Positions 1 through 64,000 of a DNA stretch of 64,000 nucleotides are shown one piece after another. Source of the DNA: Acutalibacteraceae bacterium (GTDB lineage: Bacteria > Bacillota > Clostridia > Oscillospirales > Acutalibacteraceae); assembly GCA_045590055.1 (NCBI GenBank), contig JAZNQF010000080.1, forward strand, positions 8,901-72,900, in the 5' to 3' direction. Position numbers and translations under genes: made by a program. Position 1 is the stretch's first letter. Each line of letters begins with the position of its first letter. A model generated the notes under the pieces. The model did not search any database. It was not told the DNA's origin and saw only the letters and a list, made by a program, of their open reading frames with translations.

Positions 1-94
1 GTAAGAATTGTGTTGGATGTATATGCAATATCTGTTTCGAAAACTTTTAGCAGGAAGCAAATATCAAAGTCCGCACTTTTAATAGAATATTCCA

Positions 95-451
95 TTATTT
101 GTTGTTCTCCTTTGCTGTGTTGATGGAGGAGATGAGCATTCTGCGAATTGAACCACAGTCATGCAAAGCTTTCTTCGAAACATCATCAGTGATAATACCG
201 GCTTTTTGTGCTATTTCAATCCAATATTCTGTTTCATAGCACTCCTTTAAAGCAATTTGCAACTTGGCTATAAAATCGGGGCGGCTGTGCGCATACTTGG
301 CCTCACGGATATTTGCACCAATGCTTGTCCCGCTTCTTTCAAGTTGATTTGAGAGAGAATAATGCCCCTTGATGTTTTCAGTTAGTTTTAAGATTTGAAT
401 TGCAAATTCTGTTGACATATCTGCAAGCTTGTTTTCAGCCACCGCAATCAC
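95..451 (-). CDS. four-helix-bundle protein (23S rRNA intervening-sequence protein / Avd-like family)
   Basis: 118-aa ORF with a GTG start preceded by GAAGAGG. The pattern SNQLERSGTSIGANIREA...DFIAKLQIALKECYETEYWIEIA is typical of this family. Confidence 0.7.
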   Translation of the reverse strand: MIAVAENKLADMSTEFAIQILKLTENIKGHYSLSNQLERSGTSIGANIREAKYAHSRPDFIAKLQIALKECYETEYWIEIAQKAGIITDDVSKKALHDCGSIRRMLISSINTAKENNK

Positions 452-463
452 CTCTTCGGCTAC

Positions 464-492
464 ATTATATCACAAATTTCAATGATTTTCAA
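464..492 (-). promoter_or_regulatory. sigma-A-type promoter for the four-helix-bundle gene
   Basis: On the minus strand: TTGAAA, 17 nt spacer, TATAAT. It lies about 15 nt upstream of the RBS and GTG start. Confidence 0.5.
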
Positions 493-653
493 TGAAATCG
501 CGCAAAGCGCGATGAAATCCGAGCGAAGCTCGGATGAAATCTGCTTCGCAGATGAAATTAAATCCGCCCTTCGTCCCAACGAAGTTGGATTTCATCACGA
601 AGTGATTTCATCCCACGTTAGTGGGATTTATTCCGTCTGTAAGGACGGATTTA
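491..653. repeat. array of 7 mini-hairpins separated by GATGAAATC / GATTTCATC motifs
   Basis: The motif occurs in direct orientation at 492, 511, 533 and 551, and inverted at 587, 604, 624 and 647. Between motifs are 4-6 bp stems: 499-511, 519-533, 541-551, 569-584, 594-606, 612-625 and 633-648. Confidence 0.65.
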
Positions 654-655
654 GT

Positions 656-693
656 TGAAAAGAACCCACACTTGTCGTAGACAAATGTGGGTT
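656..693 (-). terminator. intrinsic terminator of tRNA-Ser
   Basis: 14-bp stem (663-676 / 680-693). It is fully paired only on the minus strand, where one position is a G-U pair. It is followed on the minus strand by CTTTTC. Confidence 0.6.
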
Positions 694-699
694 GTTTTC

Positions 700-788
700 T
701 GGCGGAGACGGTGGGATTCGAACCCACGGGGGATTGCTCCCTAACTGATTTCGAGTCAGCCCCGTTATGACCACTTCGATACGTCTCC
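700..788 (-). tRNA. tRNA-Ser, anticodon CGA, class II with long variable arm, CCA encoded
   Basis: The reverse complement reads GGAGACG...GCUGA-CUCGAAA-UCAGU...GGGAGCAAUCCC...GUGGGUUCGAAUCCCAC-CGUCUCC-G-CCA. Acceptor, anticodon, variable and T arms all pair. Confidence 0.9.
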
Positions 789-807
789 GGATATTTACAA
801 CTTCGTT

Positions 808-836
808 ATTCTACCAAAGTATCAATTGTTTGTCAA
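808..836 (-). promoter_or_regulatory. promoter of tRNA-Ser
   Basis: On the minus strand: TTGACA, 17 nt spacer, TAGAAT. It ends about 19 nt before the tRNA 5' end. Confidence 0.55.
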
Positions 837-893
837 TAACCAAGGCGGATTTTCGTGCAATCTTTGAGACGATATAACAACACAGAATCTACC

Positions 894-2522
894 TTAGCCG
901 AAAATCAACGTCTGCGAAAAATACACAAGCTCGCCCGAGGCATTGAAATATACACCCTCGACACCTTCACCTGAAGCAAAGTGGTGACTGACATTGGCAA
1001 TCGGATATACAACCGCATCATTTATAAGCTTTTGCTCTGCGGCAAGAAGCAAGGCTGTTTTTGACTTCAAATCGGCTTTTACAATGCTTGCAATGTGGGA
1101 GTCAAACTCCGCATTGCTATAGCCGGCAATGTTGCCTTTTGCCTGCGTGACGAAAAGAGAAACCGTGTTGAGCGCAAGCGTTGACTCCGCCGCCAAAGGA
1201 TAAAAAACGAGCTGGTATGACTTGTTTTCAACGCGTTTTTTCATCGTCTCAGCGTCAACCGCTTCAACGTTGATGTTGCATGAAATGCCGAAAAGCGCCT
1301 GCCAATCCTGCAACGCGGTTTTTACGGCGGTTTCGTCATCGGTGGAGCAAAGCACGGTCAGCGAAATTTTGTCAACATTCAACTCCTTGAGCGCGGTATT
1401 CCAAAAAGCCTTCGCCTTTGCGTTGTCGGGCTGAATTGTTGTAATCGCGCCGGCTTGTGAACGGTAGTTGCCGCTGTTTGCAACGCACGTTTCGGGAATG
1501 ATGCCGTCCGCTTTTTCCATGCCGTTGAGAAGTAAATCGGCATTGAGCGAGGTGAACAGCGCAAGTCGCAGGTTTCTGTTTGATGCAATAGTGTCTGTGC
1601 AGTTGAAAAACAGTGATTTAACAATGTTTTTGTATTCATAAACAGTGAGCTTTTTGTTTTCGGCGGCTTGTGCGGCAAGCTCCTGAGTGAGCGGTGCTAC
1701 GGAATACGTGCCCTTTTTAATCTTCTCAAGTCGCGTTTCTTTCTGGTTGTTGATTGAAAAATATACAGAACTCGCCGTAGCCTGAGCTTCACCTGCATAG
1801 ACGTCACTCTTTTTTATGGTGAGCTGGGCGTCCGAAATCCATGAGCTGATATAAAACGGACCGTTTGAAATGAAATGCTTTGAATCAACGCCGTATCTGC
1901 CGCCCGTTTTTTCAAAGAAAATGCGGTGGCACGGCATGGCAACAGGGGTTGTGAGTGTATAGAGAAAATCGCTGTCTGCAGTTTCAAGGTTGATTACCAG
2001 CGTTTTGTCGTCCTTTGCATACACACCGAGTTGCCCGACGGGTACAGTGCCGTTGAGTACTGCAGCTCCGTTTTTGATTGACGTGAGGTCGTGTGCATAG
2101 GCTGAGCCGGTTGAAGCGGAAAGAGCCCTGCCGAAAGCAAACACAAAATCGTCTGCGGTAACACGGAAATCGTATGCTTGCTCAAAGTTTTCCCCAAGGA
2201 AATCTTCAGCAGAGGAGGGGACACGCCACATGGCGTCATCACGCAGCTTGAACGTGTATGTGAGACCGCCGTCTGACACGTCCCAGCTTGTTGCAACACC
2301 TGGTGCGATGTTGCCGTCAGCATCAAGGCGCACAAGCCCCTCAAAGCAGTTGGCCACGATGATGCGGTTGCCCTCACCCGTAACAATTTGCGGGTCAAGG
2401 TAGGTGGGTAAAACGTCAATCGGGTATACAACCTGCTTACCTTCGCCTGTGTCTTTTGAGCAGGAGCAAAATGTCAGTATCATCAAAACTGCAACAAATG
2501 TGCTGAGAAGTTTTTTAAACAT
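894..2522 (-). CDS. ABC transporter substrate-binding lipoprotein, family 5 (peptide/nickel type)
   Basis: 542-aa ORF. Signal peptide with lipobox (LTFCSC). Length and sequence style match OppA/DppA-like SBPs. No permease or ATPase gene is adjacent. Confidence 0.75.
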   Translation of the reverse strand: MFKKLLSTFVAVLMILTFCSCSKDTGEGKQVVYPIDVLPTYLDPQIVTGEGNRIIVANCFEGLVRLDADGNIAPGVATSWDVSDGGLTYTFKLRDDAMWRVPSSAEDFLGENFEQAYDFRVTADDFVFAFGRALSASTGSAYAHDLTSIKNGAAVLNGTVPVGQLGVYAKDDKTLVINLETADSDFLYTLTTPVAMPCHRIFFEKTGGRYGVDSKHFISNGPFYISSWISDAQLTIKKSDVYAGEAQATASSVYFSINNQKETRLEKIKKGTYSVAPLTQELAAQAAENKKLTVYEYKNIVKSLFFNCTDTIASNRNLRLALFTSLNADLLLNGMEKADGIIPETCVANSGNYRSQAGAITTIQPDNAKAKAFWNTALKELNVDKISLTVLCSTDDETAVKTALQDWQALFGISCNINVEAVDAETMKKRVENKSYQLVFYPLAAESTLALNTVSLFVTQAKGNIAGYSNAEFDSHIASIVKADLKSKTALLLAAEQKLINDAVVYPIANVSHHFASGEGVEGVYFNASGELVYFSQTLIFG

Positions 2523-2701
2523 AACTTATATTTAACCGGCAAAGAATCGCCATATTCCTTTCGGGTTTTGTTGGTGCTCAGACCGAAAAAACGGTTTAAG
2601 CTCAAGTATTCTGAAAAAATTGAATTTTACGGTTAACATTTTACAGTATATCTGCTATAATTTCAATACAAAAATCAGATTTGATGATTACGGAGGTAAA
2701 A

Positions 2702-4012
2702 ATGAAAGATACATATTTGCTCTATATACTCATTGTTCTCACACTTGCACTCATTGGGCTTTGTGTGCTTGTGCTCACAAAAATCAAAAATCTTTCCGCT
2801 GAAGGAGACGGCTCGGCTAAGGGGTTCTTTGATTCTATGCTCAAAACCGTCGGCGAAGAATTCTCACGCAGTCGCTCCGAAAACCAGAATGCACAACGTG
2901 TGCAGAGGGAGGAGATGACACAGTCTCTCGGCCGCATTGAGCAGAAGCTCATTGCAATGAATGAGGATAACTACCGTCAGCGCCTGAGCATGAACGAAAC
3001 CCTTGCCGCAGGTCTTGAGAATATCCTCAAAAGCACCGCTGCGCAGAGCGAAAGGCAGACCGCAACCGTGCAGGCGGCAGTTGAAAAAATGCAGCAGAGC
3101 AACGAGCAGAGGCTTGAACAAATGCGGGTCACCGTAGACGAAAAGCTCTCCGCCACCCTTGCAACAAGGCTCGACAGTTCATTTAAGTCGGTGTCCGAAC
3201 AGCTTGAAAACGTTTATAAATCACTTGGCGAAATGAAGGTTTTGTCCACGGGCGTTACAGATAACGTCACCGCGCTCAACCGTATTCTCACAAATGTCAA
3301 AGTACGCGGTACGTGGGCAGAAGTTCAGCTCGACGGAATACTGAGTGAAACAATACCCGGAATGTACGAGCGCAACGTAAACACGGGCGATTCGCGCGAG
3401 CTTGTTGAGTTTGCCGTTAAAATACCTTCGTCTGATGATAAGGGGAAGATCACTTATCTGCCCGTTGATTCAAAGTTTCCTGTTGAGGATTACGTCCGCT
3501 TGTGCGATGCCGCCGACAGAGGCGACCGTGACGGTGTGAACGAAGCGAGGAAAGCACTGTCAAGACGCGTTCTTACCTTTGCAAAAGATGTTTCAAAATA
3601 TATCAACGAGCCTGTCACAACACCCTTTGCAATCATGTATCTTGCAACCGAGGGGCTCTACAGTGAAATCATCAATTCACCCGACGGTATTGCAGAGCGT
3701 GCACATTCCGAGTTCGGAGTAATGATTGCCGGTCCGAGCACAATCACCGCCTTGCTCAACAGCCTTGCGCTCGGTTTCAGGGCCATGGCAATCAACGAAA
3801 AAACAAGGGAAATCCGCACACTGCTTGCAGCCGCAAAAATGCAGTATGACAAATTCGGCGACCTTCTGCAGAAGGCAAGAAAGAAGATTGACGAGGCTGG
3901 TAAAAGTCTTGATGATGCTCAGTTCCGCAACACGCAGATTCAGAAAAAGCTTCGCGGAGTTGAGGAAATCGACTCCGGAAGCGCGGCGGATCTGTTGGGT
4001 ATAGAAGAATAA
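2702..4012 (+). CDS. rmuC: DNA recombination protein RmuC
   Basis: ATG at 2702 after GGAGG. N-terminal TM helix, a long coiled-coil Q/E-rich region, and a conserved RmuC C-terminal part (VRGTWAEVQLDGIL, YLPVDSKFP). Confidence 0.85.
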   Translation: MKDTYLLYILIVLTLALIGLCVLVLTKIKNLSAEGDGSAKGFFDSMLKTVGEEFSRSRSENQNAQRVQREEMTQSLGRIEQKLIAMNEDNYRQRLSMNETLAAGLENILKSTAAQSERQTATVQAAVEKMQQSNEQRLEQMRVTVDEKLSATLATRLDSSFKSVSEQLENVYKSLGEMKVLSTGVTDNVTALNRILTNVKVRGTWAEVQLDGILSETIPGMYERNVNTGDSRELVEFAVKIPSSDDKGKITYLPVDSKFPVEDYVRLCDAADRGDRDGVNEARKALSRRVLTFAKDVSKYINEPVTTPFAIMYLATEGLYSEIINSPDGIAERAHSEFGVMIAGPSTITALLNSLALGFRAMAINEKTREIRTLLAAAKMQYDKFGDLLQKARKKIDEAGKSLDDAQFRNTQIQKKLRGVEEIDSGSAADLLGIEE

Positions 4013-4064
4013 ACTGCAACGCCCGATTTCGTATAGCTTTTGTTTGTATGCGCAATAGGTTTTT

Positions 4065-4108
4065 TAGCGTATTTTACCGTGACAGAGTTGCGGTGAAATA
4101 CGCTTTTT
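4065..4108 (+). terminator. intrinsic terminator after rmuC
   Basis: 14-bp stem AGCGTATTTTACCG / CGGTGAAATACGCT followed by TTTT. Confidence 0.7.
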
Positions 4109-4308
4109 GATATAAACGGTGCTTAATTTAAAAAACATTAAAACAAATTCCAAATTATAGATTACCAACAGAATGGCGGTTTGTGTTTGCAAACATGCAG
4201 TAAGATAACAAACTGACTGTTGAAAAACTAACTTTCGGTATGATAAAATGACCAACGAAAAATAAATGTCGGTGTATGTCTGCCGGCTCAAAAACGGAGG
4301 AATTTGAT

Positions 4309-6003
4309 ATGTCAAAGATCGAAAAACCCGCTATTCTTGCATGTGACAGTCTTCTGCCCTCAGGCGACTACAACTGCTACGATTACTACATCGCAAACAC
4401 AGAAAAGTTTGGTTGTGACTATGTTGCATTTCAGCACATGGGCCGCGATCACATGCGTTCAGAGTTTATCGCTGATATCGAAGCTCTCAGTTACTATTTT
4501 CAGAATGACCTCGGCTTCAAAAAGGGCGACGTTTACTCAGTATTCATGCCCAACAACGCAGAGTGCATGACAATCTTCTATGCTCTCAACAAGCTCGGTG
4601 TAATTGTAAACTTCATTCATCCGCTTCTTCCTCCCGACGTTCTTCTTGACACCATGCAGTTCACACGCTCAAACGGTGTTGTTATGCTTGAAAGCTTCGT
4701 TCCCAGATACATATCCGTCATCAAGGAACACAACGTACCCGCAGTTGTTGTATGCCCTGCAATGTATGCAATGCCTGCACAGGCAAAGGGTACCGTAAAG
4801 CCAGCAGAAGACGTTGCAAAGCTTCTTGATGATAACGGCATCAGCTGGATCGGCTATCCCGAAATCGTTACAAAATATGCAGGCAAAACCGTTGACGGTC
4901 TGCACAACAACCCTGAAGACATCGCAGTTTATCTCAACGGCGGCGGCACAACAGGCAAGAGCAGAACAATCATGCACAACAACAAGTGCCTCAACGAAAT
5001 CATCACTAAGATCGGCGGAAACATCGAGCCTATCGAAAATCCCGGCTCATGCCATAAGGTTGTTTCCCTTCCCTTCTTCCATGCATACGGTCTTGCAGCA
5101 GGCGGTTTTTCAACCCTCGTAAACGGTGCAGTTCTTGTGCCTATGATGCGCTTTGAAGCTGACAAGTTTGTTGAACTTCTCCAAAAGCTCAACTGCTATG
5201 AAATCGTTGGTGTACCCAACATGTATAAGAAGCTCCTTGCAGAGCCCGGCTTCGCAGGCGAGCACCTCAGCCGCATTAAGTACATGTTCGCAGGCGGCGA
5301 CTATGTTGCTGAAGATTTCTCAAACGAATTCACCGCAGTTATGGAAAAATACGGCTCAGAAGCAAAGCTCCTTGCAGGCTACGGTCTCACAGAGGCTTGC
5401 GCTATCGACTGCTCAAACACCAACTGGGAATACAAGATGGGTTCCGTTGGTAAGCCTCTTCGCGGCAACATCGCTGAAATCTGGGACGAAAACTGCAACA
5501 AGCTTCCCAACGGCGAAATCGGTGAAATCGTATTCACAGGCTCAACCGTAATGGTTGGTTACCTCAACCACGAAGGTATTGAAAATAAGGGCGTATATAT
5601 CGACGAAAACGGCACAAGATGGATCCGCACCGGTGACTGCGGCTTCATGGATGACGAAGGCTTCGTATATTTCCGCGGCCGTGAAAAGAGACTCATTGTC
5701 ATCTCCGGTTACAACGTTTTCCCGCATGACATCGAAACAACAGTTATGACTCTCGGCTATTTTGACGAGTGCTGCGCCGTTCAGGGCTACAAAGACGGCA
5801 AGGAAATCGTAAGACTTTACTGCGTACTTCACGATAAGGATGCAGACAAAGCTCAGATTGAAAAGGATGTTATTGCACTTTGCGAGAATAAGCTCACTAT
5901 CTTCTCCGTACCGCGTGACATTCAGTACATTGATGCAATTCCGCGTACCCGTATGGAAAAGGTTGACTTCATGAAGTTAACCGAAACCAAGCCGCTCACA
6001 TAA
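4309..6003 (+). CDS. AMP-dependent synthetase/ligase (acyl-CoA or acyl-carrier ligase, ANL superfamily)
   Basis: ATG at 4309 after GGAGG. ANL motifs seen: GGGTTGKSR, GYGLTEA, TGDCGFMDDEGFVYFRGREKRLI and SGYNVFPHDIE. Confidence 0.8.
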   Translation: MSKIEKPAILACDSLLPSGDYNCYDYYIANTEKFGCDYVAFQHMGRDHMRSEFIADIEALSYYFQNDLGFKKGDVYSVFMPNNAECMTIFYALNKLGVIVNFIHPLLPPDVLLDTMQFTRSNGVVMLESFVPRYISVIKEHNVPAVVVCPAMYAMPAQAKGTVKPAEDVAKLLDDNGISWIGYPEIVTKYAGKTVDGLHNNPEDIAVYLNGGGTTGKSRTIMHNNKCLNEIITKIGGNIEPIENPGSCHKVVSLPFFHAYGLAAGGFSTLVNGAVLVPMMRFEADKFVELLQKLNCYEIVGVPNMYKKLLAEPGFAGEHLSRIKYMFAGGDYVAEDFSNEFTAVMEKYGSEAKLLAGYGLTEACAIDCSNTNWEYKMGSVGKPLRGNIAEIWDENCNKLPNGEIGEIVFTGSTVMVGYLNHEGIENKGVYIDENGTRWIRTGDCGFMDDEGFVYFRGREKRLIVISGYNVFPHDIETTVMTLGYFDECCAVQGYKDGKEIVRLYCVLHDKDADKAQIEKDVIALCENKLTIFSVPRDIQYIDAIPRTRMEKVDFMKLTETKPLT

Positions 6004-6006
6004 GAG

Positions 6007-6515
6007 GGCTTGTTGATAAACGCACATTATGTCATTTTTTTGCCCGCTCGGAGTACTGTTGTACACCGTCGGGGCAAAGAAAATGCCATCCTGCACATTT
6101 CTCAACAACCCCGTGGCTTGCTGATAAACGCGCAATAGGTCATGTTTCTTTCTCGCTCGGAGTACTTTTGTACACCGTCGGGGCAAAGAAAATGCCGTCC
6201 TGCACATTTCTCAACACCCCCTCGGCTTGCCGATAAACGCACAATAGGTCATGTTTCTTTCTCGCCCTGAGTACCCTTGTACACCGTTGGGGCAAAGAAA
6301 ATGCCATCCTGCACATTTCTCAACAACCCCTCGGCTTGCCGATAAACGCGCAAAAATGATACAAAAAAGTCCAAGGTGAGAGCCTTGGGCTTTTTACATG
6401 ATATTGTCATTTTTCAGCCGCGCGGAGTACCCTTGTACACCGTCGGGGCAAATAAAATGCCATCCTGCACATTTCTCAACACCCTCTCGGCTTGTCGATA
6501 AACGCGCAAAATTAA
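6007..6515. repeat. tandem repeat array A, about 109-bp unit, about 4.5 copies
   Basis: Unit starts (GGCTTG) at 6007, 6115, 6224, 6333 and 6489. Copy 4 is interrupted by an insert of about 50 bp. The copies are highly similar over their whole length. Confidence 0.9.
6369..6395 (+). terminator. terminator-like hairpin inserted in repeat copy 4
   Basis: GTCCAAGG-TGAGAG-CCTTGGGC followed by TTTTT. One T-G wobble pairs only on the plus strand. Confidence 0.5.
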
Positions 6516-6548
6516 AAATGCCCGAAGCTGTGTGTTTCGGGCATTTCT
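6514..6548. terminator. bidirectional terminator (mainly for ispE)
   Basis: ATGCCCGAA / TTCGGGCAT stem, flanked by an A-run upstream and T-rich sequence downstream. On the minus strand it is followed by TTTTTAATTTT. Confidence 0.65.
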
Positions 6549-6564
6549 ATATCACTCTGATTTG

Positions 6565-7437
6565 TCAGTTCACAATTTCACAACCGCATTCACTCGGCTT
6601 GCAGATGAAAACATCCTTGAAATCTTCTGCAAGCTTGTCTTTGCACAGTTGAGCGTCCTTTTCGTTTTCAAATATGCCGAAAACGGTGGGACCGCTGCCG
6701 CTCATGCACGTTGCGATTGCTGAACATTCGCGCATAACTGCCTTGATGCTTGCCCTTTGCGGCACGTCAACAACCTGCTCAAAAACGTTGTTGCACAGTG
6801 AGCAGATCATTTCAAAGTCGCCGTTGTCCGCGGCGTGAAGCATGGCCTCTTTGTCAAGGTGGCGTATGTGCGGCGCGTTGTCATAGTCGCCGTATGCCTT
6901 GGGGGTCGAAACGTTACATTCAGGCTTGCAAAGCACAATGTGGCAAGCCTTCAGCGGCTCAACAGGGGACACAACTCCGCCTGCCGCCTGCACAATGCAT
7001 GTGCCGCCGAGGATGCAGAAGGGTACATCTGAGCCAACAGCTTTGCCGATTGAAAACAGCGCGGGCAGGCTCAGGTTTGTGCCGTGTAGCTTGTTGAGTG
7101 CAATAATCACTGCCGCCGCATCTGCGCTTCCGCCGGCAAGACCGGCTTCGTGCGGAATCTGCTTGCTGATAGCGATTTCAACACCGTTATTCACGATGCC
7201 TGTTTTCTCGTAAAAAGCAACCGCCGCCTTGTACGCAGTGTTGCGCTCGTCGCAGGGCACACCGTCTTTATTGCATATAATTGTGATTTTTCCGTTATCC
7301 GTCAGTGAGACTTTTACCGTATCATAAAGGTCAACCGATTGCATGAGCATGAAAAGGCTGTGGTAACCGTTTTCGAGTTTGCCCGTAATGTCGAGCATTA
7401 GGTTGATTTTTGCATAGGCTCTGACTTCAACTTTCAT
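6565..7437 (-). CDS. ispE: 4-diphosphocytidyl-2-C-methyl-D-erythritol kinase
   Basis: Starts MKVEVRAYAKINLMLDI... and carries a GHMP kinase motif (PHEAGLAGGSADAAA). The ORF-track N-terminal extension (to 7500) was trimmed to the conserved start. Confidence 0.85.
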   Translation of the reverse strand: MKVEVRAYAKINLMLDITGKLENGYHSLFMLMQSVDLYDTVKVSLTDNGKITIICNKDGVPCDERNTAYKAAVAFYEKTGIVNNGVEIAISKQIPHEAGLAGGSADAAAVIIALNKLHGTNLSLPALFSIGKAVGSDVPFCILGGTCIVQAAGGVVSPVEPLKACHIVLCKPECNVSTPKAYGDYDNAPHIRHLDKEAMLHAADNGDFEMICSLCNNVFEQVVDVPQRASIKAVMRECSAIATCMSGSGPTVFGIFENEKDAQLCKDKLAEDFKDVFICKPSECGCEIVN

Positions 7438-7674
7438 TGTTTGCACCCCTTTGAATCGGATTACATCTGCAATAATACCACGCGGAAGATGTGATGTCAA
7501 ATCTTATATTGCGGTGCTTTGGGAGGACATATTGCTTGAAAAAGCGCATTTATCAGACAAAAATTTTAATTTCTGTTTATAAATGCACTTATATTTCTCT
7601 TTTGTGTCTTGTAATATTCGAAAAAACATTATATACTTAAAGCAGTTTGAAAAATTGCACAAGGATGAACGGAA

Positions 7675-9230
7675 ATGGAATTGGATCAGATCAAGAGTCT
7701 TAAAAATATGATAGACTTTGCCGATGAACATTTTGCGGGTGAAGATTTTATCAGGTATAAGGTTGATGGGGGGCTTGCCTCAAAAACTTATGCCCAGCTT
7801 AAGTGCGCCTGCGATGCTTTCAGCAGAATGCTTGAGGCAAAGCAGCTCAAGGGCGCTCACGTTGCCGTTGTAGGTCCCACTTGCTTTGAGTGGATTGTTA
7901 CATATCTCGGCACGGTCAATTCCAACAGTGTTATCATCCCCCTTGCCGCAAACGAGAGCACGGAAATGAACTGCAAACTCATGGATTTTGTTGACACCGA
8001 TGTTTTCGTTTTTGACAAAGCACATGTTGAACTTTATCACGCCGTAAAATCAAGCCTCTCCAACATCCGCTTTTATATTTCTCTTGACGGCGCAGTTGAG
8101 GAAGAAGGCGTAATTTCCTTTGCTGATATTATTGAAGAATTTGCCGGCGTTTATAACTATGAGCCCGATGAAAATGTGATGTGCACCATTCTTCTCACAT
8201 CGGGCACAACGGGCTTCCCGAAGGGCGTTATGCTTTCGCACCGCAACCTTGTTTCTGCTGCAATGAGTGTGAACGAAAACTGCACCGCAAGGAGTGTGCT
8301 TTCCTGCCTTCCCATTCATCATGCATTTTGCTTCAACACAAACTTCCTCAAGCTTATTTTCCGCGGAGCAACTGCCTGCATCAATGACAATCTTATGAAT
8401 CTGCTTGCAGATATCAGACTTTTTTCACCGGACAGCATTGTTGTTGTTCCTCAGCTTGCAAAGAAGCTGATGGAAGGTGCAATCATGTTTTCCAAGGCTC
8501 ATCCCGAATTTCCCGTCAGCGATGCAGTGCATTCCTTCTTAGGCAACAGCGGCAAAATCATCTCAGGTGGTGCGCCTCTTGATGCAACCCTCAGCGCACG
8601 CTATAACGGTACGGGGATGCTTGTGCTCAACGGCTACGGTATGTCTGAATGTGCACCCTGCATTGCAAATAACACGCCCAACGATTACCGCCACGGCTCT
8701 GTAGGTAAACCAATACCGTGCGTACAGACAAAGATTGAAAACGGCGAGCTCCTTGTCAAGGGCGACAACGTAATGCTCGGCTATTATAAAAACCCCGAAG
8801 CCACCAAGGAAGCCTTCACAGACGACGGATGGATGCATACGGGTGATCTCGGCCATTTTGATGAAGACGGATATCTCTACATAACGGGCAGATGCAAAAA
8901 CCTCATTCTTCTTGACAACGGCGAAAACGTCTCAGCCGAATTCCTTGAGGAACGTTTTTCATCCGAGCCGCTTGTTGCGGAGGTTGTGGTTTACGGTGAG
9001 GACGGTGCAATCTGCGCAGAACTGTTCCTTAACCACGAACTGATGCAAAAACAGAACATAACTGACATTGACGCTGAAATGATGGAGCTTCTTTCAAGGG
9101 TAAACAACGGTTTACCGCCTCATCAGCGCATTTCAACCTACGTTATCCGCGACATTCCGTTTGAGCGTACCGCATCACAGAAGATAAAAAGAATAAGCGG
9201 CAAACCTTCAAGGAAGGCGCCCCGTGTTGA
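7675..9230 (+). other. domain: ANL adenylation domain, fatty-acyl ligase-like (approximate bounds)
   Basis: Motifs LLTSGTTGFPKGVMLSHRNL, GYGMSECAP and TGDLGHFDEDGYLYITGRCKNLILLDNGENV. Confidence 0.75.
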
Positions 9231-11769
9231 ACCCAAGACGCCTGCAGAGGTAAGAGTCTGCAACGCCGTCAGGGAGATTCTTCTCAAGGATACTGTTGGC
9301 ACAAACGAAAACTTCTTCGCAATTGGCGGCGACAGTTTGTCAGCCGCTGAGCTTGCAGTCAGCCTCCACGTCAACACTCAGGTGATTTATGACAATCCCT
9401 TCCTCAGCTCACTGGCACTTGTTGTTGAAAAAACAATGGCAGATGAGGATATGGTACGCCCTGACGTCAACGGCATCATCAAAGCATCAACCGATGAAAG
9501 GGTAGAGGAGTATAAATGTGTTCTTCTCACCGGTGCAACAGGTTTTTTGGGTGCGCACATCCTCAAAGAACTCACGGAAAGAAATGTGAAAACCATCTGC
9601 CTTGTTAGGAATTCCGAGCGCTTCCTTTCTCAGCTTGAGTATTATTTTGATGATATTGATATATCAAACGTTACCGTCATCAAGGGCAACATTGAAAACA
9701 CACACCTTGGTTTGTCTGCAGACGTTTATAACTCACTTGCATCACAAGTGGATGCAGTGTTCCATGTTGCTGCAAACGTTCACCATGCAGGCGATTACCT
9801 TGAACTCAAAAAGACAAACGTTGAGGGCACGCAGAACGTGATTGATTTTGCAAAGGCGGCAAATGCGGTGCTTCACCACACGTCAACCGTCAGTGTTCAC
9901 GGCTCTGCAACCGTTGTGCAGGAAAACAGAACCGCTGTTTTTGATGAGTTTACCCTCAACATCGGTCAGCATTTCTATGACAACGTATATATCCACAGTA
10001 AATACCATGCGGAAGAAGCGGTACTGCTTGCAAGGCAGGAAGGTCTCAAGTCAAACATTTACCGTATCGGTAATCTCACGTGGCGTGCAAGTGACGGCAA
10101 ATTCCAGCGCAACAATGAAGAAAACGGCTTTTTGAGCCGTGTGCGTGCAATGATGAAGCTCGGCATGCTTAACGACAACATGGATACCTATCCCATGGAC
10201 CTCACTGCCGTTGATGAATGTGCAAAAGCCTTTGTAAGCCTTGCTTTTGCAGGCCACACAAACGAGATTTATCATCTTTATAATCCGAATTATCTCAAAA
10301 CCGCAGAGCTTTTCAATGCTCTCGGCAGGCAGTATAAGCACGTTTCTACGCTTGAAACAATTGAAACTGTTTTTGCCAATACGGACGACCGCGATATCAG
10401 AGTTTATCTGTTCTACATGATTATTTCAGGTCGCTCTGCATATATCGATACTCGTTGCACCTTCACCGTTGAAAGAATGGCTGAGGTCGGCTTTGAATGG
10501 AGCAAGCCTGACGGCAGATATATGAATCTTGGCGGCCATTGCACCGATTTTGATGAGTATGAAGTCAAGCCCATGCGCACATGCGGCGGTGCACTCACTC
10601 CGATTCAGAAAATTGCATTCGGCGGTCTGCAGGACGCTCAGCTCGGTGAAACCGAACTGTTCACGGGTGAAGCTTCACTTTCTGAACTTGCAGAAAGAGT
10701 CAGCGCGGACGGTGTGAGCAACCCGTTGGTTGTCACCTTCAACGCGGCGCTTAACTTTGAAAACGTGAAAACTCTGCTTTCCTCTTTCGGTAAATACACG
10801 GCGTACACTTCAATCAACGGTGAGCCGACAGTTGAGGATACGGAAAACTGCCTGCTTGCTTATCAACAGAATGATTGCGACGGTGTTGTTGCAATCGGCG
10901 GCGGATCTGTTATCGACTGTGCAAAAATTACGGCTCTGTGTGCCGCAAACACACACAAGCAGCTTGATGACCTCAACACCTTTGCCGTCAAAGCAAACCG
11001 TTGCGTGCCGTTTTACGTTGTACCCACAACTGCAGGCACGGGTTCCGAATCTACGGTATTCGCCGTAATTACCGACACAAAGGAGCACAAGAAAAAGGCG
11101 TTCGCCAGCGATAAATTTATGCCTTACGCGGTTGCGCTTGATGCGTCACTCACGCTCAGCGTGCCCGAATACGTTACTGCATGCACCGCCATTGATGCTC
11201 TTTCACATGCCGTTGAAGCTTATGTCAGCACCTTTGGCGTTGCCTTTGAGCAGGACAGAAAGTTGGCTCTTGTTGCTGCACGTAAGATTTTCTCAAGCCT
11301 TGAAAAAGCATGCAATAACCTTGACGATATTGCCGCCCGCACTGCCTTGCTTGAAGCCTCACATGAGGCAGGCGTTGCTTTCAGAAGAATCAGCACGGGT
11401 TACATTCACGCGCTTGCACACAGACTTGGTGAGCTTTATAATCTGCCTCACGGTGCGGCAATTGCAAGTGTGTTCACTTCAGTGCTCAGGGCTAACATGC
11501 CTGAAATTTGCAACGACCTTGCAAGCATGGCTGTATACTGCGGAATCTGCGAAGAAAGCGCAAACAAAACTGCAGATGCCGAAAAGTTCATTGCCGAAGT
11601 TGACCGTCTTATTGCTTGTGTCGGTATCGACAAAAAAGCAGTTGCTTTCAACGAAGCGGATGCACAGGAGATTGTGCTTCGTGCGCAGGAGGAAGTCAAG
11701 GTTGTAGGTTATCCCAAGCCGTTTTCGGACGAAAGCCTCACAAAGCTTTTGCTTGACAATTTCAGATAA
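7675..11769 (+). CDS. multidomain adenylation / carrier protein / thioester reductase / iron-containing alcohol dehydrogenase fusion (carboxylic-acid-reductase-like)
   Basis: One continuous 1364-aa ORF carrying motifs of all four domains; see the domain entries below. Confidence 0.85.
   Translation: [1364 protein letters not shown]
9240..9440 (+). other. domain: phosphopantetheine-binding carrier (approximate bounds)
   Basis: [14 protein letters not shown] motif. The predicted attachment Ser554 codon is AGT at 9334-9336. Confidence 0.75.
9515..10630 (+). other. domain: thioester reductase (SDR, NAD_binding_4-like; approximate bounds)
   Basis: Rossmann motif [14 protein letters not shown] and catalytic-type Y-x-x-x-K (YIHSK). 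Confidence 0.7.
10630..11766 (+). other. domain: iron-containing (group III) alcohol dehydrogenase (approximate bounds)
   Basis: Motifs [33 protein letters not shown] and [18 protein letters not shown]. Confidence 0.75.
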
Positions 11770-11856
11770 TATTACGGGCGGTCTTTGCACAGACCGCCCG
11801 TCAGACTGTCGATAAAAGCACAAGAACAACAATGCTGTTTTTTCGACAACCTGACG

Positions 11857-11888
11857 GGAGGTCTTTGTATAGACCTCCTATTTTATCT
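11857..11888 (+). terminator. intrinsic terminator after the fusion gene
   Basis: GGAGGTCT-TTGTAT-AGACCTCC followed by TATTTTATCTTTT. Confidence 0.65.
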
Positions 11889-11906
11889 TTTGATTAAAAC
11901 GTATAA

Positions 11907-11935
11907 TTGACAATGGCTTTCAGCTTTTGTATAAT
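11907..11935 (+). promoter_or_regulatory. consensus sigma-A promoter for araB
   Basis: TTGACA (11907-11912), 17 nt spacer, TATAAT (11930-11935). Confidence 0.6.
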
Positions 11936-11967
11936 AAGAAGAACAGATATTGAAAGGATGATTTTTT

Positions 11968-13617
11968 ATGAGCGATTTTTATTCAATCGGTGTCGATTTC
12001 GGCACACTTTCGGGCCGTGCCGTGTTGGTTAACGTTAACACCGGTGATGAAATATGTACAAGTGTTTTTGAATATCCTCACGCGGTTATGGAAGAGCAGC
12101 TTCCCTGCGGTAAAAAGCTTGGGCAGGACTTTGCGCTTGAGCATCCGCAGGATTATCTTGACGTGCTCGCGCACGTTATTCCCGACGTGCTTAAGCAGTC
12201 AGGCGTTGATGCATCACAGATTATCGGCGTAGGCATTGACCACACCGCATGCACCGTGCTTCCCGTTAAGGCAGACGGCACACCTCTTTGCTTCCTCGAT
12301 GAATACAAGGAAGAGCCGCATGCATACATAAAGCTGTGGAAGCATCATGCCGCTCAGCCTCAGGCAGACAGAATCAATGAGCTTGCCGCTGAAAGAGGCG
12401 AAACGTGGCTCAGCCGTTACGGCGGCAAGATTTCTTCCGAATGGCTGTTTCCAAAGGTAATGCAGGTTGCTCAGCAGGCACCCGAAATTTACGATGCGGC
12501 AGATAGGTTTGTTGAAGCAACAGACTGGGTTGTTTGGCAGCTCACCGGCAACGAAACACACAACTCCTGCACCGCAGGCTATAAGGCTATCTGGAGCAAG
12601 AGCGAGGGTTATCCTTCAAACGATTTCTTCAAGGCTCTCGACCCCAAGCTCGACGGCATCATTGGCACAAAGGTGTCAACTGATATTCTTCCCCTTGGCT
12701 CAAAAGCAGGTGAAATCACCGCAAAAGCGGCAGAATTTACAGGTCTTAAAGAGGGTACACCCGTTGCAGTCGGCAATGTTGATGCACACGTTGCACTTCC
12801 TGCCGTCGGCATCACGGATGCAGGCAAGCTCCTTATGATTATGGGTACTTCAACCTGCCACATTCTCATGGACTCAAAAGAACACATCGTACCCGGTATG
12901 TGCGGCGTTGTTGAAGACGGCGTGCTTGCCGGCAAATTCGGTTACGAAGCAGGTCAGTCCTGCGTAGGCGACCACTTTGACTGGTTTGTGAAAAACTGTG
13001 TTCCTGCACGCTACGTGGAGGAAGCGAAGGCCCAGGGTGTCAACATTCACAAGTATCTGCGCGAAAAAGCAAAGAAGCTCAAAGTCGGCGAAAGCGGTCT
13101 TGTTGCACTTGATTGGTGGAACGGTAACCGCAGTGTGCTTGTTGATGCAAACCTCACGGGCATGATTCTCGGTATGACTCTCCTGACCAAGCCTGAGGAA
13201 ATCTACCGCGCACTTATTGAAGCCACCGCATACGGCACACGCATGATAATTGACAACTTTGAGGAAAACGGAGTTGCCATTGATGAGATTTTCGCCGCAG
13301 GCGGCATTGCCGATAAGGACGAAATGATGATGCAGATTTATGCAGACGTTACGGGCAGAACAATCAAAATTGCCGCCTCAGCACAGTCACCCGCACTCGG
13401 TAGTGCAATTTTCGGTGCCGCCGTTTCGGGCAAAGTGACCATGGAGCAGGCAATCAGAAACATGGGCAAGGTCAAAGACGTTGTGTACAAGCCGATTGCA
13501 GAAAACAAGGCAGTTTACGATAAACTCTATGCCGAATATAAGGTGCTTCACGATTATTTCGGCAGGGGAGCAAACGACGTTATGAAAAGACTTAAAAAAA
13601 TTGCAGGCGAAAAATAA
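11968..13617 (+). CDS. araB: ribulokinase (FGGY carbohydrate kinase)
   Basis: 549 aa. N-terminus [17 protein letters not shown], with length and overall pattern typical of AraB. Confidence 0.8.
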
Positions 13618-13638
13618 TTTGATTGAGAGGGGTACAAT

Positions 13639-14118
13639 ATGATTTGTAAAACCTGTTCAAGTACAATACCCGACGGTGCTGCAGTTTGCCCTATTTGCCG
13701 CAGCTCCGTTCAGCAGGAAAACTCACACTATGAACAACCGCAAGCTGATTACGGCAACACTCAGCAGTACTATGCGCCGCAACCTCAGCAGAACAAGCCT
13801 GTAACAAGCAAGGTTTGGCTCTATGCCGTATTTGCTCTTTCTGCGTTGACGGGCAGTGTGCTTTCACTTGTTCTTGCCGCAATCGCACTCATTCTTTTTG
13901 AGCGTAAAGTCCTGTTTGCTGAAAGAGGCGACTTCATGCAGGTTAACTACTATGACGGGCTCATCAAAAAGCTTGGCATAGCGGCATGGGTTCTGTTTGC
14001 TTTGCAGGCGGTATTGATTATTGCTTCAATTGCAATACTGCCGATGCTGGTTGTACTTTCAGAGGAATTCTTTTATGACGATTTTTACTACTACGGTATA
14101 ATGTCAGCGCTGATGTAA
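13639..14118 (+). CDS. zinc-ribbon domain membrane protein, function unknown
   Basis: N-terminal CxxC...CPIC ribbon, a Q/P-rich linker, and two predicted TM helices. RBS GAGAGGGG. Confidence 0.5.
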   Translation: MICKTCSSTIPDGAAVCPICRSSVQQENSHYEQPQADYGNTQQYYAPQPQQNKPVTSKVWLYAVFALSALTGSVLSLVLAAIALILFERKVLFAERGDFMQVNYYDGLIKKLGIAAWVLFALQAVLIIASIAILPMLVVLSEEFFYDDFYYYGIMSALM

Positions 14119-14136
14119 CCTACGCACAATAAATTA

Positions 14137-14170
14137 ACCACCGATTCAGTTAACGAATCGGTGGTTTTGC
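14137..14170. terminator. bidirectional terminator between convergent genes
   Basis: 12-bp stem AACCACCGATTC / GAATCGGTGGTT followed by TTTGCTG. Confidence 0.6.
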
Positions 14171-14173
14171 TGT

Positions 14174-14938
14174 TTATTCTTCTGTGTGTTTATACACAAG
14201 TCCGCCCACAACGTCGGGGCAGTTTGTGATGATGCCGTCAACGCCGTGGCGGATCATTCTTTCAATGCTTCTTACCTTGTCAACTGTCCATACGTTCACT
14301 TCAACGCCTGCATCGTGCGCATTTTTGACATAGTTTTTGTTGATGTATACCTCGTGAGGATGAAGAGCATCGGCGCCGATTTCCTTTGCAAACTCAACGG
14401 GGCGGCGGAACATTTGCATTGACGTTGATCTATCGGGGCTGTAAAGGAAGCCTGTTTTGCAGGTTTTGTCAATCTGTTTTGCCTGAACAAGAAGCTTGGG
14501 GTCGAAGCTGGAAATAAGCAATCTGTCCCACAAACCGTGCTCTTTAACTGCGGCAATTGTTTTCTTTACAATGTCCGTCTCAGCGGCGCGGGGGCTTTTG
14601 AGCTCAATGTTGAGTACGGAGATATTCGTTGTCTTTGTGAATTCAAGAAACTCGTCAACCGTGGGAATTCTTGTGTCCTTGAATCTCGGTGCAAAATAAC
14701 TGCCGAAGTCATACTCCTTGAGCTGTTCAAGCGTCATTTCGGAAATTTCACCGTTGCCGTTTGAGGTTGCCTCAATTGTGTAATTGTGGCAGATAACCAG
14801 AACACCGTCCTTTGTCATGTGAACGTCGGTTTCAAAGCCGTCTGCATGCAGAGCATTTGCCATTTCAAATGCAGGCATGGTGTTCTGCGGAGTGTACACG
14901 TTGGCACCGCGATGAGATATGATTTTTGGCATTGACAT
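14174..14938 (-). CDS. glycerophosphodiester phosphodiesterase
   Basis: GDPD motifs IISHRGA, PENT-like NTMPAF, and DGFETDVHMTKDGVLVICHN. Confidence 0.8.
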   Translation of the reverse strand: MSMPKIISHRGANVYTPQNTMPAFEMANALHADGFETDVHMTKDGVLVICHNYTIEATSNGNGEISEMTLEQLKEYDFGSYFAPRFKDTRIPTVDEFLEFTKTTNISVLNIELKSPRAAETDIVKKTIAAVKEHGLWDRLLISSFDPKLLVQAKQIDKTCKTGFLYSPDRSTSMQMFRRPVEFAKEIGADALHPHEVYINKNYVKNAHDAGVEVNVWTVDKVRSIERMIRHGVDGIITNCPDVVGGLVYKHTEE

Positions 14939-14953
14939 AAAGTTTACCTTCCT

Positions 14954-15727
14954 TTATCTTCCGATGATTTCGCAAAGCAGTTGGGGGTTGCGCGTTGTGA
15001 GGTTGTCAGCTTGAAGGGGGAGTGCAGCTCTGATTTCTTCAGAGGTGGACGGTGTCCAGAGTGACACAGGATAGCCTGCGGCTTTAACTGCTGAAACAAG
15101 CTTGTATGATACCCTTGAAGCTCTGGCGTTGAGACCGACTGCACCTGATTTTTCAATGCGGCTGATGACGGATTTGATGTAAGCTGATGATGTGTTGATC
15201 GGCTTGACAATGTCAATGTTGAGATAATAGGGGATAAGGGGACATTTTTCTTTTGCGGCTTTTGCATCGCTGAATCTGATGCCCGTGAAGAAGATGCGCT
15301 CGGACAAGCCGTATTTTTCAGCAAGGGGCTGAATCTGTTCAAGATAGGTTGTGTCCTTAACGTCGATGTTGATAACAAGCTTGTCATATTCTGCAACGGC
15401 GGCGAACGCTTCTTCAAGCGTTACGGGTGTTGCGTTGGCAGTAACATCGTCGTGTGAGAGCACTGCAACGTTGTTCTGGTCGTATCTCAAATCAAATTCA
15501 ACAATATCGGCACCGTTGCCCACACCTGCGTGTATGGATTCGAGAGAATTCATTGCTGTGTCCATGCATCCCGTGTGTGCCGTAACGGTGAGACCTTCAT
15601 ATTTGTTGCATTTGCTTTTGCATGAGCAAACGGCGGGAAGGTCCTTGTCTTTTGAAGCGAGGCGAGCAACAACAAATGAGCAAAGTCCGGTTATTGCAAC
15701 TGCGGCCAATGTTTTTTTATAATTCAT
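14954..15727 (-). CDS. glycerophosphodiester phosphodiesterase family protein, membrane-anchored or secreted
   Basis: N-terminal signal/TM segment. GDPD-like core (TAHTGC..., DIVEFDLRYDQNNVAVLSHDD). Confidence 0.65.
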   Translation of the reverse strand: MNYKKTLAAVAITGLCSFVVARLASKDKDLPAVCSCKSKCNKYEGLTVTAHTGCMDTAMNSLESIHAGVGNGADIVEFDLRYDQNNVAVLSHDDVTANATPVTLEEAFAAVAEYDKLVINIDVKDTTYLEQIQPLAEKYGLSERIFFTGIRFSDAKAAKEKCPLIPYYLNIDIVKPINTSSAYIKSVISRIEKSGAVGLNARASRVSYKLVSAVKAAGYPVSLWTPSTSEEIRAALPLQADNLTTRNPQLLCEIIGR

Positions 15728-15787
15728 GTTCTTCTCCCCAATATAAAAACTTACAGTATTATATCTTTTTTACGCGGTTGTGTCAAG

Positions 15788-18199
15788 TCACACTTCGTCA
15801 TAGTAAAGTGCACCTTCATACACGCTGATTTGAGCATCTGTGCCGATAACAAAGGCTTGCTTATCAATTTTGAGCGCGGCGTTTTCCTGCGTGTAGGCAC
15901 AGTTTTCAAGCTTGCCGTTAACATAGAGCTTCAGTGCTCCGTTGCGTTCGCGCACCGCTGTAATAACAGCGGCTGTGTTCGGCTGAAGGCGTACTTGTAC
16001 CTGCAAGCTGCAGAAGCTGAATACGACGGTGCCGTCAACTTCTTTTTTTAGCACAACGTCTTCACCCTGAGCGAACAGTGTGCCGCTTGTGCCTTGCGGT
16101 ACGTCTGCTTTAACGGCAAAGCCATGCTCTGTGTTGAGCAGATTGCCCGTAACAAGCACGGTTTCGGGCGGTGCGTCAGGTATACAAAGCAGCTTGTTTT
16201 CACCGAAGCTCATGAAAATGCTTTGATGTGCTTCAAGCGTGACCTTTACACTCTCGTTGTATGAGTATGCCCCGATTTCGCTGCCGTTGAGCACGTCTGT
16301 GCACAAAAGATTATGCGCTGACGAGGTTACGCCGTTTCTTTCGTTGAGCGTAAAAGTGAAGGCTTTTGTTTTAGCTGACGGATTACGCAATGCAACAATG
16401 CCGCAGTTGTTTTTCCAACAACTGTAGCCGTATATGTCACCGCTTTTGGGGCTGTTGCCGATGAAACGCGAGGTGGAAAGAACGTGGCTGTATTTTTCCG
16501 CCCATTCAAGCACGGCGGCATTATATGCCCACTTTTCGTCGTCCATCATTGTCGGTGAATAATACAACTCCCAGAATGCAGTGCCGCGGCACGCGTTGAA
16601 CAACAGAAACTCAAGGAAATCCTTGCCGCTCATGCTGACCTTTGCCGTGGTTGCATATATCGGGTCGTGATTGTAAAGGTTTGACTGCGGAAAACGCAGT
16701 TGACGTACGTTGTAGAAATCGTAATATCTGTCGTCGCGGTAGGTGAGCATGCGGTCTTTGTCGTTTCCGCCGAGGTTTTGCCCGAAAGACGATTTATCAC
16801 AGAAACCAACGTCGTTGCTGTTCTGAATCCACACGCTGTTCACCCATTGCAGAAACCATGGACTCGGGTTGACGTAGCAGGTGGTATTAAGCCAGATATC
16901 CTGCCTCGCTTCACGCAGTGCGGTGAAAATCTTAATCCAGTTTTCCCAAAGGTCTGTGTAGAAAAACGCATGGTTTTTACCACCGGTCATGTGCCCGTGG
17001 TTTTTGTGCTCGCACGTGGAAAGGCAGAAGCCGTCAAGCTTCCAATAGCTCAAATCAAAGCTGTTTGTGAAGTTTACAAGAAGTTGCCCGAGATGCTTCT
17101 GATAAGTGTGGTCAGCGGCACAGATGTCGCGCATCTTTTTGTTGGCGTGGCCCATTCCTGCTTTTTCAATGTTTTGGGCAAAGGAATAGACCTGATTGTT
17201 ATATCCGCCGCGGGGACCCAACCAGAGACCGAAGGTGGAGCCGAGTGAGTGAGCAAGCTTCATTGACGGGAAAAGCTCATCAGGAAACTTCTTGTTGAAG
17301 CCCCAGAAGTTGCCGTCGTAGTCATTCCAACCGTCATCTGCAACAAAAGCGTCAAGCGGTCGCACACCGAAGCGGGCGCAACCTTTGTCAATTTGAAGGA
17401 ATGATTTTTCAAGGCTCGCATCGTCAATGTCGTACATGTAATCGTACCATGAGTTATACTGCCGCCTGAAAGGTGACGGCACAGCGATGGTGCGTATATA
17501 CTCAAAAAAGTCAGCGGTGATAACCTCGGTGTTGTCACTTGAGGCGCAACCTGCGATGCACGGCCATGAGGTGAACACGCCGTTTGTGCAGATGTCGCAA
17601 AGCGGTCTGCCGTTTGCATATTGAAGGCTGACAACATTTTTTCTGAGTGAATTTCTTGCGGCAGGAAATTCACAGCCGAAAAACATGGAGTCCACATACA
17701 CGGGTTGACCGTACATCAATTCCTCATTTGAGGTGGAAGCACAGCTTTTCTGTTTGGGTATTTGCCATGTTTTAAGTGTTGAACCGTAACCGAACAAATC
17801 AATGCTGATGGTTTCGAGCTTTGCAGTGCACTTGTCTGCTCCGGCTATGCTGAGTTGCTGGCGGACATATCTGTCATTGTTGCCGAGGGTGACGGTGAGT
17901 GTAACGGTGAGCTTTGCACCTGAAACGCTGATATCTTCAAACACAAAGTCAACACGGTCGGAGTTTGTGCCTTCTTCTGTGACGGTGCGGCTGAGTGTCA
18001 TGTTGCCGCTGCCGAACTTCTTTTTGGGGAATCCGCTGAAAACAAGTTCAAATGCTTTTGATTTTGACGTGGGAGTAAGGACTTTTTTTGAAATAAGGTT
18101 TTCAATTTTGCCAACATTAAGTTTTTTCCCGTGGGTTAAAAACTCACGGGAAATAAGGCTGTTGCTGATTGTAATTTTGTTGTCGTTTTTTGTTATCAT
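15788..18199 (-). CDS. glycoside hydrolase, clan GH-D alpha-galactosidase-like, with C-terminal LamG/concanavalin-like domain
   Basis: 803 aa. DDGWNDYDGNFWGFNKKFPDELFP and YWKLDGF motifs resemble GH27/GH36 catalytic cores. The last ~130 aa look LamG-like. Family assignment is tentative. Confidence 0.55.
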   Translation of the reverse strand: MITKNDNKITISNSLISREFLTHGKKLNVGKIENLISKKVLTPTSKSKAFELVFSGFPKKKFGSGNMTLSRTVTEEGTNSDRVDFVFEDISVSGAKLTVTLTVTLGNNDRYVRQQLSIAGADKCTAKLETISIDLFGYGSTLKTWQIPKQKSCASTSNEELMYGQPVYVDSMFFGCEFPAARNSLRKNVVSLQYANGRPLCDICTNGVFTSWPCIAGCASSDNTEVITADFFEYIRTIAVPSPFRRQYNSWYDYMYDIDDASLEKSFLQIDKGCARFGVRPLDAFVADDGWNDYDGNFWGFNKKFPDELFPSMKLAHSLGSTFGLWLGPRGGYNNQVYSFAQNIEKAGMGHANKKMRDICAADHTYQKHLGQLLVNFTNSFDLSYWKLDGFCLSTCEHKNHGHMTGGKNHAFFYTDLWENWIKIFTALREARQDIWLNTTCYVNPSPWFLQWVNSVWIQNSNDVGFCDKSSFGQNLGGNDKDRMLTYRDDRYYDFYNVRQLRFPQSNLYNHDPIYATTAKVSMSGKDFLEFLLFNACRGTAFWELYYSPTMMDDEKWAYNAAVLEWAEKYSHVLSTSRFIGNSPKSGDIYGYSCWKNNCGIVALRNPSAKTKAFTFTLNERNGVTSSAHNLLCTDVLNGSEIGAYSYNESVKVTLEAHQSIFMSFGENKLLCIPDAPPETVLVTGNLLNTEHGFAVKADVPQGTSGTLFAQGEDVVLKKEVDGTVVFSFCSLQVQVRLQPNTAAVITAVRERNGALKLYVNGKLENCAYTQENAALKIDKQAFVIGTDAQISVYEGALYYDEV

Positions 18200-18201
18200 A
18201 A

Positions 18202-19146
18202 TCAGATATACCTTTCAATCCATTTGAGAACGTCGGATTCAACGGTTGCAACGGTGTCGCTTTCATTGAGAATCTCATGTCTGCAGTTGTTGTAAAGTGT
18301 CATGCTTACGTCTTTGACACCTGCGGCTGAAAGCTTATTCTTAACCTCTTCAATACCCTTGCCGTAGTTGCCGACGGGGTCGTCCTTGCCTGCAATGAGG
18401 AATACGGGCAGGTTTTTGTTCATTGAGGCATACCATTCCTTTGATGAAACGTATCCGAGCAAACCGAACATATCTCTGTAGCCGTAGGCGGTGAAAAGGA
18501 AGCCGCAGTATTTATCTGCAATGTATTTATCAACGATGTCAGTGTCCTTTGTCAGCCAATCAAAAGGTGTTCTGCCTTCAAACTTTTTGTTGTATGCTCC
18601 GAAAGCCATGCCGTTTATGAGGTTGCTTCTGTGATGGTCTCCCTTGAATTTTGCAATCAGCTTTGCAACTGCAATGCCTGCACTGACAGCGGGGTTTGCG
18701 CCTGCAGTGCCGCAGAAAATTGCGCCTGTGATATCGTTTGCGTATTTTGCGGCATAGCTCCTTGCAACAAATGAGCCCATTGAGTGACCGAAGAAAAAGT
18801 AAGGTGCATCGGGATACTCTTCTTTTGCAATAAGGGTGAGCTTGCGGCAATCCTCAACAAAGTTTTTCCAGCTACCGTCAGCAGTGCCGAAAAAGCCAAG
18901 CTCGCTGTCGTTTTTTATGCTCTTTCCGTGGCCGACATGGTCGTTGACAAAAACCGCAATGCCGTTGTCACAAAGGAAGCTGATGAAAGCTTCATATCTT
19001 TCAAAATGCTCAGCCATGCCGTGAGCAATCTGCAAAACGGCACGCACGGTAACACCGTCGGGCTTGTAGCTCGCGGCGTGAATGTCGCAAAGACCGGAAA
19101 CTGAGGGGAAGAAAAACTCGTTTTTAATGTATGACATTGAAAACAT
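18202..19146 (-). CDS. alpha/beta hydrolase, lysophospholipase / monoacylglycerol lipase-like
   Basis: HGMAEH...HVGHGKS and nucleophile elbow GHSMGS. Confidence 0.7.
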   Translation of the reverse strand: MFSMSYIKNEFFFPSVSGLCDIHAASYKPDGVTVRAVLQIAHGMAEHFERYEAFISFLCDNGIAVFVNDHVGHGKSIKNDSELGFFGTADGSWKNFVEDCRKLTLIAKEEYPDAPYFFFGHSMGSFVARSYAAKYANDITGAIFCGTAGANPAVSAGIAVAKLIAKFKGDHHRSNLINGMAFGAYNKKFEGRTPFDWLTKDTDIVDKYIADKYCGFLFTAYGYRDMFGLLGYVSSKEWYASMNKNLPVFLIAGKDDPVGNYGKGIEEVKNKLSAAGVKDVSMTLYNNCRHEILNESDTVATVESDVLKWIERYI

Positions 19147-19164
19147 CCTTTCTTGAATTAAATA

Positions 19165-19611
19165 TCAGAGGGTTTCGCCGTTTTCAATTGCAGAAATTTG
19201 GTCTACTCTGCGCTGATGTCTTCCGCCTTCAAACTCAGTTGAAAGGAAAACGTCAACAAGCTCGCATGCAAGGCCTGCGCCAACAACTCTGCCGCCGAGG
19301 CAAAGTGCATTTGCATCGTTGTGAAGCCTTGTGAATTTTGCGCTGAAATAATCTGAGCAGCATGCCGCACGGATACCATTGACCTTATTTGCTGCCATGG
19401 AGATGCCGATGCCCGTGCCGCAGCAGAGAATTGCTCTTTCACATTCACCGCTTGTTACGCTCAGGCAGGTTCTTTGTGCAATTGCGGCATAGTCAATTGA
19501 TTCGGGTGTGTATGTGCCGAAGTCCTTGTATTCAATGCCTTTACTGTCGAGATAAGTTTTAATCTCCTCTTTGAGTGCGAAACCGCCGTGGTCAGCTCCT
19601 AATGCTATCAT
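19165..19611 (-). CDS. rpiB: ribose-5-phosphate isomerase B
   Basis: 148 aa. IALGADHGGFALKEEI and CGTGIGISMAANKVNGIRAA. Confidence 0.85.
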   Translation of the reverse strand: MIALGADHGGFALKEEIKTYLDSKGIEYKDFGTYTPESIDYAAIAQRTCLSVTSGECERAILCCGTGIGISMAANKVNGIRAACCSDYFSAKFTRLHNDANALCLGGRVVGAGLACELVDVFLSTEFEGGRHQRRVDQISAIENGETL

Positions 19612-19612
19612 G

Positions 19613-20320
19613 TTAATCCTTCCTTTCGGTATTTTGTCTTTTTTTCAGCTCGCGCTCCGCCTGCGGAACACGAAGATATACGGGCGTGAGTTGCCCTGCA
19701 TCAACAGGGGCTTGGATTTCCAACTTCTTTTCTGCACACAGACCCACACAGCCTGCATGCTGGAGGACGATGTGGGCAGGGGCAAGGTGTGCGTTTTTGA
19801 GCGTGCATTTGTCAAAACAGAGCTTCGCGCCGTCACCGACGAAGTAAATGTCGCCCTCTATGTTCTTTAATCTTTCAAGAAGCTCGTCAATGGAGATTGC
19901 CTCGTCTTCGCTGAGACGTTCAATGCAGTTGCCGTTGATTGCAAACGAAGCGGTATACACCTGGTTGCATCTTGCATCCATTGCGCACACTGCGATGCAG
20001 TTGAAGCCCTGAAGTGACCATGCAATTGCTTCAAGTGTTGAAATGCCGATGCATTTTTTGCCCAGCGCATCTGCAAGTCCCTTGATTGCCGCAACGCCGA
20101 TTCTGACGCCGGTGAATGAGCCGGGACCGTGTGTGACGGCAAAAACGTCAACGGTGGAAAGGTCCGTATCTGCATTTTTGAACACGCCGTCAATCATGGG
20201 TATCAGCGTTTTACTGTGTGTGAGCCCTGCATCGCTGTAACATTCTGCAATGATTCTGCCGTTATCCGTCAAAGCGGCGGAGGCTGATTTTGCAGAACTG
20301 TCAACAGATAAAATTCTCAT
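19613..20320 (-). CDS. tsaB: tRNA t6A biosynthesis protein TsaB
   Basis: MRILSVDSS...GPGSFTGVRIGVAAIKGLA. It overlaps tsaE by 20 nt. Confidence 0.8.
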   Translation of the reverse strand: MRILSVDSSAKSASAALTDNGRIIAECYSDAGLTHSKTLIPMIDGVFKNADTDLSTVDVFAVTHGPGSFTGVRIGVAAIKGLADALGKKCIGISTLEAIAWSLQGFNCIAVCAMDARCNQVYTASFAINGNCIERLSEDEAISIDELLERLKNIEGDIYFVGDGAKLCFDKCTLKNAHLAPAHIVLQHAGCVGLCAEKKLEIQAPVDAGQLTPVYLRVPQAERELKKRQNTERKD

Positions 20321-20744
20321 ATTCTCCGCATCCTTTCACGGTGATTTTTCGTTGATTTTCTTCTTCGGTACGTTCAACTGTGACTTCAAAGCGGTTTTCG
20401 GGCAGAGCACCTTCAATGTTTTCGCTCCACTCAATGCAAAGGTAAGCACCGTTTTCAAGGTAGTCGAAAAAACCCGTTGAATATAAGTCGTCCCATGTTT
20501 CAACGCGGTACATGTCAAAGTGATAAAGTGGGGGATTGCCGCCGTAATCGTGCACAAGTGCAAAGGTGGGGCTTGTGACTTCACAGTTGAGCCCGAGACC
20601 CTTGGCAAAGCCTCTGACAAATGCGGTTTTACCCATACCGAGACCGCCGAAAAAAGCTACGGTGCAACCCTTTGGCATTTTTTGCGCAAGGGTTGAAGCA
20701 AAAGCCTCCGTTTCGGCAGGGCTTGACGTGACAACGCTGAACAT
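20301..20744 (-). CDS. tsaE: tRNA t6A biosynthesis ATPase TsaE
   Basis: Walker A GGLGMGKTAFVRG and a conserved SPTFALVHDY segment. Confidence 0.8.
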   Translation of the reverse strand: MFSVVTSSPAETEAFASTLAQKMPKGCTVAFFGGLGMGKTAFVRGFAKGLGLNCEVTSPTFALVHDYGGNPPLYHFDMYRVETWDDLYSTGFFDYLENGAYLCIEWSENIEGALPENRFEVTVERTEEENQRKITVKGCGEYENFIC

Positions 20745-20879
20745 GAAAACACCTCAAAAACTGAATATGGAAGAATTATAGCATAAATATAACTGAAGTT
20801 AAAGGGTTTTGCTTGAAAAATTCACATATACATATTATAATGTCAAAAACAGTGCTTTTTACCAAATAATCGGATTGGA

Positions 20880-22055
20880 TTGAATATAATGCGAACATTG
20901 AAAAGGATTGTCAGGGAGACAGATAAAGTCCTGCTTCTTATCTGCATGCTTCTGTCTGCTTTTGGTACACTGATGGTCACAAGCACCACATACCGAAAAA
21001 TTGCCGAAGGCAGTTGGATATCAAGAGACGGCTACGTTATGCTTTTGGCCTTAGGTCTCGGAATCGGCGTGTGTCTGTTTGTGTCTTTCATTGACTATGA
21101 TTTTATGCTGAAGCTATGGCCTGTTGTTGCCGCAGGCTGTGTTATTGTTATGCTGCTTTTGTTTCCTTTCGGCAGCTCACCGCAAGGCAGAGACGATGCT
21201 ATTTCGTGGTTTAAAATCACCGAGACGTTGTATTTCCAGCCGTCAGAGGTTGTTAAAATCGGTTTTATCATCACGTTTGCATGGCATCTTGAAAAGGTTA
21301 AAAGGGACATAAACAGTTTGCTCAATGTGTTTTTGCTGTGCGTTCATGCAGGTATACCCATTGTGCTTGTTGTGCTCACGGGTGACCTCGGCTCAGCACT
21401 TGTTTTCATGCTGATGTTCATTATTCTCATGTTTATTGCGGGTGTTCATTGGCTTTATTTTGTTTCGGGTGCGGCAATCTGCTGCGCCGCAGTGCCGGTG
21501 ATATGGTACAAGGTGTTCGGCACAATTCAGCGCAACCGTTTCCTTGCGCTGATATATCCCGACAGATACCCCGATGAAATCTATCAGCAGCAACGCGCGC
21601 AGACCGCAATCAAGGCGGGCGGACTTTTCGGTCAGGGCTTGTTCAGCGGCAAAAGCACGCAATCTGGCGCAGTGCCTGAAATTCAGAACGACATGATTTT
21701 TGCGGCAGTGTGCGAAGAGCTCGGCTTCATCGGTGCAGTTGCACTGATTCTGTTGTTTATGGTGTTGATTGCGCGTATCGTCTACGTCGGCAAACGTTCC
21801 GGTAGTTTTTCAGCGTTTCTTATGTGTTGCGGTGTTGCGGTTATGATAGGCGGTCAGGCAATCATCAACATCGGCATGTGCACCCAGCTCCTGCCCGTAA
21901 TCGGCATCACGCTTCCGCTTATAAGTGCCGGCGGCTCATCGGTTATCTGCACATATCTTGCAATCGGTGTTGTGTTGAGCGTTTACCGATACAGTTGCGT
22001 GCAGAAAACGCCTGACGATTTCAGGTATCGCCGCATAAGCACACCTTTTGAATAA
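20880..22055 (+). CDS. SEDS family protein (FtsW/RodA/SpoVE)
   Basis: Multi-TM ORF of about 390 aa with the conserved DLGSALV, NDMIFAAVCEELGF and LPLISAGGSS motifs. The start (TTG 20880 or ATG 20889) is uncertain. Confidence 0.75.
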   Translation: MNIMRTLKRIVRETDKVLLLICMLLSAFGTLMVTSTTYRKIAEGSWISRDGYVMLLALGLGIGVCLFVSFIDYDFMLKLWPVVAAGCVIVMLLLFPFGSSPQGRDDAISWFKITETLYFQPSEVVKIGFIITFAWHLEKVKRDINSLLNVFLLCVHAGIPIVLVVLTGDLGSALVFMLMFIILMFIAGVHWLYFVSGAAICCAAVPVIWYKVFGTIQRNRFLALIYPDRYPDEIYQQQRAQTAIKAGGLFGQGLFSGKSTQSGAVPEIQNDMIFAAVCEELGFIGAVALILLFMVLIARIVYVGKRSGSFSAFLMCCGVAVMIGGQAIINIGMCTQLLPVIGITLPLISAGGSSVICTYLAIGVVLSVYRYSCVQKTPDDFRYRRISTPFE

Positions 22056-22126
22056 AGCGCACGCGGCTTATAACAGCCGCGGCGTTCAATTATAACTATA
22101 ACGAATTACATTTTGGAGGAAATACA

Positions 22127-24568
22127 ATGTTTTTGTGCTACAGAAAGCCTGCAGAAATGAGCTACTACGGATGGGAAAACCAAGCACTGCCTCTCGGTAA
22201 CGGTAAAATCGGTGTTAAGGTTTTCGGCGGTCACAACTGCGAACTTCTGCAATTTAACGAAAAATCTCTCTGGACGGGCGGCCCCGCGGTTGAAGGCTTC
22301 ACCCACGGCGTTGAAAGACATGACAACGGCAAAGCTTTCAAGGAGATACAGAAGCTTCTCAGTGAAGGCAAAAACGAAGAAGCGCGCAAAAGAATGGTTG
22401 ATTTGCAGGGTAACGAAAGGGGACTCGGCGCATATCAGGCATTTGGTAGCCTTTATATGATGTTCGGCAACGAGGCGGCGGTTGATAACTACGTGAGAGA
22501 TCTTGATCTCGACACCGCATCTGCAATGGTGTCATACAAGTCGGTTTCGGGTGCACAGAACAGGCATTATTTTGTCAGCTACCCCGACAATGTTTTTGTG
22601 GGCAGAATTGTACCTACGGATGAATCGAAAATTACTTTTGATATGTACGTTGTGTCTGAGCAGAAGGGCATAATCGTTGCAAAAGATAACACCATCAAAC
22701 TGACGGGCACAGTCAACGGCAACGTCGGACTTGAGGCTGAAGCATCAGCGGATAAGAACGACATGCAGTATGCGTGTGTTATCAAGGTTATCACCGAGGG
22801 TGGCGAAACACTTGCAACAAAGTCAGGCCACATCTACGTTAAAGAGGCAGACAGTGTTGTTATCATAATGAGCCTTGCAACCGATTATAAAAACGAGTAT
22901 CCTCATTACAAGAGCGGTGAAGATCCCGTTGAGGTTGCAAGCCGCACGGTTGAAGCTGCGGCCGCAAAAGGCTTCAAAGCACTTTATAAAGCACACCTTG
23001 ATGACTATCAGGCAATTTACAACCGCGTTCAGATTGATCTCGGTCAGGAGGAGATCAAATATCCCACCGATTACATGCTTAAAAAGTATAAGCGTGGCGG
23101 CAAATTCTCAAAAGAGCTTGAGGCACTGATGTTCCAATACGGTCGCTATCTGCTCATTTCCTCATCGAGAGACGGCTCTCTGCCTGCCAACCTTCAGGGT
23201 ATTTGGAATGCAGTTAACAATCCTTCATGGAACTGTGACTACCACCTCAACGTTAACCTGCAGATGAACTATTGGCCTGCGCTGACCACCAACCTTTTTG
23301 AAACCACACCGCCCCTTATCGACTATATTGAAGGCTTGCTCAAGCCCGGCAGATACGTTGCCAACACCACACTCGGCATTGGTGAAAACCTGCCCGACGG
23401 CACACCTGACGTTGAAAAGGCAACGGGCTGGATGGTACACACACTCAGCAATCCGCTCGGCTTCTGCGGTCCCGGCTCAAGCTGGAAGTGGGGGTGGGCA
23501 CCTGCAAACGGCGCGTGGCTGATGCAGAACATCTATGATTGCTATGCCTTCACGCGTGACATCGACCTGCTTGAAAAGCGTATTTATCCCATCATGGAAG
23601 AATGTGCGTTGCTCTGGTCACAGATTCTTGCTGAGGACAAAGCAACGGGCAGACTTGTCAGCTCACCGTCATTCTCACCCGAACACGGCCCCGTTACTGC
23701 AGGTAATACATACGACCAGACAATCGTTTACGGCCTTTACACCGACGTGATTGATGCTGCACACGACCTTATAGATGCAGGCAGGGGAGAGGCTGTAAAC
23801 AAAGCTCTTATCAAAAAGCTTGAAAAACAGCTTCCCATGCTCAAACCGTTCAGCATTGGCAAAGACGGTCAGATAAAAGAGTGGTTTGACGAGGACAAGT
23901 TTGACAGAAAATTCAGGAAGCTCAACAATATCGACAGAAAGCACAGGCACATTTCACACCTTGTCGGTGTTTATCCTTATCAGTTCTTCACAAAAGAACA
24001 GCACGACCTTTGTGCCGCCGCAAAGCATTCACTTGTTGAACGCGGCAACAGAAGCACAGGCTGGGCGATGGCAATGCGCTTGCTTTGCTGGGCTCGTCTC
24101 GGTGATGGCGGCATGTGCGCATCTGTTATCAATGAGATTTTCAAACACGGCGTGCTTGAAAACATGTGGGGCACACATCCTCCCTTCCAGATTGACGGCA
24201 ACTTTGGATTCACCGCAGGTATTGCAGAAATGCTTGTTCAAAGCACAAAGGATTGCATCTATCTGCTTCCTGCAATGCCGCCCACGTGGAGAACGGGTAA
24301 AATTACGGGTATCAAAGCCCGCGGTAATTTTACCGTTGACGTTGAGTGGGAGAATTTCAAGCTGAAGAAAGCAACAATCCTCTCAGTTATGGGCGGAAAA
24401 TGCTCCGTATTTGTTAACAACGAGAAGTTCAAGGTTATTGATACCGACGAAGAAACCGTTGCAATTGAGTTTGACGATGGCCACGGCACGTTTGAAACAG
24501 AGGCAGGCAAGACCTATTACGTTGTGCCGATGTTTGAAACTCAGGCTTTCAGACAGAACATTAAGTAA
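22127..24568 (+). CDS. glycoside hydrolase family 95 (alpha-L-fucosidase-like)
   Basis: 813 aa. SLWTGGP, NLQGIWN and DYHLNVNLQMNYWP are characteristic of GH95. RBS GGAGG. Confidence 0.8.
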   Translation: MFLCYRKPAEMSYYGWENQALPLGNGKIGVKVFGGHNCELLQFNEKSLWTGGPAVEGFTHGVERHDNGKAFKEIQKLLSEGKNEEARKRMVDLQGNERGLGAYQAFGSLYMMFGNEAAVDNYVRDLDLDTASAMVSYKSVSGAQNRHYFVSYPDNVFVGRIVPTDESKITFDMYVVSEQKGIIVAKDNTIKLTGTVNGNVGLEAEASADKNDMQYACVIKVITEGGETLATKSGHIYVKEADSVVIIMSLATDYKNEYPHYKSGEDPVEVASRTVEAAAAKGFKALYKAHLDDYQAIYNRVQIDLGQEEIKYPTDYMLKKYKRGGKFSKELEALMFQYGRYLLISSSRDGSLPANLQGIWNAVNNPSWNCDYHLNVNLQMNYWPALTTNLFETTPPLIDYIEGLLKPGRYVANTTLGIGENLPDGTPDVEKATGWMVHTLSNPLGFCGPGSSWKWGWAPANGAWLMQNIYDCYAFTRDIDLLEKRIYPIMEECALLWSQILAEDKATGRLVSSPSFSPEHGPVTAGNTYDQTIVYGLYTDVIDAAHDLIDAGRGEAVNKALIKKLEKQLPMLKPFSIGKDGQIKEWFDEDKFDRKFRKLNNIDRKHRHISHLVGVYPYQFFTKEQHDLCAAAKHSLVERGNRSTGWAMAMRLLCWARLGDGGMCASVINEIFKHGVLENMWGTHPPFQIDGNFGFTAGIAEMLVQSTKDCIYLLPAMPPTWRTGKITGIKARGNFTVDVEWENFKLKKATILSVMGGKCSVFVNNEKFKVIDTDEETVAIEFDDGHGTFETEAGKTYYVVPMFETQAFRQNIK

Positions 24569-24575
24569 AAATGTA

Positions 24576-24623
24576 AATTCGGATATTTCCACGCTGACTG
24601 CGTTGAAATATCCGAATTCTTTT
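24576..24623 (+). terminator. intrinsic terminator after the GH95 gene
   Basis: 14-bp stem AATTCGGATATTTC / GAAATATCCGAATT followed by CTTTTG. Confidence 0.65.
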
Positions 24624-24704
24624 GTTATGGGGTATAATGAATGTAACTTTCCGAGAAACAGTTGGCAAGGATATGTTTTGAAAAAGTTTAACACGAAAGT
24701 GAAA

Positions 24705-25019
24705 CTATACCGGTGAGGTCAACAAATCGGATATCCATGCCCATATAAGGAATCTGTCAAAAAGCCAAAACTCTTGTGATGTTGGATAAACCCTATCACT
24801 TGAACCCTCAAAATCAGAATATTCAGTTATTAGAGTAAATCCCAAACTTTTATAAGTAGCGTCTCCGACACTACCGCTGTAGTTTTCTTCAATAACGATT
24901 AATGGTTCTGCAAGTGGATTTTTTGATAATCTTATAGATTCTTCAACAATAAAAAATGTATAAACCAGAATAACGGAAAGTATTATAATTCCTGTTGTTT
25001 TTATGACTTTCGTTTTCAT
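24705..25019 (-). CDS. small membrane-anchored hypothetical protein
   Basis: 104-aa ORF with one N-terminal TM helix. It is the last gene downstream of the sigma / beta-propeller pair. It is visibly AT-rich compared with its neighbours. Confidence 0.4.
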   Translation of the reverse strand: MKTKVIKTTGIIILSVILVYTFFIVEESIRLSKNPLAEPLIVIEENYSGSVGDATYKSLGFTLITEYSDFEGSSDRVYPTSQEFWLFDRFLIWAWISDLLTSPV

Positions 25020-25102
25020 ATAAAATACTCCTGACCTACATTTTCTTGTTTATCGAAAAAATCATCCCACATCACCGTAGGGTTCGGGTTATACTCGTCA
25101 CC

Positions 25103-27157
25103 CTACTCAACCTCAATCTCAACTGAGCCTGTTTTTTCAAAGTTGTTCAGGTCAAAGCGCTGAATAAGCGTGTTTGAAAGAGTGTAAACAGATTCACCGA
25201 TATACGTGCCTCTGAAATAGTCCGTGATGTCCTCACCGTGAACAAAGCCGTTGTACTTTTCAAGTCCGTTCTTGTTTACCTTCAACGTCATGAAGGAGTA
25301 AGTGTCGCCTGAAATGTAGTCTCCGTTCGGTGCGTATCTGTGAATCTGAAGCGGAATGCCAATCAGCCCTTTTTCCGCATAGAACATAAAGGCCTTCGGG
25401 TCGTTGTTAATTGACGTGTAAGCATATTCAACTTCAATGTTGTTGATTTCAAACGGCTTTTCGGGGTTGCTTATGTCAAAAAGTGAAACCTTAACGGGTG
25501 TATAACCTTTGTCGTTTGCTTCACCGTAACCGACGCCGACCACAAGTCCGTCACCTACGGGGTGCAGATAAGTTGAAAAACCGGGCAGCTTAACCTCACC
25601 GCGTACGGTGGGGTTCGTTGGGTTGGAAAGGTCAATCACGAATAACGGGTCTGTGTTAACGTAGGTTACAACGTATGCCGTGTTGCCCATAAAGCGTACG
25701 GATTTGATTTCCTCATTGTATGCAAGGTCTTCAACCTTACCGACAATGTTCAGCCCGCCGTCAAGCACGTATACACTGCTCACGTCAATGTATGTGCTGA
25801 AATCGTACGCTGTTGTTGCAATGCGGAAATATCCGTTGTATTCATCCATTGAATATTGATTGAGACAGTAACCGGGTACAATACCTTCAGCCTTGAAGCT
25901 GAGCTGAGTGCCGTTGATTGAAAAAGCCTTGATTTTTGTGTTATCTCTGTCTTTTTCATATACGTTTTTGGTGAGATACATGGTGTTTTGTGTGCAGTAA
26001 ACGTCAGATGCACTGTCAAGTGCGGCAAGGCTTGAAACCTTGCTTTCGAGCTGTGCCGTGTCAAATGCAGAAATAATGGCATAGGTCTGCGCATCGGGAG
26101 CACCCACTTCATCCCAATGGATGTTCACGCCTTCAACGCGCTCACCGTCAACTGTGGGTATGCAGTCTTTTTTGACTTCTTCCTCGGTTTTTGTGTAAAG
26201 GTCGGGGTTATACTCTGTTACAGTGTACACAATTCCGCCAACCATTCTTGATGAAATCATATGACCGTCCTGATTGAAGCGGCGCATTTCCTTGGGTGCG
26301 CTTCTGTCACTTACGTCATAAGTGATAACAACCGTGTCTCTGTCGGGGGAGTAAAATGAGCAACAACAGTAAAGTCCGTCAACAACCTTGTAATTGTCGT
26401 TTGCGCCTATCCAGCTGTTGCACAGAACAACCAAGGTGTCACCGTTGAGGTAGATGTTGGATACGTACAGATTCGTGCCTTCTTCGGCGTTTGCATCAGC
26501 TTCAATTTTTATTTGAGATACCGTGTTCATCCTGTCGGCATCAACAATGCTGATAACTGAGCCGCCGTTTATCGTGTACAGATATGTGCCGTCGTTTTCA
26601 ATTATGTCTGCCTCGTCAACACCGTCAACCTGAGTGTTTGTTTCACCGTGGCTGACATTCTCTCTGTTTGCGGCGGCACCGTTAACCGTGCCCGTTGTGA
26701 TTGTAGCATCTTTCATATCGTCGGCTGAGAAAAAGAAATCGCCGTCGGCTACCGATACCGTCCAGCCTTCTTTGAGCGTAGCTTCTTCCTTATCGATCTC
26801 TTTTTTTAATGACAGAAAATGATTTTCGACTTTCTTGTGCATACTGTCGTCGATTTGTAAGGTTGCGGTTGTTGCTTCATCTGCAAGTGTTGTCTGCTCA
26901 GTCGGCTGAATGGTGCTCGGCCGAGTGCGCGTGAACGGTATGTTTTCAACCGCAATTGCACCTGCAAGCAGTACCGCAAGTGCGGCGGCAACCGAAGCAA
27001 TCCTCTTTATCGTACGTGATGTTTTTTTCTCCTGCATGGGTGTAATACCCTTTGATTTGATAAGCTCAACGGCACTTTCTTTTGAAAGTGACTCGGGACG
27101 CTGAGCGTTTGAATTGTTGATTCTTGCGAATATATCCTCGTTGTTCTGATTTTTCAC
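25103..27157 (-). CDS. beta-propeller domain-containing protein (COG4880-like) with N-terminal cytoplasmic segment and TM helix; possible anti-sigma partner
   Basis: 684 aa, GTG start after AAAGGAAG. TNTQVDGVDEADIIENDGTYLY is typical of the secreted beta-propeller family. It sits 37 nt downstream of an ECF sigma gene. Confidence 0.7.
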   Translation of the reverse strand: MKNQNNEDIFARINNSNAQRPESLSKESAVELIKSKGITPMQEKKTSRTIKRIASVAAALAVLLAGAIAVENIPFTRTRPSTIQPTEQTTLADEATTATLQIDDSMHKKVENHFLSLKKEIDKEEATLKEGWTVSVADGDFFFSADDMKDATITTGTVNGAAANRENVSHGETNTQVDGVDEADIIENDGTYLYTINGGSVISIVDADRMNTVSQIKIEADANAEEGTNLYVSNIYLNGDTLVVLCNSWIGANDNYKVVDGLYCCCSFYSPDRDTVVITYDVSDRSAPKEMRRFNQDGHMISSRMVGGIVYTVTEYNPDLYTKTEEEVKKDCIPTVDGERVEGVNIHWDEVGAPDAQTYAIISAFDTAQLESKVSSLAALDSASDVYCTQNTMYLTKNVYEKDRDNTKIKAFSINGTQLSFKAEGIVPGYCLNQYSMDEYNGYFRIATTAYDFSTYIDVSSVYVLDGGLNIVGKVEDLAYNEEIKSVRFMGNTAYVVTYVNTDPLFVIDLSNPTNPTVRGEVKLPGFSTYLHPVGDGLVVGVGYGEANDKGYTPVKVSLFDISNPEKPFEINNIEVEYAYTSINNDPKAFMFYAEKGLIGIPLQIHRYAPNGDYISGDTYSFMTLKVNKNGLEKYNGFVHGEDITDYFRGTYIGESVYTLSNTLIQRFDLNNFEKTGSVEIEVE

Positions 27158-27194
27158 GGTTAACTTCCTTTCGTTGTTTTTTTCGGATATGCGG

Positions 27195-27734
27195 TTATAA
27201 CGGAAAATGAGCGTTTGTGTCTGTTAGCTTTTTTCTCAGCTTTTCAGCGGTGCGTGAAAGCTTTGAGCGTACCGTGCCCGAAGGCAAGCTGAGCATCTTG
27301 CCGATTTCCGAGCTGTTGTAGCCGTAAATTGCGCTCAGGAGCAGTATTTCTTTTTCTTCATCCTCAAGTTGCAGCACAGCTTCGCGTAATGCAAGCTCCT
27401 CGTCGCCAATGAAGTCCGCAGAAGTATCTTCCGCTTCGTCTTGAGGTAGCGTTGTGTTCCTCTGCGTGATTTTTTCACGCAGAATATGCTTGCAGCAGTT
27501 CACAAGAATTTTGAAAATCCACGGCTTGAAGCTTTCGGCTTTTTTCAGCGCGCTTATTTTTATGTATGCGTTGCAAATTGTTTCCTGAACGGCATCCTCA
27601 GCCGCTTCCTTGCTTCCAAGATACCACAAAGCATAGCGATACAATTCATCGGCATACGTTTCATACAGTTCGCCGAAGGCTTCTGCGTTGCCGTTTTGCG
27701 CTTGCTTAACAAGCATTTTTGTTGATACGCTCAT
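27195..27734 (-). CDS. RNA polymerase sigma-70 family, ECF-type sigma factor
   Basis: 179 aa with region 2 (FGELYETYADELYRYALWYL) and region 4 (SSEIGKMLSLPSGTVRSKLSR). Confidence 0.8.
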   Translation of the reverse strand: MSVSTKMLVKQAQNGNAEAFGELYETYADELYRYALWYLGSKEAAEDAVQETICNAYIKISALKKAESFKPWIFKILVNCCKHILREKITQRNTTLPQDEAEDTSADFIGDEELALREAVLQLEDEEKEILLLSAIYGYNSSEIGKMLSLPSGTVRSKLSRTAEKLRKKLTDTNAHFPL

Positions 27735-27886
27735 TCAATCACATCCGTTTCACATATATAGAGCAAAAAAACAGCGTTAGTGTTGCATGTTACATAATAA
27801 TTTTACAGAATTTTCTCTGAAAAAACAATACGCACGTTGCAAATAATACTATCGGGCATGTGTGCCAAAAATTCAGGAGGTGTACC

Positions 27887-28048
27887 ATGGATAAAGAGAA
27901 GAAGCGCAAAAAGCGCAATCCCGACCTTGTTGAAGAAATCATCTGCGCGTGGAAAAATGAGGCTAAAGATCCCTCGGATGTTCTCGGCTCATACATCGGC
28001 ATGACCGCCGACGGTTTGCCGCCCGTGCAGGATGCTGATGACCTTTGA
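27887..28048 (+). CDS. small hypothetical protein (53 aa)
   Basis: ATG at 27887, 6 nt after AGGAGG, followed by a terminator hairpin (about 28060-28095). No recognisable family. Confidence 0.4.
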   Translation: MDKEKKRKKRNPDLVEEIICAWKNEAKDPSDVLGSYIGMTADGLPPVQDADDL

Positions 28049-28153
28049 ATTAAAGCGACACCTCCATTGTGAAGTGTCGCTTATTTGTGGTGCCTGCTTG
28101 ATATTCATTAATGTGTGTGCTATAATTGTTCAGCAAAAAAGTGAAAGGAGCGT

Positions 28154-29572
28154 ATGTATAATAACATACGCACAAAAGAAATGAAAAAAGATGTTGTTAT
28201 TGTAGGCGCAGGCCCCGCAGGTATTTTTACAGCACTTGAGATTATCCGGAAGGGCGGCAAAAAAGATATACTCATAATTGAAAAAGGTGTTGCGGTTGAA
28301 AAAAGACGTTGCCCCAAGACGAAAACAAGGGAATGTGTTAACTGCAAACCCTATTGTCATATAACAACGGGCTTTTCTGGTGCGGGCGCATTTTCTGACG
28401 GCAAGCTTTCCTTCAGTTATGAAGTCGGCGGTGATTTGCCGTCTCTCATCGGTGAGGATTTTGCGCAGGAGCTTATCAACTACACTGATTCAATCTATCT
28501 TGAATTCGGCGCTGATGAACATATTGAAGGTCTTGGCAACTCGGAGGAAGTTAAACAAATCCGCAAGCGTGCAATTCAGGCAGGTCTCAAGCTTGTTGAC
28601 TGTCCTATCCGCCATCTCGGCACAGAAAAAGCACAGGATATTTATTACGCCATTGAACAGTATCTGCTCAACAACGGCGTTGAAATCATGTTCGGATGGG
28701 AGTGCACAAACCTCATTCTTGACGGTGAAAAATGCCTTGGCGTCAGTTGCTTTGACGGCAGGAAAGATATGGATGTTTATGCCGACCACACCGTTGTTGC
28801 AACGGGTCGCAGAGGAGCAGACTGGCTTGAACGTATATGCGAAGAAAACCATATTGCACACAAACCCGGCACCGTTGACATCGGTGTAAGAGTTGAAGTT
28901 CGCAACGAGGTTATGGAACGCGTGAACGCGGTGCTTTATGAATCAAAGCTCATTGGCTATCCCAAGCCCTTTAAAAACAAGGTGCGCACATTCTGTCAGA
29001 ATCCCGGCGGCTTTGTCAGCCAGGAGAATTACGACAACAACCTTGCCGTTGTAAATGGTCACTCATACAAAGAACTTAAGTCACCAAACACCAATCTTGC
29101 AATTCTTTGTTCACACAATTTTTCTGAGCCGTTCAATCAGCCGATTGCATACGCGCAGAAGGTTGGCGAGCTGACCAATATGCTGGGTGCAGGTCACATT
29201 ATGGTTCAACGCTTCGGTGACATACTTGACGGTAAGCGCACGTGGCAAAAAGAGCTCACACAGTCAAACGTCAAGCCCACCCTGCAGGATGCCGTTGCAG
29301 GCGATATAACCGCCGCAATGCCTTACAGAGCGATGATGAACATCATTAATTTCATTCAGGCGGTTGACCATGTTGTGCCGGGCTTTGCATCATACGAAAC
29401 CCTGCTTTATTCACCCGAGCTGAAATTCTACTCAAACAGAGTTAAAATGGACGCCGATTTCAACACAAACATCAAGGGCTTGCATTGCCTCGGTGATTCA
29501 AGCGGTTGGACAAGGGGTCTTATGATGGCTTCCGTAATGGGAGTACTGATGGGCCGCAAACTCATCGACTAA
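28154..29572 (+). CDS. FAD-dependent protein (COG2509-type NAD(P)/FAD-dependent oxidoreductase)
   Basis: 472 aa. Dinucleotide-binding motif DVVIVGAGPAGIFTALE. RBS GAAAGGAG. Confidence 0.75.
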   Translation: MYNNIRTKEMKKDVVIVGAGPAGIFTALEIIRKGGKKDILIIEKGVAVEKRRCPKTKTRECVNCKPYCHITTGFSGAGAFSDGKLSFSYEVGGDLPSLIGEDFAQELINYTDSIYLEFGADEHIEGLGNSEEVKQIRKRAIQAGLKLVDCPIRHLGTEKAQDIYYAIEQYLLNNGVEIMFGWECTNLILDGEKCLGVSCFDGRKDMDVYADHTVVATGRRGADWLERICEENHIAHKPGTVDIGVRVEVRNEVMERVNAVLYESKLIGYPKPFKNKVRTFCQNPGGFVSQENYDNNLAVVNGHSYKELKSPNTNLAILCSHNFSEPFNQPIAYAQKVGELTNMLGAGHIMVQRFGDILDGKRTWQKELTQSNVKPTLQDAVAGDITAAMPYRAMMNIINFIQAVDHVVPGFASYETLLYSPELKFYSNRVKMDADFNTNIKGLHCLGDSSGWTRGLMMASVMGVLMGRKLID

Positions 29573-29585
29573 GGGTGAATGCTCG

Positions 29586-30012
29586 TTTTTCAGCACCTTT
29601 GAGCGCTTTTTCTTCTTGAAAGGCACACGGCCTTCCTGCGAATAAAAAACACTCAAATGCACTAAAACTCGGGCATCCACGATGCTTCGGGTTTTAGTTT
29701 TTGCCCGATTTTCAAAGCACCTTTGCGCGCTTTTTCTTCTTGAAAGGCACACGGCCTTCCTGCGAATAAAAAACACTCAAATGCACTAAAACTCGGGCAT
29801 CCACAATGCTTCGGGTTTTAGTTTTGCCCGATTTTCAGCACCTTTGCGCGCTTTTTCTTCTTGAAAGGCACACGGCCTTACTGCGAATAAAAAAACACTC
29901 AAATGCACTAAAACTCGGGCATCCACAATGCTTCGGGTTTTAGTTTTTGCCCGATTTTCAGCACCTTTGCGCGCTTTTTCTTCTTGAAAGGTACACGGCC
30001 TTACTGCGAAAA
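29586..30012. repeat. tandem repeat array B, about 122-bp unit, about 3.5 copies
   Basis: The landmark GCACCTTTG recurs at 29593, 29717, 29838 and 29961. The copies are nearly identical, and each contains a terminator-like hairpin plus T-run. Confidence 0.9.
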
Positions 30013-30044
30013 AAACACATAGAATTAAATCTCAACTATATAAA

Positions 30045-30082
30045 AACATGGTGCATTCTGTTTTTTCGGAATGCACCATGTT
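30045..30082. terminator. bidirectional terminator (carB side and FAD-gene side)
   Basis: 14-bp stem AACATGGTGCATTC / GAATGCACCATGTT. The T-run is TTTTTAT on the minus strand and TCTGTTT on the plus strand. Confidence 0.7.
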
Positions 30083-30094
30083 TCTGTTTATAAC

Positions 30095-33000
30095 TTAGAA
30101 CTCCACCACACCGTCAAAAATCATGCGGGTTGAACCCGTAAGAAGAATGCCGTTGTCTGTGTAATTAACGATGAGGTCGCCGCCTCTGAGTTTTACGGTT
30201 ATGTCCGTGTTCTTTTTGCAAAAGCCGTTTTCAACCGCGGCAACAACTGCGGCACATGCGCCGGTGCCGCAAGCAAGGGTTTCACCGTTGCCGCGCTCCC
30301 ACACGCGCATTTTAAGCGTTGTTTCATTCACCACGCGCACAAATTCTGTGTTCACTCGTTTTGGGAAGATGGGAGCGGTTTCAAACTGCGGACCTATTTT
30401 TGCAAGGTCAATGCCGTCAACTCTGTCGCAGAAAACAACACAGTGCGGGTTGCCGACCGAAACGCAGGTGATATTATACTGAGTGCCTGCAATCGTCACG
30501 GGGTAATCAATTGCGGTTTCGGTGTTGAGTTTTGCAGGCAAGCTGCTCACATTCAGCTTCGGCATACCCATGTTTACACACGCGGAAGAAACCTTGCCGT
30601 TCATTTTGTAAAGGCTGACTTCCTTCACACCGCTTGCTGTTTCAACTGTAACACTGTCACCTGTGGCAATGCCGTTGTCGTGTATATATTTTGCAACAGA
30701 GCGGATTGCGTTGCCGCCCGTTTTTGCTTCGCTGCCGTCTTTGTTGAAAACGCGCATTTTTGCATTTGCTTTGTCTGATATTTCAATAAGCACAATGCCG
30801 TCACCGCCGATGCCATGGTGTCTGTCGCACAGTTCAACACACAACGATTCGGGGCAGGTGATGTCGCCCGAAATGTTTTCAACAATAATATGGTCGTTGC
30901 CTGCAGTTTCCATCTTGGCAAAGTAGAAACGCTTTCTCTTTTCGCGCAGGTTGTTGATGTCAACAAGCTCCGTGTTGTGCTGGTTGAAGCGGCTTGCAAT
31001 AATGTCAGCGAGCGCATTTGCCGTGTCAAGTGACGTGAGGCAGGCAATTGAAAGCTGAAGTGCACGGCGGTGCAGTGTAATATAGTCACCCATGGTCGAA
31101 TCGTACAGAGCACCCGTGTATACAACATAGAAAATCTTACCGCTTTCAAGCAGCTTGAAAATCTCGTCACTTTCCTGCATGCCCTTAACGTACGTTACGT
31201 CAATGCCGAGCTTTGAAATTGAATCAGCAGTGTCTTTGGTTGCATAAAGCTTCATGCCCAGGTCGTCAAGCTTTTTGGCAAGGGTAACAACCTCAATCAA
31301 ATCATGCTCGTCAACGCTGAGAAAAACACCTGCTTCATTTTCTGCAGAGGGCATGCGCAGGTCAAATCCTGCAGAGGTCAGCCCTTTGAACAACGCTTCC
31401 GTGAGTGTTTTACCGATGCCGAGGACTTCACCTGTTGACTTCATTTCGGGGCCGAGGATAGAGTTGACATCCATCAGCTTTTCAAATGAAAAAACGGGCA
31501 CTTTAACCGCAAAATACGGCGGTGTTTTGTAAAGACCCGTGCCGTAGCCGAGGTCCTTGAGCTTTTCACCGACCATTACCCTTGATGCAAGGTCAACCAT
31601 CGGTACGCCCGTAACCTTGCTTATGTACGGTATTGTTCTTGAAGCTCTGGGGTTTACCTCAATAACGTGCAGCTTGTTATGGTATATGAGGTATTGAATG
31701 TTTACAAGACCCTTTGTTCCGAGTGAAAGCGCGAGCTTTTCGGAGCAGTCGATAACATCCTTGAGTATCTTGTCGTTAAGATTGAACGGGGGATAAACCG
31801 CAATCGAGTCACCGCTGTGCACGCCGGCTCTTTCAACGTGTTCCATGATGCCGGGAATCAGCACGTCTTCACCGTCGGAAATAACGTCAACCTCAAGCTC
31901 GGGACCCATCATGTACTTGTCCACAAGTACAGGGTTTTCAATCTCACCCGAGAGTATGATAGTCATATATTGCTTTACGTCCTCGTCGCAATGGGCAATC
32001 GTCATGTTCTGGCCGCCGATTACGTAAGACGGACGAAGCAGTACGGGATAGCCGAGCTTGTTTGCGGCGTCAAGAGCTTCCTGCATTGACATAACACCCA
32101 TACCGCGCGGACGGCGGATTGCAAACTTTTCAAGCAGAGCATCAAAACGCTCTCTGTCCTCTGCGGTGTCAATGCCGTCAGCGGACGTGCCGAAAATCTT
32201 TATACCGTTTTCATCAAGGAACTTTGTCAGCTTGATTGCCGTTTGCCCACCGAAAGCAACCACAACACCTTCGGGCTTTTCAACCTCAATTACGTTCATA
32301 ACGTCCTCGGGTGTCAGCGGCTCAAAATAGAGTCGGTCTGCTGTGTCGTAGTCAGTGGAGACGGTTTCGGGGTTGTTGTTGATTATGGCTACGTTGTAGC
32401 CGAGCTCCTTGAGTGTCCACACGCAATGCACGCATGAATAGTCAAACTCAATGCCCTGACCGATTCTTATCGGTCCCGAGCCGAGCACGATGATGTTTTT
32501 ACTGCCGCTTTCTATTCTTTCACGTGCTTCACATTCGGTGTCATACGTGGAATAGAAATACGGTGTTACCGCGTTATACTCAGCCGCACAGGTGTCAACC
32601 GTTTTATATACGGCGCTTCTGTGCTTTACCTCTTTTGCGCCCGAAATTCTTTTGAGCGCCGCATCGGTGTAGCCAAGCTTTTTGCCGCGCAGATAGTTTT
32701 CGTCAGATATTTCGCCCTTTGATTCAATCTCTTTTTCAAAATCGGCAAGGTTTTTCAGCTTGTTGATAAACCAGCGGTCAATTCGTGTAACCTCGTGTAT
32801 TTCATCAACCGTTATGCCTGCTTTGATTGCTTCAAACACCGTAAACAGACGCATATCATCCATGTCAGCAAGTCGCTCACGCAGGCCCTTTTTGCTTTTT
32901 GGTTGTGCATTGAGTGTGTCAAGTGAAATCTCTGCACCGCGTACGGCTTTAAGAATTGCCATTTCAAAGCACGGAGCAATTGACATAACCTCGCCTGTTG

Positions 33001-34132
33001 CCTTCATTTGTGTGCCGAGTTTTCTGTCGGCATTCACAAATTTATCAAAAGGCCACTTCGGGAGCTTGACCACAACGTAGTCAATTGAAGGCTCAAAGCA
33101 TGCACAGGTAACGTCGGTGATGTCGTTTTTGATTTCGTCGAGGTTATATCCCAAAGCAAGCTTGGTGGTAACCTTTGCAATCGGATATCCGGTAGCCTTG
33201 CTTGCAAGGGCGGAAGAGCGTGAAACCCTGGGGTTTACTTCAATAACGGCATATTCAAAGCTGTTGGGGTTAAGCGCAAACTGACAGTTGCAGCCACCCA
33301 CAATTTCAAGCTCCGAAATAATTTTGAGCGATGCCGTACGAAGCATCTGATATTCTCTGTTGGAAAGTGTCAGCGCAGGCGCAACAACAATGCTGTCGCC
33401 CGTGTGTACGCCCACGGGGTCAAAGTTTTCCATGCTGCAAACTGCAATTACGTTGCCCATGGAATCACGCATGGCTTCAAATTCAATCTCTTTCCAGCCG
33501 AAGATGTATTTTTCAACAAGAATCTGCGTGATGGGGGATAGATCCAGCCCCGTTCTTGCAACAGTGCGAAGCTCGTCCTCATTGTATGCAACACCGCCGC
33601 CTGCACCGCCTAGGGTGAATGCAGGGCGGATAATAACAGGGTAGCCGATTTCTTCTGCGATTCTGACGGCAGTTTCAATGTCGTTTGCAATTTCCGAGGG
33701 AATGCAAGGTTGACCAATTCTCTCCATCGTATCACGGAAGATCTTGCGGTCTTCTGCCTTGTCAATAGCCTCAGCGCTTGTACCCAAAAGCTTTACGCCG
33801 TGCTTTTCAAGGTATCCGTCCTTGGAAAGCTGCATGGCAATTGTAAGGCCTGTCTGTCCGCCGAGACCTGCAAGCAGACTGTCCGGTTTTTCTTTTTCAA
33901 TAATGCGCTTGACGGTCTGAGCAGTCAGCGGTTCAAGGTATATTTCGTCTGCGAGTGCCTTGTCTGTCATAATTGTGGCAGGGTTTGAGTTGACGAGAAC
34001 AACGTTAACACCTGCCTCTTTGAGTACACGGCAAGCCTGGTTGCCTGCATAGTCAAACTCAGCCGCCTGACCGATAACAATGGGACCCGAGCCGATGACG
34101 AGAACTTTTTTGATATCCTTATTCAGCGGCAA
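30095..34132 (-). CDS. carB: carbamoyl-phosphate synthase large subunit fused in frame to a C-terminal DapF-like (diaminopimelate epimerase fold) domain
   Basis: Complete CarB sequence (two ATP-grasp halves plus an MGS-like domain), then RFYFAKMETAGND... with no stop codon. The likely start is TTG at 34132, 8 nt after GGAGG; the ORF track starts at GTG 34141. Confidence 0.85.
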   Translation of the reverse strand: MPLNKDIKKVLVIGSGPIVIGQAAEFDYAGNQACRVLKEAGVNVVLVNSNPATIMTDKALADEIYLEPLTAQTVKRIIEKEKPDSLLAGLGGQTGLTIAMQLSKDGYLEKHGVKLLGTSAEAIDKAEDRKIFRDTMERIGQPCIPSEIANDIETAVRIAEEIGYPVIIRPAFTLGGAGGGVAYNEDELRTVARTGLDLSPITQILVEKYIFGWKEIEFEAMRDSMGNVIAVCSMENFDPVGVHTGDSIVVAPALTLSNREYQMLRTASLKIISELEIVGGCNCQFALNPNSFEYAVIEVNPRVSRSSALASKATGYPIAKVTTKLALGYNLDEIKNDITDVTCACFEPSIDYVVVKLPKWPFDKFVNADRKLGTQMKATGEVMSIAPCFEMAILKAVRGAEISLDTLNAQPKSKKGLRERLADMDDMRLFTVFEAIKAGITVDEIHEVTRIDRWFINKLKNLADFEKEIESKGEISDENYLRGKKLGYTDAALKRISGAKEVKHRSAVYKTVDTCAAEYNAVTPYFYSTYDTECEARERIESGSKNIIVLGSGPIRIGQGIEFDYSCVHCVWTLKELGYNVAIINNNPETVSTDYDTADRLYFEPLTPEDVMNVIEVEKPEGVVVAFGGQTAIKLTKFLDENGIKIFGTSADGIDTAEDRERFDALLEKFAIRRPRGMGVMSMQEALDAANKLGYPVLLRPSYVIGGQNMTIAHCDEDVKQYMTIILSGEIENPVLVDKYMMGPELEVDVISDGEDVLIPGIMEHVERAGVHSGDSIAVYPPFNLNDKILKDVIDCSEKLALSLGTKGLVNIQYLIYHNKLHVIEVNPRASRTIPYISKVTGVPMVDLASRVMVGEKLKDLGYGTGLYKTPPYFAVKVPVFSFEKLMDVNSILGPEMKSTGEVLGIGKTLTEALFKGLTSAGFDLRMPSAENEAGVFLSVDEHDLIEVVTLAKKLDDLGMKLYATKDTADSISKLGIDVTYVKGMQESDEIFKLLESGKIFYVVYTGALYDSTMGDYITLHRRALQLSIACLTSLDTANALADIIASRFNQHNTELVDINNLREKRKRFYFAKMETAGNDHIIVENISGDITCPESLCVELCDRHHGIGGDGIVLIEISDKANAKMRVFNKDGSEAKTGGNAIRSVAKYIHDNGIATGDSVTVETASGVKEVSLYKMNGKVSSACVNMGMPKLNVSSLPAKLNTETAIDYPVTIAGTQYNITCVSVGNPHCVVFCDRVDGIDLAKIGPQFETAPIFPKRVNTEFVRVVNETTLKMRVWERGNGETLACGTGACAAVVAAVENGFCKKNTDITVKLRGGDLIVNYTDNGILLTGSTRMIFDGVVEF
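30098..30928 (-). other. domain: DapF-like, 277 aa, first catalytic Cys replaced by Gly
   Basis: FNKDGSEAKTGGNAIRSVAKY aligns to the canonical FN.DGSE....CGNG.RC. Codon 30716-30718 is GGC (Gly). The second Cys motif, ERGNGETLACGTGACA, is intact. Confidence 0.8.
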
Positions 34133-35204
34133 CGCGCTCACCTCCCATCAATGAAACAAAGTGGTCAAAAAGGAAAGACGTGTCTGTCGGTCCCGCGCAT
34201 GCTTCCGGGTGGAACTGCACAGAGAAAGCCTTGATGTCAGGATACTCAATGCCCTCACACGTGCCGTCGTTCGCGTTGACGAAGCTTTGTACCGCGTCAA
34301 CCTTAAGTGTTGAAAAATCAACCTCAAATCCGTGATTCTGGCACGTTATGTACGTTCTGCCGCTTTCGGTGCATCTCACGGGTTGGTTTGAGCCTCTGTG
34401 CCCGTGGCGCATTTTGCACGTTTTTGCTCCGTTTGCGAGCGCAAGAAGCTGATGCCCTAAACAGATGCCGAACATGGCTGCCTTGCCCTTTAAAAGCTTA
34501 ATCTGCTCAATGCAGTAGCTCAGCTCAAACGGGTCACCGGGACCGTTTGAAAGCATAATGCCGTCTGGGTTTGTGGCAAGTATATCCTCAGCATTGGTGA
34601 ATGCGGGCACTTCTGTTACAAGACAACCCCTTTTCTGCAGTTCTTTAACAATGTTGCCCTTTGCGCCGTAGTCAATGAGTGTAACGCGGTGCTCTGGCTT
34701 TGTGTCAAGCGGATATACGCTGATTTCGTCGCAGGTTACATCTTTGACTGCATTTGTGATTGCGTATGCCTTGATTGCATCAAGGTTTTCGGGTACCTCA
34801 GAGCAGATTGCGGCATTCATAATGCCCTCAGTGCGCAAAATGCGCATCAACTCCCTTGTGTCAATGCCGCTGATGCCGGGCACACCGCTTCTTTTGAGAA
34901 ACTCGTCGAGGTTATATTCGCAACGGAAGTTTGAGGGGGTATTGCACCATTCGCGCACAACAAGCCCCTTTACGCCGCATTCGCCCTCAAAGTCTTCTTC
35001 AATTATGCCGTAATTGCCGATGAGAGGGAAGGTCTGCATCACAATCTGACCGTAACAGCTCGGGTCGGTGAGTGTTTCAATGTAGCCCGATAAGCCTGTT
35101 GTAAAAACAAGTTCACCTATGCTGTCAATGTCCGCGCCAAAGTGTTCGCCCTCAAAAATACGTCCGTTACTTAAAACGAGATATGCTTTTTTCAAGTCAA
35201 TCAT
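34119..35204 (-). CDS. carA: carbamoyl-phosphate synthase small (glutaminase) subunit
   Basis: 361 aa. GICLGHQLL (catalytic Cys) and FHPE motifs. It overlaps the carB start. Confidence 0.9.
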   Translation of the reverse strand: MIDLKKAYLVLSNGRIFEGEHFGADIDSIGELVFTTGLSGYIETLTDPSCYGQIVMQTFPLIGNYGIIEEDFEGECGVKGLVVREWCNTPSNFRCEYNLDEFLKRSGVPGISGIDTRELMRILRTEGIMNAAICSEVPENLDAIKAYAITNAVKDVTCDEISVYPLDTKPEHRVTLIDYGAKGNIVKELQKRGCLVTEVPAFTNAEDILATNPDGIMLSNGPGDPFELSYCIEQIKLLKGKAAMFGICLGHQLLALANGAKTCKMRHGHRGSNQPVRCTESGRTYITCQNHGFEVDFSTLKVDAVQSFVNANDGTCEGIEYPDIKAFSVQFHPEACAGPTDTSFLFDHFVSLMGGERVAAE

Positions 35205-35952
35205 CTGCCTTTATTTCTGCGTTATATGGATAATGCTCCATGAGCTGAAGCTTGAATTTGTTGATTGAGTGAAGTCGGTCAATTCTCTGCTTGGTGGCTT
35301 CGTCTTCACACACACCCGTGCGGATATACTTGTCAAGCACGGCATAAGTGAAGCCGAGATTATCCTCGTCCGTTTTGCCGCAAAGACCGTCAGAGGGCAC
35401 CTTGTCAACAAGATTTACGGGCAAACCGAGGCTCCTGCCGATTTCTTTGACCTCCTGCACGGTGAGCATTGAAAGGGGACTGAAGTCACCCACGCTGTCG
35501 CCGTATCTTGTTGAATATCCAACCCAGTCCTCCGAGAGATTGCACGTGTTTGCAACCCTGCCGTTATACGTCTGCGAAACAGCGTAAACCGTTGCCATGC
35601 GAAGCCGAGGCGGCAAATTAACCGTTGCCTGACGGCTCATTTCGGGCATCTGTTTATTGAGTTCATTCACAAGTCCGTCGTAGCAATCACGGATATTGAC
35701 CGTTACGCTTTTTATGCCAAGGTGCTCAACAAGCTGAACGGAAGCGTCAATGTCGCTTTGCTCACCGTTTGGCATGAGCACACCGATCACCCTGTCTTTA
35801 CCAAGTGCTTCGACGCACAGTGCTGCGGTAACGGAGCTATCCTTACCGCCCGAAATGCCAAGCACTGCGTTGCAGTCCTTACCGTTTTTTTCAAACCATT
35901 CTTTTATCCATTCAACTATTTCTTGTGTTACTTTTGCTGCATCAAAGTTCAT
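35197..35952 (-). CDS. nadE: ammonia-dependent NAD+ synthetase
   Basis: PP-loop LGISGGKDSS. ATG at 35952 after GGGAGTG. It overlaps the carA start by 8 nt. Confidence 0.85.
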   Translation of the reverse strand: MNFDAAKVTQEIVEWIKEWFEKNGKDCNAVLGISGGKDSSVTAALCVEALGKDRVIGVLMPNGEQSDIDASVQLVEHLGIKSVTVNIRDCYDGLVNELNKQMPEMSRQATVNLPPRLRMATVYAVSQTYNGRVANTCNLSEDWVGYSTRYGDSVGDFSPLSMLTVQEVKEIGRSLGLPVNLVDKVPSDGLCGKTDEDNLGFTYAVLDKYIRTGVCEDEATKQRIDRLHSINKFKLQLMEHYPYNAEIKADD

Positions 35953-35983
35953 GGAAATCACTCCCTTGGGATTCTTAACTGTA

Positions 35984-37414
35984 TCAGACAAAGATTTCTG
36001 CGTTGAAGCCGAGCAGCTCCTTGTTTTCTTCGAGTATGGGGTTGATATAATCCCTTATGAAATCTTCGGTCTGTTCTTTTGCACAACCCGTGAAGCCGTC
36101 ACCGCTTGTGACTGAGTCAAGCTCCTGCTGAGTGAGACTAAACCTCGAATCTGCCGCGATTCTTTCAAGCAGGTCGTTTTTTGCACCGTTGAGCTTGATA
36201 TTCTTTGCCACATCAACGGAGTGTTGACGGATTGCCTCATGCAGTTCCTGCCTGTCTCCGCCTTTTTTGACGCCGAGCATGAGGATGTTTTCTGTTGCCA
36301 TGAAGGGCATTTCTTCTCTAAGGTGAGCTTCCACAACCTTGGGATACACCGTGCCGTTTGAAACAACGTTGATGTAAAGCGCAAGAATCGCATCAACCGC
36401 AAGGAACGCTTCGGGTATGGAGATACGTCTGTTTGCGGAGTCGTCAAGCGTTCTCTCAAACCACTGTGTTGCCGCAGTAATTGCGGGGTTGAGTGAGTCT
36501 GTCATAACGTATCTTGCAAGGGAGGCAATGCGCTCGCTTCTCATGGGGTTGCGTTTGTATGCCATGGCAGAGGAACCGATTTGCTTGTCCTCAAACGGTT
36601 CGTCAAATTCTTTGAGATGTGAAAGCAGACGGATATCGTTTGAAAACTTTGCCGCACTCTGAGCGATAGAGCAAAGGGCGGTCATCACAAAATAGTCAAC
36701 CTTCCTTGAATAAGTCTGACCCGAAACTGCGGCAACCTTGTCAAAGCCCATTTTTTCTGCAATGAGCTTTTCAAGCTGCTTTACCTTTTCCGTGTCACCG
36801 CCGAAAAGCTCAAGAAAGCTTGCGCCTGTGCCGGTTGTGCCTTTGCAACCGAGAAGGCTCAGCCTCGAAAGCTGGAAATCAAGCTGTTCAAGGTCGTAAA
36901 TTAGGTCCTGCGCCCAGAGGGTTGCTCTTTTGCCCATTGTTGTGGGCTGAGCCGCCTGAAAATGTGTGTATGCAAGAGAGGGGAGGTCCTTGTGCTTCTG
37001 AGCAAATGCACCAACGGCGGCAATGCAGTTGATAAGCTGTTTTCTAATCAGCAGCATGGCTTTGCGCATGAGGATAATATCGGTGTTGTCACCAACGTAA
37101 CATGATGTTGCACCGAGGTGGATGATGCCCTTTGCGTCGGGGCAGCAGTCACCGTAGGTTTTGATGTGTGACATTACGTCGTGGCGAAGCTGAGCTTCAT
37201 AAGCTTTTGCCGCTTCAAAATCGATGTTGTATACGTTCGCTTTAAGCTGCTCAATCTGTTCGTCGGTGATTTCAATGCCGAGCTCTTTTTCGCTCTCGGC
37301 AAGGGCAACCCACAGTTTTCTCCAAGTGGAAAACTTTTCATTATCGGAAAAAATATGTTTCATTTCTTTGCTTGAATATCTTGTGCAAAGAGGGCTTACG
37401 TAAGCATCGTGCAT
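35984..37414 (-). CDS. purB: adenylosuccinate lyase
   Basis: YVSPLCTRYSSKEM N-terminus and the fumarate-lyase signature GSSAMAYKRNP. ATG at 37414, 8 nt after AAGGAG. Confidence 0.9.
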   Translation of the reverse strand: MHDAYVSPLCTRYSSKEMKHIFSDNEKFSTWRKLWVALAESEKELGIEITDEQIEQLKANVYNIDFEAAKAYEAQLRHDVMSHIKTYGDCCPDAKGIIHLGATSCYVGDNTDIILMRKAMLLIRKQLINCIAAVGAFAQKHKDLPSLAYTHFQAAQPTTMGKRATLWAQDLIYDLEQLDFQLSRLSLLGCKGTTGTGASFLELFGGDTEKVKQLEKLIAEKMGFDKVAAVSGQTYSRKVDYFVMTALCSIAQSAAKFSNDIRLLSHLKEFDEPFEDKQIGSSAMAYKRNPMRSERIASLARYVMTDSLNPAITAATQWFERTLDDSANRRISIPEAFLAVDAILALYINVVSNGTVYPKVVEAHLREEMPFMATENILMLGVKKGGDRQELHEAIRQHSVDVAKNIKLNGAKNDLLERIAADSRFSLTQQELDSVTSGDGFTGCAKEQTEDFIRDYINPILEENKELLGFNAEIFV

Positions 37415-37629
37415 TTTGAACACTCCTTGAAAATGAATTTTATTTCATTGCGGCGGCATATACCGCCAACTATTTATGATATCCCAAAAGCGAGGCTTAG
37501 TCAATAGATATCCATACAATTATAGAGCGAACAGGCAGGTTTTTACAAATGTGTATGCTGAATATATAACCGCGCAGTGCAGAGCATATATATAAGCACA
37601 ACAAATTAAATAAGAAAGCGGTGGTAAGC

Positions 37630-37857
37630 ATGGAAACAGAAAATGCCGTCATTGATATTATTTCCGAAAAATTCTCAATTAAAAAAGAAAAAATCTCAGC
37701 CGCCACAACCATGCGAGAAATCGGTGCGGACAGCCTTGATGTTGTGGATGTTGTGGCTGAGCTTGAACAGAAATTTGCAATCAGAGTCAGCGACGATGAA
37801 ATTGATGCAATCCGTACGGTTGCTGACATGGCTGAATGTGTCAGCCGTCACCTTTAA
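37630..37857 (+). CDS. acyl carrier protein (stand-alone)
   Basis: About 75 aa. IGADSLDVVDVVAELEQKF carries the DSL phosphopantetheine site. No fab genes are nearby. Confidence 0.75.
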   Translation: METENAVIDIISEKFSIKKEKISAATTMREIGADSLDVVDVVAELEQKFAIRVSDDEIDAIRTVADMAECVSRHL

Positions 37858-37865
37858 AGCTGAAA

Positions 37866-37913
37866 GCAGGGGAGTTGCACACTGCGGTGCATGCAACTTT
37901 CCTGCATTTTATT
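37866..37913 (+). terminator. intrinsic terminator after the ACP gene
   Basis: 14-bp stem GCAGGGGAGTTGCA / TGCAACTTTCCTGC with two G-U pairs that are valid only on the plus strand, followed by ATTTTATTT. Confidence 0.65.
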
Positions 37914-38012
37914 TGCATATTTTTATGAAAAAGGAAAATATTTTCAAAAATCAGTTGATTATTGGTTGGAAATTGTATATATTAATTACTATATATTTTC
38001 GGAGGTGTTTTT

Positions 38013-38819
38013 TTGAGTACGGTAAAATTGATGGATATGCACACCCACACCGATAATTCACCCGACGGAACACACTCAACAATGTTCATGTGCGAAACGG
38101 CGATGCTCAAGGGTCTCAGGGCAATTGCTTTCACAGATCATTATGATTTCACTCAGTTTGAAGAGTTGAACTATAAAAAGCGCAGTTCTTACGCTTTTTT
38201 TGACATGGCAAAGGCGCGCGCGGCTTTCACGGGCAGATTGCTTGTACTCACGGGCATTGAGCTTGGTGAGCCGACGTATGACGAAGGGTTTGCCGCAGAA
38301 GCACTCAAGAGGGATTATGACATTGTGTTGGGCAGTATACATAACCTCAGGGACAAACCCGATTTCAAATTTATTGATTACTCAACAGTTGACGTCAATG
38401 CATATTTGGCTGAATACTTTGACGAGGTGAACACCCTTGCAAAGTGGGGTGGCTGCAACGTTATTGCGCATCTTACCTGCCCTTTGAGATACATCACGGG
38501 TAGGCAGGGGATTGAAGTAGAGCTCAGCATTTTTCAGGATAGAATTGATGAAATACTCACAAATATCATAAAAACGGGCAAGGCGCTTGAAGTCAACACC
38601 TCGGAGCTTTTCAACTCATACGGTCACACCATGCCGGATGAAAACATCATCAGGCGTTTCAGGCAGCTCGGCGGTGAGTATGTCACGGTAGGCTCGGATG
38701 CCCACAAAGCAGAGCAGGTTGGCAACGGCATTGATGAGGCTGTTGGAATAATCAGAAGCTGCGGATTTAACAAGCTGACCTTCTTCCAAAACCGCGAACC
38801 TATGCAAATTGATATTTAA
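38013..38819 (+). CDS. PHP-family histidinol-phosphatase-like phosphoesterase
   Basis: MDMHTHTDNSPDG, FTDH, GSIH and VGSDAH metal-ligand motifs. TTG start 7 nt after GGAGG. Confidence 0.7.
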   Translation: MSTVKLMDMHTHTDNSPDGTHSTMFMCETAMLKGLRAIAFTDHYDFTQFEELNYKKRSSYAFFDMAKARAAFTGRLLVLTGIELGEPTYDEGFAAEALKRDYDIVLGSIHNLRDKPDFKFIDYSTVDVNAYLAEYFDEVNTLAKWGGCNVIAHLTCPLRYITGRQGIEVELSIFQDRIDEILTNIIKTGKALEVNTSELFNSYGHTMPDENIIRRFRQLGGEYVTVGSDAHKAEQVGNGIDEAVGIIRSCGFNKLTFFQNREPMQIDI

Positions 38820-38831
38820 GGAGAGCAGAAA

Positions 38832-40310
38832 ATGGCTCAGGAAAGCAACAAGACTACACAGGGTCTGCAGATTGACAAAAAGACGATTTTTACGGTGACG
38901 GGTCTTCTCGTGCTCATTATGATTTTTGCAGGTATTCTCACTCAGGTTATACCGGCAGGTGAATATAATGTTGACGCTGAGGGTGCCATCATCAACGGTA
39001 CATATCATACGGTTGAATCCGATTATCAGTTCTGTCGTGTGTTTATTTCGCCGGTTGAGGCGTTGGTGCGCGATACTTCAAGTGCATTGACGGGCGTAGC
39101 AATCATTCTTTTCATCATCCTCATCGGCGGCACCTTCCTTGTGCTTGACAGAAGCGGTGTGCTGAAATACATAATGGTGACCATTGTGGGCAAGTTCGGC
39201 AACAAAAAATACACACTGTTGCCGCTGATTGTGCTTGTGTGTATGGCGATGAGCTCCTTCGTCGGCATATTGGAGGAATCCATAACCCTTGTACCGCTTG
39301 CGGTTGCAATTTCGCTGGCTCTCGGCTGGGATTCGCTTGTGGGTCTTTCGTTCAGCCTTGTGTCAATTGCCTTCGGTTATGCTGCGGCAACGTTCAATCC
39401 GTTCAACGTTGTTGTTGTTCAGTCCATGTCCGATGATCTTACCCTCTTTTCGGGTACGCTTTACAGAGTGCTCGTTTTTGCCGTCGTTTACCTGGTATTC
39501 CTTGCCTTCCTCATTCCTTATGCAAAGAGGATTGAAAAAGATCCGAAAAAATCCGTTGTATATGAAAACGATATTGCACTGAGGGAACGTTTTCTCGGTG
39601 AACAGGACGGTATTGCGGGCAACAAAACCCTCGGCAAAGCAACACGCACTTTCCTTCTTTGCATCAGCGGTGTGGTTGTTGCAACCGTGCTCACCTTTGT
39701 TGTGAGAAATTTCATCGAAAATGATGCAGTTGCAGATATCATCAGCTATATTCCCATGGTTGCTATGGCGATTCTTTTCACCGTCGGTGGCATCAGGGCA
39801 GGGCATATTGCAGGCATACGCGGCAAGGCACTTGCCCATGGCTTCTGGGAAGGCGCAAAGGCAATTCTTCCTTGTGCACCGCTCATCCTTCTTGTTGTCA
39901 GCATCACGTATATTCTTAAAGCAGGCAAGGTTATCGGCACAATCCTCAACTACGTCTACGGACTGATTGACAACATGAGCCCCTTTGTTGCAATCCTTGT
40001 TATCTTTCTGCTTGTGCTTGTGCTTGAATTCTTCATCGGCAGCGGAACCGCAAAAGCCTTCCTTATCATGCCGCTTATGCTTCCTCTTGCTTCAATGTGC
40101 GGCATTTCTCATCAGAGCATTACACTTGCCTTCTGCTTATCAGACGGCTTCGGTAACATACTTTTCCCCACAAGCGGCATCATGCTTGTAGCAATCGGCA
40201 TCATCAATCTCTCTTACGGCAAATACATGAAATTCATGTGGAAAATCTTTGCGGCTGAGTTTGCCGCAAGTGCCGCGCTTATGCTTCTTGCAATAGCTAT
40301 CGGATATTAA
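38832..40310 (+). CDS. YfcC-family (DcuC-like) membrane transporter
   Basis: 492 aa, multi-TM. N-terminal pattern ILTQVIPAGEY is typical of the YfcC family. RBS AAGGAG. Confidence 0.75.
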   Translation: MAQESNKTTQGLQIDKKTIFTVTGLLVLIMIFAGILTQVIPAGEYNVDAEGAIINGTYHTVESDYQFCRVFISPVEALVRDTSSALTGVAIILFIILIGGTFLVLDRSGVLKYIMVTIVGKFGNKKYTLLPLIVLVCMAMSSFVGILEESITLVPLAVAISLALGWDSLVGLSFSLVSIAFGYAAATFNPFNVVVVQSMSDDLTLFSGTLYRVLVFAVVYLVFLAFLIPYAKRIEKDPKKSVVYENDIALRERFLGEQDGIAGNKTLGKATRTFLLCISGVVVATVLTFVVRNFIENDAVADIISYIPMVAMAILFTVGGIRAGHIAGIRGKALAHGFWEGAKAILPCAPLILLVVSITYILKAGKVIGTILNYVYGLIDNMSPFVAILVIFLLVLVLEFFIGSGTAKAFLIMPLMLPLASMCGISHQSITLAFCLSDGFGNILFPTSGIMLVAIGIINLSYGKYMKFMWKIFAAEFAASAALMLLAIAIGY

Positions 40311-40315
40311 TAATA

Positions 40316-40347
40316 AATGAGCCTGACGCGGTTGCGTCAGGCTCATT
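40316..40347. terminator. bidirectional terminator between convergent genes
   Basis: 14-bp perfect stem AATGAGCCTGACGC / GCGTCAGGCTCATT with AT-rich flanks. Confidence 0.65.
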
Positions 40348-40362
40348 ATTATATGTTTAATT

Positions 40363-40719
40363 TCAGTTTGCTGCGGCAAGTGTTACAAAAGGATTGTCCA
40401 AAATATCAAAACCGCCGAAAATGTTGTTGAATAATTTTTCAATGTTGAGGAAGATTTCGATGATTTTGTCAAACATCTGGCGGAGCTGACCTGCTATGCC
40501 GTAGCCGTCAATGTTGAGGTCGATGTCGCCGAGTGCTCCTGCAATCTGATCGAAAGCGTCGGGCCCTTCGGTGACCTCGCCGATGTCGCCGTAGATGTAG
40601 CCGTCATCGCCTACGGAAGTGTCTGTTGTGGTGGATTCTTCTGCAAATGCACAAATGCCGATTGAGAAAACTGACACGAGCATGAGCATGCAAAGCACGA
40701 GTGCCGTAAACTTTTTCAT
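40363..40719 (-). CDS. small secreted acidic protein with amphipathic F/I/L/G-rich C-terminal segment
   Basis: 118 aa. Signal peptide ending AFA-EE, a D/G-rich middle, and C-terminal FDKIIEIFLNIEKLFNNIFGGF. RBS GAAAGGAAC. Confidence 0.5.
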   Translation of the reverse strand: MKKFTALVLCMLMLVSVFSIGICAFAEESTTTDTSVGDDGYIYGDIGEVTEGPDAFDQIAGALGDIDLNIDGYGIAGQLRQMFDKIIEIFLNIEKLFNNIFGGFDILDNPFVTLAAAN

Positions 40720-40754
40720 AGTACAAGTTCCTTTCTATTTATGCCTATGTGCAA

Positions 40755-40783
40755 ATTATACCAATATTTTTGCAAGAATACAA
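40755..40783 (-). promoter_or_regulatory. promoter of the small secreted protein gene
   Basis: On the minus strand: TTGTAT, 17 nt spacer, TATAAT. Confidence 0.45.
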
Positions 40784-40827
40784 GAGGTATTTTTCATAAT
40801 ATTTAGCGTGTGCTTTTGTCACCAACA

Positions 40828-41013
40828 TAAAAAGGTGTTGCCGGCAAACAACACCTTTTATCTGAAGCAGACGGCACCCTGCGGCACAAAACAGCTCCCC
40901 TTGAGCACGTGAAACTCACACACGCACCACTGCTTTTTCCGTCTGCGAAAGCGCTGTGCGGACAAGTATGACTTTTGCGTTCGTCGCTTTCAATATTCAA
41001 GTGTGTCCCGCAC
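40828..41013 (-). ncRNA. candidate structured noncoding RNA or cis-leader, class unknown
   Basis: Gene-free segment of about 185 nt. Hairpin TGTCCCGCAC (41004-41013) / GTGCGGACA (40956-40964), with one C bulged. Hairpin CCGTCTGC (40939-40946) / GCAGACGG (40867-40874). It ends in a strong terminator, 11-bp stem 40829-40859, followed by TTTTTAT on the minus strand. Confidence 0.3.
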
Positions 41014-41041
41014 AGTTCATTTTATGACAGAGAGATAAACA

Positions 41042-41071
41042 TTGACATAATTGTGAATTTGAGGTTATAAT
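41042..41071 (+). promoter_or_regulatory. promoter of mtnN
   Basis: TTGACA (41042-41047), 18 nt spacer, TATAAT (41066-41071). Confidence 0.5.
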
Positions 41072-41171
41072 TAAAAATACATTTTTAGGCATCGGTTATA
41101 TACACAATTGCCGTAATCACGGCGGCTTAACGGTGTCGCTGATGTGAAAAAACAAATTGGAGATGTGTGAA

Positions 41172-41852
41172 ATGAGCAGAAGAGTCGGAATAATTTTTGC
41201 AGACGAAATGGAATATGTGCCCTTTGAAAAGTACGCCGAAAAGCTCGGTGGCACAAAGACCGAAACGTGCGGTTTTCGCGGCATTGAATGTCAGGTTGGC
41301 TCTGTGAAGGTGCTTGCACTTGAAAGCGGTATCGGCAAGGCCTGTGCCGCTTCAGCGTGCGCGGTGCTTATTGCGGGCTTCGGTGCTGATATTATACTCA
41401 ACGCGGGGCTTTCGGGTGCTGTAAGCGCTTGCCGCAGGGAAGATATAATTGCAGGCAACAGCTACGTTGAATGTGACATGGACCTCACCGCAATCGGATA
41501 TGCACCGGGAAGTAAGCCGGGTTGCCCGATTGTGTATGAAGCGGACGAAGCGTTGCTTTCAATTTGCAAGGAGCTTGGCATAAAGGACATGAGGCTCGGT
41601 ACGGGTGACGTGTTCCTTGCGGATAAGGTTAAGAAGGAATATTTTTTCAATACCTTTGCAATCAATGCTTTTGACATGGAATCTGCCGCAATTGCATGCG
41701 TGTGCCACAAGGCAGGTATACCTTTTATCAGCCTGAGAAAAATCAGCGACGATGCCGATGACTGCGCAACAGATGACTACCGTGAAATGAACGATCGTGC
41801 AGAAGAATCGCTCACTCAGGTGCTTGACAAGGTGCTTGCCAAACTCTGCTGA
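41172..41852 (+). CDS. mtnN: 5'-methylthioadenosine / S-adenosylhomocysteine nucleosidase
   Basis: About 226 aa. RVGIIFADEMEY, SGIGKACAA and FDMESAAIA motifs of the PNP_UDP_1 / Pfs family. Confidence 0.8.
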   Translation: MSRRVGIIFADEMEYVPFEKYAEKLGGTKTETCGFRGIECQVGSVKVLALESGIGKACAASACAVLIAGFGADIILNAGLSGAVSACRREDIIAGNSYVECDMDLTAIGYAPGSKPGCPIVYEADEALLSICKELGIKDMRLGTGDVFLADKVKKEYFFNTFAINAFDMESAAIACVCHKAGIPFISLRKISDDADDCATDDYREMNDRAEESLTQVLDKVLAKLC

Positions 41853-41935
41853 GACCGCAAAAAACGGATATAGACAAAAAATTCATATTCACTGAATAAA
41901 TAACCGAAAATTATGCCGAAAAATTCAAAAAACAC

Positions 41936-41964
41936 TTGAATTTTTGAAAATAGTTTATTATAAT
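41936..41964 (+). promoter_or_regulatory. promoter of the PHP-domain gene
   Basis: TTGAAT (41936-41941), 17 nt spacer, TATAAT (41959-41964). Confidence 0.5.
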
Positions 41965-42025
41965 TAGTAATGATTTAACATTGAGGGATTTTCGTCTTAT
42001 TTTTCCCGGAAAAGAGGTTTTAGGT

Positions 42026-42907
42026 TTGTCTGTAGCTGATTTGCACTGTCATACAAAGTTGTCCGATGGCACACTGGGTATTGATGACCTTGTAGTTTTA
42101 GCCAAGAAAAGTAATATTGATACCATAGCCATTACCGACCACGACAGTCTGGCCGGCACAGTAAGAGGCAAGCTCATTGGTGAAAGATACGGCGTACGTG
42201 TTATCCCCGGAGTTGAACTTACCGCAACCGATAAGAAGCGCGGTTCAAAAGCGCACATTCTCTGCTATCTGCCCGAAAAGCCTGACAGGCTTGAAGGTCT
42301 TTGCCGCAGGAATTCTCTTATCAGAAAAAAAGCATCGCAGTTTATGCTCATCAAAGTTGCACAGAAGTTCCCCATCAGCCCTGAATTTGTGCTTAAATGC
42401 GCCTCTGGCTCAACAAACATCTATAAACAGCATATCATGCAGGCTCTTATGGAAGCAGGCTATACCACCACAATTTTCGGTGAACTTTTCAATCGCCTTT
42501 TCAAAAAAGATTCGGAAGAATCTGTACTCTTTGAAGTAGAATATCCGTCGCCCGAGGAAACAATTGAAGCTATTCACGAAGCAGGTGGCATTGCAGTGCT
42601 TGCACACCCTGGTTTCTACAATAACTTTGAACTTCTTGAGGAGCTCATCCCTTGCGGGCTCGACGGCGTTGAAGTTTGGCACCCCGAAAACACACCTGAG
42701 CAACAGGAGAAGCTGCTTGCAATTGCAAAAAAGCACAAGCTTCTCACCACGGGTGGCAGTGATTTCCATGGTGCATACAATGCATATCCTCTTAAGCTCG
42801 GCGATTGGTCAACACCTGACGAATGTGTTGACGCACTGTTGAATTATCAGGCAAAACAACGCAGACAGCAAAAACGGGCTCTTGCTAAGCAAGCAGAAAA
42901 TCAATGA
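42026..42907 (+). CDS. PHP domain phosphoesterase (TrpH/YciV-like)
   Basis: ADLHCHTKLSDG, ITDHD, HPG and GGSDFHG motifs. TTG at 42026 follows AAGAGG; the ORF track starts in frame at 41981. Confidence 0.7.
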   Translation: MSVADLHCHTKLSDGTLGIDDLVVLAKKSNIDTIAITDHDSLAGTVRGKLIGERYGVRVIPGVELTATDKKRGSKAHILCYLPEKPDRLEGLCRRNSLIRKKASQFMLIKVAQKFPISPEFVLKCASGSTNIYKQHIMQALMEAGYTTTIFGELFNRLFKKDSEESVLFEVEYPSPEETIEAIHEAGGIAVLAHPGFYNNFELLEELIPCGLDGVEVWHPENTPEQQEKLLAIAKKHKLLTTGGSDFHGAYNAYPLKLGDWSTPDECVDALLNYQAKQRRQQKRALAKQAENQ

Positions 42908-42912
42908 ATTGG

Positions 42913-42945
42913 CAAGCGGCAGGTTGTTTCTGCCGCTTGTTTAAT
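42913..42945 (+). terminator. terminator-like hairpin after the PHP gene
   Basis: 10-bp stem CAAGCGGCAG / CTGCCGCTTG followed by TTTAATAT. Confidence 0.45.
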
Positions 42946-42975
42946 ATAACCCACACGCAGAAAGGCGGTTACACA

Positions 42976-43545
42976 ATGAATGATGATGTAAAAATCTATA
43001 AACCCAGCACAAATGCGGCGGATCAGCACGATTTGGGCGACATCCTTGAATCTGTTGGCAAGCAGCGTGCAAACGGCAACGTTGAAAAAGCGCGTGAGCT
43101 TGGCAAAAAACTTGCTGAGATTACACCTACCGGTGAGAATTCGCAAATCAGAATTGACCTCAAAAGTGCGCTCAAACCAAAGTTTTTTGCTCCTACCGTA
43201 CTCTACCAGATTATGGTTGTGATGATTTTTGCGGCGGAAGTTGCACTTCAGCTTCAGCTTTCGTCAGAGCTTCTTGCAACAACGGCATCAAATGCATTGC
43301 ACGATAGTTTGCGCAATAACAGAGGTGATTTCTATCGCAACATTTCCGACGGTGCGGCATTTTCTTTCTATTACCTTGCTGTTAAAAAGGGCGGAGACAT
43401 TGAGCGCAACATTGGTGAGGCTTTTGCCATGCTCTGTTCTGTTGACGACAACGAGAGCTTCATTGAGGCAGGGCAGACAGTGTACCGTTTGACTATGGAA
43501 GCAATTTCGGCAGAGATTGAAGCAATCGGTTTCGAAAACATTTAA
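42976..43545 (+). CDS. hypothetical protein (189 aa)
   Basis: ATG at 42976, downstream of the terminator hairpin. One hydrophobic helix in the middle. No recognisable family. Confidence 0.45.
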   Translation: MNDDVKIYKPSTNAADQHDLGDILESVGKQRANGNVEKARELGKKLAEITPTGENSQIRIDLKSALKPKFFAPTVLYQIMVVMIFAAEVALQLQLSSELLATTASNALHDSLRNNRGDFYRNISDGAAFSFYYLAVKKGGDIERNIGEAFAMLCSVDDNESFIEAGQTVYRLTMEAISAEIEAIGFENI

Positions 43546-43557
43546 CGGGGGATTTTT

Positions 43558-43980
43558 ATGAATCACGTTGAAAAAGCACGCGAGTTGTTCCTTGCGGGGT
43601 ACAATTGCTCGCAGGCTGTTTTTGCAGCTTTTGCAACAGAATACGGCATTGATGAAAAAACTGCGCTCAGCATTTCGTGCGGTCTCGGCGGCGGAGTCGG
43701 AAGAATGCGCGAGGTGTGCGGAGCTGTCGGCGGAGCATCACTTGTTTTTGGCTTGAAGTACGGCGACGATAAAAACGTTGTCTACCCCAAAATGCAGGAA
43801 TTTGCGCAAAGGTTCAAAGCTGAAAGAGAAAGTATAGTCTGCCGTGAACTGCTCAAAAACGTTAAAGTGACGTCGGGTGCTCTTGCGCAAGAGAGAAATG
43901 ATGCGTACTATCGCGAACGCCCGTGTCTCGGTGTGGTTGAGTTTGCCGCATCAATACTTCAAGATATGCTTGACAACTGA
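43558..43980 (+). CDS. C_GCAxxG_C_C family protein
   Basis: GYNCSQAV and CGLGGGVGRMREVCGAVGG match the family signature. Confidence 0.75.
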   Translation: MNHVEKARELFLAGYNCSQAVFAAFATEYGIDEKTALSISCGLGGGVGRMREVCGAVGGASLVFGLKYGDDKNVVYPKMQEFAQRFKAERESIVCRELLKNVKVTSGALAQERNDAYYRERPCLGVVEFAASILQDMLDN

Positions 43981-43996
43981 CTATTCGGTGGCTTAA

Positions 43997-44650
43997 ATGA
44001 AAAAGGATACTGTTATATTTGACCTTGACGGCACTTTGCTTGACACACTTGACGATCTTGCAGACAGTGTTGATTCTGTTATGAAAGCGTTTGGCTGGCC
44101 CTCTCACACGCGTGAGGAGATCAGGAGCTATGTGGGAAACGGAGTGCGTAAGCTTGTTGAGCGCAGTGTGCCTGACGGTGAAGAGAATCCACGTTTTGAA
44201 GAAGCCTTTGCTTTTTTCAAAAGCACTTATGCCCAAAATTGCAACGTAAAAACGCATTTGTATGACGGCGTTGAAGAAACAGTGAATGCACTTGTTTCAA
44301 AAGGGTATAAGCTTGCAGTGGTTTCAAACAAAAACGATGAAAACGTGAAAACGCTGTGTGCGCATTATTTCGGAGAAAGCATTCCTTTTGCTTTCGGTCA
44401 GAATGATTACATGCGTAAGAAACCTGCACCCGATTTGACGGAGTATGCAATCAACGTGCTTAAAAGCGAAAAGGGCAGGGTGGTGTATGTCGGTGACTCT
44501 CAGATTGATGCTGAAACCGCCTTGAACACCGGAATAGACTGCGTGCTTGTGAGCTGGGGTTTTAGGGACAGAGACGTGCTTGAACCACTCAGGAGCATTG
44601 CTGTAATTGATGCGCCGTGCGAGTTGCTGAGAGTGCTCGGTGAAACCTGA
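43997..44650 (+). CDS. HAD-superfamily hydrolase, phosphoglycolate phosphatase-like
   Basis: Motif I VIFDLDGTLLDT, motif II VVSNK, and motif IV YVGDSQID. Confidence 0.75.
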   Translation: MKKDTVIFDLDGTLLDTLDDLADSVDSVMKAFGWPSHTREEIRSYVGNGVRKLVERSVPDGEENPRFEEAFAFFKSTYAQNCNVKTHLYDGVEETVNALVSKGYKLAVVSNKNDENVKTLCAHYFGESIPFAFGQNDYMRKKPAPDLTEYAINVLKSEKGRVVYVGDSQIDAETALNTGIDCVLVSWGFRDRDVLEPLRSIAVIDAPCELLRVLGET

Positions 44651-44667
44651 TTTAAACAAAGAATATG

Positions 44668-44705
44668 AAAACAGCGATGCTTCTGGTGAAGTATCGCTGT
44701 TTTTG
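44668..44705. terminator. bidirectional terminator between convergent genes
   Basis: ACAGCGAT / ATCGCTGT stem flanked by AAA upstream and TTTT downstream. Confidence 0.55.
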
Positions 44706-44708
44706 CAT

Positions 44709-45413
44709 TTATTGTGCCGCAACAAAAAATTGCAGGATTGCAATTATGAAAAGATGCAGCGGATAGTATAAATAGAAAAACCACTTGTTGAAGGAGCCAC
44801 CCTTTCCTTTTTGACCGTTGTAAAGCAATAACAACGGTATGCAAAGGAAAAGACCGAACATATACAGTGATGACACCCATGAACTGTTCCACACAAAATA
44901 GGCGATGCATGCAATTGCCGCAAGTGAAAAATAAACACATTGCTTGATTTTGCTGTTGCCTGCGCGCATGAACACAACCGTGAATAGGGGGGCGAAGAAT
45001 ATCCAATCACAGAAAAGACTTGCAAAAACGAGTGCCGCTATGCACACAAAGCTAAGCAGCTTGTTTTTGAATTCACCGCAAATGAGCACACACAAGCTGA
45101 TAAATAACGTGAACATCATGTTGAAATCAAGTGTGTCCCACGTGTGACCGTGTACGAGTATCCACGGCACCTGAGAAATTACGGCGAAGAACAATAGCCT
45201 TATCGCATACTTTTTCCTGTTTGTTGTATGGCGGAAGCCCTGAGCGAGAAAAAAGCACATTACCGGCGCGGTTATTCTGCCGACGATGTGGAAAATCTGC
45301 GCAAGAGGGGAACTGAAATCAAGGAAAAACCACGCGACATGGTCAAGTGTCATTGCAATAATTGCAATGTATTTCAACGCGTTACGGTCAAGACCCGATT
45401 TTTTTACTTTCAT
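44709..45413 (-). CDS. TraX family membrane protein
   Basis: 234 aa, multi-TM. N-terminal LKYIAIIAMTLDHVAW is typical of the TraX family. Confidence 0.65.
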   Translation of the reverse strand: MKVKKSGLDRNALKYIAIIAMTLDHVAWFFLDFSSPLAQIFHIVGRITAPVMCFFLAQGFRHTTNRKKYAIRLLFFAVISQVPWILVHGHTWDTLDFNMMFTLFISLCVLICGEFKNKLLSFVCIAALVFASLFCDWIFFAPLFTVVFMRAGNSKIKQCVYFSLAAIACIAYFVWNSSWVSSLYMFGLFLCIPLLLLYNGQKGKGGSFNKWFFYLYYPLHLFIIAILQFFVAAQ

Positions 45414-45427
45414 AGCGCAGCACTCCG

Positions 45428-46846
45428 TTAGTCGAGGTCAATGACAGCCTCTCTGTCACAAAGGTCGTTGTTGTAAAGCAACGGCTCAACAAGGGTACGG
45501 ACGTTTTTTGCGCCCTTGAGGAATTTGCCGATGTCGATGTGTACCACTTTGAGAATTGAATCGATTTTTTCAAGTACGTGCATTGTTGCAGCATATTGCG
45601 GTGTGTCAGGCGTATAGGGTGCGTCGCCGCCGAAAAGGTGAGCCACAAGCGAAACAATGAAATCCACAACGCGCTCGTTTTTTTCAGTCTCGCTCATACG
45701 CGCACAGATGTTGCCGCCGCGCTTTTTGTCAGCCTTTGCCGCAACTTTGCCTACAGTGAGGTTGTTGAAATACTTTGCAACGGGCTTGATAACAATACCG
45801 AGCTTTTTGCCCGTGCTTTCTTTGATGCTCATTGCACCTACCATGGATGCGAATTTATCTGCGTCGTTTGCGGCGGCATCAAGTATACCTCGTATCATGC
45901 CGAAAAACTGATTCTCCATGGCTTCGTAAAGCGGCAGACCGTTGATGGTGAGTGTAGATTCTTTTGCAAAATCCACGGTGGAAACTTCAATTCGGTTGCT
46001 GTTTTTGTCGCAAACAAGTTTTCTGTATGTGCCGGGGAAGCCAATAGTGCTTGCGGTGGTGATGTCATAAAACGTCTTGCCGTTGTCAAGCTTTACGCTT
46101 GCAATATCCTGCATGTGCGTGTGACCTGTGAAAATGAAAGATATACCTGCATCACTGAGCTGTTCACGTCTTTGCTTGTAGCCACCCATCATGTCACCTT
46201 CGCTTATTGTGGTATAAAACGGAGAGGGGGTAACAACGGGATGGTGTGTCATTGTGATGATGAACTGGTTGTTTTTGCGTGCATCCTCTGCTTGCTTGAG
46301 TATCCAATCGAAGCACTCGTCCGAAAAGCCGCTTGCGCCGTTGAGGTTGGAGTCGTCGTTGAGCGCAAAAAGACGGTAGCCGTCGGCAAGCTGAACGATA
46401 TATGACATGCTCTTTTTATGTACTGCAATGGCTTCGTCCGGGCCGAATTCGCGGTAAAGCTCAAACAATTCTTCTCTTTTGTAAGCGGGTACTGTGATGT
46501 TGTCGTCTCCTTTATATCCGCGTGCAAGGCAGTCTTGCTTATAGTCGTGTGTGGCGGTGAGTACGTAAACTTTTTTGCCTGCCTCTTTGAGCTTGCGAAG
46601 AAGGTTGATTACACCGTGATGTGCGGCTTTTTCGCCTTCGCTTGTCACATCACCTGAGACAAGAATTATGTCGCTTTGTGTGTCGGCGGCGAGACGGGCG
46701 AAACAATCCTCGAGAATAACTCCGCTTTCGGCAAGAAACTTCTGGCTTTTGGAAAGTGCACGCTCGTATGCCTTGCCGCTTGTGCCGGTGCTTTTGTCGT
46801 AGTAATGAATGTCTGATATAACGTTGATTGTAAGTTTTTCTGACAT
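45428..46846 (-). CDS. metallophosphoesterase (calcineurin-like)
   Basis: VISDIHYY, SGDVTSEG, THD and GHTH motifs. The start is uncertain (ATG 46846 or TTG 46894), and neither has a good RBS. Confidence 0.65.
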   Translation of the reverse strand: MSEKLTINVISDIHYYDKSTGTSGKAYERALSKSQKFLAESGVILEDCFARLAADTQSDIILVSGDVTSEGEKAAHHGVINLLRKLKEAGKKVYVLTATHDYKQDCLARGYKGDDNITVPAYKREELFELYREFGPDEAIAVHKKSMSYIVQLADGYRLFALNDDSNLNGASGFSDECFDWILKQAEDARKNNQFIITMTHHPVVTPSPFYTTISEGDMMGGYKQRREQLSDAGISFIFTGHTHMQDIASVKLDNGKTFYDITTASTIGFPGTYRKLVCDKNSNRIEVSTVDFAKESTLTINGLPLYEAMENQFFGMIRGILDAAANDADKFASMVGAMSIKESTGKKLGIVIKPVAKYFNNLTVGKVAAKADKKRGGNICARMSETEKNERVVDFIVSLVAHLFGGDAPYTPDTPQYAATMHVLEKIDSILKVVHIDIGKFLKGAKNVRTLVEPLLYNNDLCDREAVIDLD

Positions 46847-47060
46847 GGAGGTTACCGACCTTTTCTTTTTGTGATGATGACAAGCTGTTGTCAATTTTTT
46901 CTATTATAACTTCTATATGCCGTAAAGTCAATTTGATTTGTTTTATCACCTTAGGATTATATAAAAATGAACAAAATGTTAATGAAAAAAGCGAAATTTG
47001 CAGTTTCTGTGCAAAAGGTGCACAAACTGTTTGAAATGTAATTAAAATTGTTAAAACTGC

Positions 47061-47089
47061 TTGCAAAAAAAATGGTAACATGCTATAAT
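47061..47089 (+). promoter_or_regulatory. promoter of the secreted-protein gene
   Basis: TTGCAA (47061-47066), 17 nt spacer, TATAAT (47084-47089), with TG at the extended -10 position. Confidence 0.55.
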
Positions 47090-47134
47090 CCAAAACGAAG
47101 GATTAGAAAATCCAAAAACAAGGAGGAACAAACA

Positions 47135-47689
47135 ATGAAAAAACTCTTAGCAACACTTCTTGCCGTCATGATGATTTTCGGCGCATTCGGCGTAGTAGCC
47201 TCTGCAGAAACTTATGTAGACAACGGCTATAACTACACAGTACCCGAAGACAAAGTTCTCGTCGTTATGAATTTTGTTGACTGCTCATCAAAGGCTGCAA
47301 TCACAAACCGTTTCAATATGGACACACTTACATATGAAACATCAACTGTTGAAGGCGGCGGCTACGCTTACTTCCTCGTAACAGAAGGTCAGTCTTACAC
47401 TCTTCCCTCAGTTAAGGCTCCCGACGGCTATGACTTCACAGGTTGGTATTGCAACACCACTTATGAGAGCAAGGGCGCAAACAGCCCCATCTACACAACT
47501 GAAGAAGACGGCGGCAGAATCATCCAGTACATGGTACAGACCGAACCCTCAGAGCCCGAAACAGACACACTTGACACCATCATGGGCGTTCTCGTTAAGG
47601 TTTTCGGCGCAATCCTTGGTCTTTTCCTTGGTGACATGACTCAGGGTCAGGAAATCGTTTCCAACCTTCTCGGCTCACTCTTCGCATAA
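47135..47689 (+). CDS. secreted protein with one Listeria-Bacteroides-type repeat and a hydrophobic/amphipathic C-terminal tail
   Basis: ATG at 47135 after AAGGAGG. Signal peptide ending ASA-ET. PDGYDFTGWY repeat motif. C-terminal IMGVLVKVFGAILGLFLGD...NLLGSLFA. Confidence 0.55.
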   Translation: MKKLLATLLAVMMIFGAFGVVASAETYVDNGYNYTVPEDKVLVVMNFVDCSSKAAITNRFNMDTLTYETSTVEGGGYAYFLVTEGQSYTLPSVKAPDGYDFTGWYCNTTYESKGANSPIYTTEEDGGRIIQYMVQTEPSEPETDTLDTIMGVLVKVFGAILGLFLGDMTQGQEIVSNLLGSLFA

Positions 47690-47704
47690 TCTGAACATAA
47701 TTTT

Positions 47705-47732
47705 ACGGCTCCCTCACGGGAGCCGTTTTTTG
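47705..47732 (+). terminator. intrinsic terminator
   Basis: ACGGCTCCC-TCAC-GGGAGCCGT followed by TTTTTT. Confidence 0.75.
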
Positions 47733-47740
47733 TGGCTGTT

Positions 47741-47777
47741 ATTAAGTTAAACAACCCGTGTCGGCTGACACGGGTTG
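47741..47777 (-). terminator. terminator of dusB
   Basis: 11-bp stem CAACCCGTGTC / GACACGGGTTG followed on the minus strand by TTTAACTT. Confidence 0.55.
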
Positions 47778-47783
47778 CTCTTG

Positions 47784-48752
47784 TTACATGTTTTCTTTCA
47801 CAATCATAAACGCCAATTCCTTGAGCTGGTCAAGGTTTTCAAGTGTGCACACCTGCTTTCTGTATTTTGCCGCATCGCGTATATCTCTGATATACCAAGC
47901 GGCATGCTTGCGCGCTTCTCTCATGCCGATTCTTTCACCTTTGTATTCGCAGATTTTTTCGATGTGCCTGAGCATAACGCACATTCTTTCGCTGACGGGC
48001 GGCTCAGGCAAGAGCACACCGTGGTTGAGGTATGCTTCAATCTGCTGAAATACCCACGGTCTGCCAAGCGCACCTCTTCCAACCATGACGAGGTCGCAGT
48101 TTGTGTCTTCAATCATTTGTGCGGCAGAAACTCCGTCGGTTACGTCACCGTTCGCAATTACGGGTATGTCAAGTGCTTGCTTAACCCTTGCAATTATCTC
48201 TTTGTCAACGGGAGGGGAGTACATCTGCACCTTTGTTCTTCCGTGTACGGTTACGGCTTTTGCGCCGTTTTTCTGCGCGATGAGTGCAATTTCAACCGCG
48301 TTGATGCTTTCGCTGTCCCATCCTGCGCGAATCTTGACGGTGACGGGTATGTTTACCGCGCATGAAACCGCAGAGACGATTTTGCCCACAAGCTCGGGCT
48401 TTTTCATCAATGCGCTGCCGCCGCCGTTGCCCGCGATTTTCGGTGCAGGACAACCCATGTTAATGTCAATTATATCAGGTTTGAATTGCATGGCATACTC
48501 AGCTGCCTGCGCCATGATTTCGGGTGAATCGCCAAAAAGCTGAATTGCCGCAGGGCGTTGCTTTTCGGATATTTCGAGCAGCTTGTTGCTTTTTTTGTCA
48601 TGCATGGTGATGCCTTTGCATGACACCATTTCAGTTACGGTGTATGCCGCACCGTATCCTGCGCAAAGTTCCCTGAAAGCAAGGTCTGCAACGCCTGCCA
48701 TTGGTGCAAGGGCGGCACCTTTGCCATTTATTTCTACGTCTGAGATAAACAT
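47784..48752 (-). CDS. dusB: tRNA-dihydrouridine synthase
   Basis: LAPMAGVADLAFR, INMGCP and VTVKIR motifs. ATG at 48752, 8 nt after AAGAGG. Confidence 0.8.
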   Translation of the reverse strand: MFISDVEINGKGAALAPMAGVADLAFRELCAGYGAAYTVTEMVSCKGITMHDKKSNKLLEISEKQRPAAIQLFGDSPEIMAQAAEYAMQFKPDIIDINMGCPAPKIAGNGGGSALMKKPELVGKIVSAVSCAVNIPVTVKIRAGWDSESINAVEIALIAQKNGAKAVTVHGRTKVQMYSPPVDKEIIARVKQALDIPVIANGDVTDGVSAAQMIEDTNCDLVMVGRGALGRPWVFQQIEAYLNHGVLLPEPPVSERMCVMLRHIEKICEYKGERIGMREARKHAAWYIRDIRDAAKYRKQVCTLENLDQLKELAFMIVKENM

Positions 48753-48883
48753 AAACAATACCTCTTTTGAGTGCTGAATCAATCTTCTGCAAATTTTATC
48801 ACATTTTTTTGAACATTTCTATACGAAGCGGAAAAAATGTGATACAATAAAAGGTGAAATATTCGTATAATGGAGGATTTCAA

Positions 48884-51478
48884 GTGAGACTTCTTGTTAT
48901 TGACGGCAACAGCATTGTCAACAGAGCCTTTTACGGCATTAAATTGCTCACAACAAAAGACGGTCGTTTTACAAACGGTATATACGGCTTTCTCAATATT
49001 CTCATCAAGCTCAGAGAGGAGTGTGAGCCGGACAGAGTTGCGGTAGCTTTTGACCTTAAAAAACCTACCTTCCGTCACGGTATCTATGACGGTTACAAAG
49101 CCGGCAGAAAAGGCATGCCGCCTGAGCTTGCTCAGCAGATGCCCGTGCTCAAAGAACTGCTTGTGAACCTCGGTTACACTGTTGTTGAGTGTGAGGGCTA
49201 TGAGGCAGATGATATTCTCGGCACACTCTCTGCAAAATGCAAGGGCGAGGACAGATGCTTCCTTGCAACCGGTGACAGAGACAGTCTGCAGCTTGTAAGC
49301 GCAAACACAACCGTACTGTTGGCATCCACAAAAATGGGCAAAGCCATCACAACGGAGTATACGCCTGAAAAGGTGCGAGAGGATTACGGTGTGGAGCCGA
49401 TTCGTCTCATCGATATCAAAGCGCTAATGGGCGATACGTCCGATAATATACCGGGTGTTGCAGGCGTAGGCGAGAAAACCGCAAAAGACCTCATTTCCCG
49501 TTTTGGTACGATTGACGATATATATGACAACCTCAGTACACTTGACATAAAAGAAAAGCTGAGAGAAAAACTCACTCTCGGCAAGGAGAGCGCTTACCTG
49601 AGCAGAACACTCGGTACAATCTGCCTTGAAGCTCCCATTGATACCGACTTTGACAGCTATACCGTAAGGCAACCCGATGCATTCAATTGCATCAACACGC
49701 TTGTTTCTCTTGAAATGTTCGGCATTATTGAAAAGCTTGGTCTTACCACAGAAATGACATCCTCTGCTAACGCGCAAGGCACGGAAACAGTGCGTGTTTG
49801 CGCACGAGAGGAACGCGACCTTTGTGCTCTTCTCGGAAGAATAAGAAAAAGCGGCAAAGCTTATTTTTACCCGTTGTTCAGAGGTTCTTTGCTGACGTCT
49901 TTGTTCTTCTGCGAGGATGACGGGGTTTGCTTCGTTAACAGCGATTGTCTTGATTACAACAGTTTCCTGCGGGATTTCTTTGCTGATTCAACGCCTAAAT
50001 ATACCTGCGAGACGAAACAGCTGCACCGCGCGGCGCTTTCAATGGGTGAAAACTTTTCAAATGTTGCAACGGACGTGGGTCTTGCAGGTTATATACTCAA
50101 CCCGTCTGCAAGCGGATATGACGTGCTTCGCCTTTGCGCAGAGTACGGTGTTTGTGTGCCGGAGGTTGAATGTGATGAGAGCATTGCAACAGCAGCTCAG
50201 AGTGCTGCGGCTATGCCTGCTTTATGCATGAAACTCGATGAACTGATTGACAAGAATAAACAGCGTGAGTTGCTTGCAGATGTTGAGCTTCCGTTGGCGC
50301 GTGTGCTTGCGGATATGGAGCACAACGGCTTTCTTGTTGATAAAAAGGGTATTGAAGAATTTGGCGTGATGCTTGAAAAGCGCATTGACGAAGTCAGCGG
50401 CAGAATATATTTTCAGGCCGGTACACAGTTCAACCTCAACTCGCCCAAGCAATTGGGTCAGGTGCTGTTTGAGGAGCTGAAAATTCCCGGCGGCAAAAAG
50501 ACGAAAACGGGTTGGTCAACCAATGCTGACGTGCTTGAAAACCTTGCGTATGATTACCCGATTGTTGCTGATGTGCTTGAATACCGCATGCTTGCTAAGC
50601 TCAAATCAACCTACTGCGACGGCTTGCTTAAGGTAATAGGCGATGACGGCAGAATCCACTCAACACTCAACCAAACCGAGACAAGAACGGGCAGGATATC
50701 ATCAACCGAGCCTAATTTGCAGAACATTCCCGTTAGAACGGAACTTGGCAGAGAAATGCGGCGCTTTTTCGTTGCGCGTGAGGGTCACGTGCTTGTTGAT
50801 GCTGACTATTCACAGATTGAGCTGAGAGTGCTTGCACACATTGCGCAGGACAAAGTGATGCTTGATGCTTTCAATGAGGGCGCGGACATACACACAATCA
50901 CCGCGTCTCAGGTTTTCGGCATGCCGGTTACAATGGTTTCCCCGTTGATGCGAAGCAGGGCAAAAGCGGTCAACTTCGGCATTGTTTACGGTATTGGCGC
51001 ATTTTCGCTTGCCAAAGACATTGGTGTTACACGCAAAGAGGCGGACAATTACATCAAGGGTTACCTTGCACATTATGCAGGTGTTAACGAATATATGGAG
51101 CGCGTAGTTGCTGACGCGCGTGAGAACGGCTACGTTGAAACCCTGCTTCACCGCAGACGTTATCTGCCTGAGCTTACCGCATCCAACAAGATGCTTCAAG
51201 GCTTCGGCGAAAGGGTGGCGCGCAACATGCCTATTCAGGGTACCGCGGCGGATATTATCAAAATTGCGATGGTCAGGGTTTATGAGCGCCTCAAGGAGCG
51301 CGGCTTGAGTGCAAGAATTATCATGCAGGTGCACGACGAACTGATTGTTGAAGCACCCGAAAGTGAAGAAAAAGAAGTTCTTTCACTTCTCACCGATGAG
51401 ATGGAAAATGCATTCAAAATGGATGTTCGGCTTCTTGCAGAGGCACATAGCGGCCTTACGTGGTTTGATGCGAAGTAG
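48884..51478 (+). CDS. polA: DNA polymerase I
   Basis: 5' nuclease N-terminus (LLVIDGNS, GVAGVGEKTA) and Pol A motifs (DYSQIELRVLAH, RSRAKAVNFGIVYG, QVHDELIVE). GTG at 48884, 7 nt after GGAGG. Confidence 0.9.
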   Translation: MRLLVIDGNSIVNRAFYGIKLLTTKDGRFTNGIYGFLNILIKLREECEPDRVAVAFDLKKPTFRHGIYDGYKAGRKGMPPELAQQMPVLKELLVNLGYTVVECEGYEADDILGTLSAKCKGEDRCFLATGDRDSLQLVSANTTVLLASTKMGKAITTEYTPEKVREDYGVEPIRLIDIKALMGDTSDNIPGVAGVGEKTAKDLISRFGTIDDIYDNLSTLDIKEKLREKLTLGKESAYLSRTLGTICLEAPIDTDFDSYTVRQPDAFNCINTLVSLEMFGIIEKLGLTTEMTSSANAQGTETVRVCAREERDLCALLGRIRKSGKAYFYPLFRGSLLTSLFFCEDDGVCFVNSDCLDYNSFLRDFFADSTPKYTCETKQLHRAALSMGENFSNVATDVGLAGYILNPSASGYDVLRLCAEYGVCVPEVECDESIATAAQSAAAMPALCMKLDELIDKNKQRELLADVELPLARVLADMEHNGFLVDKKGIEEFGVMLEKRIDEVSGRIYFQAGTQFNLNSPKQLGQVLFEELKIPGGKKTKTGWSTNADVLENLAYDYPIVADVLEYRMLAKLKSTYCDGLLKVIGDDGRIHSTLNQTETRTGRISSTEPNLQNIPVRTELGREMRRFFVAREGHVLVDADYSQIELRVLAHIAQDKVMLDAFNEGADIHTITASQVFGMPVTMVSPLMRSRAKAVNFGIVYGIGAFSLAKDIGVTRKEADNYIKGYLAHYAGVNEYMERVVADARENGYVETLLHRRRYLPELTASNKMLQGFGERVARNMPIQGTAADIIKIAMVRVYERLKERGLSARIIMQVHDELIVEAPESEEKEVLSLLTDEMENAFKMDVRLLAEAHSGLTWFDAK

Positions 51479-51534
51479 AATGCCTGATTTTTCAGCATTT
51501 TTGAGCGCGTTTATTCGTAAAAAAATCAATATAA

Positions 51535-51577
51535 ACGGAGAGTCTTGATTGCAGGACTCTCCGTTTTCTTTTTTTGT
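51535..51577 (+). terminator. intrinsic terminator after polA
   Basis: 10-bp stem ACGGAGAGTC / GACTCTCCGT followed by TTTTCTTTTTTT. Confidence 0.8.
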
Positions 51578-51756
51578 GGTTTAACGGTGGTGTTTCTGCG
51601 CTGTAACTGCACTTTCGTATGGGTGAAATTGCTGCCGAAACAGTGCTTTTTGCCGTCGTTGACAATAAGGCGGCGTTGTTTTGGCGACCGCCTGAAATCT
51701 GTGAAAAATACTGCAAAAATAAGCGAAAAAATCACCTCTTTTTTTGGTTATTACTA

Positions 51757-51785
51757 TTGACTTTTAATTCTTATATCGTTATAAT
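51757..51785 (+). promoter_or_regulatory. dcw-cluster promoter (Pmra)
   Basis: TTGACT (51757-51762), 17 nt spacer, TATAAT (51780-51785). It lies about 125 nt upstream of mraZ. Confidence 0.6.
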
Positions 51786-51799
51786 GGGTGCACAGGGGA

Positions 51800-51855
51800 A
51801 AGTCAAGTGCACTGTAAGTGTAGTGAAAGTGTAAATAAAAGTAAACTGCAAGTAC
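51800..51855 (+). promoter_or_regulatory. phased AAGTG/AAGTA direct repeats, candidate MraZ operator
   Basis: AAGTG at 51805, 51816 and 51827; AAGTA at 51839 and 51850. Spacing is 11-12 bp. The series begins about 20 nt after the -10 element. Confidence 0.45.
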
Positions 51856-51908
51856 ACTCAAATGCAAAAATCCCCGAATAAAGCTCAAAAATCAAAGGGA
51901 GGTGCGGC

Positions 51909-52388
51909 ATGAGCTTTTCAGGTACATATCTGCATACTGTGGACAACAAAAACCGAGTCTTTATGCCGGTCTCTTTCAGGGATGAGCTTGGCAGGAACAT
52001 CAAAATCCGTCTTGTTATGGAGCCGATGCCGCATCTGCAGTGCTTCAACGAGTTTATGCTTGATGCTCAATTCAAGCATTATATGGAAAACTACGGCAAT
52101 CAGCTCGGCTACGACATGGCAACGCTTGCTTTCGGTTCATATACCTACAACGGCCAAATTGACAATCAGGGCAGAATCACAATCCCTGCAGAGCTTAAAG
52201 AGCAGGCAGGCATTGAAGAAAATGTCTGCATCCTCGGCTCAATCGATGTTGTCAGAATTATGAGCCCTGAATGTAAGGACGAGCTTCTCGCTCAGATGAA
52301 TGACCAGCAGCGCCGCGTTGTGTATGCCATTAACAAAGCAAACACAATGAAGCTTATGGGCATAGCCGACGGCACCGTTCAACTGTAA
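51909..52388 (+). CDS. mraZ: transcriptional regulator MraZ
   Basis: FSGTYLHTVDNKNRVFMP and a second DNQGRITIP half-domain. RBS AGGGAGG. Confidence 0.9.
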   Translation: MSFSGTYLHTVDNKNRVFMPVSFRDELGRNIKIRLVMEPMPHLQCFNEFMLDAQFKHYMENYGNQLGYDMATLAFGSYTYNGQIDNQGRITIPAELKEQAGIEENVCILGSIDVVRIMSPECKDELLAQMNDQQRRVVYAINKANTMKLMGIADGTVQL

Positions 52389-52392
52389 GGCG

Positions 52393-53334
52393 GTGGCTGA
52401 AATGGAATTCTCGCACATTAGTGTTCTGCTCAACGAGAGCATAGATTCACTTGATATCAAGCCTGACGGTATCTACCTTGATGCAACGGCAGGCGGTGGC
52501 GGACACAGCGCTGTGATTCTTTCAAAGCTTTCGTCCAAAGGCCGTCTCATTTGTGTAGACAGAGACCCAGATGCCATAAAGGTGCTCAAGGCACGCTTCG
52601 GCGATGACGAAAGAGTGATTATTGTCAACCGCAACTATTCCGAAATCTGCGATATTCTGCAGAGTCTCGGTATCAGCAAAGTAGATGGCATTCTCGCCGA
52701 CCTCGGTGTAAGCTCCTTTCAGCTTGACACGGCAGAAAGAGGCTTCTCCTTCCACAACGATGCTCCGCTTGACATGCGCATGAGCAAAGAGGGTATGACG
52801 GCGGCAGATGCAGTTAACACACTCAGCGAAGCAGAACTCAGCAACATCATCTTCAAATACGGTGAAGAAAAATTTGCTCGCCGTATCGCCAAAGAAATCG
52901 TAACCGCAAGGCAACACAAGCCTATTGAAACCACCTTCGAGCTTGTTGACATCGTCAAAGCCGCTATCCCTGCGGCCGCAAGAAGGACAGGCGGTCATCC
53001 GTGCCGCCGCACGTTTCAAGCCCTCAGAATATTCATAAATGAGGAAATATCACGCCTTGCATCATCGGTAACAGACATGTTCGACTGTCTCAACGTAGAA
53101 GGCCGTCTTTCTATCATAACCTTCCACTCACTTGAAGACAGAACAGTAAAACAAACATTCGCATCCCTTTGCGAAGGATGCACTTGTCCGCCCGATTTTC
53201 CCGTTTGCGTGTGCGGAAATAAACAGAAAGCAAAACTTGTTTTCAAATCGGTTGCTCCGAGTGACGCGGAGATTGAAGAGAATCCGCGTTCAAGAAGTGC
53301 AAGGCTCAGATGCCTTTGCAGGACAGCTGAATAA
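52393..53334 (+). CDS. rsmH: 16S rRNA (cytosine1402-N4)-methyltransferase
   Basis: HISVLLNE, DATAGGGGHS, DLGVSSFQLD and FHSLEDR motifs. Confidence 0.9.
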   Translation: MAEMEFSHISVLLNESIDSLDIKPDGIYLDATAGGGGHSAVILSKLSSKGRLICVDRDPDAIKVLKARFGDDERVIIVNRNYSEICDILQSLGISKVDGILADLGVSSFQLDTAERGFSFHNDAPLDMRMSKEGMTAADAVNTLSEAELSNIIFKYGEEKFARRIAKEIVTARQHKPIETTFELVDIVKAAIPAAARRTGGHPCRRTFQALRIFINEEISRLASSVTDMFDCLNVEGRLSIITFHSLEDRTVKQTFASLCEGCTCPPDFPVCVCGNKQKAKLVFKSVAPSDAEIEENPRSRSARLRCLCRTAE

Positions 53335-53367
53335 AACGGCATTTTATTAAAAGAGAGGTAAGGGAAG

Positions 53368-53838
53368 ATGGCTCAACCGGCAGAAAGACTTGAATTTCAG
53401 GATTATTTCGGTGCGAACTATCAGACTGCATACGAAGCGAAACCCAGAACTGTGGTAGAAAAAGAGCCTTCTATGACGGTTGTCAAGCCCCGTAAGCTCA
53501 CTTTCGCTGAGCGCAAGCAGGAAGAAAAGCTTGGCAACAGACGCTGGTTCAAAGCTACTGCGATTCTTTGTGTCCTGTTCATTCTCGGTTCACTCAACAT
53601 TGCAGCAATGACATATAACGACAATTACTACCGAGAGATTCAGGAGCTTAAATATTCACTTGAACTCAAACAGAGCGAATACGACCAGATTAACGCGAAA
53701 CTTAACTCACTTGTTTCATACGACAGAGTTGAACAGGTTGCAGTTGAGCAGCTCGGTCTTATTAAAATCGACAGTGCAGACTGGGAATACATAAACCTTA
53801 TGGACGGCAACAGCATTGTGGTATCTCAGGCTGATTGA
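53368..53838 (+). CDS. ftsL: cell division protein FtsL-like (septum formation initiator family)
   Basis: 156 aa with a single TM helix followed by a coiled-coil. It sits between rsmH and the PBP gene. Confidence 0.6.
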   Translation: MAQPAERLEFQDYFGANYQTAYEAKPRTVVEKEPSMTVVKPRKLTFAERKQEEKLGNRRWFKATAILCVLFILGSLNIAAMTYNDNYYREIQELKYSLELKQSEYDQINAKLNSLVSYDRVEQVAVEQLGLIKIDSADWEYINLMDGNSIVVSQAD

Positions 53839-53979
53839 GGTATATAAGCAACAAGCTGAAAATACAATTAACTGACATGCTATGGCGGGAGACGGAAACG
53901 GATATCCCGCCTGCCTTTCATAAAAAGCAGATGCGGTTTTTCTGCATGTATACCCAAGGAAACCTAAGGAGGTACGGAT

Positions 53980-56202
53980 ATGGCGGCAAAAACAGATAAG
54001 AAGTTCGAAAAGAGTGTTTGGGGCATAGTGGCGTTTCTTTGCGTCGTTATGCTGCTTTTTAATATCGGAAGCATAGGCCGCATCATTTTTGCTGACGGAG
54101 AAAAGTACCGTGCCGATGCTCAACAAACACAGCTCAAGGATACTCAGGTGTCCGCTCTCAGGGGTACGATATACGATTCAAACATGAATGTGCTTGCAAA
54201 CAGCTCATATTCATGGAACGTATATATGTCTCCTTACATTATCAAAACAGACGAAACAAGACTCAAAATTGCGGAAAATGTATCACGCATACTTTCGCTT
54301 GATTTTGAAGAATTCTATGCCAAGGTGTGCGACACTGAGGATAGATACGAGGTTGTTAAAAAGCGCATTACCGCTACGGAGAAAACGCAGCTTTCCGAAT
54401 TCATCGACTCAAACGGTTACGGTAACATCGTATACTGCAGCCCGGACTCAATCCGCTATTATCCCAACGGAGCGCTTGCCTCAACCGTGCTTGGTTTCAT
54501 CAACTCAGACGGTGAGGGCGCCGCAGGCATCGAAAGCTATTACAACAGCACACTTACAGGTGTGCCGGGCAGAATCATAACCGCACAGAATGCAAATCAG
54601 GACGCGGTTGAATCGGATTACGAAACCTACATTGATGCCAAGCAGGGCGCCGGCGTTGTGCTGACACTTGACTCCACAATTCAGTACTACCTTGAAAAAG
54701 CTATGGTGCAGGGTACTGCAGATACGTACGCAAAGGGTGCTTACGGACTTGTGATGGACGTAAACACGGGGGCGATTCTTGCAATGTCAAGCCTGCCCAC
54801 GTACGACCCTAACTCTGCTTATAAAATCTACGACGAGGCAACTGTTGCACAGATTGCTTTGATTGCGGATGAACAAGAGCGTAACACTGCAAGCACCAAC
54901 GCTCTTTATGCACAGTGGAAAAATAACAACGTAACCTTCGCCTATGAGCCGGGCTCAATTTTCAAGGTTATAACTCTTGCCGCCGCGCTTGAAGAGGGTG
55001 TTGCAAGCGAATCTACGTCATACACGTGCACGGGCAGCTGCCGCGTTGCAGGCAACACAATCCGCTGCGTTAACAGAAGCGGACACGGCACACAAACGAT
55101 GACCCAGGGTCTCATGAATTCATGCAACCCGTTCTTCATCACCATCAGCCAAAAGATGGATACAAGCACCTTCTATGAATATTTCAAAGCATTCGGTTTC
55201 ACGGAGTCATCGGGTATAGACCTGCCCGCTGAATACAAACCCAAAGAGGGTGAAACAATCCACTATGAAAACAATTTCACCGTTTCAAATCAAGCAAGTA
55301 GCTCCTTCGGTCAAACGTTCAAGTGTAACGCCGTCCAACTTCTCACAGCAGTTTCTGCAGTTGCAAACGGCGGCACGCTCATGCAGCCGCACATCGTCAA
55401 GGCTACTGTTGATGCCGACGGCAACATTCTTTCAACAACTCAGCCTGTTGCAAAAAGGCAGGTCGTTTCCGAATCAACAAGCAAGCGCGTTTGCGCAATG
55501 ATGGAGCAGGTTGTAACATCCGGTACGGGTAAAAACGCATATATCGCAGGCTACCACGTAGCAGGTAAAACCGCTACTTCACAGAAGCTTGACCAGGACG
55601 ACAAAACCGCATACGTTGTTTCTTTCTGCTGCTTTGCTCCTGCAGACGACCCCGAGATTGCAATTCTCATCGTTGTTGACGAGCCGAGAGGGCAGTATCA
55701 GAACGGCAGCATGGTTGCTGCTCCCATTGCAAGAGAGGTTATGGAGCAGAGCCTTGAATATCTCAACGTTGAGCCTGAATACACAGCAAAAGAGCTTGCA
55801 AGCCTCAAATCAACCGCACCTGACCTTGTGGGCAGAACAGTTTCAAACGCTAAGCAGTATGCGGCAAATAAAGGCTTTTCAACCAAGGTTGTAGGCTCAG
55901 GAGATAAGGTTATCTCTCAAATTCCATCATCAAATGCATCAATTCCGGTGAACGGTGTAATTGTTCTTTACACAGAAGAAAACATCGATAAAAACATGGT
56001 TACCGTACCTGACTTTTCGGGTATGACCGTATCTCAGGTTAACAAAAATGGCGTAAACGCCGGTCTTAACGTTATATTCTCAGGTCCAACAAACTCAGGT
56101 GAGGTTGTGGCTTATAAGCAGAATATCGCCGCAGGGCAGAGCGTTGAGGCAGGCTCAAGCATCACGGTTTATTTCCACGCCACCAACGCGGGCGATGACT
56201 AA
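53980..56202 (+). CDS. class B penicillin-binding protein (FtsI/SpoVD-like) with C-terminal PASTA domains
   Basis: 740 aa. Transpeptidase motifs SIFK, SCN and KTAT (KTG-type). The C-terminal ~130 aa are PASTA-like. Confidence 0.85.
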   Translation: MAAKTDKKFEKSVWGIVAFLCVVMLLFNIGSIGRIIFADGEKYRADAQQTQLKDTQVSALRGTIYDSNMNVLANSSYSWNVYMSPYIIKTDETRLKIAENVSRILSLDFEEFYAKVCDTEDRYEVVKKRITATEKTQLSEFIDSNGYGNIVYCSPDSIRYYPNGALASTVLGFINSDGEGAAGIESYYNSTLTGVPGRIITAQNANQDAVESDYETYIDAKQGAGVVLTLDSTIQYYLEKAMVQGTADTYAKGAYGLVMDVNTGAILAMSSLPTYDPNSAYKIYDEATVAQIALIADEQERNTASTNALYAQWKNNNVTFAYEPGSIFKVITLAAALEEGVASESTSYTCTGSCRVAGNTIRCVNRSGHGTQTMTQGLMNSCNPFFITISQKMDTSTFYEYFKAFGFTESSGIDLPAEYKPKEGETIHYENNFTVSNQASSSFGQTFKCNAVQLLTAVSAVANGGTLMQPHIVKATVDADGNILSTTQPVAKRQVVSESTSKRVCAMMEQVVTSGTGKNAYIAGYHVAGKTATSQKLDQDDKTAYVVSFCCFAPADDPEIAILIVVDEPRGQYQNGSMVAAPIAREVMEQSLEYLNVEPEYTAKELASLKSTAPDLVGRTVSNAKQYAANKGFSTKVVGSGDKVISQIPSSNASIPVNGVIVLYTEENIDKNMVTVPDFSGMTVSQVNKNGVNAGLNVIFSGPTNSGEVVAYKQNIAAGQSVEAGSSITVYFHATNAGDD

Positions 56203-56245
56203 ATACAAAACAAGCGCGAAATCTGCGCCGAAAGGAAGGAATATT

Positions 56246-57682
56246 ATGTGGCTGTCTGAATTGTTGAAGCACGTTGATGCAAAAGGCAATTACAAGGACG
56301 TTGAAATTACAGGTGTCACAGAGGACTCAAGGCAATGCCGCGAGGGTTACGTTTTCGTTTGCACTCAGGGTGCAAACGTTGACGGACACAACTATGTACC
56401 TCAGGCACTCGAAAAAGGAGCCGTAGCAATTGTTGCGGCAAGAGACACGGGCGCTGAAAATCAGGTGCTTTGTGAAAACACACGCGAGGCTTACACCCTC
56501 ATGTGTGCAAACTTTTTCGGCAATCCTGCCGAAAAGCTCAAACTTATCGGTATAACCGGTACAAACGGCAAAACCACAACGGCGTTCATGCTTTACGGCA
56601 TACTCAGCGCCGCTGGTCACAAATGCGGTCTCATCGGCACAGTAACAAACATTATTGACGGTGAGCGTGAATACTCAGGACTCACAACTCCCACACCGTT
56701 TGAGCTTCAGCAGACCTTCAAAAAAATGGCAGACTGCGGCACGGAATACTGCATTATGGAGGTTTCCTCACAGGCACTTGTGCAGTGCAGAGTTGCAGGA
56801 TGTGAATTTGAGGCGGCAGTTTTCACAAACCTCACACGTGACCATCTTGATTATCACGGTACACTGGAGGCTTATGCCGATGCAAAGGCAATGCTTTTCA
56901 AGCAGTCAAAAATTGCCGTAATGAATTATGATGATGAAGCAAAAGATAAAATGCTTGAAGGTTCAGCTTGCAAGGTGTTCACATATTCCGCAAAGTCTGA
57001 TGACTCTGACTTCTCCGCAAAATACGTCCGTTTGCACGATACGGGCGTTGATTACACAATCGTCGGTGACGGCGGCATAATCAACAGAGTCAACGTATGT
57101 ATGCCCGGTATGTTCAACGTCTACAACTCAGCGGCGGCAATTGTCTGCTGTGTTGCAGTCGGCATGGATATCTCCGATGCGTGTGAGTATATGAAAACCG
57201 TGAAAGGTGTACCCGGCAGAGCAGAAATTGTTGAAACAGACACACCTTACAGAGTTATAATTGACTTTGCACATACCCCCGACGGACTTGAGAATATCAT
57301 TTCCTCGCTCAATAAATACAAAAAAGGCAGAGTTATTGCAGTTTTTGGTTGCGGCGGCGATAGGGACAGAACGAAGCGTCCGCTCATGGGCCGAACTGTC
57401 GGTCAGCTTGCCGATATCGCGGTTGTCACTTCTGATAACCCGAGAACAGAAGATCCTGATGCAATAATCAAAGATATCCTTGAGGGTATGAAAAATGTGA
57501 CGATTCCGGTACACGTTGAAGCAGACAGAACAAAGGCTATCGCTTATGCGATGGGCATTGCTCAGGAGGGCGACATTGTTCTGCTTGCAGGTAAGGGTCA
57601 CGAGGATTACCAGATAATCGGCACAACAAAAATACACTATGACGAACGTGAAATTGTAAAAGGAATTTTATCTGCAAAATAG
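56246..57682 (+). CDS. murE: UDP-N-acetylmuramoyl-L-alanyl-D-glutamate--2,6-diaminopimelate ligase
   Basis: GITGTNGKTTT P-loop and a DNPR motif (TSDNPRTEDP), which indicates meso-DAP specificity. ATG at 56246 after AAGGAAGGA. Confidence 0.9.
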   Translation: MWLSELLKHVDAKGNYKDVEITGVTEDSRQCREGYVFVCTQGANVDGHNYVPQALEKGAVAIVAARDTGAENQVLCENTREAYTLMCANFFGNPAEKLKLIGITGTNGKTTTAFMLYGILSAAGHKCGLIGTVTNIIDGEREYSGLTTPTPFELQQTFKKMADCGTEYCIMEVSSQALVQCRVAGCEFEAAVFTNLTRDHLDYHGTLEAYADAKAMLFKQSKIAVMNYDDEAKDKMLEGSACKVFTYSAKSDDSDFSAKYVRLHDTGVDYTIVGDGGIINRVNVCMPGMFNVYNSAAAIVCCVAVGMDISDACEYMKTVKGVPGRAEIVETDTPYRVIIDFAHTPDGLENIISSLNKYKKGRVIAVFGCGGDRDRTKRPLMGRTVGQLADIAVVTSDNPRTEDPDAIIKDILEGMKNVTIPVHVEADRTKAIAYAMGIAQEGDIVLLAGKGHEDYQIIGTTKIHYDEREIVKGILSAK

Positions 57683-57694
57683 GAGGACTGAAAA

Positions 57695-58735
57695 ATGAAC
57701 ATTTTTTCTTCATCGGCATTGTCAGCCGTGGTTGCATTTGCAGTAACGGCACTTCTCGGCTTTGTGCTTATACCCATTCTTCACAAGCTCAAATTCGGGC
57801 AGACAATTCTTGTTGATATCGGACCCAAGTGGCATGCCAAAAAGCAGGGTACACCCACAATGGGCGGCTTCATGTTCATCATCGGTGTTATACTTGCCGT
57901 TGCAGTTGCCGCACTGACTTGCATGCTGACGGATTTTTCGCTTTTCTCTGAGTTTGATTTTGACAGAAACAAAGAAATAACAAAGCTTTGGGGCGGCATC
58001 CTTTTTGCAGTATGCTTCGCACTCATAGGCTTTGCCGATGACTACATCAAGGTTGTTAAAAAACGAAACCTCGGACTTACCGAGATACAGAAAACAATCC
58101 CTCAGCTTATTGCAATTGCTGCATATCTCAGCGGCTTGTGGATTTCGGGTGGACAGAATGACATCACAATGTTCGTTCCCTTCGTCGGCAATGTCAGAAT
58201 GGGTTGGTTTTTCTGGATTTTCGGTATTTGTGTAATCTACGGTGCAATCAACGCAGTTAACTTTACAGACGGAGTAGACGGACTTTGCGGCAGTGTTACA
58301 CTCACAGCAGGTGTTGCACTTGCTGTTATTGCAATGCTCAGGGAATACACCTCAATGACAATTCTTTCATGTGCACTTGTCGGTGCATGTGCAGGTTATC
58401 TTATTTGGAACCATTATCCTGCAAAGGTGATGATGGGCGACACAGGCTCAATGTTCTTGGGCGGCATTGTTGTTGCAATTGCTTACGGACTTGATTGCCC
58501 GATAATTCTGCTTCCTGTGGGCATTATATATGTAATAGAAGCTATGTCCGACGTCATACAGATAGGAAGCATCAAGCTTCGCCACAAAAAAGTTTTCCTC
58601 ATGGCACCCATTCATCATCATTTTGAAATGAAGGGTTGGAAGGAAACCAAGGTTGTTGCGGTGTTCACTGCAGTTAACATCATAGGTGGCATTATCGGCG
58701 TTTTGCTGATGTATTTCGGCGGATACAAAATCTGA
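57695..58735 (+). CDS. mraY: phospho-N-acetylmuramoyl-pentapeptide transferase
   Basis: GTPTMGG, NAVNFTDGVDGL, MGDTGS and PIHHHFE motifs. Confidence 0.9.
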   Translation: MNIFSSSALSAVVAFAVTALLGFVLIPILHKLKFGQTILVDIGPKWHAKKQGTPTMGGFMFIIGVILAVAVAALTCMLTDFSLFSEFDFDRNKEITKLWGGILFAVCFALIGFADDYIKVVKKRNLGLTEIQKTIPQLIAIAAYLSGLWISGGQNDITMFVPFVGNVRMGWFFWIFGICVIYGAINAVNFTDGVDGLCGSVTLTAGVALAVIAMLREYTSMTILSCALVGACAGYLIWNHYPAKVMMGDTGSMFLGGIVVAIAYGLDCPIILLPVGIIYVIEAMSDVIQIGSIKLRHKKVFLMAPIHHHFEMKGWKETKVVAVFTAVNIIGGIIGVLLMYFGGYKI

Positions 58736-58774
58736 TTTACCTTTATTTAAAACGAAAAATAAGGAGGCGCTGAC

Positions 58775-60217
58775 ATGCAATATAACGAAAGCGGTCGCAC
58801 AGGATACAACACAAGGCAAGCGCGCGGTGCATCAGCACCTTCGTCAGCCAAGTCACCGCTGCGTCGCAATACGGCACACAGAGCGCAGTCATCAGGCAAC
58901 ACTCAGCGCGTAAATTACGGTCAACCGTCGGTTAATCGCGACGGGCAAAGGCGTGCGCCGCAGAACATGAGTGCAGATACAGCAACGCAGAAAATTGACC
59001 TCAGGAAGCTCAAAAGACGCTTTATACTCACCGGCTCGCTGGATGTTCCGTTCATAATTATCGTCCTTGCGCTTCTTACAATCGGTGTGCTGATGATGTT
59101 CTCGGCAAGTTACACTGCGTCTTATTACAAAAATGATGGCGATGCTTTCTGGTTTGTAAAAAAGCAGGCACTTTTTGCGGTTGCAGGTGTAATCATTATG
59201 CTTATCGTCAGCAAGATTGACTACCGCATATACAACAGCGGGCTTACTTTTCTGGCGGTTGCCGTAACCTTTGTTTTGCTGATTGTTGTTTTGTTCATGC
59301 CCGCAAGGGATGGATTCAGACGTTGGATACCTATAGGTCCGGCAAGCTTCCAGCCGTCAGAGATTGCCAAGTTTACGCTGATACTGTTGTTGGCGTTCAT
59401 AATGTCGCGAACGCAGAAGTATATGCGCAGTAACGGCAAAATCTGCTTCAGGGCGATGCTTGACCAGAACTTAGGGCCCGTCTGGAACAACAATGAAAAC
59501 GGTGTTATAAGGCAGAACTTTGCACTTACGGTGCTGTATGCGATGATTATTCTCATATACGCCGCGTTCATTCTTCTTGAAAAGCATCTTTCGTGTACCG
59601 TGCTCATTCTGCTCATCGGTATGAGCATGATGTGGCTCGGCGGTGTAAGACGTAAATGGTTCATCCTTGTTGGTGTGCTTGTTGCGGTGGTTGTTGTCAC
59701 AATCTACCTCAAGCCCGACATTCTGCCCGAATACGCAACCGAGAGAATCGTTGCGTGGAAGGACAAAAGCTATTCTCCGCTGGATAAGCGCTGGCAGATT
59801 AACCAGAGCCTCAACGCAATTGCATCGGGCGGTCCCTTCGGTCTCGGCTTCGGCAATTCAAGGCAGAAGAACCTCTATGTTTCCGAGCCGCAGAACGACT
59901 TTATCTTTGCAATCGTCACAGAGGAGCTTGGTTTCGTGGGGGCAACGGCAATCATTCTTCTTTTTGCCGCACTTGTTTACAGAGGAGCAAAAATTGCAAC
60001 CAACACCAAAGATGTTTTCGGTGCACTCTTGTGCATGGGCATCGTTCTTCAGATAGGTATACAGACCGCGCTTAACATCATGGTTGTAACAGACACAATG
60101 CCCAACACGGGTATCAGCCTTCCGTTCTTCAGCTACGGCGGCACGTCGCTTGTGATGCTGCTTGCCGAAACAGGTGTTGTGCTATCGGTTTCAAGGCGCT
60201 CAAACATCAACAGATAA
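58775..60217 (+). CDS. ftsW: SEDS family protein FtsW/SpoVE with a basic, low-complexity N-terminal extension of about 90 aa
   Basis: SEDS core (QPSEIAKF, NDFIFAIVTEELGF, LPFFSYGGTS). Located in the dcw cluster. The N-terminus is R/Q/S/N-rich. Confidence 0.85.
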   Translation: MQYNESGRTGYNTRQARGASAPSSAKSPLRRNTAHRAQSSGNTQRVNYGQPSVNRDGQRRAPQNMSADTATQKIDLRKLKRRFILTGSLDVPFIIIVLALLTIGVLMMFSASYTASYYKNDGDAFWFVKKQALFAVAGVIIMLIVSKIDYRIYNSGLTFLAVAVTFVLLIVVLFMPARDGFRRWIPIGPASFQPSEIAKFTLILLLAFIMSRTQKYMRSNGKICFRAMLDQNLGPVWNNNENGVIRQNFALTVLYAMIILIYAAFILLEKHLSCTVLILLIGMSMMWLGGVRRKWFILVGVLVAVVVVTIYLKPDILPEYATERIVAWKDKSYSPLDKRWQINQSLNAIASGGPFGLGFGNSRQKNLYVSEPQNDFIFAIVTEELGFVGATAIILLFAALVYRGAKIATNTKDVFGALLCMGIVLQIGIQTALNIMVVTDTMPNTGISLPFFSYGGTSLVMLLAETGVVLSVSRRSNINR

Positions 60218-60230
60218 GGGGATATATAAA

Positions 60231-61349
60231 ATGAAAATAATCTTTGCCGCAGGCGGTACGGGCGGTCACATCAATCCTGCGCTCGCCGCCGCAGGAGAAA
60301 TCCGCGAAAATTATCCTGATGCTGAAATTCTTTTCATCGGCAACGCAAACAAAATGGAAGCAAGGCTTGTGCCCGAAGCAGGCTTTGATTTTCGCACAAT
60401 CAAAATTTCGGGATTTCAGCGCAAAATCAGCATACAAAACATCATTAGAAATATTATCACTGTGTTTTTAATTTTTACTTCAACGTTTCAGGTTAAGAAG
60501 ATTCTCAAGGATTTCAAGCCTGACGTTGTTGTAGGCTTCGGCGGTTACGTCAGCGGCCCCGTTGTGCGTTCGGCCGCAAAAATGGGCATTCCCACCGCAA
60601 TCCACGAGCAGAACGCTTATCCGGGCGTGACCAACAAAACGCTCGCCAAGGTTGTTGACAAGGTTATGCTCACCGTCGCGGATGCCGAAAAACACCTTCA
60701 GCCGAAAAATCCCTGCATTGTTACGGGTTTACCCGTAAGAGGTGAGTTGCTCAGGGCAGACAGGGATTTCAGCAGAGCCGAGCTTGGTGTTAAAGACGGC
60801 AGTACGCTCATTCTTTCAATGGGCGGCAGCCTTGGTGCAATGACCGTCAACGAAGCGATGGTCGGTTACATAGCGGCAAAAAGCGGCAACAAGAACCTGC
60901 ACTTTATTCATGCCTACGGACAGTACGGCAAATGGGTACCGGACAAGCTCAAGGAAAAAGGCGTTGATGCATCCGTATGCGATAACGTTGAACTCAGGGA
61001 ATACATCAATGATATGGCGCGTTGCATGTCTGCGGCAGACCTTGTTATCTGCAGAGCGGGCGCAAGCTCGCTGAGCGAACTGCAGGCAATGGGTAAGCCG
61101 TCTGTGCTTATTCCTTCACCAAACGTTGCGGAAAATCACCAATACCACAACGCTATGGCGCTTGTAAACAACGGCGCGGCGGTTATTATTGAAGAAAAAC
61201 AGCTCACAGCAGAGCTTTTTGAAAAAACACTCGACGAGCTTACGTCAGACAAGGCGAAGCTTGAAGCAATCGGCAAAAATGCGCTTGCCATGGCAAAGCC
61301 GCAGGCAAAGAAAGATATAGCAGACATTATTGTGTCACTTGCAAAATAA
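60231..61349 (+). CDS. murG: undecaprenyldiphospho-muramoylpentapeptide beta-N-acetylglucosaminyltransferase
   Basis: MKIIFAAGGTGGHINPALA at the start and a C-terminal GASSLSEL motif. Confidence 0.9.
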   Translation: MKIIFAAGGTGGHINPALAAAGEIRENYPDAEILFIGNANKMEARLVPEAGFDFRTIKISGFQRKISIQNIIRNIITVFLIFTSTFQVKKILKDFKPDVVVGFGGYVSGPVVRSAAKMGIPTAIHEQNAYPGVTNKTLAKVVDKVMLTVADAEKHLQPKNPCIVTGLPVRGELLRADRDFSRAELGVKDGSTLILSMGGSLGAMTVNEAMVGYIAAKSGNKNLHFIHAYGQYGKWVPDKLKEKGVDASVCDNVELREYINDMARCMSAADLVICRAGASSLSELQAMGKPSVLIPSPNVAENHQYHNAMALVNNGAAVIIEEKQLTAELFEKTLDELTSDKAKLEAIGKNALAMAKPQAKKDIADIIVSLAK

Positions 61350-61481
61350 AACGTTCAACTCCCGTAATGCATCGGTATTACGGGGGTTGTTATATTCAAT
61401 GTGCAAAGAGTGGTGCAACGTCAATTTTTTATACGTGGTGTATGGTGCCGTTTTTAAATACGGCACAAATCACCTGTTTTT

Positions 61482-61526
61482 GCCTTTCAGCATAGAATAA
61501 AACGGATTACTTATTAGCTGAAAGGC
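61482..61526 (+). promoter_or_regulatory. hairpin sequestering the murA ribosome-binding site
   Basis: 10-bp stem GCCTTTCAGC (61482-61491) / GCTGAAAGGC (61517-61526). The 3' arm contains the GAAAGG RBS, about 10 nt before the GTG at 61537. Confidence 0.35.
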
Positions 61527-61536
61527 GTTGATTTTT

Positions 61537-62793
61537 GTGAATAAGCTTATTATTGAAGGCGGAAAAAGTCTTTGCGGAAAAATCAGGGTGCAGGGCTCCA
61601 AAAACAGTCTGTTACCTATACTTGCCGCAACAGTGGTTGCAAAAGGAGAGAGTGTGTTACATAACTGCCCCGAGCTTACGGACGTTGAAGCAGCGGTGGC
61701 GATTCTCAGACACCTCGGTTGTAAGGTTTTGCGACAAAATGATACGTTGACTATTGACTCGGGCGCGATAAACCGTTATGATATACCTGAGACACTGATG
61801 AGGGAAATGCGCTCGTCAATTGTTTTTCTCGGCTCAGTTACGGCGCGTACGGGTATGGCGGTTCTGTCTGCACCGGGCGGTTGTGAAATCGGGCTGAGAC
61901 CAATTGACCTGCACGTATCCTCGCTTAAAAAACTCGGTGTAACGTTCAAAGACAGTTGGGGCAACATCGAATGTTGCTCGAACGGCAGGCTCAAAGGCAC
62001 AGAAATCACACTGTCGTTTCCAAGCGTAGGTGCAACAGAAAACATCATGCTTGCTGCTGCCACGGCAAACGGCACAACGGTTATCAACAACGCGGCAAGA
62101 GAACCTGAAATAGACGACCTTGCGGCTTTCCTCAATGCTTGCGGTGCTGATATTTCTGTTGACGGCACGGGCACTGTTGTTATCAATGGCGTTCAGTTTC
62201 TGCACGGCGCACACCACACGGTTATACCGGACAGAATTGTTGCGGCAACATATATGTCGGCTGTTTGTGCGGCAGGCGGCGATGTTTTGCTTGAAAACAT
62301 TGATTCCCGCCATCTCACGCCGATTCTGCCTGTTTTTGAGCAGGCAGGCTGTGCACTTTGCGTGAGTGAAAGCTCCTTGCGAATTACATCACGCGGAAGG
62401 CCGAAAATGCTCAGAAGCGTGCGGACTATGCCTTATCCCGGTTTTCCTACAGATGCACAGGCACCCGTGATGGCAATGGCGTGTGTTGCAAGGGGAACGA
62501 GCGTCATTGTTGAAAACATTTTTGAAAGCAGATTCAAGCATGTCAGTGAGCTTGTGCGTATGGGCGCAGAAATTAAAGTTGAGGGCAGGGTAGCCGTTGT
62601 TTACGGAGTTGAGCGCCTTTACGGCGCAAAGGTTGTTGCAACGGATTTACGCGGCGGCGGAGCTCTTGCGGTTGCAGGGCTTGCGGCGGTCGGCACAACG
62701 GAAATCACGGGTGTCGGTCACATAGACCGCGGATATGAATGCCTTGAAAATAATCTGAGACAAATCGGTGCATCAATAATTAGAGGTACGTAA
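61537..62793 (+). CDS. murA: UDP-N-acetylglucosamine 1-carboxyvinyltransferase
   Basis: NKLIIEGGKSLCGKIRVQGSKNS N-terminus and a catalytic Cys loop (PGGCEIGLRPIDLH). A GTG start at 61537 is preferred over the in-frame TTG at 61528. Confidence 0.88.
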   Translation: MNKLIIEGGKSLCGKIRVQGSKNSLLPILAATVVAKGESVLHNCPELTDVEAAVAILRHLGCKVLRQNDTLTIDSGAINRYDIPETLMREMRSSIVFLGSVTARTGMAVLSAPGGCEIGLRPIDLHVSSLKKLGVTFKDSWGNIECCSNGRLKGTEITLSFPSVGATENIMLAAATANGTTVINNAAREPEIDDLAAFLNACGADISVDGTGTVVINGVQFLHGAHHTVIPDRIVAATYMSAVCAAGGDVLLENIDSRHLTPILPVFEQAGCALCVSESSLRITSRGRPKMLRSVRTMPYPGFPTDAQAPVMAMACVARGTSVIVENIFESRFKHVSELVRMGAEIKVEGRVAVVYGVERLYGAKVVATDLRGGGALAVAGLAAVGTTEITGVGHIDRGYECLENNLRQIGASIIRGT

Positions 62794-62794
62794 G

Positions 62795-64000
62795 ATGAAA
62801 GATAATGAAAACAGAGGGCAGTCTGATTCCAGAATGCCTCCTTTGCCTGAATATCCCGGCGAAGATCAGTTTAAATGGTTTGAAGAACGTCGGCGTATGC
62901 TTGCTCAGGGTGTGATACCTGAAAAATCCGCTCAGGAAGAAATGGATGCGGCAAAGGGTAAAAAGCCCTTGGTTGACGACAGAATTCCCGTAGGTAAACA
63001 AAAAAGCGCCTCTGCACAAAGGCAGAGACCGCAGAAGAAAAAAGCAGACATTAAGCCCTTCATCCGGCGCGATAAAACCGACCGTCAGGCTTCACGTAAG
63101 GCTCCCGACGAGCATGAGGAGCAACGTGTGCGCAGGCAAGGCGGTGAGGTTCAGCGCAAACAGCAAGCTCAGCGCTCTGCTCAAAGGGAGCGGAACAACC
63201 GCACAGCTTCGCGTGAGCAAAGCCGTGATTCTTCAGCACAGAAGCTCCTGAATGAACGGCGTAAGGCAAAGCAGGAAAAACTTGAAAAGCAATTTGCCGG
63301 CATGTCGAATGATGAGCGTCGCCGTGCTCTTGCGAGAAACAAAAAGCTCAAAAAACGCCGCAGTATCTTCATCGGTTGTGTGCTTGCGGTTTCTGTTGTT
63401 TCTGCAATTGCTGTCGGTCTGTGCCTCACGGTGCTTTTCGGCGTTGAAAATGTGCTTGTTGAGGGCGAAACAAGATACACTGCAGACGAGATTATTGCCG
63501 TATGCGGCATTGTTGAGGGTGAAAACCTTTTGATGATTGACAAAGAGGCAATCAACGACGCGGTGTACGAAAACCTTGCGTATGTAGGTGGGGTTGTTGT
63601 TTCAAGGAAGTTCCCCGATACCGTGGTGCTCAACGTTACCGACACAAACGCTTGCTACGCGATACCCAACAGTGAAAACTATATTCTCACCGACGAAAAC
63701 GGCAAGGTGCTTTCACGCATTGAACGTGAGATTCCCAACGGTGTTTGCGAATTGCGCGGTTTTGGTTTTGCAACTGCAGAGGTTGGCAAAATCATTGAGC
63801 CGACCGAGCAAAGCGCAGGTGCTCTCAACACGGCAAACTCACTTTATGCCACCGCTGAAAACTGCAAAATCAGCAGCATTACGTGCATCAGTGTTGAAAA
63901 CAGCAACGCACTTTATCTCATTTACGAAGGTAGAATCAAGATTCACGTCGGCACTGCGGCAAAGGCGGAAAAGAAGCTCAGCCTCGCAAAGGGAATAATC
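62795..64000 (+). CDS. ftsQ: cell division protein FtsQ/DivIB, partial (runs off the window end), with a charged N-terminal region of about 190 aa
   Basis: Not in the ORF track because no stop lies within the window. I translated 402 codons from the ATG at 62795 with no stop. A K/R/E/Q-rich segment is followed by a TM helix (IFIGCVLAVSVVSAIAVGLCLTVLF) and a POTRA-like segment (VENVLVEGETRYTADEII...FPDTVVLNVTD). Confidence 0.7.
   Translation, partial: MKDNENRGQSDSRMPPLPEYPGEDQFKWFEERRRMLAQGVIPEKSAQEEMDAAKGKKPLVDDRIPVGKQKSASAQRQRPQKKKADIKPFIRRDKTDRQASRKAPDEHEEQRVRRQGGEVQRKQQAQRSAQRERNNRTASREQSRDSSAQKLLNERRKAKQEKLEKQFAGMSNDERRRALARNKKLKKRRSIFIGCVLAVSVVSAIAVGLCLTVLFGVENVLVEGETRYTADEIIAVCGIVEGENLLMIDKEAINDAVYENLAYVGGVVVSRKFPDTVVLNVTDTNACYAIPNSENYILTDENGKVLSRIEREIPNGVCELRGFGFATAEVGKIIEPTEQSAGALNTANSLYATAENCKISSITCISVENSNALYLIYEGRIKIHVGTAAKAEKKLSLAKGII

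Follow-up and report, generated by a model that had tools for sequence, protein, structure and literature searches.

The window, a 64,000-nucleotide (64-kb) stretch of DNA from an Acutalibacteraceae bacterium, encodes a carbamoyl phosphate synthase (CPSase) large subunit, CarB, that continues in frame into a full-length diaminopimelate (DAP) epimerase domain, DapF, in which the first of the two catalytic cysteines is replaced by glycine. A new role other than epimerisation appears most likely for this domain, because the Cys-less fusion is conserved across an entire clostridial group. Our best explanation, which is tentative and drawn from sequence comparison, is that the domain cannot epimerise DAP but remains under selection, probably because it regulates an arginine-pathway CPSase by binding a ligand.

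CarB and DapF are encoded by a single open reading frame

The fusion gene, carB::dapF*, occupies positions 30095 to 34132 of the minus strand. The frame is open over 1348 codons (30095 to 34141, minus strand), and the likely start is a TTG at 34132 with GGGAGG 7-8 nt before it, giving a 1345-aa protein, ended by a TAA stop, in which a complete CarB leads without change of frame into an entire DapF domain. The CarB part (30989 to 34132, minus strand) contains two pre-ATP-grasp/ATP-grasp halves, the oligomerisation domain, and the MGS-like allosteric domain (Pfam CPSase_L_D1, D2, D3, and MGS), and matches NCBIfam NF003671 with 1443 bits over aa 5-1051 (cutoff 599) and TIGR01369 with 1409 bits. 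It is joined by a conserved linker (30926 to 30988, minus strand; NTELVDINnLR...), whose length is fixed across the CarB-DapF family and whose N, T, E, and R are invariant, to a DapF-derived domain (30098 to 30925, minus strand; about 276 aa) that adopts the two-lobed fold typical of DapF. This domain matches TIGR00652 over aa 1073-1346 with 259 bits, or 264 bits when scored alone, against a cutoff of 114.65, and PF01678 with 182 bits, and phmmer against the PDB aligned it to 2otn (E=7e-64). No stop codon lies between the CarB and DapF parts, the junction reading ...NTELVDINNLREKRKRFYFAKMETAGND. One ORF, two family matches, and a stop-free junction thus bear out the initial annotation, which had proposed a complete CarB fused in frame to a whole-length DapF domain. 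A frameshift is rejected by the recurrence of this architecture across independent assemblies.

The fusion gene closes an operon ordered purB-nadE-carA-carB on the minus strand. The first gene, purB (adenylosuccinate lyase, 35984 to 37423; TIGR00928, 377 bits), has promoter-like sites in the sequence near it (37476-37548) and is followed by nadE (NAD+ synthase, 35197 to 35991; TIGR00552, 178 bits) and carA (CPSase small subunit, 34119 to 35204; NF009475, 418 bits), the stop of which overlaps the start region of carB. Just after the stop of the fusion gene, a terminator hairpin with a 17-bp stem and a T run (30044 to 30083) marks the end of the operon. An Rfam search around the operon detected neither a riboswitch nor a leader.

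CarB-DapF fusions form a widespread family with two clades

CarB-DapF fusions are a widespread and genuine family of Oscillospirales-type Clostridia of the gut and rumen, and all of the best 80 species-level genome loci encode such fusions, of about 1340-1360 aa. A CarB tree splits the fusions deeply into two clades. Members of clade I mostly keep both cysteines as well as the nucleotide-effector residues of CarB and often have pyrG and/or dapL downstream; in clade II, which includes the window, the first cysteine is present in 0 of 41 members. Clade-II genomes include CALGRR01, JAFWYP01, JAWQDD01 (an isolate), NZ_CAKTMK01, and JAFUGS01. Position 73 is Ala in 106, Gly in 13, Ser in 2, and Cys in 0 of the set formed by the window sequence and its 120 closest cluster representatives, and across 70 full-length fusions the tally is A35, C20, G12, S2, and F1. 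At least five state changes were counted at this position versus almost none at position 217. Both the fusion and the missing thiol described in the initial annotation are real and conserved, and Cys is missing throughout the closest relatives, but Gly itself is unusual, Ala being the rule in the clade. Nor is the fusion tied to the loss of the cysteine, given that about 20 of the 70 full-length fusions keep both. By their sequences, these two-cysteine fusions look like working epimerases, and they are linked to dapL.

The concern that Gly might be a sequencing error for Cys can be set aside, because all 120 closest proteins have Ala, Gly, or Ser there, so that a non-Cys residue is conserved in the relatives. 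More generally, dozens of independently assembled sequences share both the architecture and a non-Cys residue, which rules out a sequencing error or frameshift in the window. Apparent stand-alone genes for a Cys-less DapF (272-290 aa) proved to be gene-calling artefacts, caused by an N-gap (L081) or a frameshift (L082) or being in fact a 1339-aa ORF (L083). The literature search found no CarB-DapF fusion and no natural Cys73-less DapF. In databases, the fusions are named as plain CarB ('carbamoyl-phosphate synthase large subunit'), and fragments of them as 'diaminopimelate epimerase'.

The first catalytic thiol is lost from an otherwise DAP-like pocket

Alignment to solved DapFs places KTGGNAIRS of the window opposite KSCGNGLRC (2otn) and EMCGNGIRC (9mro), with a GGC codon (30716 to 30718, minus strand) where the first catalytic cysteine, Cys73 in E. 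coli and H. influenzae, would be encoded. The frame of this codon, read as 30718-30716, was verified against the stop at 30097-30095, and the alignment and codon check together establish the replacement of the first thiol by Gly. The second thiol (Cys217 equivalent) is kept as the initial annotation had stated, encoded by a TGC (30269 to 30271, minus strand) within the motif ACGTG. The window domain also retains the substrate-binding residues N11, N64, G74, N75, N157, N190, E208, R209, G218, and S/T219. In C. glutamicum DapF, substitution of the same cysteine (C83A) nearly abolished epimerase activity (PMC5296763), which supports the expectation that loss of the cysteine should abolish epimerisation. 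Extrapolating from mutagenesis of this homologous cysteine, the Cys73-less domain is predicted to be unable to epimerise DAP.

The pattern of conservation is uneven among the 175 Cys73-less relatives. Cys217 is present in 173 of them and both H159 and E208 in all 175, while G218 and T219 are conserved as in real epimerases. The sub-site recognising the L-amino-acid moiety (N64, N157, N190, E208, and R209) is invariant. The catalytic sub-site drifts, with N11D in 57/175 Cys-less versus 0/134 Cys-containing sequences and with G76 changed to S, C, or N. The strict keeping of Cys217, H159, and E208 exceeds the need of a pure binding site and fits residual chemistry. The aromatic residue equivalent to Y268, mutation of which renders E. 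coli DapF monomeric (PMC6061791), is Tyr or Phe in 172/175. Candidate compensating thiols were rejected: Cys29 (ITCPES) never co-occurs with Cys73, yet it is missing in independently Cys-less lineages, and cysteines at 76 or 160 are inconsistent, the window having no thiol at 76 or 79.

Cys-less pairs had a DapF-to-CarB divergence ratio of 1.40 and Cys pairs one of 1.58, and in matched bins of CarB identity the DapF identity was equal for Cys-less and Cys copies. Relaxed selection on the Cys-less domain is ruled out, as it evolves no faster than Cys-containing copies; judged by these divergences, the Cys-less domain is under undiminished purifying selection. The AF2 model shows two lobes, with pLDDT >90 over most of the DapF domain, and Foldseek matched the domain to ligand-bound 9mro_A (TM 0.91, rmsd 2.1 A). 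The modelled fold is intact and of the closed type. The same model predicts no confident interface between the DapF and allosteric domains (pTM 0.64, linker pLDDT 66-69).

Nucleotide-effector site and operon context differ between the clades

The MGS-like allosteric domain of the window protein (31034 to 31294, minus strand; Pfam MGS, aa 950-1036) carries a degenerate nucleotide-effector site. Aligned to E. coli CarB (1a9x), it shows K954L, K993G, N1015Y, and T1017G and keeps T974, T977, and T1042, and the UMP/IMP effector set K954, T974, T977, K993, N1015, and T1017 accordingly reads L, T, T, G, Y, and G. These residues mark the nucleotide-regulated type rather than CarB as such. Throughout clade II, K954 and K993 are lost, with N1015Y in 36/41 and T1017G in 38/41 members; in clade I, K954 and K993 are kept in 28/29.

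The clade-II gene usually comes last in its operon, after argC-J-B-D-F-carA. When loci were sorted by the residue at position 73, dapL was operonic in 11/19 Cys loci versus 0/42 non-Cys loci (families verified), counts that ignore phylogeny, clade II amounting to about one lineage. Arg genes lay upstream of 26 non-Cys loci versus 0 Cys loci, again ignoring phylogeny. The earlier idea of an extra allosteric module on CPSase fits the lost nucleotide-effector lysines and the arginine-operon placement of the Cys-less clade. The window operon itself contains no arg genes, nor are there any within 10 kb of it, and in the clade-II genome L064, in which dapL lies 9.4 kb from the fusion, the fusion might in principle supply the sole DapF; both observations speak against a regulatory reading.

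Proposed role of the fused domain and its alternatives

In DapF, the Cys73 thiol deprotonates the L-centre of LL-DAP, and the two lobes close around the ligand. The fusion most likely originated when carAB came to adjoin dapF, directly upstream of it, in a nitrogen-regulated dapF-pyrG-(nadE)-dapL operon. In clade II, three changes occur together, namely, the usual placement in an arg operon, loss of conservation of the effector lysines, and loss of the Cys73 thiol. The domain would most likely serve to bind DAP or a like-shaped L-amino acid (ornithine, citrulline, or lysine), and lobe closure would couple to the adjoining allosteric domain, providing a new effector site on the arginine-pathway CPSase. 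A more specific version, in which the clade-II DapF domain replaced the lost UMP/IMP site and lobe closure reports the level of DAP, ornithine, or citrulline to CPSase, is conceivable but rather unlikely.

The initial annotation had offered two readings, a pseudo-enzyme recruited for another function and an enzyme of one-base chemistry, and these are the right hypotheses to weigh, because selection on the domain is undiminished. A one-base enzyme, the leading alternative, would act on the D-face of a DAP-like substrate with Cys217 as its single acid/base, whether for beta-elimination or dehydration, for stereospecific protonation (decarboxylase- or tautomerase-like), or for an irreversible conversion of an amino acid derivative (carbamoylated or ureido) made from carbamoyl phosphate. 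We regard this as improbable, although the epimerase-like conservation of Cys217, H159, E208, G218, and T219 beside a position 73 that varies among Ala, Gly, and Ser, and the asymmetric, recurrent loss of cysteine at 73 and not at 217, would both agree with it. Precedents exist as well: trans-3-hydroxy-L-proline dehydratase has the proline-racemase fold with one Cys replaced (we take 6r76 and 4k7g, among the structure matches, to be this enzyme), arylmalonate decarboxylase has a Cys-to-Gly change in the Asp/Glu racemase fold, single-Cys mutants of DapF reportedly eliminate HF (work of Koo et al. from 2000, cited in PMC5296763), and the DapF homologue DcsC (7vdy, among the sequence and structure matches) acts on a ureido amino acid. 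However, arginine and pyrimidine metabolism offer no known candidate substrate or pathway gap, the pocket is otherwise still DAP-like, N11, which is required in DapF catalysis, becomes Asp in a third of members, and one member (L063) has Phe at position 73.

Still more doubtful is a structural module in which DapF-like dimerisation joins CarB protomers, or the domain is needed for folding, and ligand binding is irrelevant. The Y268-equivalent aromatic, a linker fixed in length and conserved in sequence, and retention of the fusion in all 80 of the best loci are what such a module would show, but N64, N157, N190, E208, R209, and C217 are invariant down to about 45% identity, and a purely structural role is disfavoured because invariant polar ligand-binding residues are not expected there. 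At least as doubtful is the possibility that the domain remains the cell's DAP epimerase, a Cys or Ser at 76, Cys160, the clade-specific Cys29, or a water standing in for the Cys73 thiol. The DAP pocket is wholly intact, the NCBIfam score is far over the DapF equivalog cutoff, Cys-less members carry Cys or Ser at position 76 in about 45% of cases and Cys160 almost without exception, and in Cys-less L064, where dapL is nearby, no further dapF lies within 10 kb of the fusion. Against this stand the near-inactive C. glutamicum C83A variant, the lost operon linkage to dapL, the absence of Cys29 from independently Cys-less lineages, and the lack of any replacement group conserved across the Cys-less set; in the window itself (Gly73, Ala76, Ser79), the only helix thiol or hydroxyl is that of Ser79. 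An artefact of sequencing or assembly, or a dead domain en route to loss, is very improbable: the exact protein of the window was not found in the public protein collection and some MAG copies carry frameshifts or gaps (L048, L081, and L082), but the ORF is intact, the AF2 fold is confident, evolution is not accelerated, and independent assemblies by the dozen share the architecture and the non-Cys residue.

Relation to known systems

Canonical DapF (TIGR00652/PF01678; B. anthracis 2otn, cyanobacterial 9mro, and C. glutamicum 5m47) is about 39% identical to the window domain over its full length and has the same two-lobed fold (TM 0.81-0.91), the DAP-contacting residues, the other catalytic Cys, and the aromatic of the dimer interface in common with it. 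It differs in having the first Cys (Gly in the window, Ala in most relatives) and in not being attached to CarB, and the window gene is not dapL-linked. Clade-I fusions, such as those of Acutalibacter muris KB18 (CP021422), Neglectibacter caecimuris, and Ruminococcus sp. FC2018, share the architecture, the linker, and the upstream carA, with about 50-55% identity to the window in the DapF domain. Unlike the window, they keep Cys73, K954, and K993, often have pyrG and/or dapL next to them, and in some cases an adjacent stand-alone dapF; as DAP epimerases, they are probably still active.

In the arginine-specific CPSase of Bacillus, carAB lies within argCJBD-carAB-argF and CarB has no extra C-terminal domain. 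Most clade-II relatives resemble this system, with carAB in an argC-J-B-D-(F) operon and a degenerate UMP/IMP-type site; the window differs in its purB-nadE-carAB operon and in the added DapF domain. Trans-3-hydroxy-L-proline dehydratase and arylmalonate decarboxylase likewise have one Cys of two replaced by a small or non-thiol residue and the rest of the pocket kept, which in them gave rise to new one-base chemistry, but they belong to other families, stand alone, and have known substrates. Enzyme domains are reused allosterically elsewhere, as with the chorismate-mutase domains on DAH7P synthase and HisZ in ATP-PRT. By analogy with these enzyme-derived domains on pathway-entry enzymes, closure of the DapF domain could transmit regulation.

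The Cys and Cys-less versions within this one protein family, which differ both in their operons and at the allosteric site of CPSase, constitute a natural experiment in which a cofactor-independent racemase fold is repurposed after loss of a base. If the domain is regulatory, it would represent a new type of effector module on a textbook allosteric enzyme, CPSase; if the sensor reading is true, the domain would be the first sensor on CPSase to derive from an epimerase, a two-base racemase turned receptor. The question is directly testable in A. muris KB18, where fused and free dapF are adjacent, and in isolate CM74B_53B, which has the Cys-less form.

DAP epimerase function in genomes with the fusion

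As the initial annotation had noted, the window contains a murE with the DNPR motif (SDNPR; 56099-57682), which matches the DAP-adding ligase family NF001126 with 592 bits. Lysine synthesis also needs meso-DAP. Because murE indicates a DAP-type wall and the fused domain is predicted not to epimerise DAP, the epimerase for the cell wall and any lysine synthesis would be encoded elsewhere. A search for a second dapF found none, either in the window (64 kb) or up to 10 kb away from the Cys-less loci. Because annotation by HMM scores the domain as equivalog DapF, many of the Clostridia abundant in gut and rumen may be credited, in metabolic reconstructions, with a non-working DAP epimerase, and their real route to meso-DAP may be missed, a misassignment that bears on cell-wall type and lysine prototrophy. 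An LL-DAP cell wall, such as that of C. minuta (PMC7937921), is only a lead as an explanation. A search for stand-alone DapF returned only Neglectibacter and Acutalibacter relatives. In three clade-I cases, Neglectibacter, an Acutalibacter MAG, and A. muris KB18, the fused and stand-alone dapF lie side by side, and the two paralogues can therefore coexist.

A carB::dapF gene without the first catalytic cysteine codon

The minus-strand ORF at 30095..34141 comprises 1348 codons without a stop, and its product is probably 1345 aa long, translated from a TTG at 34132, because GGGAGG lies 7-8 nt before this codon and the resulting N-terminus agrees with how relatives begin, MPL(N/D)K. The CarB part is a full-length match (residues 5-1051; NF003671, 1443 bits) in which the Pfam CPSase_L_D1, D2, D3 and MGS domains were each found, and the DapF part spans residues 1073-1346 (TIGR00652, 259 bits; cutoff 114.65), confirming the in-frame fusion proposed in the initial annotation. 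The DapF domain aligned end to end with solved DapFs (2otn, E=7e-64). At the first catalytic site, KTGGNAIRS of the window stands opposite KSCGNGLRC and EMCGNGIRC of solved DapFs, and the codon facing Cys is GGC (30718-30716, minus strand); at the second, ACGTG is shared, with TGC encoding the Cys217 equivalent (30271-30269, minus strand). The replacement of the first thiol and retention of the second were thus both read correctly from the outset, as was the DNPR motif of murE (56099-57682), which carries SDNPR and scores as a DAP-adding ligase. The same-strand genes carA, nadE and purB lie upstream of the fusion, whose stop is closely followed by a 17-bp hairpin and then a T run (30044-30083).

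CarB-DapF fusions in databases and genomes

The 120 closest database proteins are 56-70% identical, and at least 76 have a DapF domain preceded by LTSLDTA...NTELVDIN, the motif of the CarB C-terminus. Together with the window sequence, they carry Ala (106), Gly (13) or Ser (2) at position 73 and never Cys; the absence of Cys is conserved, with Ala as the usual residue and Gly the less common one. A genome scan with one genome per species gave at least 598 matches, of which the best 80 loci (80 assemblies) were analyzed. All 80 are fusions, of ~1340-1360 aa wherever the contig permits. Most are MAG sequences, labelled Oscillospiraceae, Ruminococcaceae, Christensenellaceae or Clostridia; four stem from isolates. 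On the evidence of these sequences, CarB-DapF without Cys73 is a family trait and not an error. Two Cys-less fusions (L052 and L068, on 113-kb and 130-kb contigs) belong to MAGs labelled Treponema and Spirochaetaceae, reflecting either horizontal transfer or mis-binning. Short "stand-alone" Cys-less DapF genes proved to be gene-calling artefacts, caused by a scaffold gap, a frameshift and, in one case, a call inside an intact 1339-aa ORF.

The public protein collection contained no entry identical to the window's fusion protein (best match, 70% identical), and literature searches found no paper on a CarB-DapF fusion. Full-length proteins are named "carbamoyl-phosphate synthase large subunit", and NCBI fragments "diaminopimelate epimerase, partial"; JGI gives the former name to DapF-only fragments and even to the free DapF of Acutalibacter muris. 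Annotation is inconsistent. The DapF-derived domain that lacks its first Cys (replaced by Gly in the window and by Ala in most relatives), joined to a CPSase that may be of the arginine type, is a real, conserved and apparently undescribed variant. It combines kinds already known, namely CarB proteins, the DapF fold and descendants of racemases with a single Cys, and forms no new category. Its value lies in the matched Cys-containing and Cys-less forms, and in a clear annotation pitfall.

Two clades differ in effector site and gene context

Among 70 full-length fusions, position 73 is Ala in 35, Cys in 20, Gly in 12, Ser in two and Phe in one (L063:10001-10933, which places a bulky side chain in the catalytic sub-site), and position 217 is Cys in 69 and Ser in one. 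A tree of these proteins, built on the CarB part only, resolved two deep clades, I (n=29) and II (n=41, including the window), and requires at least five state changes at position 73. Clade I carries Cys in 20 members (otherwise G5, A2, S1, F1), whereas clade II has A33, G7, S1 and no Cys. The clades also differ at effector-site positions (E. coli CarB numbering): K954 and K993 equivalents are each Lys in 28/29 clade I proteins and variable in clade II, N1015 is replaced by Ser (27/29) versus Tyr (36/41), and T1017 by Ser (29/29) versus Gly (38/41). In the window these four residues are Leu, Gly, Tyr and Gly, respectively.

Neighboring ORFs were clustered and representatives checked with NCBIfam. 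Either the fusion or an intervening pyrG is followed by dapL (LL-DAP aminotransferase; TIGR03542, 519 bits) in 11 of 19 Cys-containing loci with enough flank, versus 0 of 42 Cys-less loci. Conversely, 26 Cys-less loci have argC, argJ, argB, argD or argF immediately upstream in the same orientation, an arrangement seen at none of the Cys-containing loci (Fisher p = 2e-7 for dapL and 2e-5 for arg, values that ignore shared ancestry). In the window itself the operon reads purB-nadE-carA-carB, and no arg gene lies within 10 kb. At L064, a clade II locus with Ala73, GOGAT, GS, asnB and pyrG downstream of the fusion are accompanied by a dapL (L064:20326-20931) whose start lies 9.4 kb from the fusion, and no further dapF was found within 10 kb of the fusion.

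Fused and free dapF genes

The nearest stand-alone DapF (P0128/P0391) has both Cys and lies in a GS-ANTAR-dapF-pyrG-nadE-dapL operon, which is the clade I arrangement (e.g., GS-ANTAR-carA-fusion-dapL at L041) minus carAB. In L085-L094 (e.g., L085:8030-14402), this free-DapF operon adjoins GOGAT, AsnA and PurA, a context suggestive of a supra-operon for amide- and amino-transfer enzymes under nitrogen (ANTAR) regulation. The fusion is older than the Cys loss. Neglectibacter caecimuris, an Acutalibacter MAG and A. muris KB18 (CP021422, complete genome) each carry a canonical stand-alone dapF with both Cys (L049:12742-13614, L059:10973-11827, L095:8001-8843), located 0-2 kb downstream of a both-Cys fusion; pyrG and dapL follow the free gene. 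These pairs look like tandem duplications and indicate that fused and free copies can coexist; A. muris would be a tractable model.

Two database proteins, P0197 (692 aa) and P0266 (742 aa), join a CarB-like N-terminus (MPLNRQIKKV...) to a DapF of the canonical kind that retains both Cys; of CPSase_L_D2, P0197 shows a weak remnant at 50 bits, and none was detected in P0266. They are the mirror image of the Cys-less fusions, the CarB part having decayed instead. The chimeric ORF P0123 (512 aa) runs from an OTCase N-terminal domain through a CarB allosteric-domain tail to a Cys-less DapF domain, and either is misassembled or arose by a deletion that brought argF and the carB end together.

Possible functions of the Cys-less domain

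The DapF-domain/CarB divergence ratio is 1.40 for Cys-less and 1.58 for Cys-containing pairs, and DapF identity is equal in matched CarB-identity bins (0.569 versus 0.578; 0.649 versus 0.644). Judged by these comparisons, selection still acts on the Cys-less domain; decay or artefact retains a very slight probability and is essentially excluded. Of 175 Cys-less sequences, 171 keep N157 and 173 keep Cys217, and N64, N190, E208, R209 and H159 show little or no variation. Only the catalytic sub-site drifts: residue 73 is Ala, Gly or Ser, Asp replaces N11 (57/175, versus 0/134 Cys-containing sequences), and Ser, Cys or Asn replaces G76. An AF2 model of the allosteric and DapF region (mean pLDDT 87; >90 across most of the DapF part) superposed best on ligand-bound DapFs (9mro, TM 0.91; 3ejx, 0.87).

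In Corynebacterium glutamicum DapF, exchanging the equivalent first Cys (C83A) or any of the binding residues for Ala leaves almost no activity (PMC5296763), and by analogy with C83A the window's DapF domain should have lost DAP epimerase activity. A separate dapF, or Ddh, is predicted elsewhere in Cys-less genomes. No replacement base is conserved in the Cys-less set, the window having Gly73, Ala76 and Ser79. That the domain is still an active epimerase is accordingly improbable, and a purely structural role is hardly better placed; both are less likely than ligand binding or one-base catalysis. The latter would agree with the strict conservation of Cys217, H159 and E208, and has precedents in 3-hydroxyproline dehydratase and arylmalonate decarboxylase, but we consider it rather unlikely. 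The reading that fits best, at somewhat short of an even chance, is a ligand-binding module, probably regulatory, given the intact recognition sub-site, the remodelled catalytic sub-site, the lost CarB effector lysines and the move to arg operons. Both suggestions of the initial annotation, a pseudo-enzyme serving as an allosteric module or a one-base enzyme, stand as candidates. The LL-DAP wall of Christensenella minuta (PMC7937921) hints that epimerase loss could be related to wall chemistry, although no link between this species and a Cys-less fusion was found.

The first helix of the domain carries a clade II-specific CX4CX3C pattern (window 30806-30850, aa ITCPESLCVELCDRH). Its Cys29 (ITCPES) occurs in 143/175 Cys-less sequences and in 0/20 full-length fusions retaining Cys73. 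Cys29 was considered as a compensating base and rejected since, though never found with Cys73, it is absent in independently Cys-less lineages; a metal site, a redox site or core packing are possible purposes.

Other features of the window

The source organism resembles a spore-forming Firmicute. A plus-strand cell-division/cell-wall cluster (52393-62793) includes a SpoVD-like PBP (53980-56202), murE, mraY, ftsW/spoVE-like, murG and murA genes, and another gene of the rodA/ftsW-like type is located at 20880-22055. A 1364-aa adenylation-domain protein (7675-11769, plus strand) has partial NRPS similarity (AusA-like, 224 bits, far below cutoff). Within 25103-27734 on the minus strand, the gene for an ECF-type sigma factor (27195-27734) precedes a 684-aa ORF that has no NCBIfam match and may encode an anti-sigma factor.
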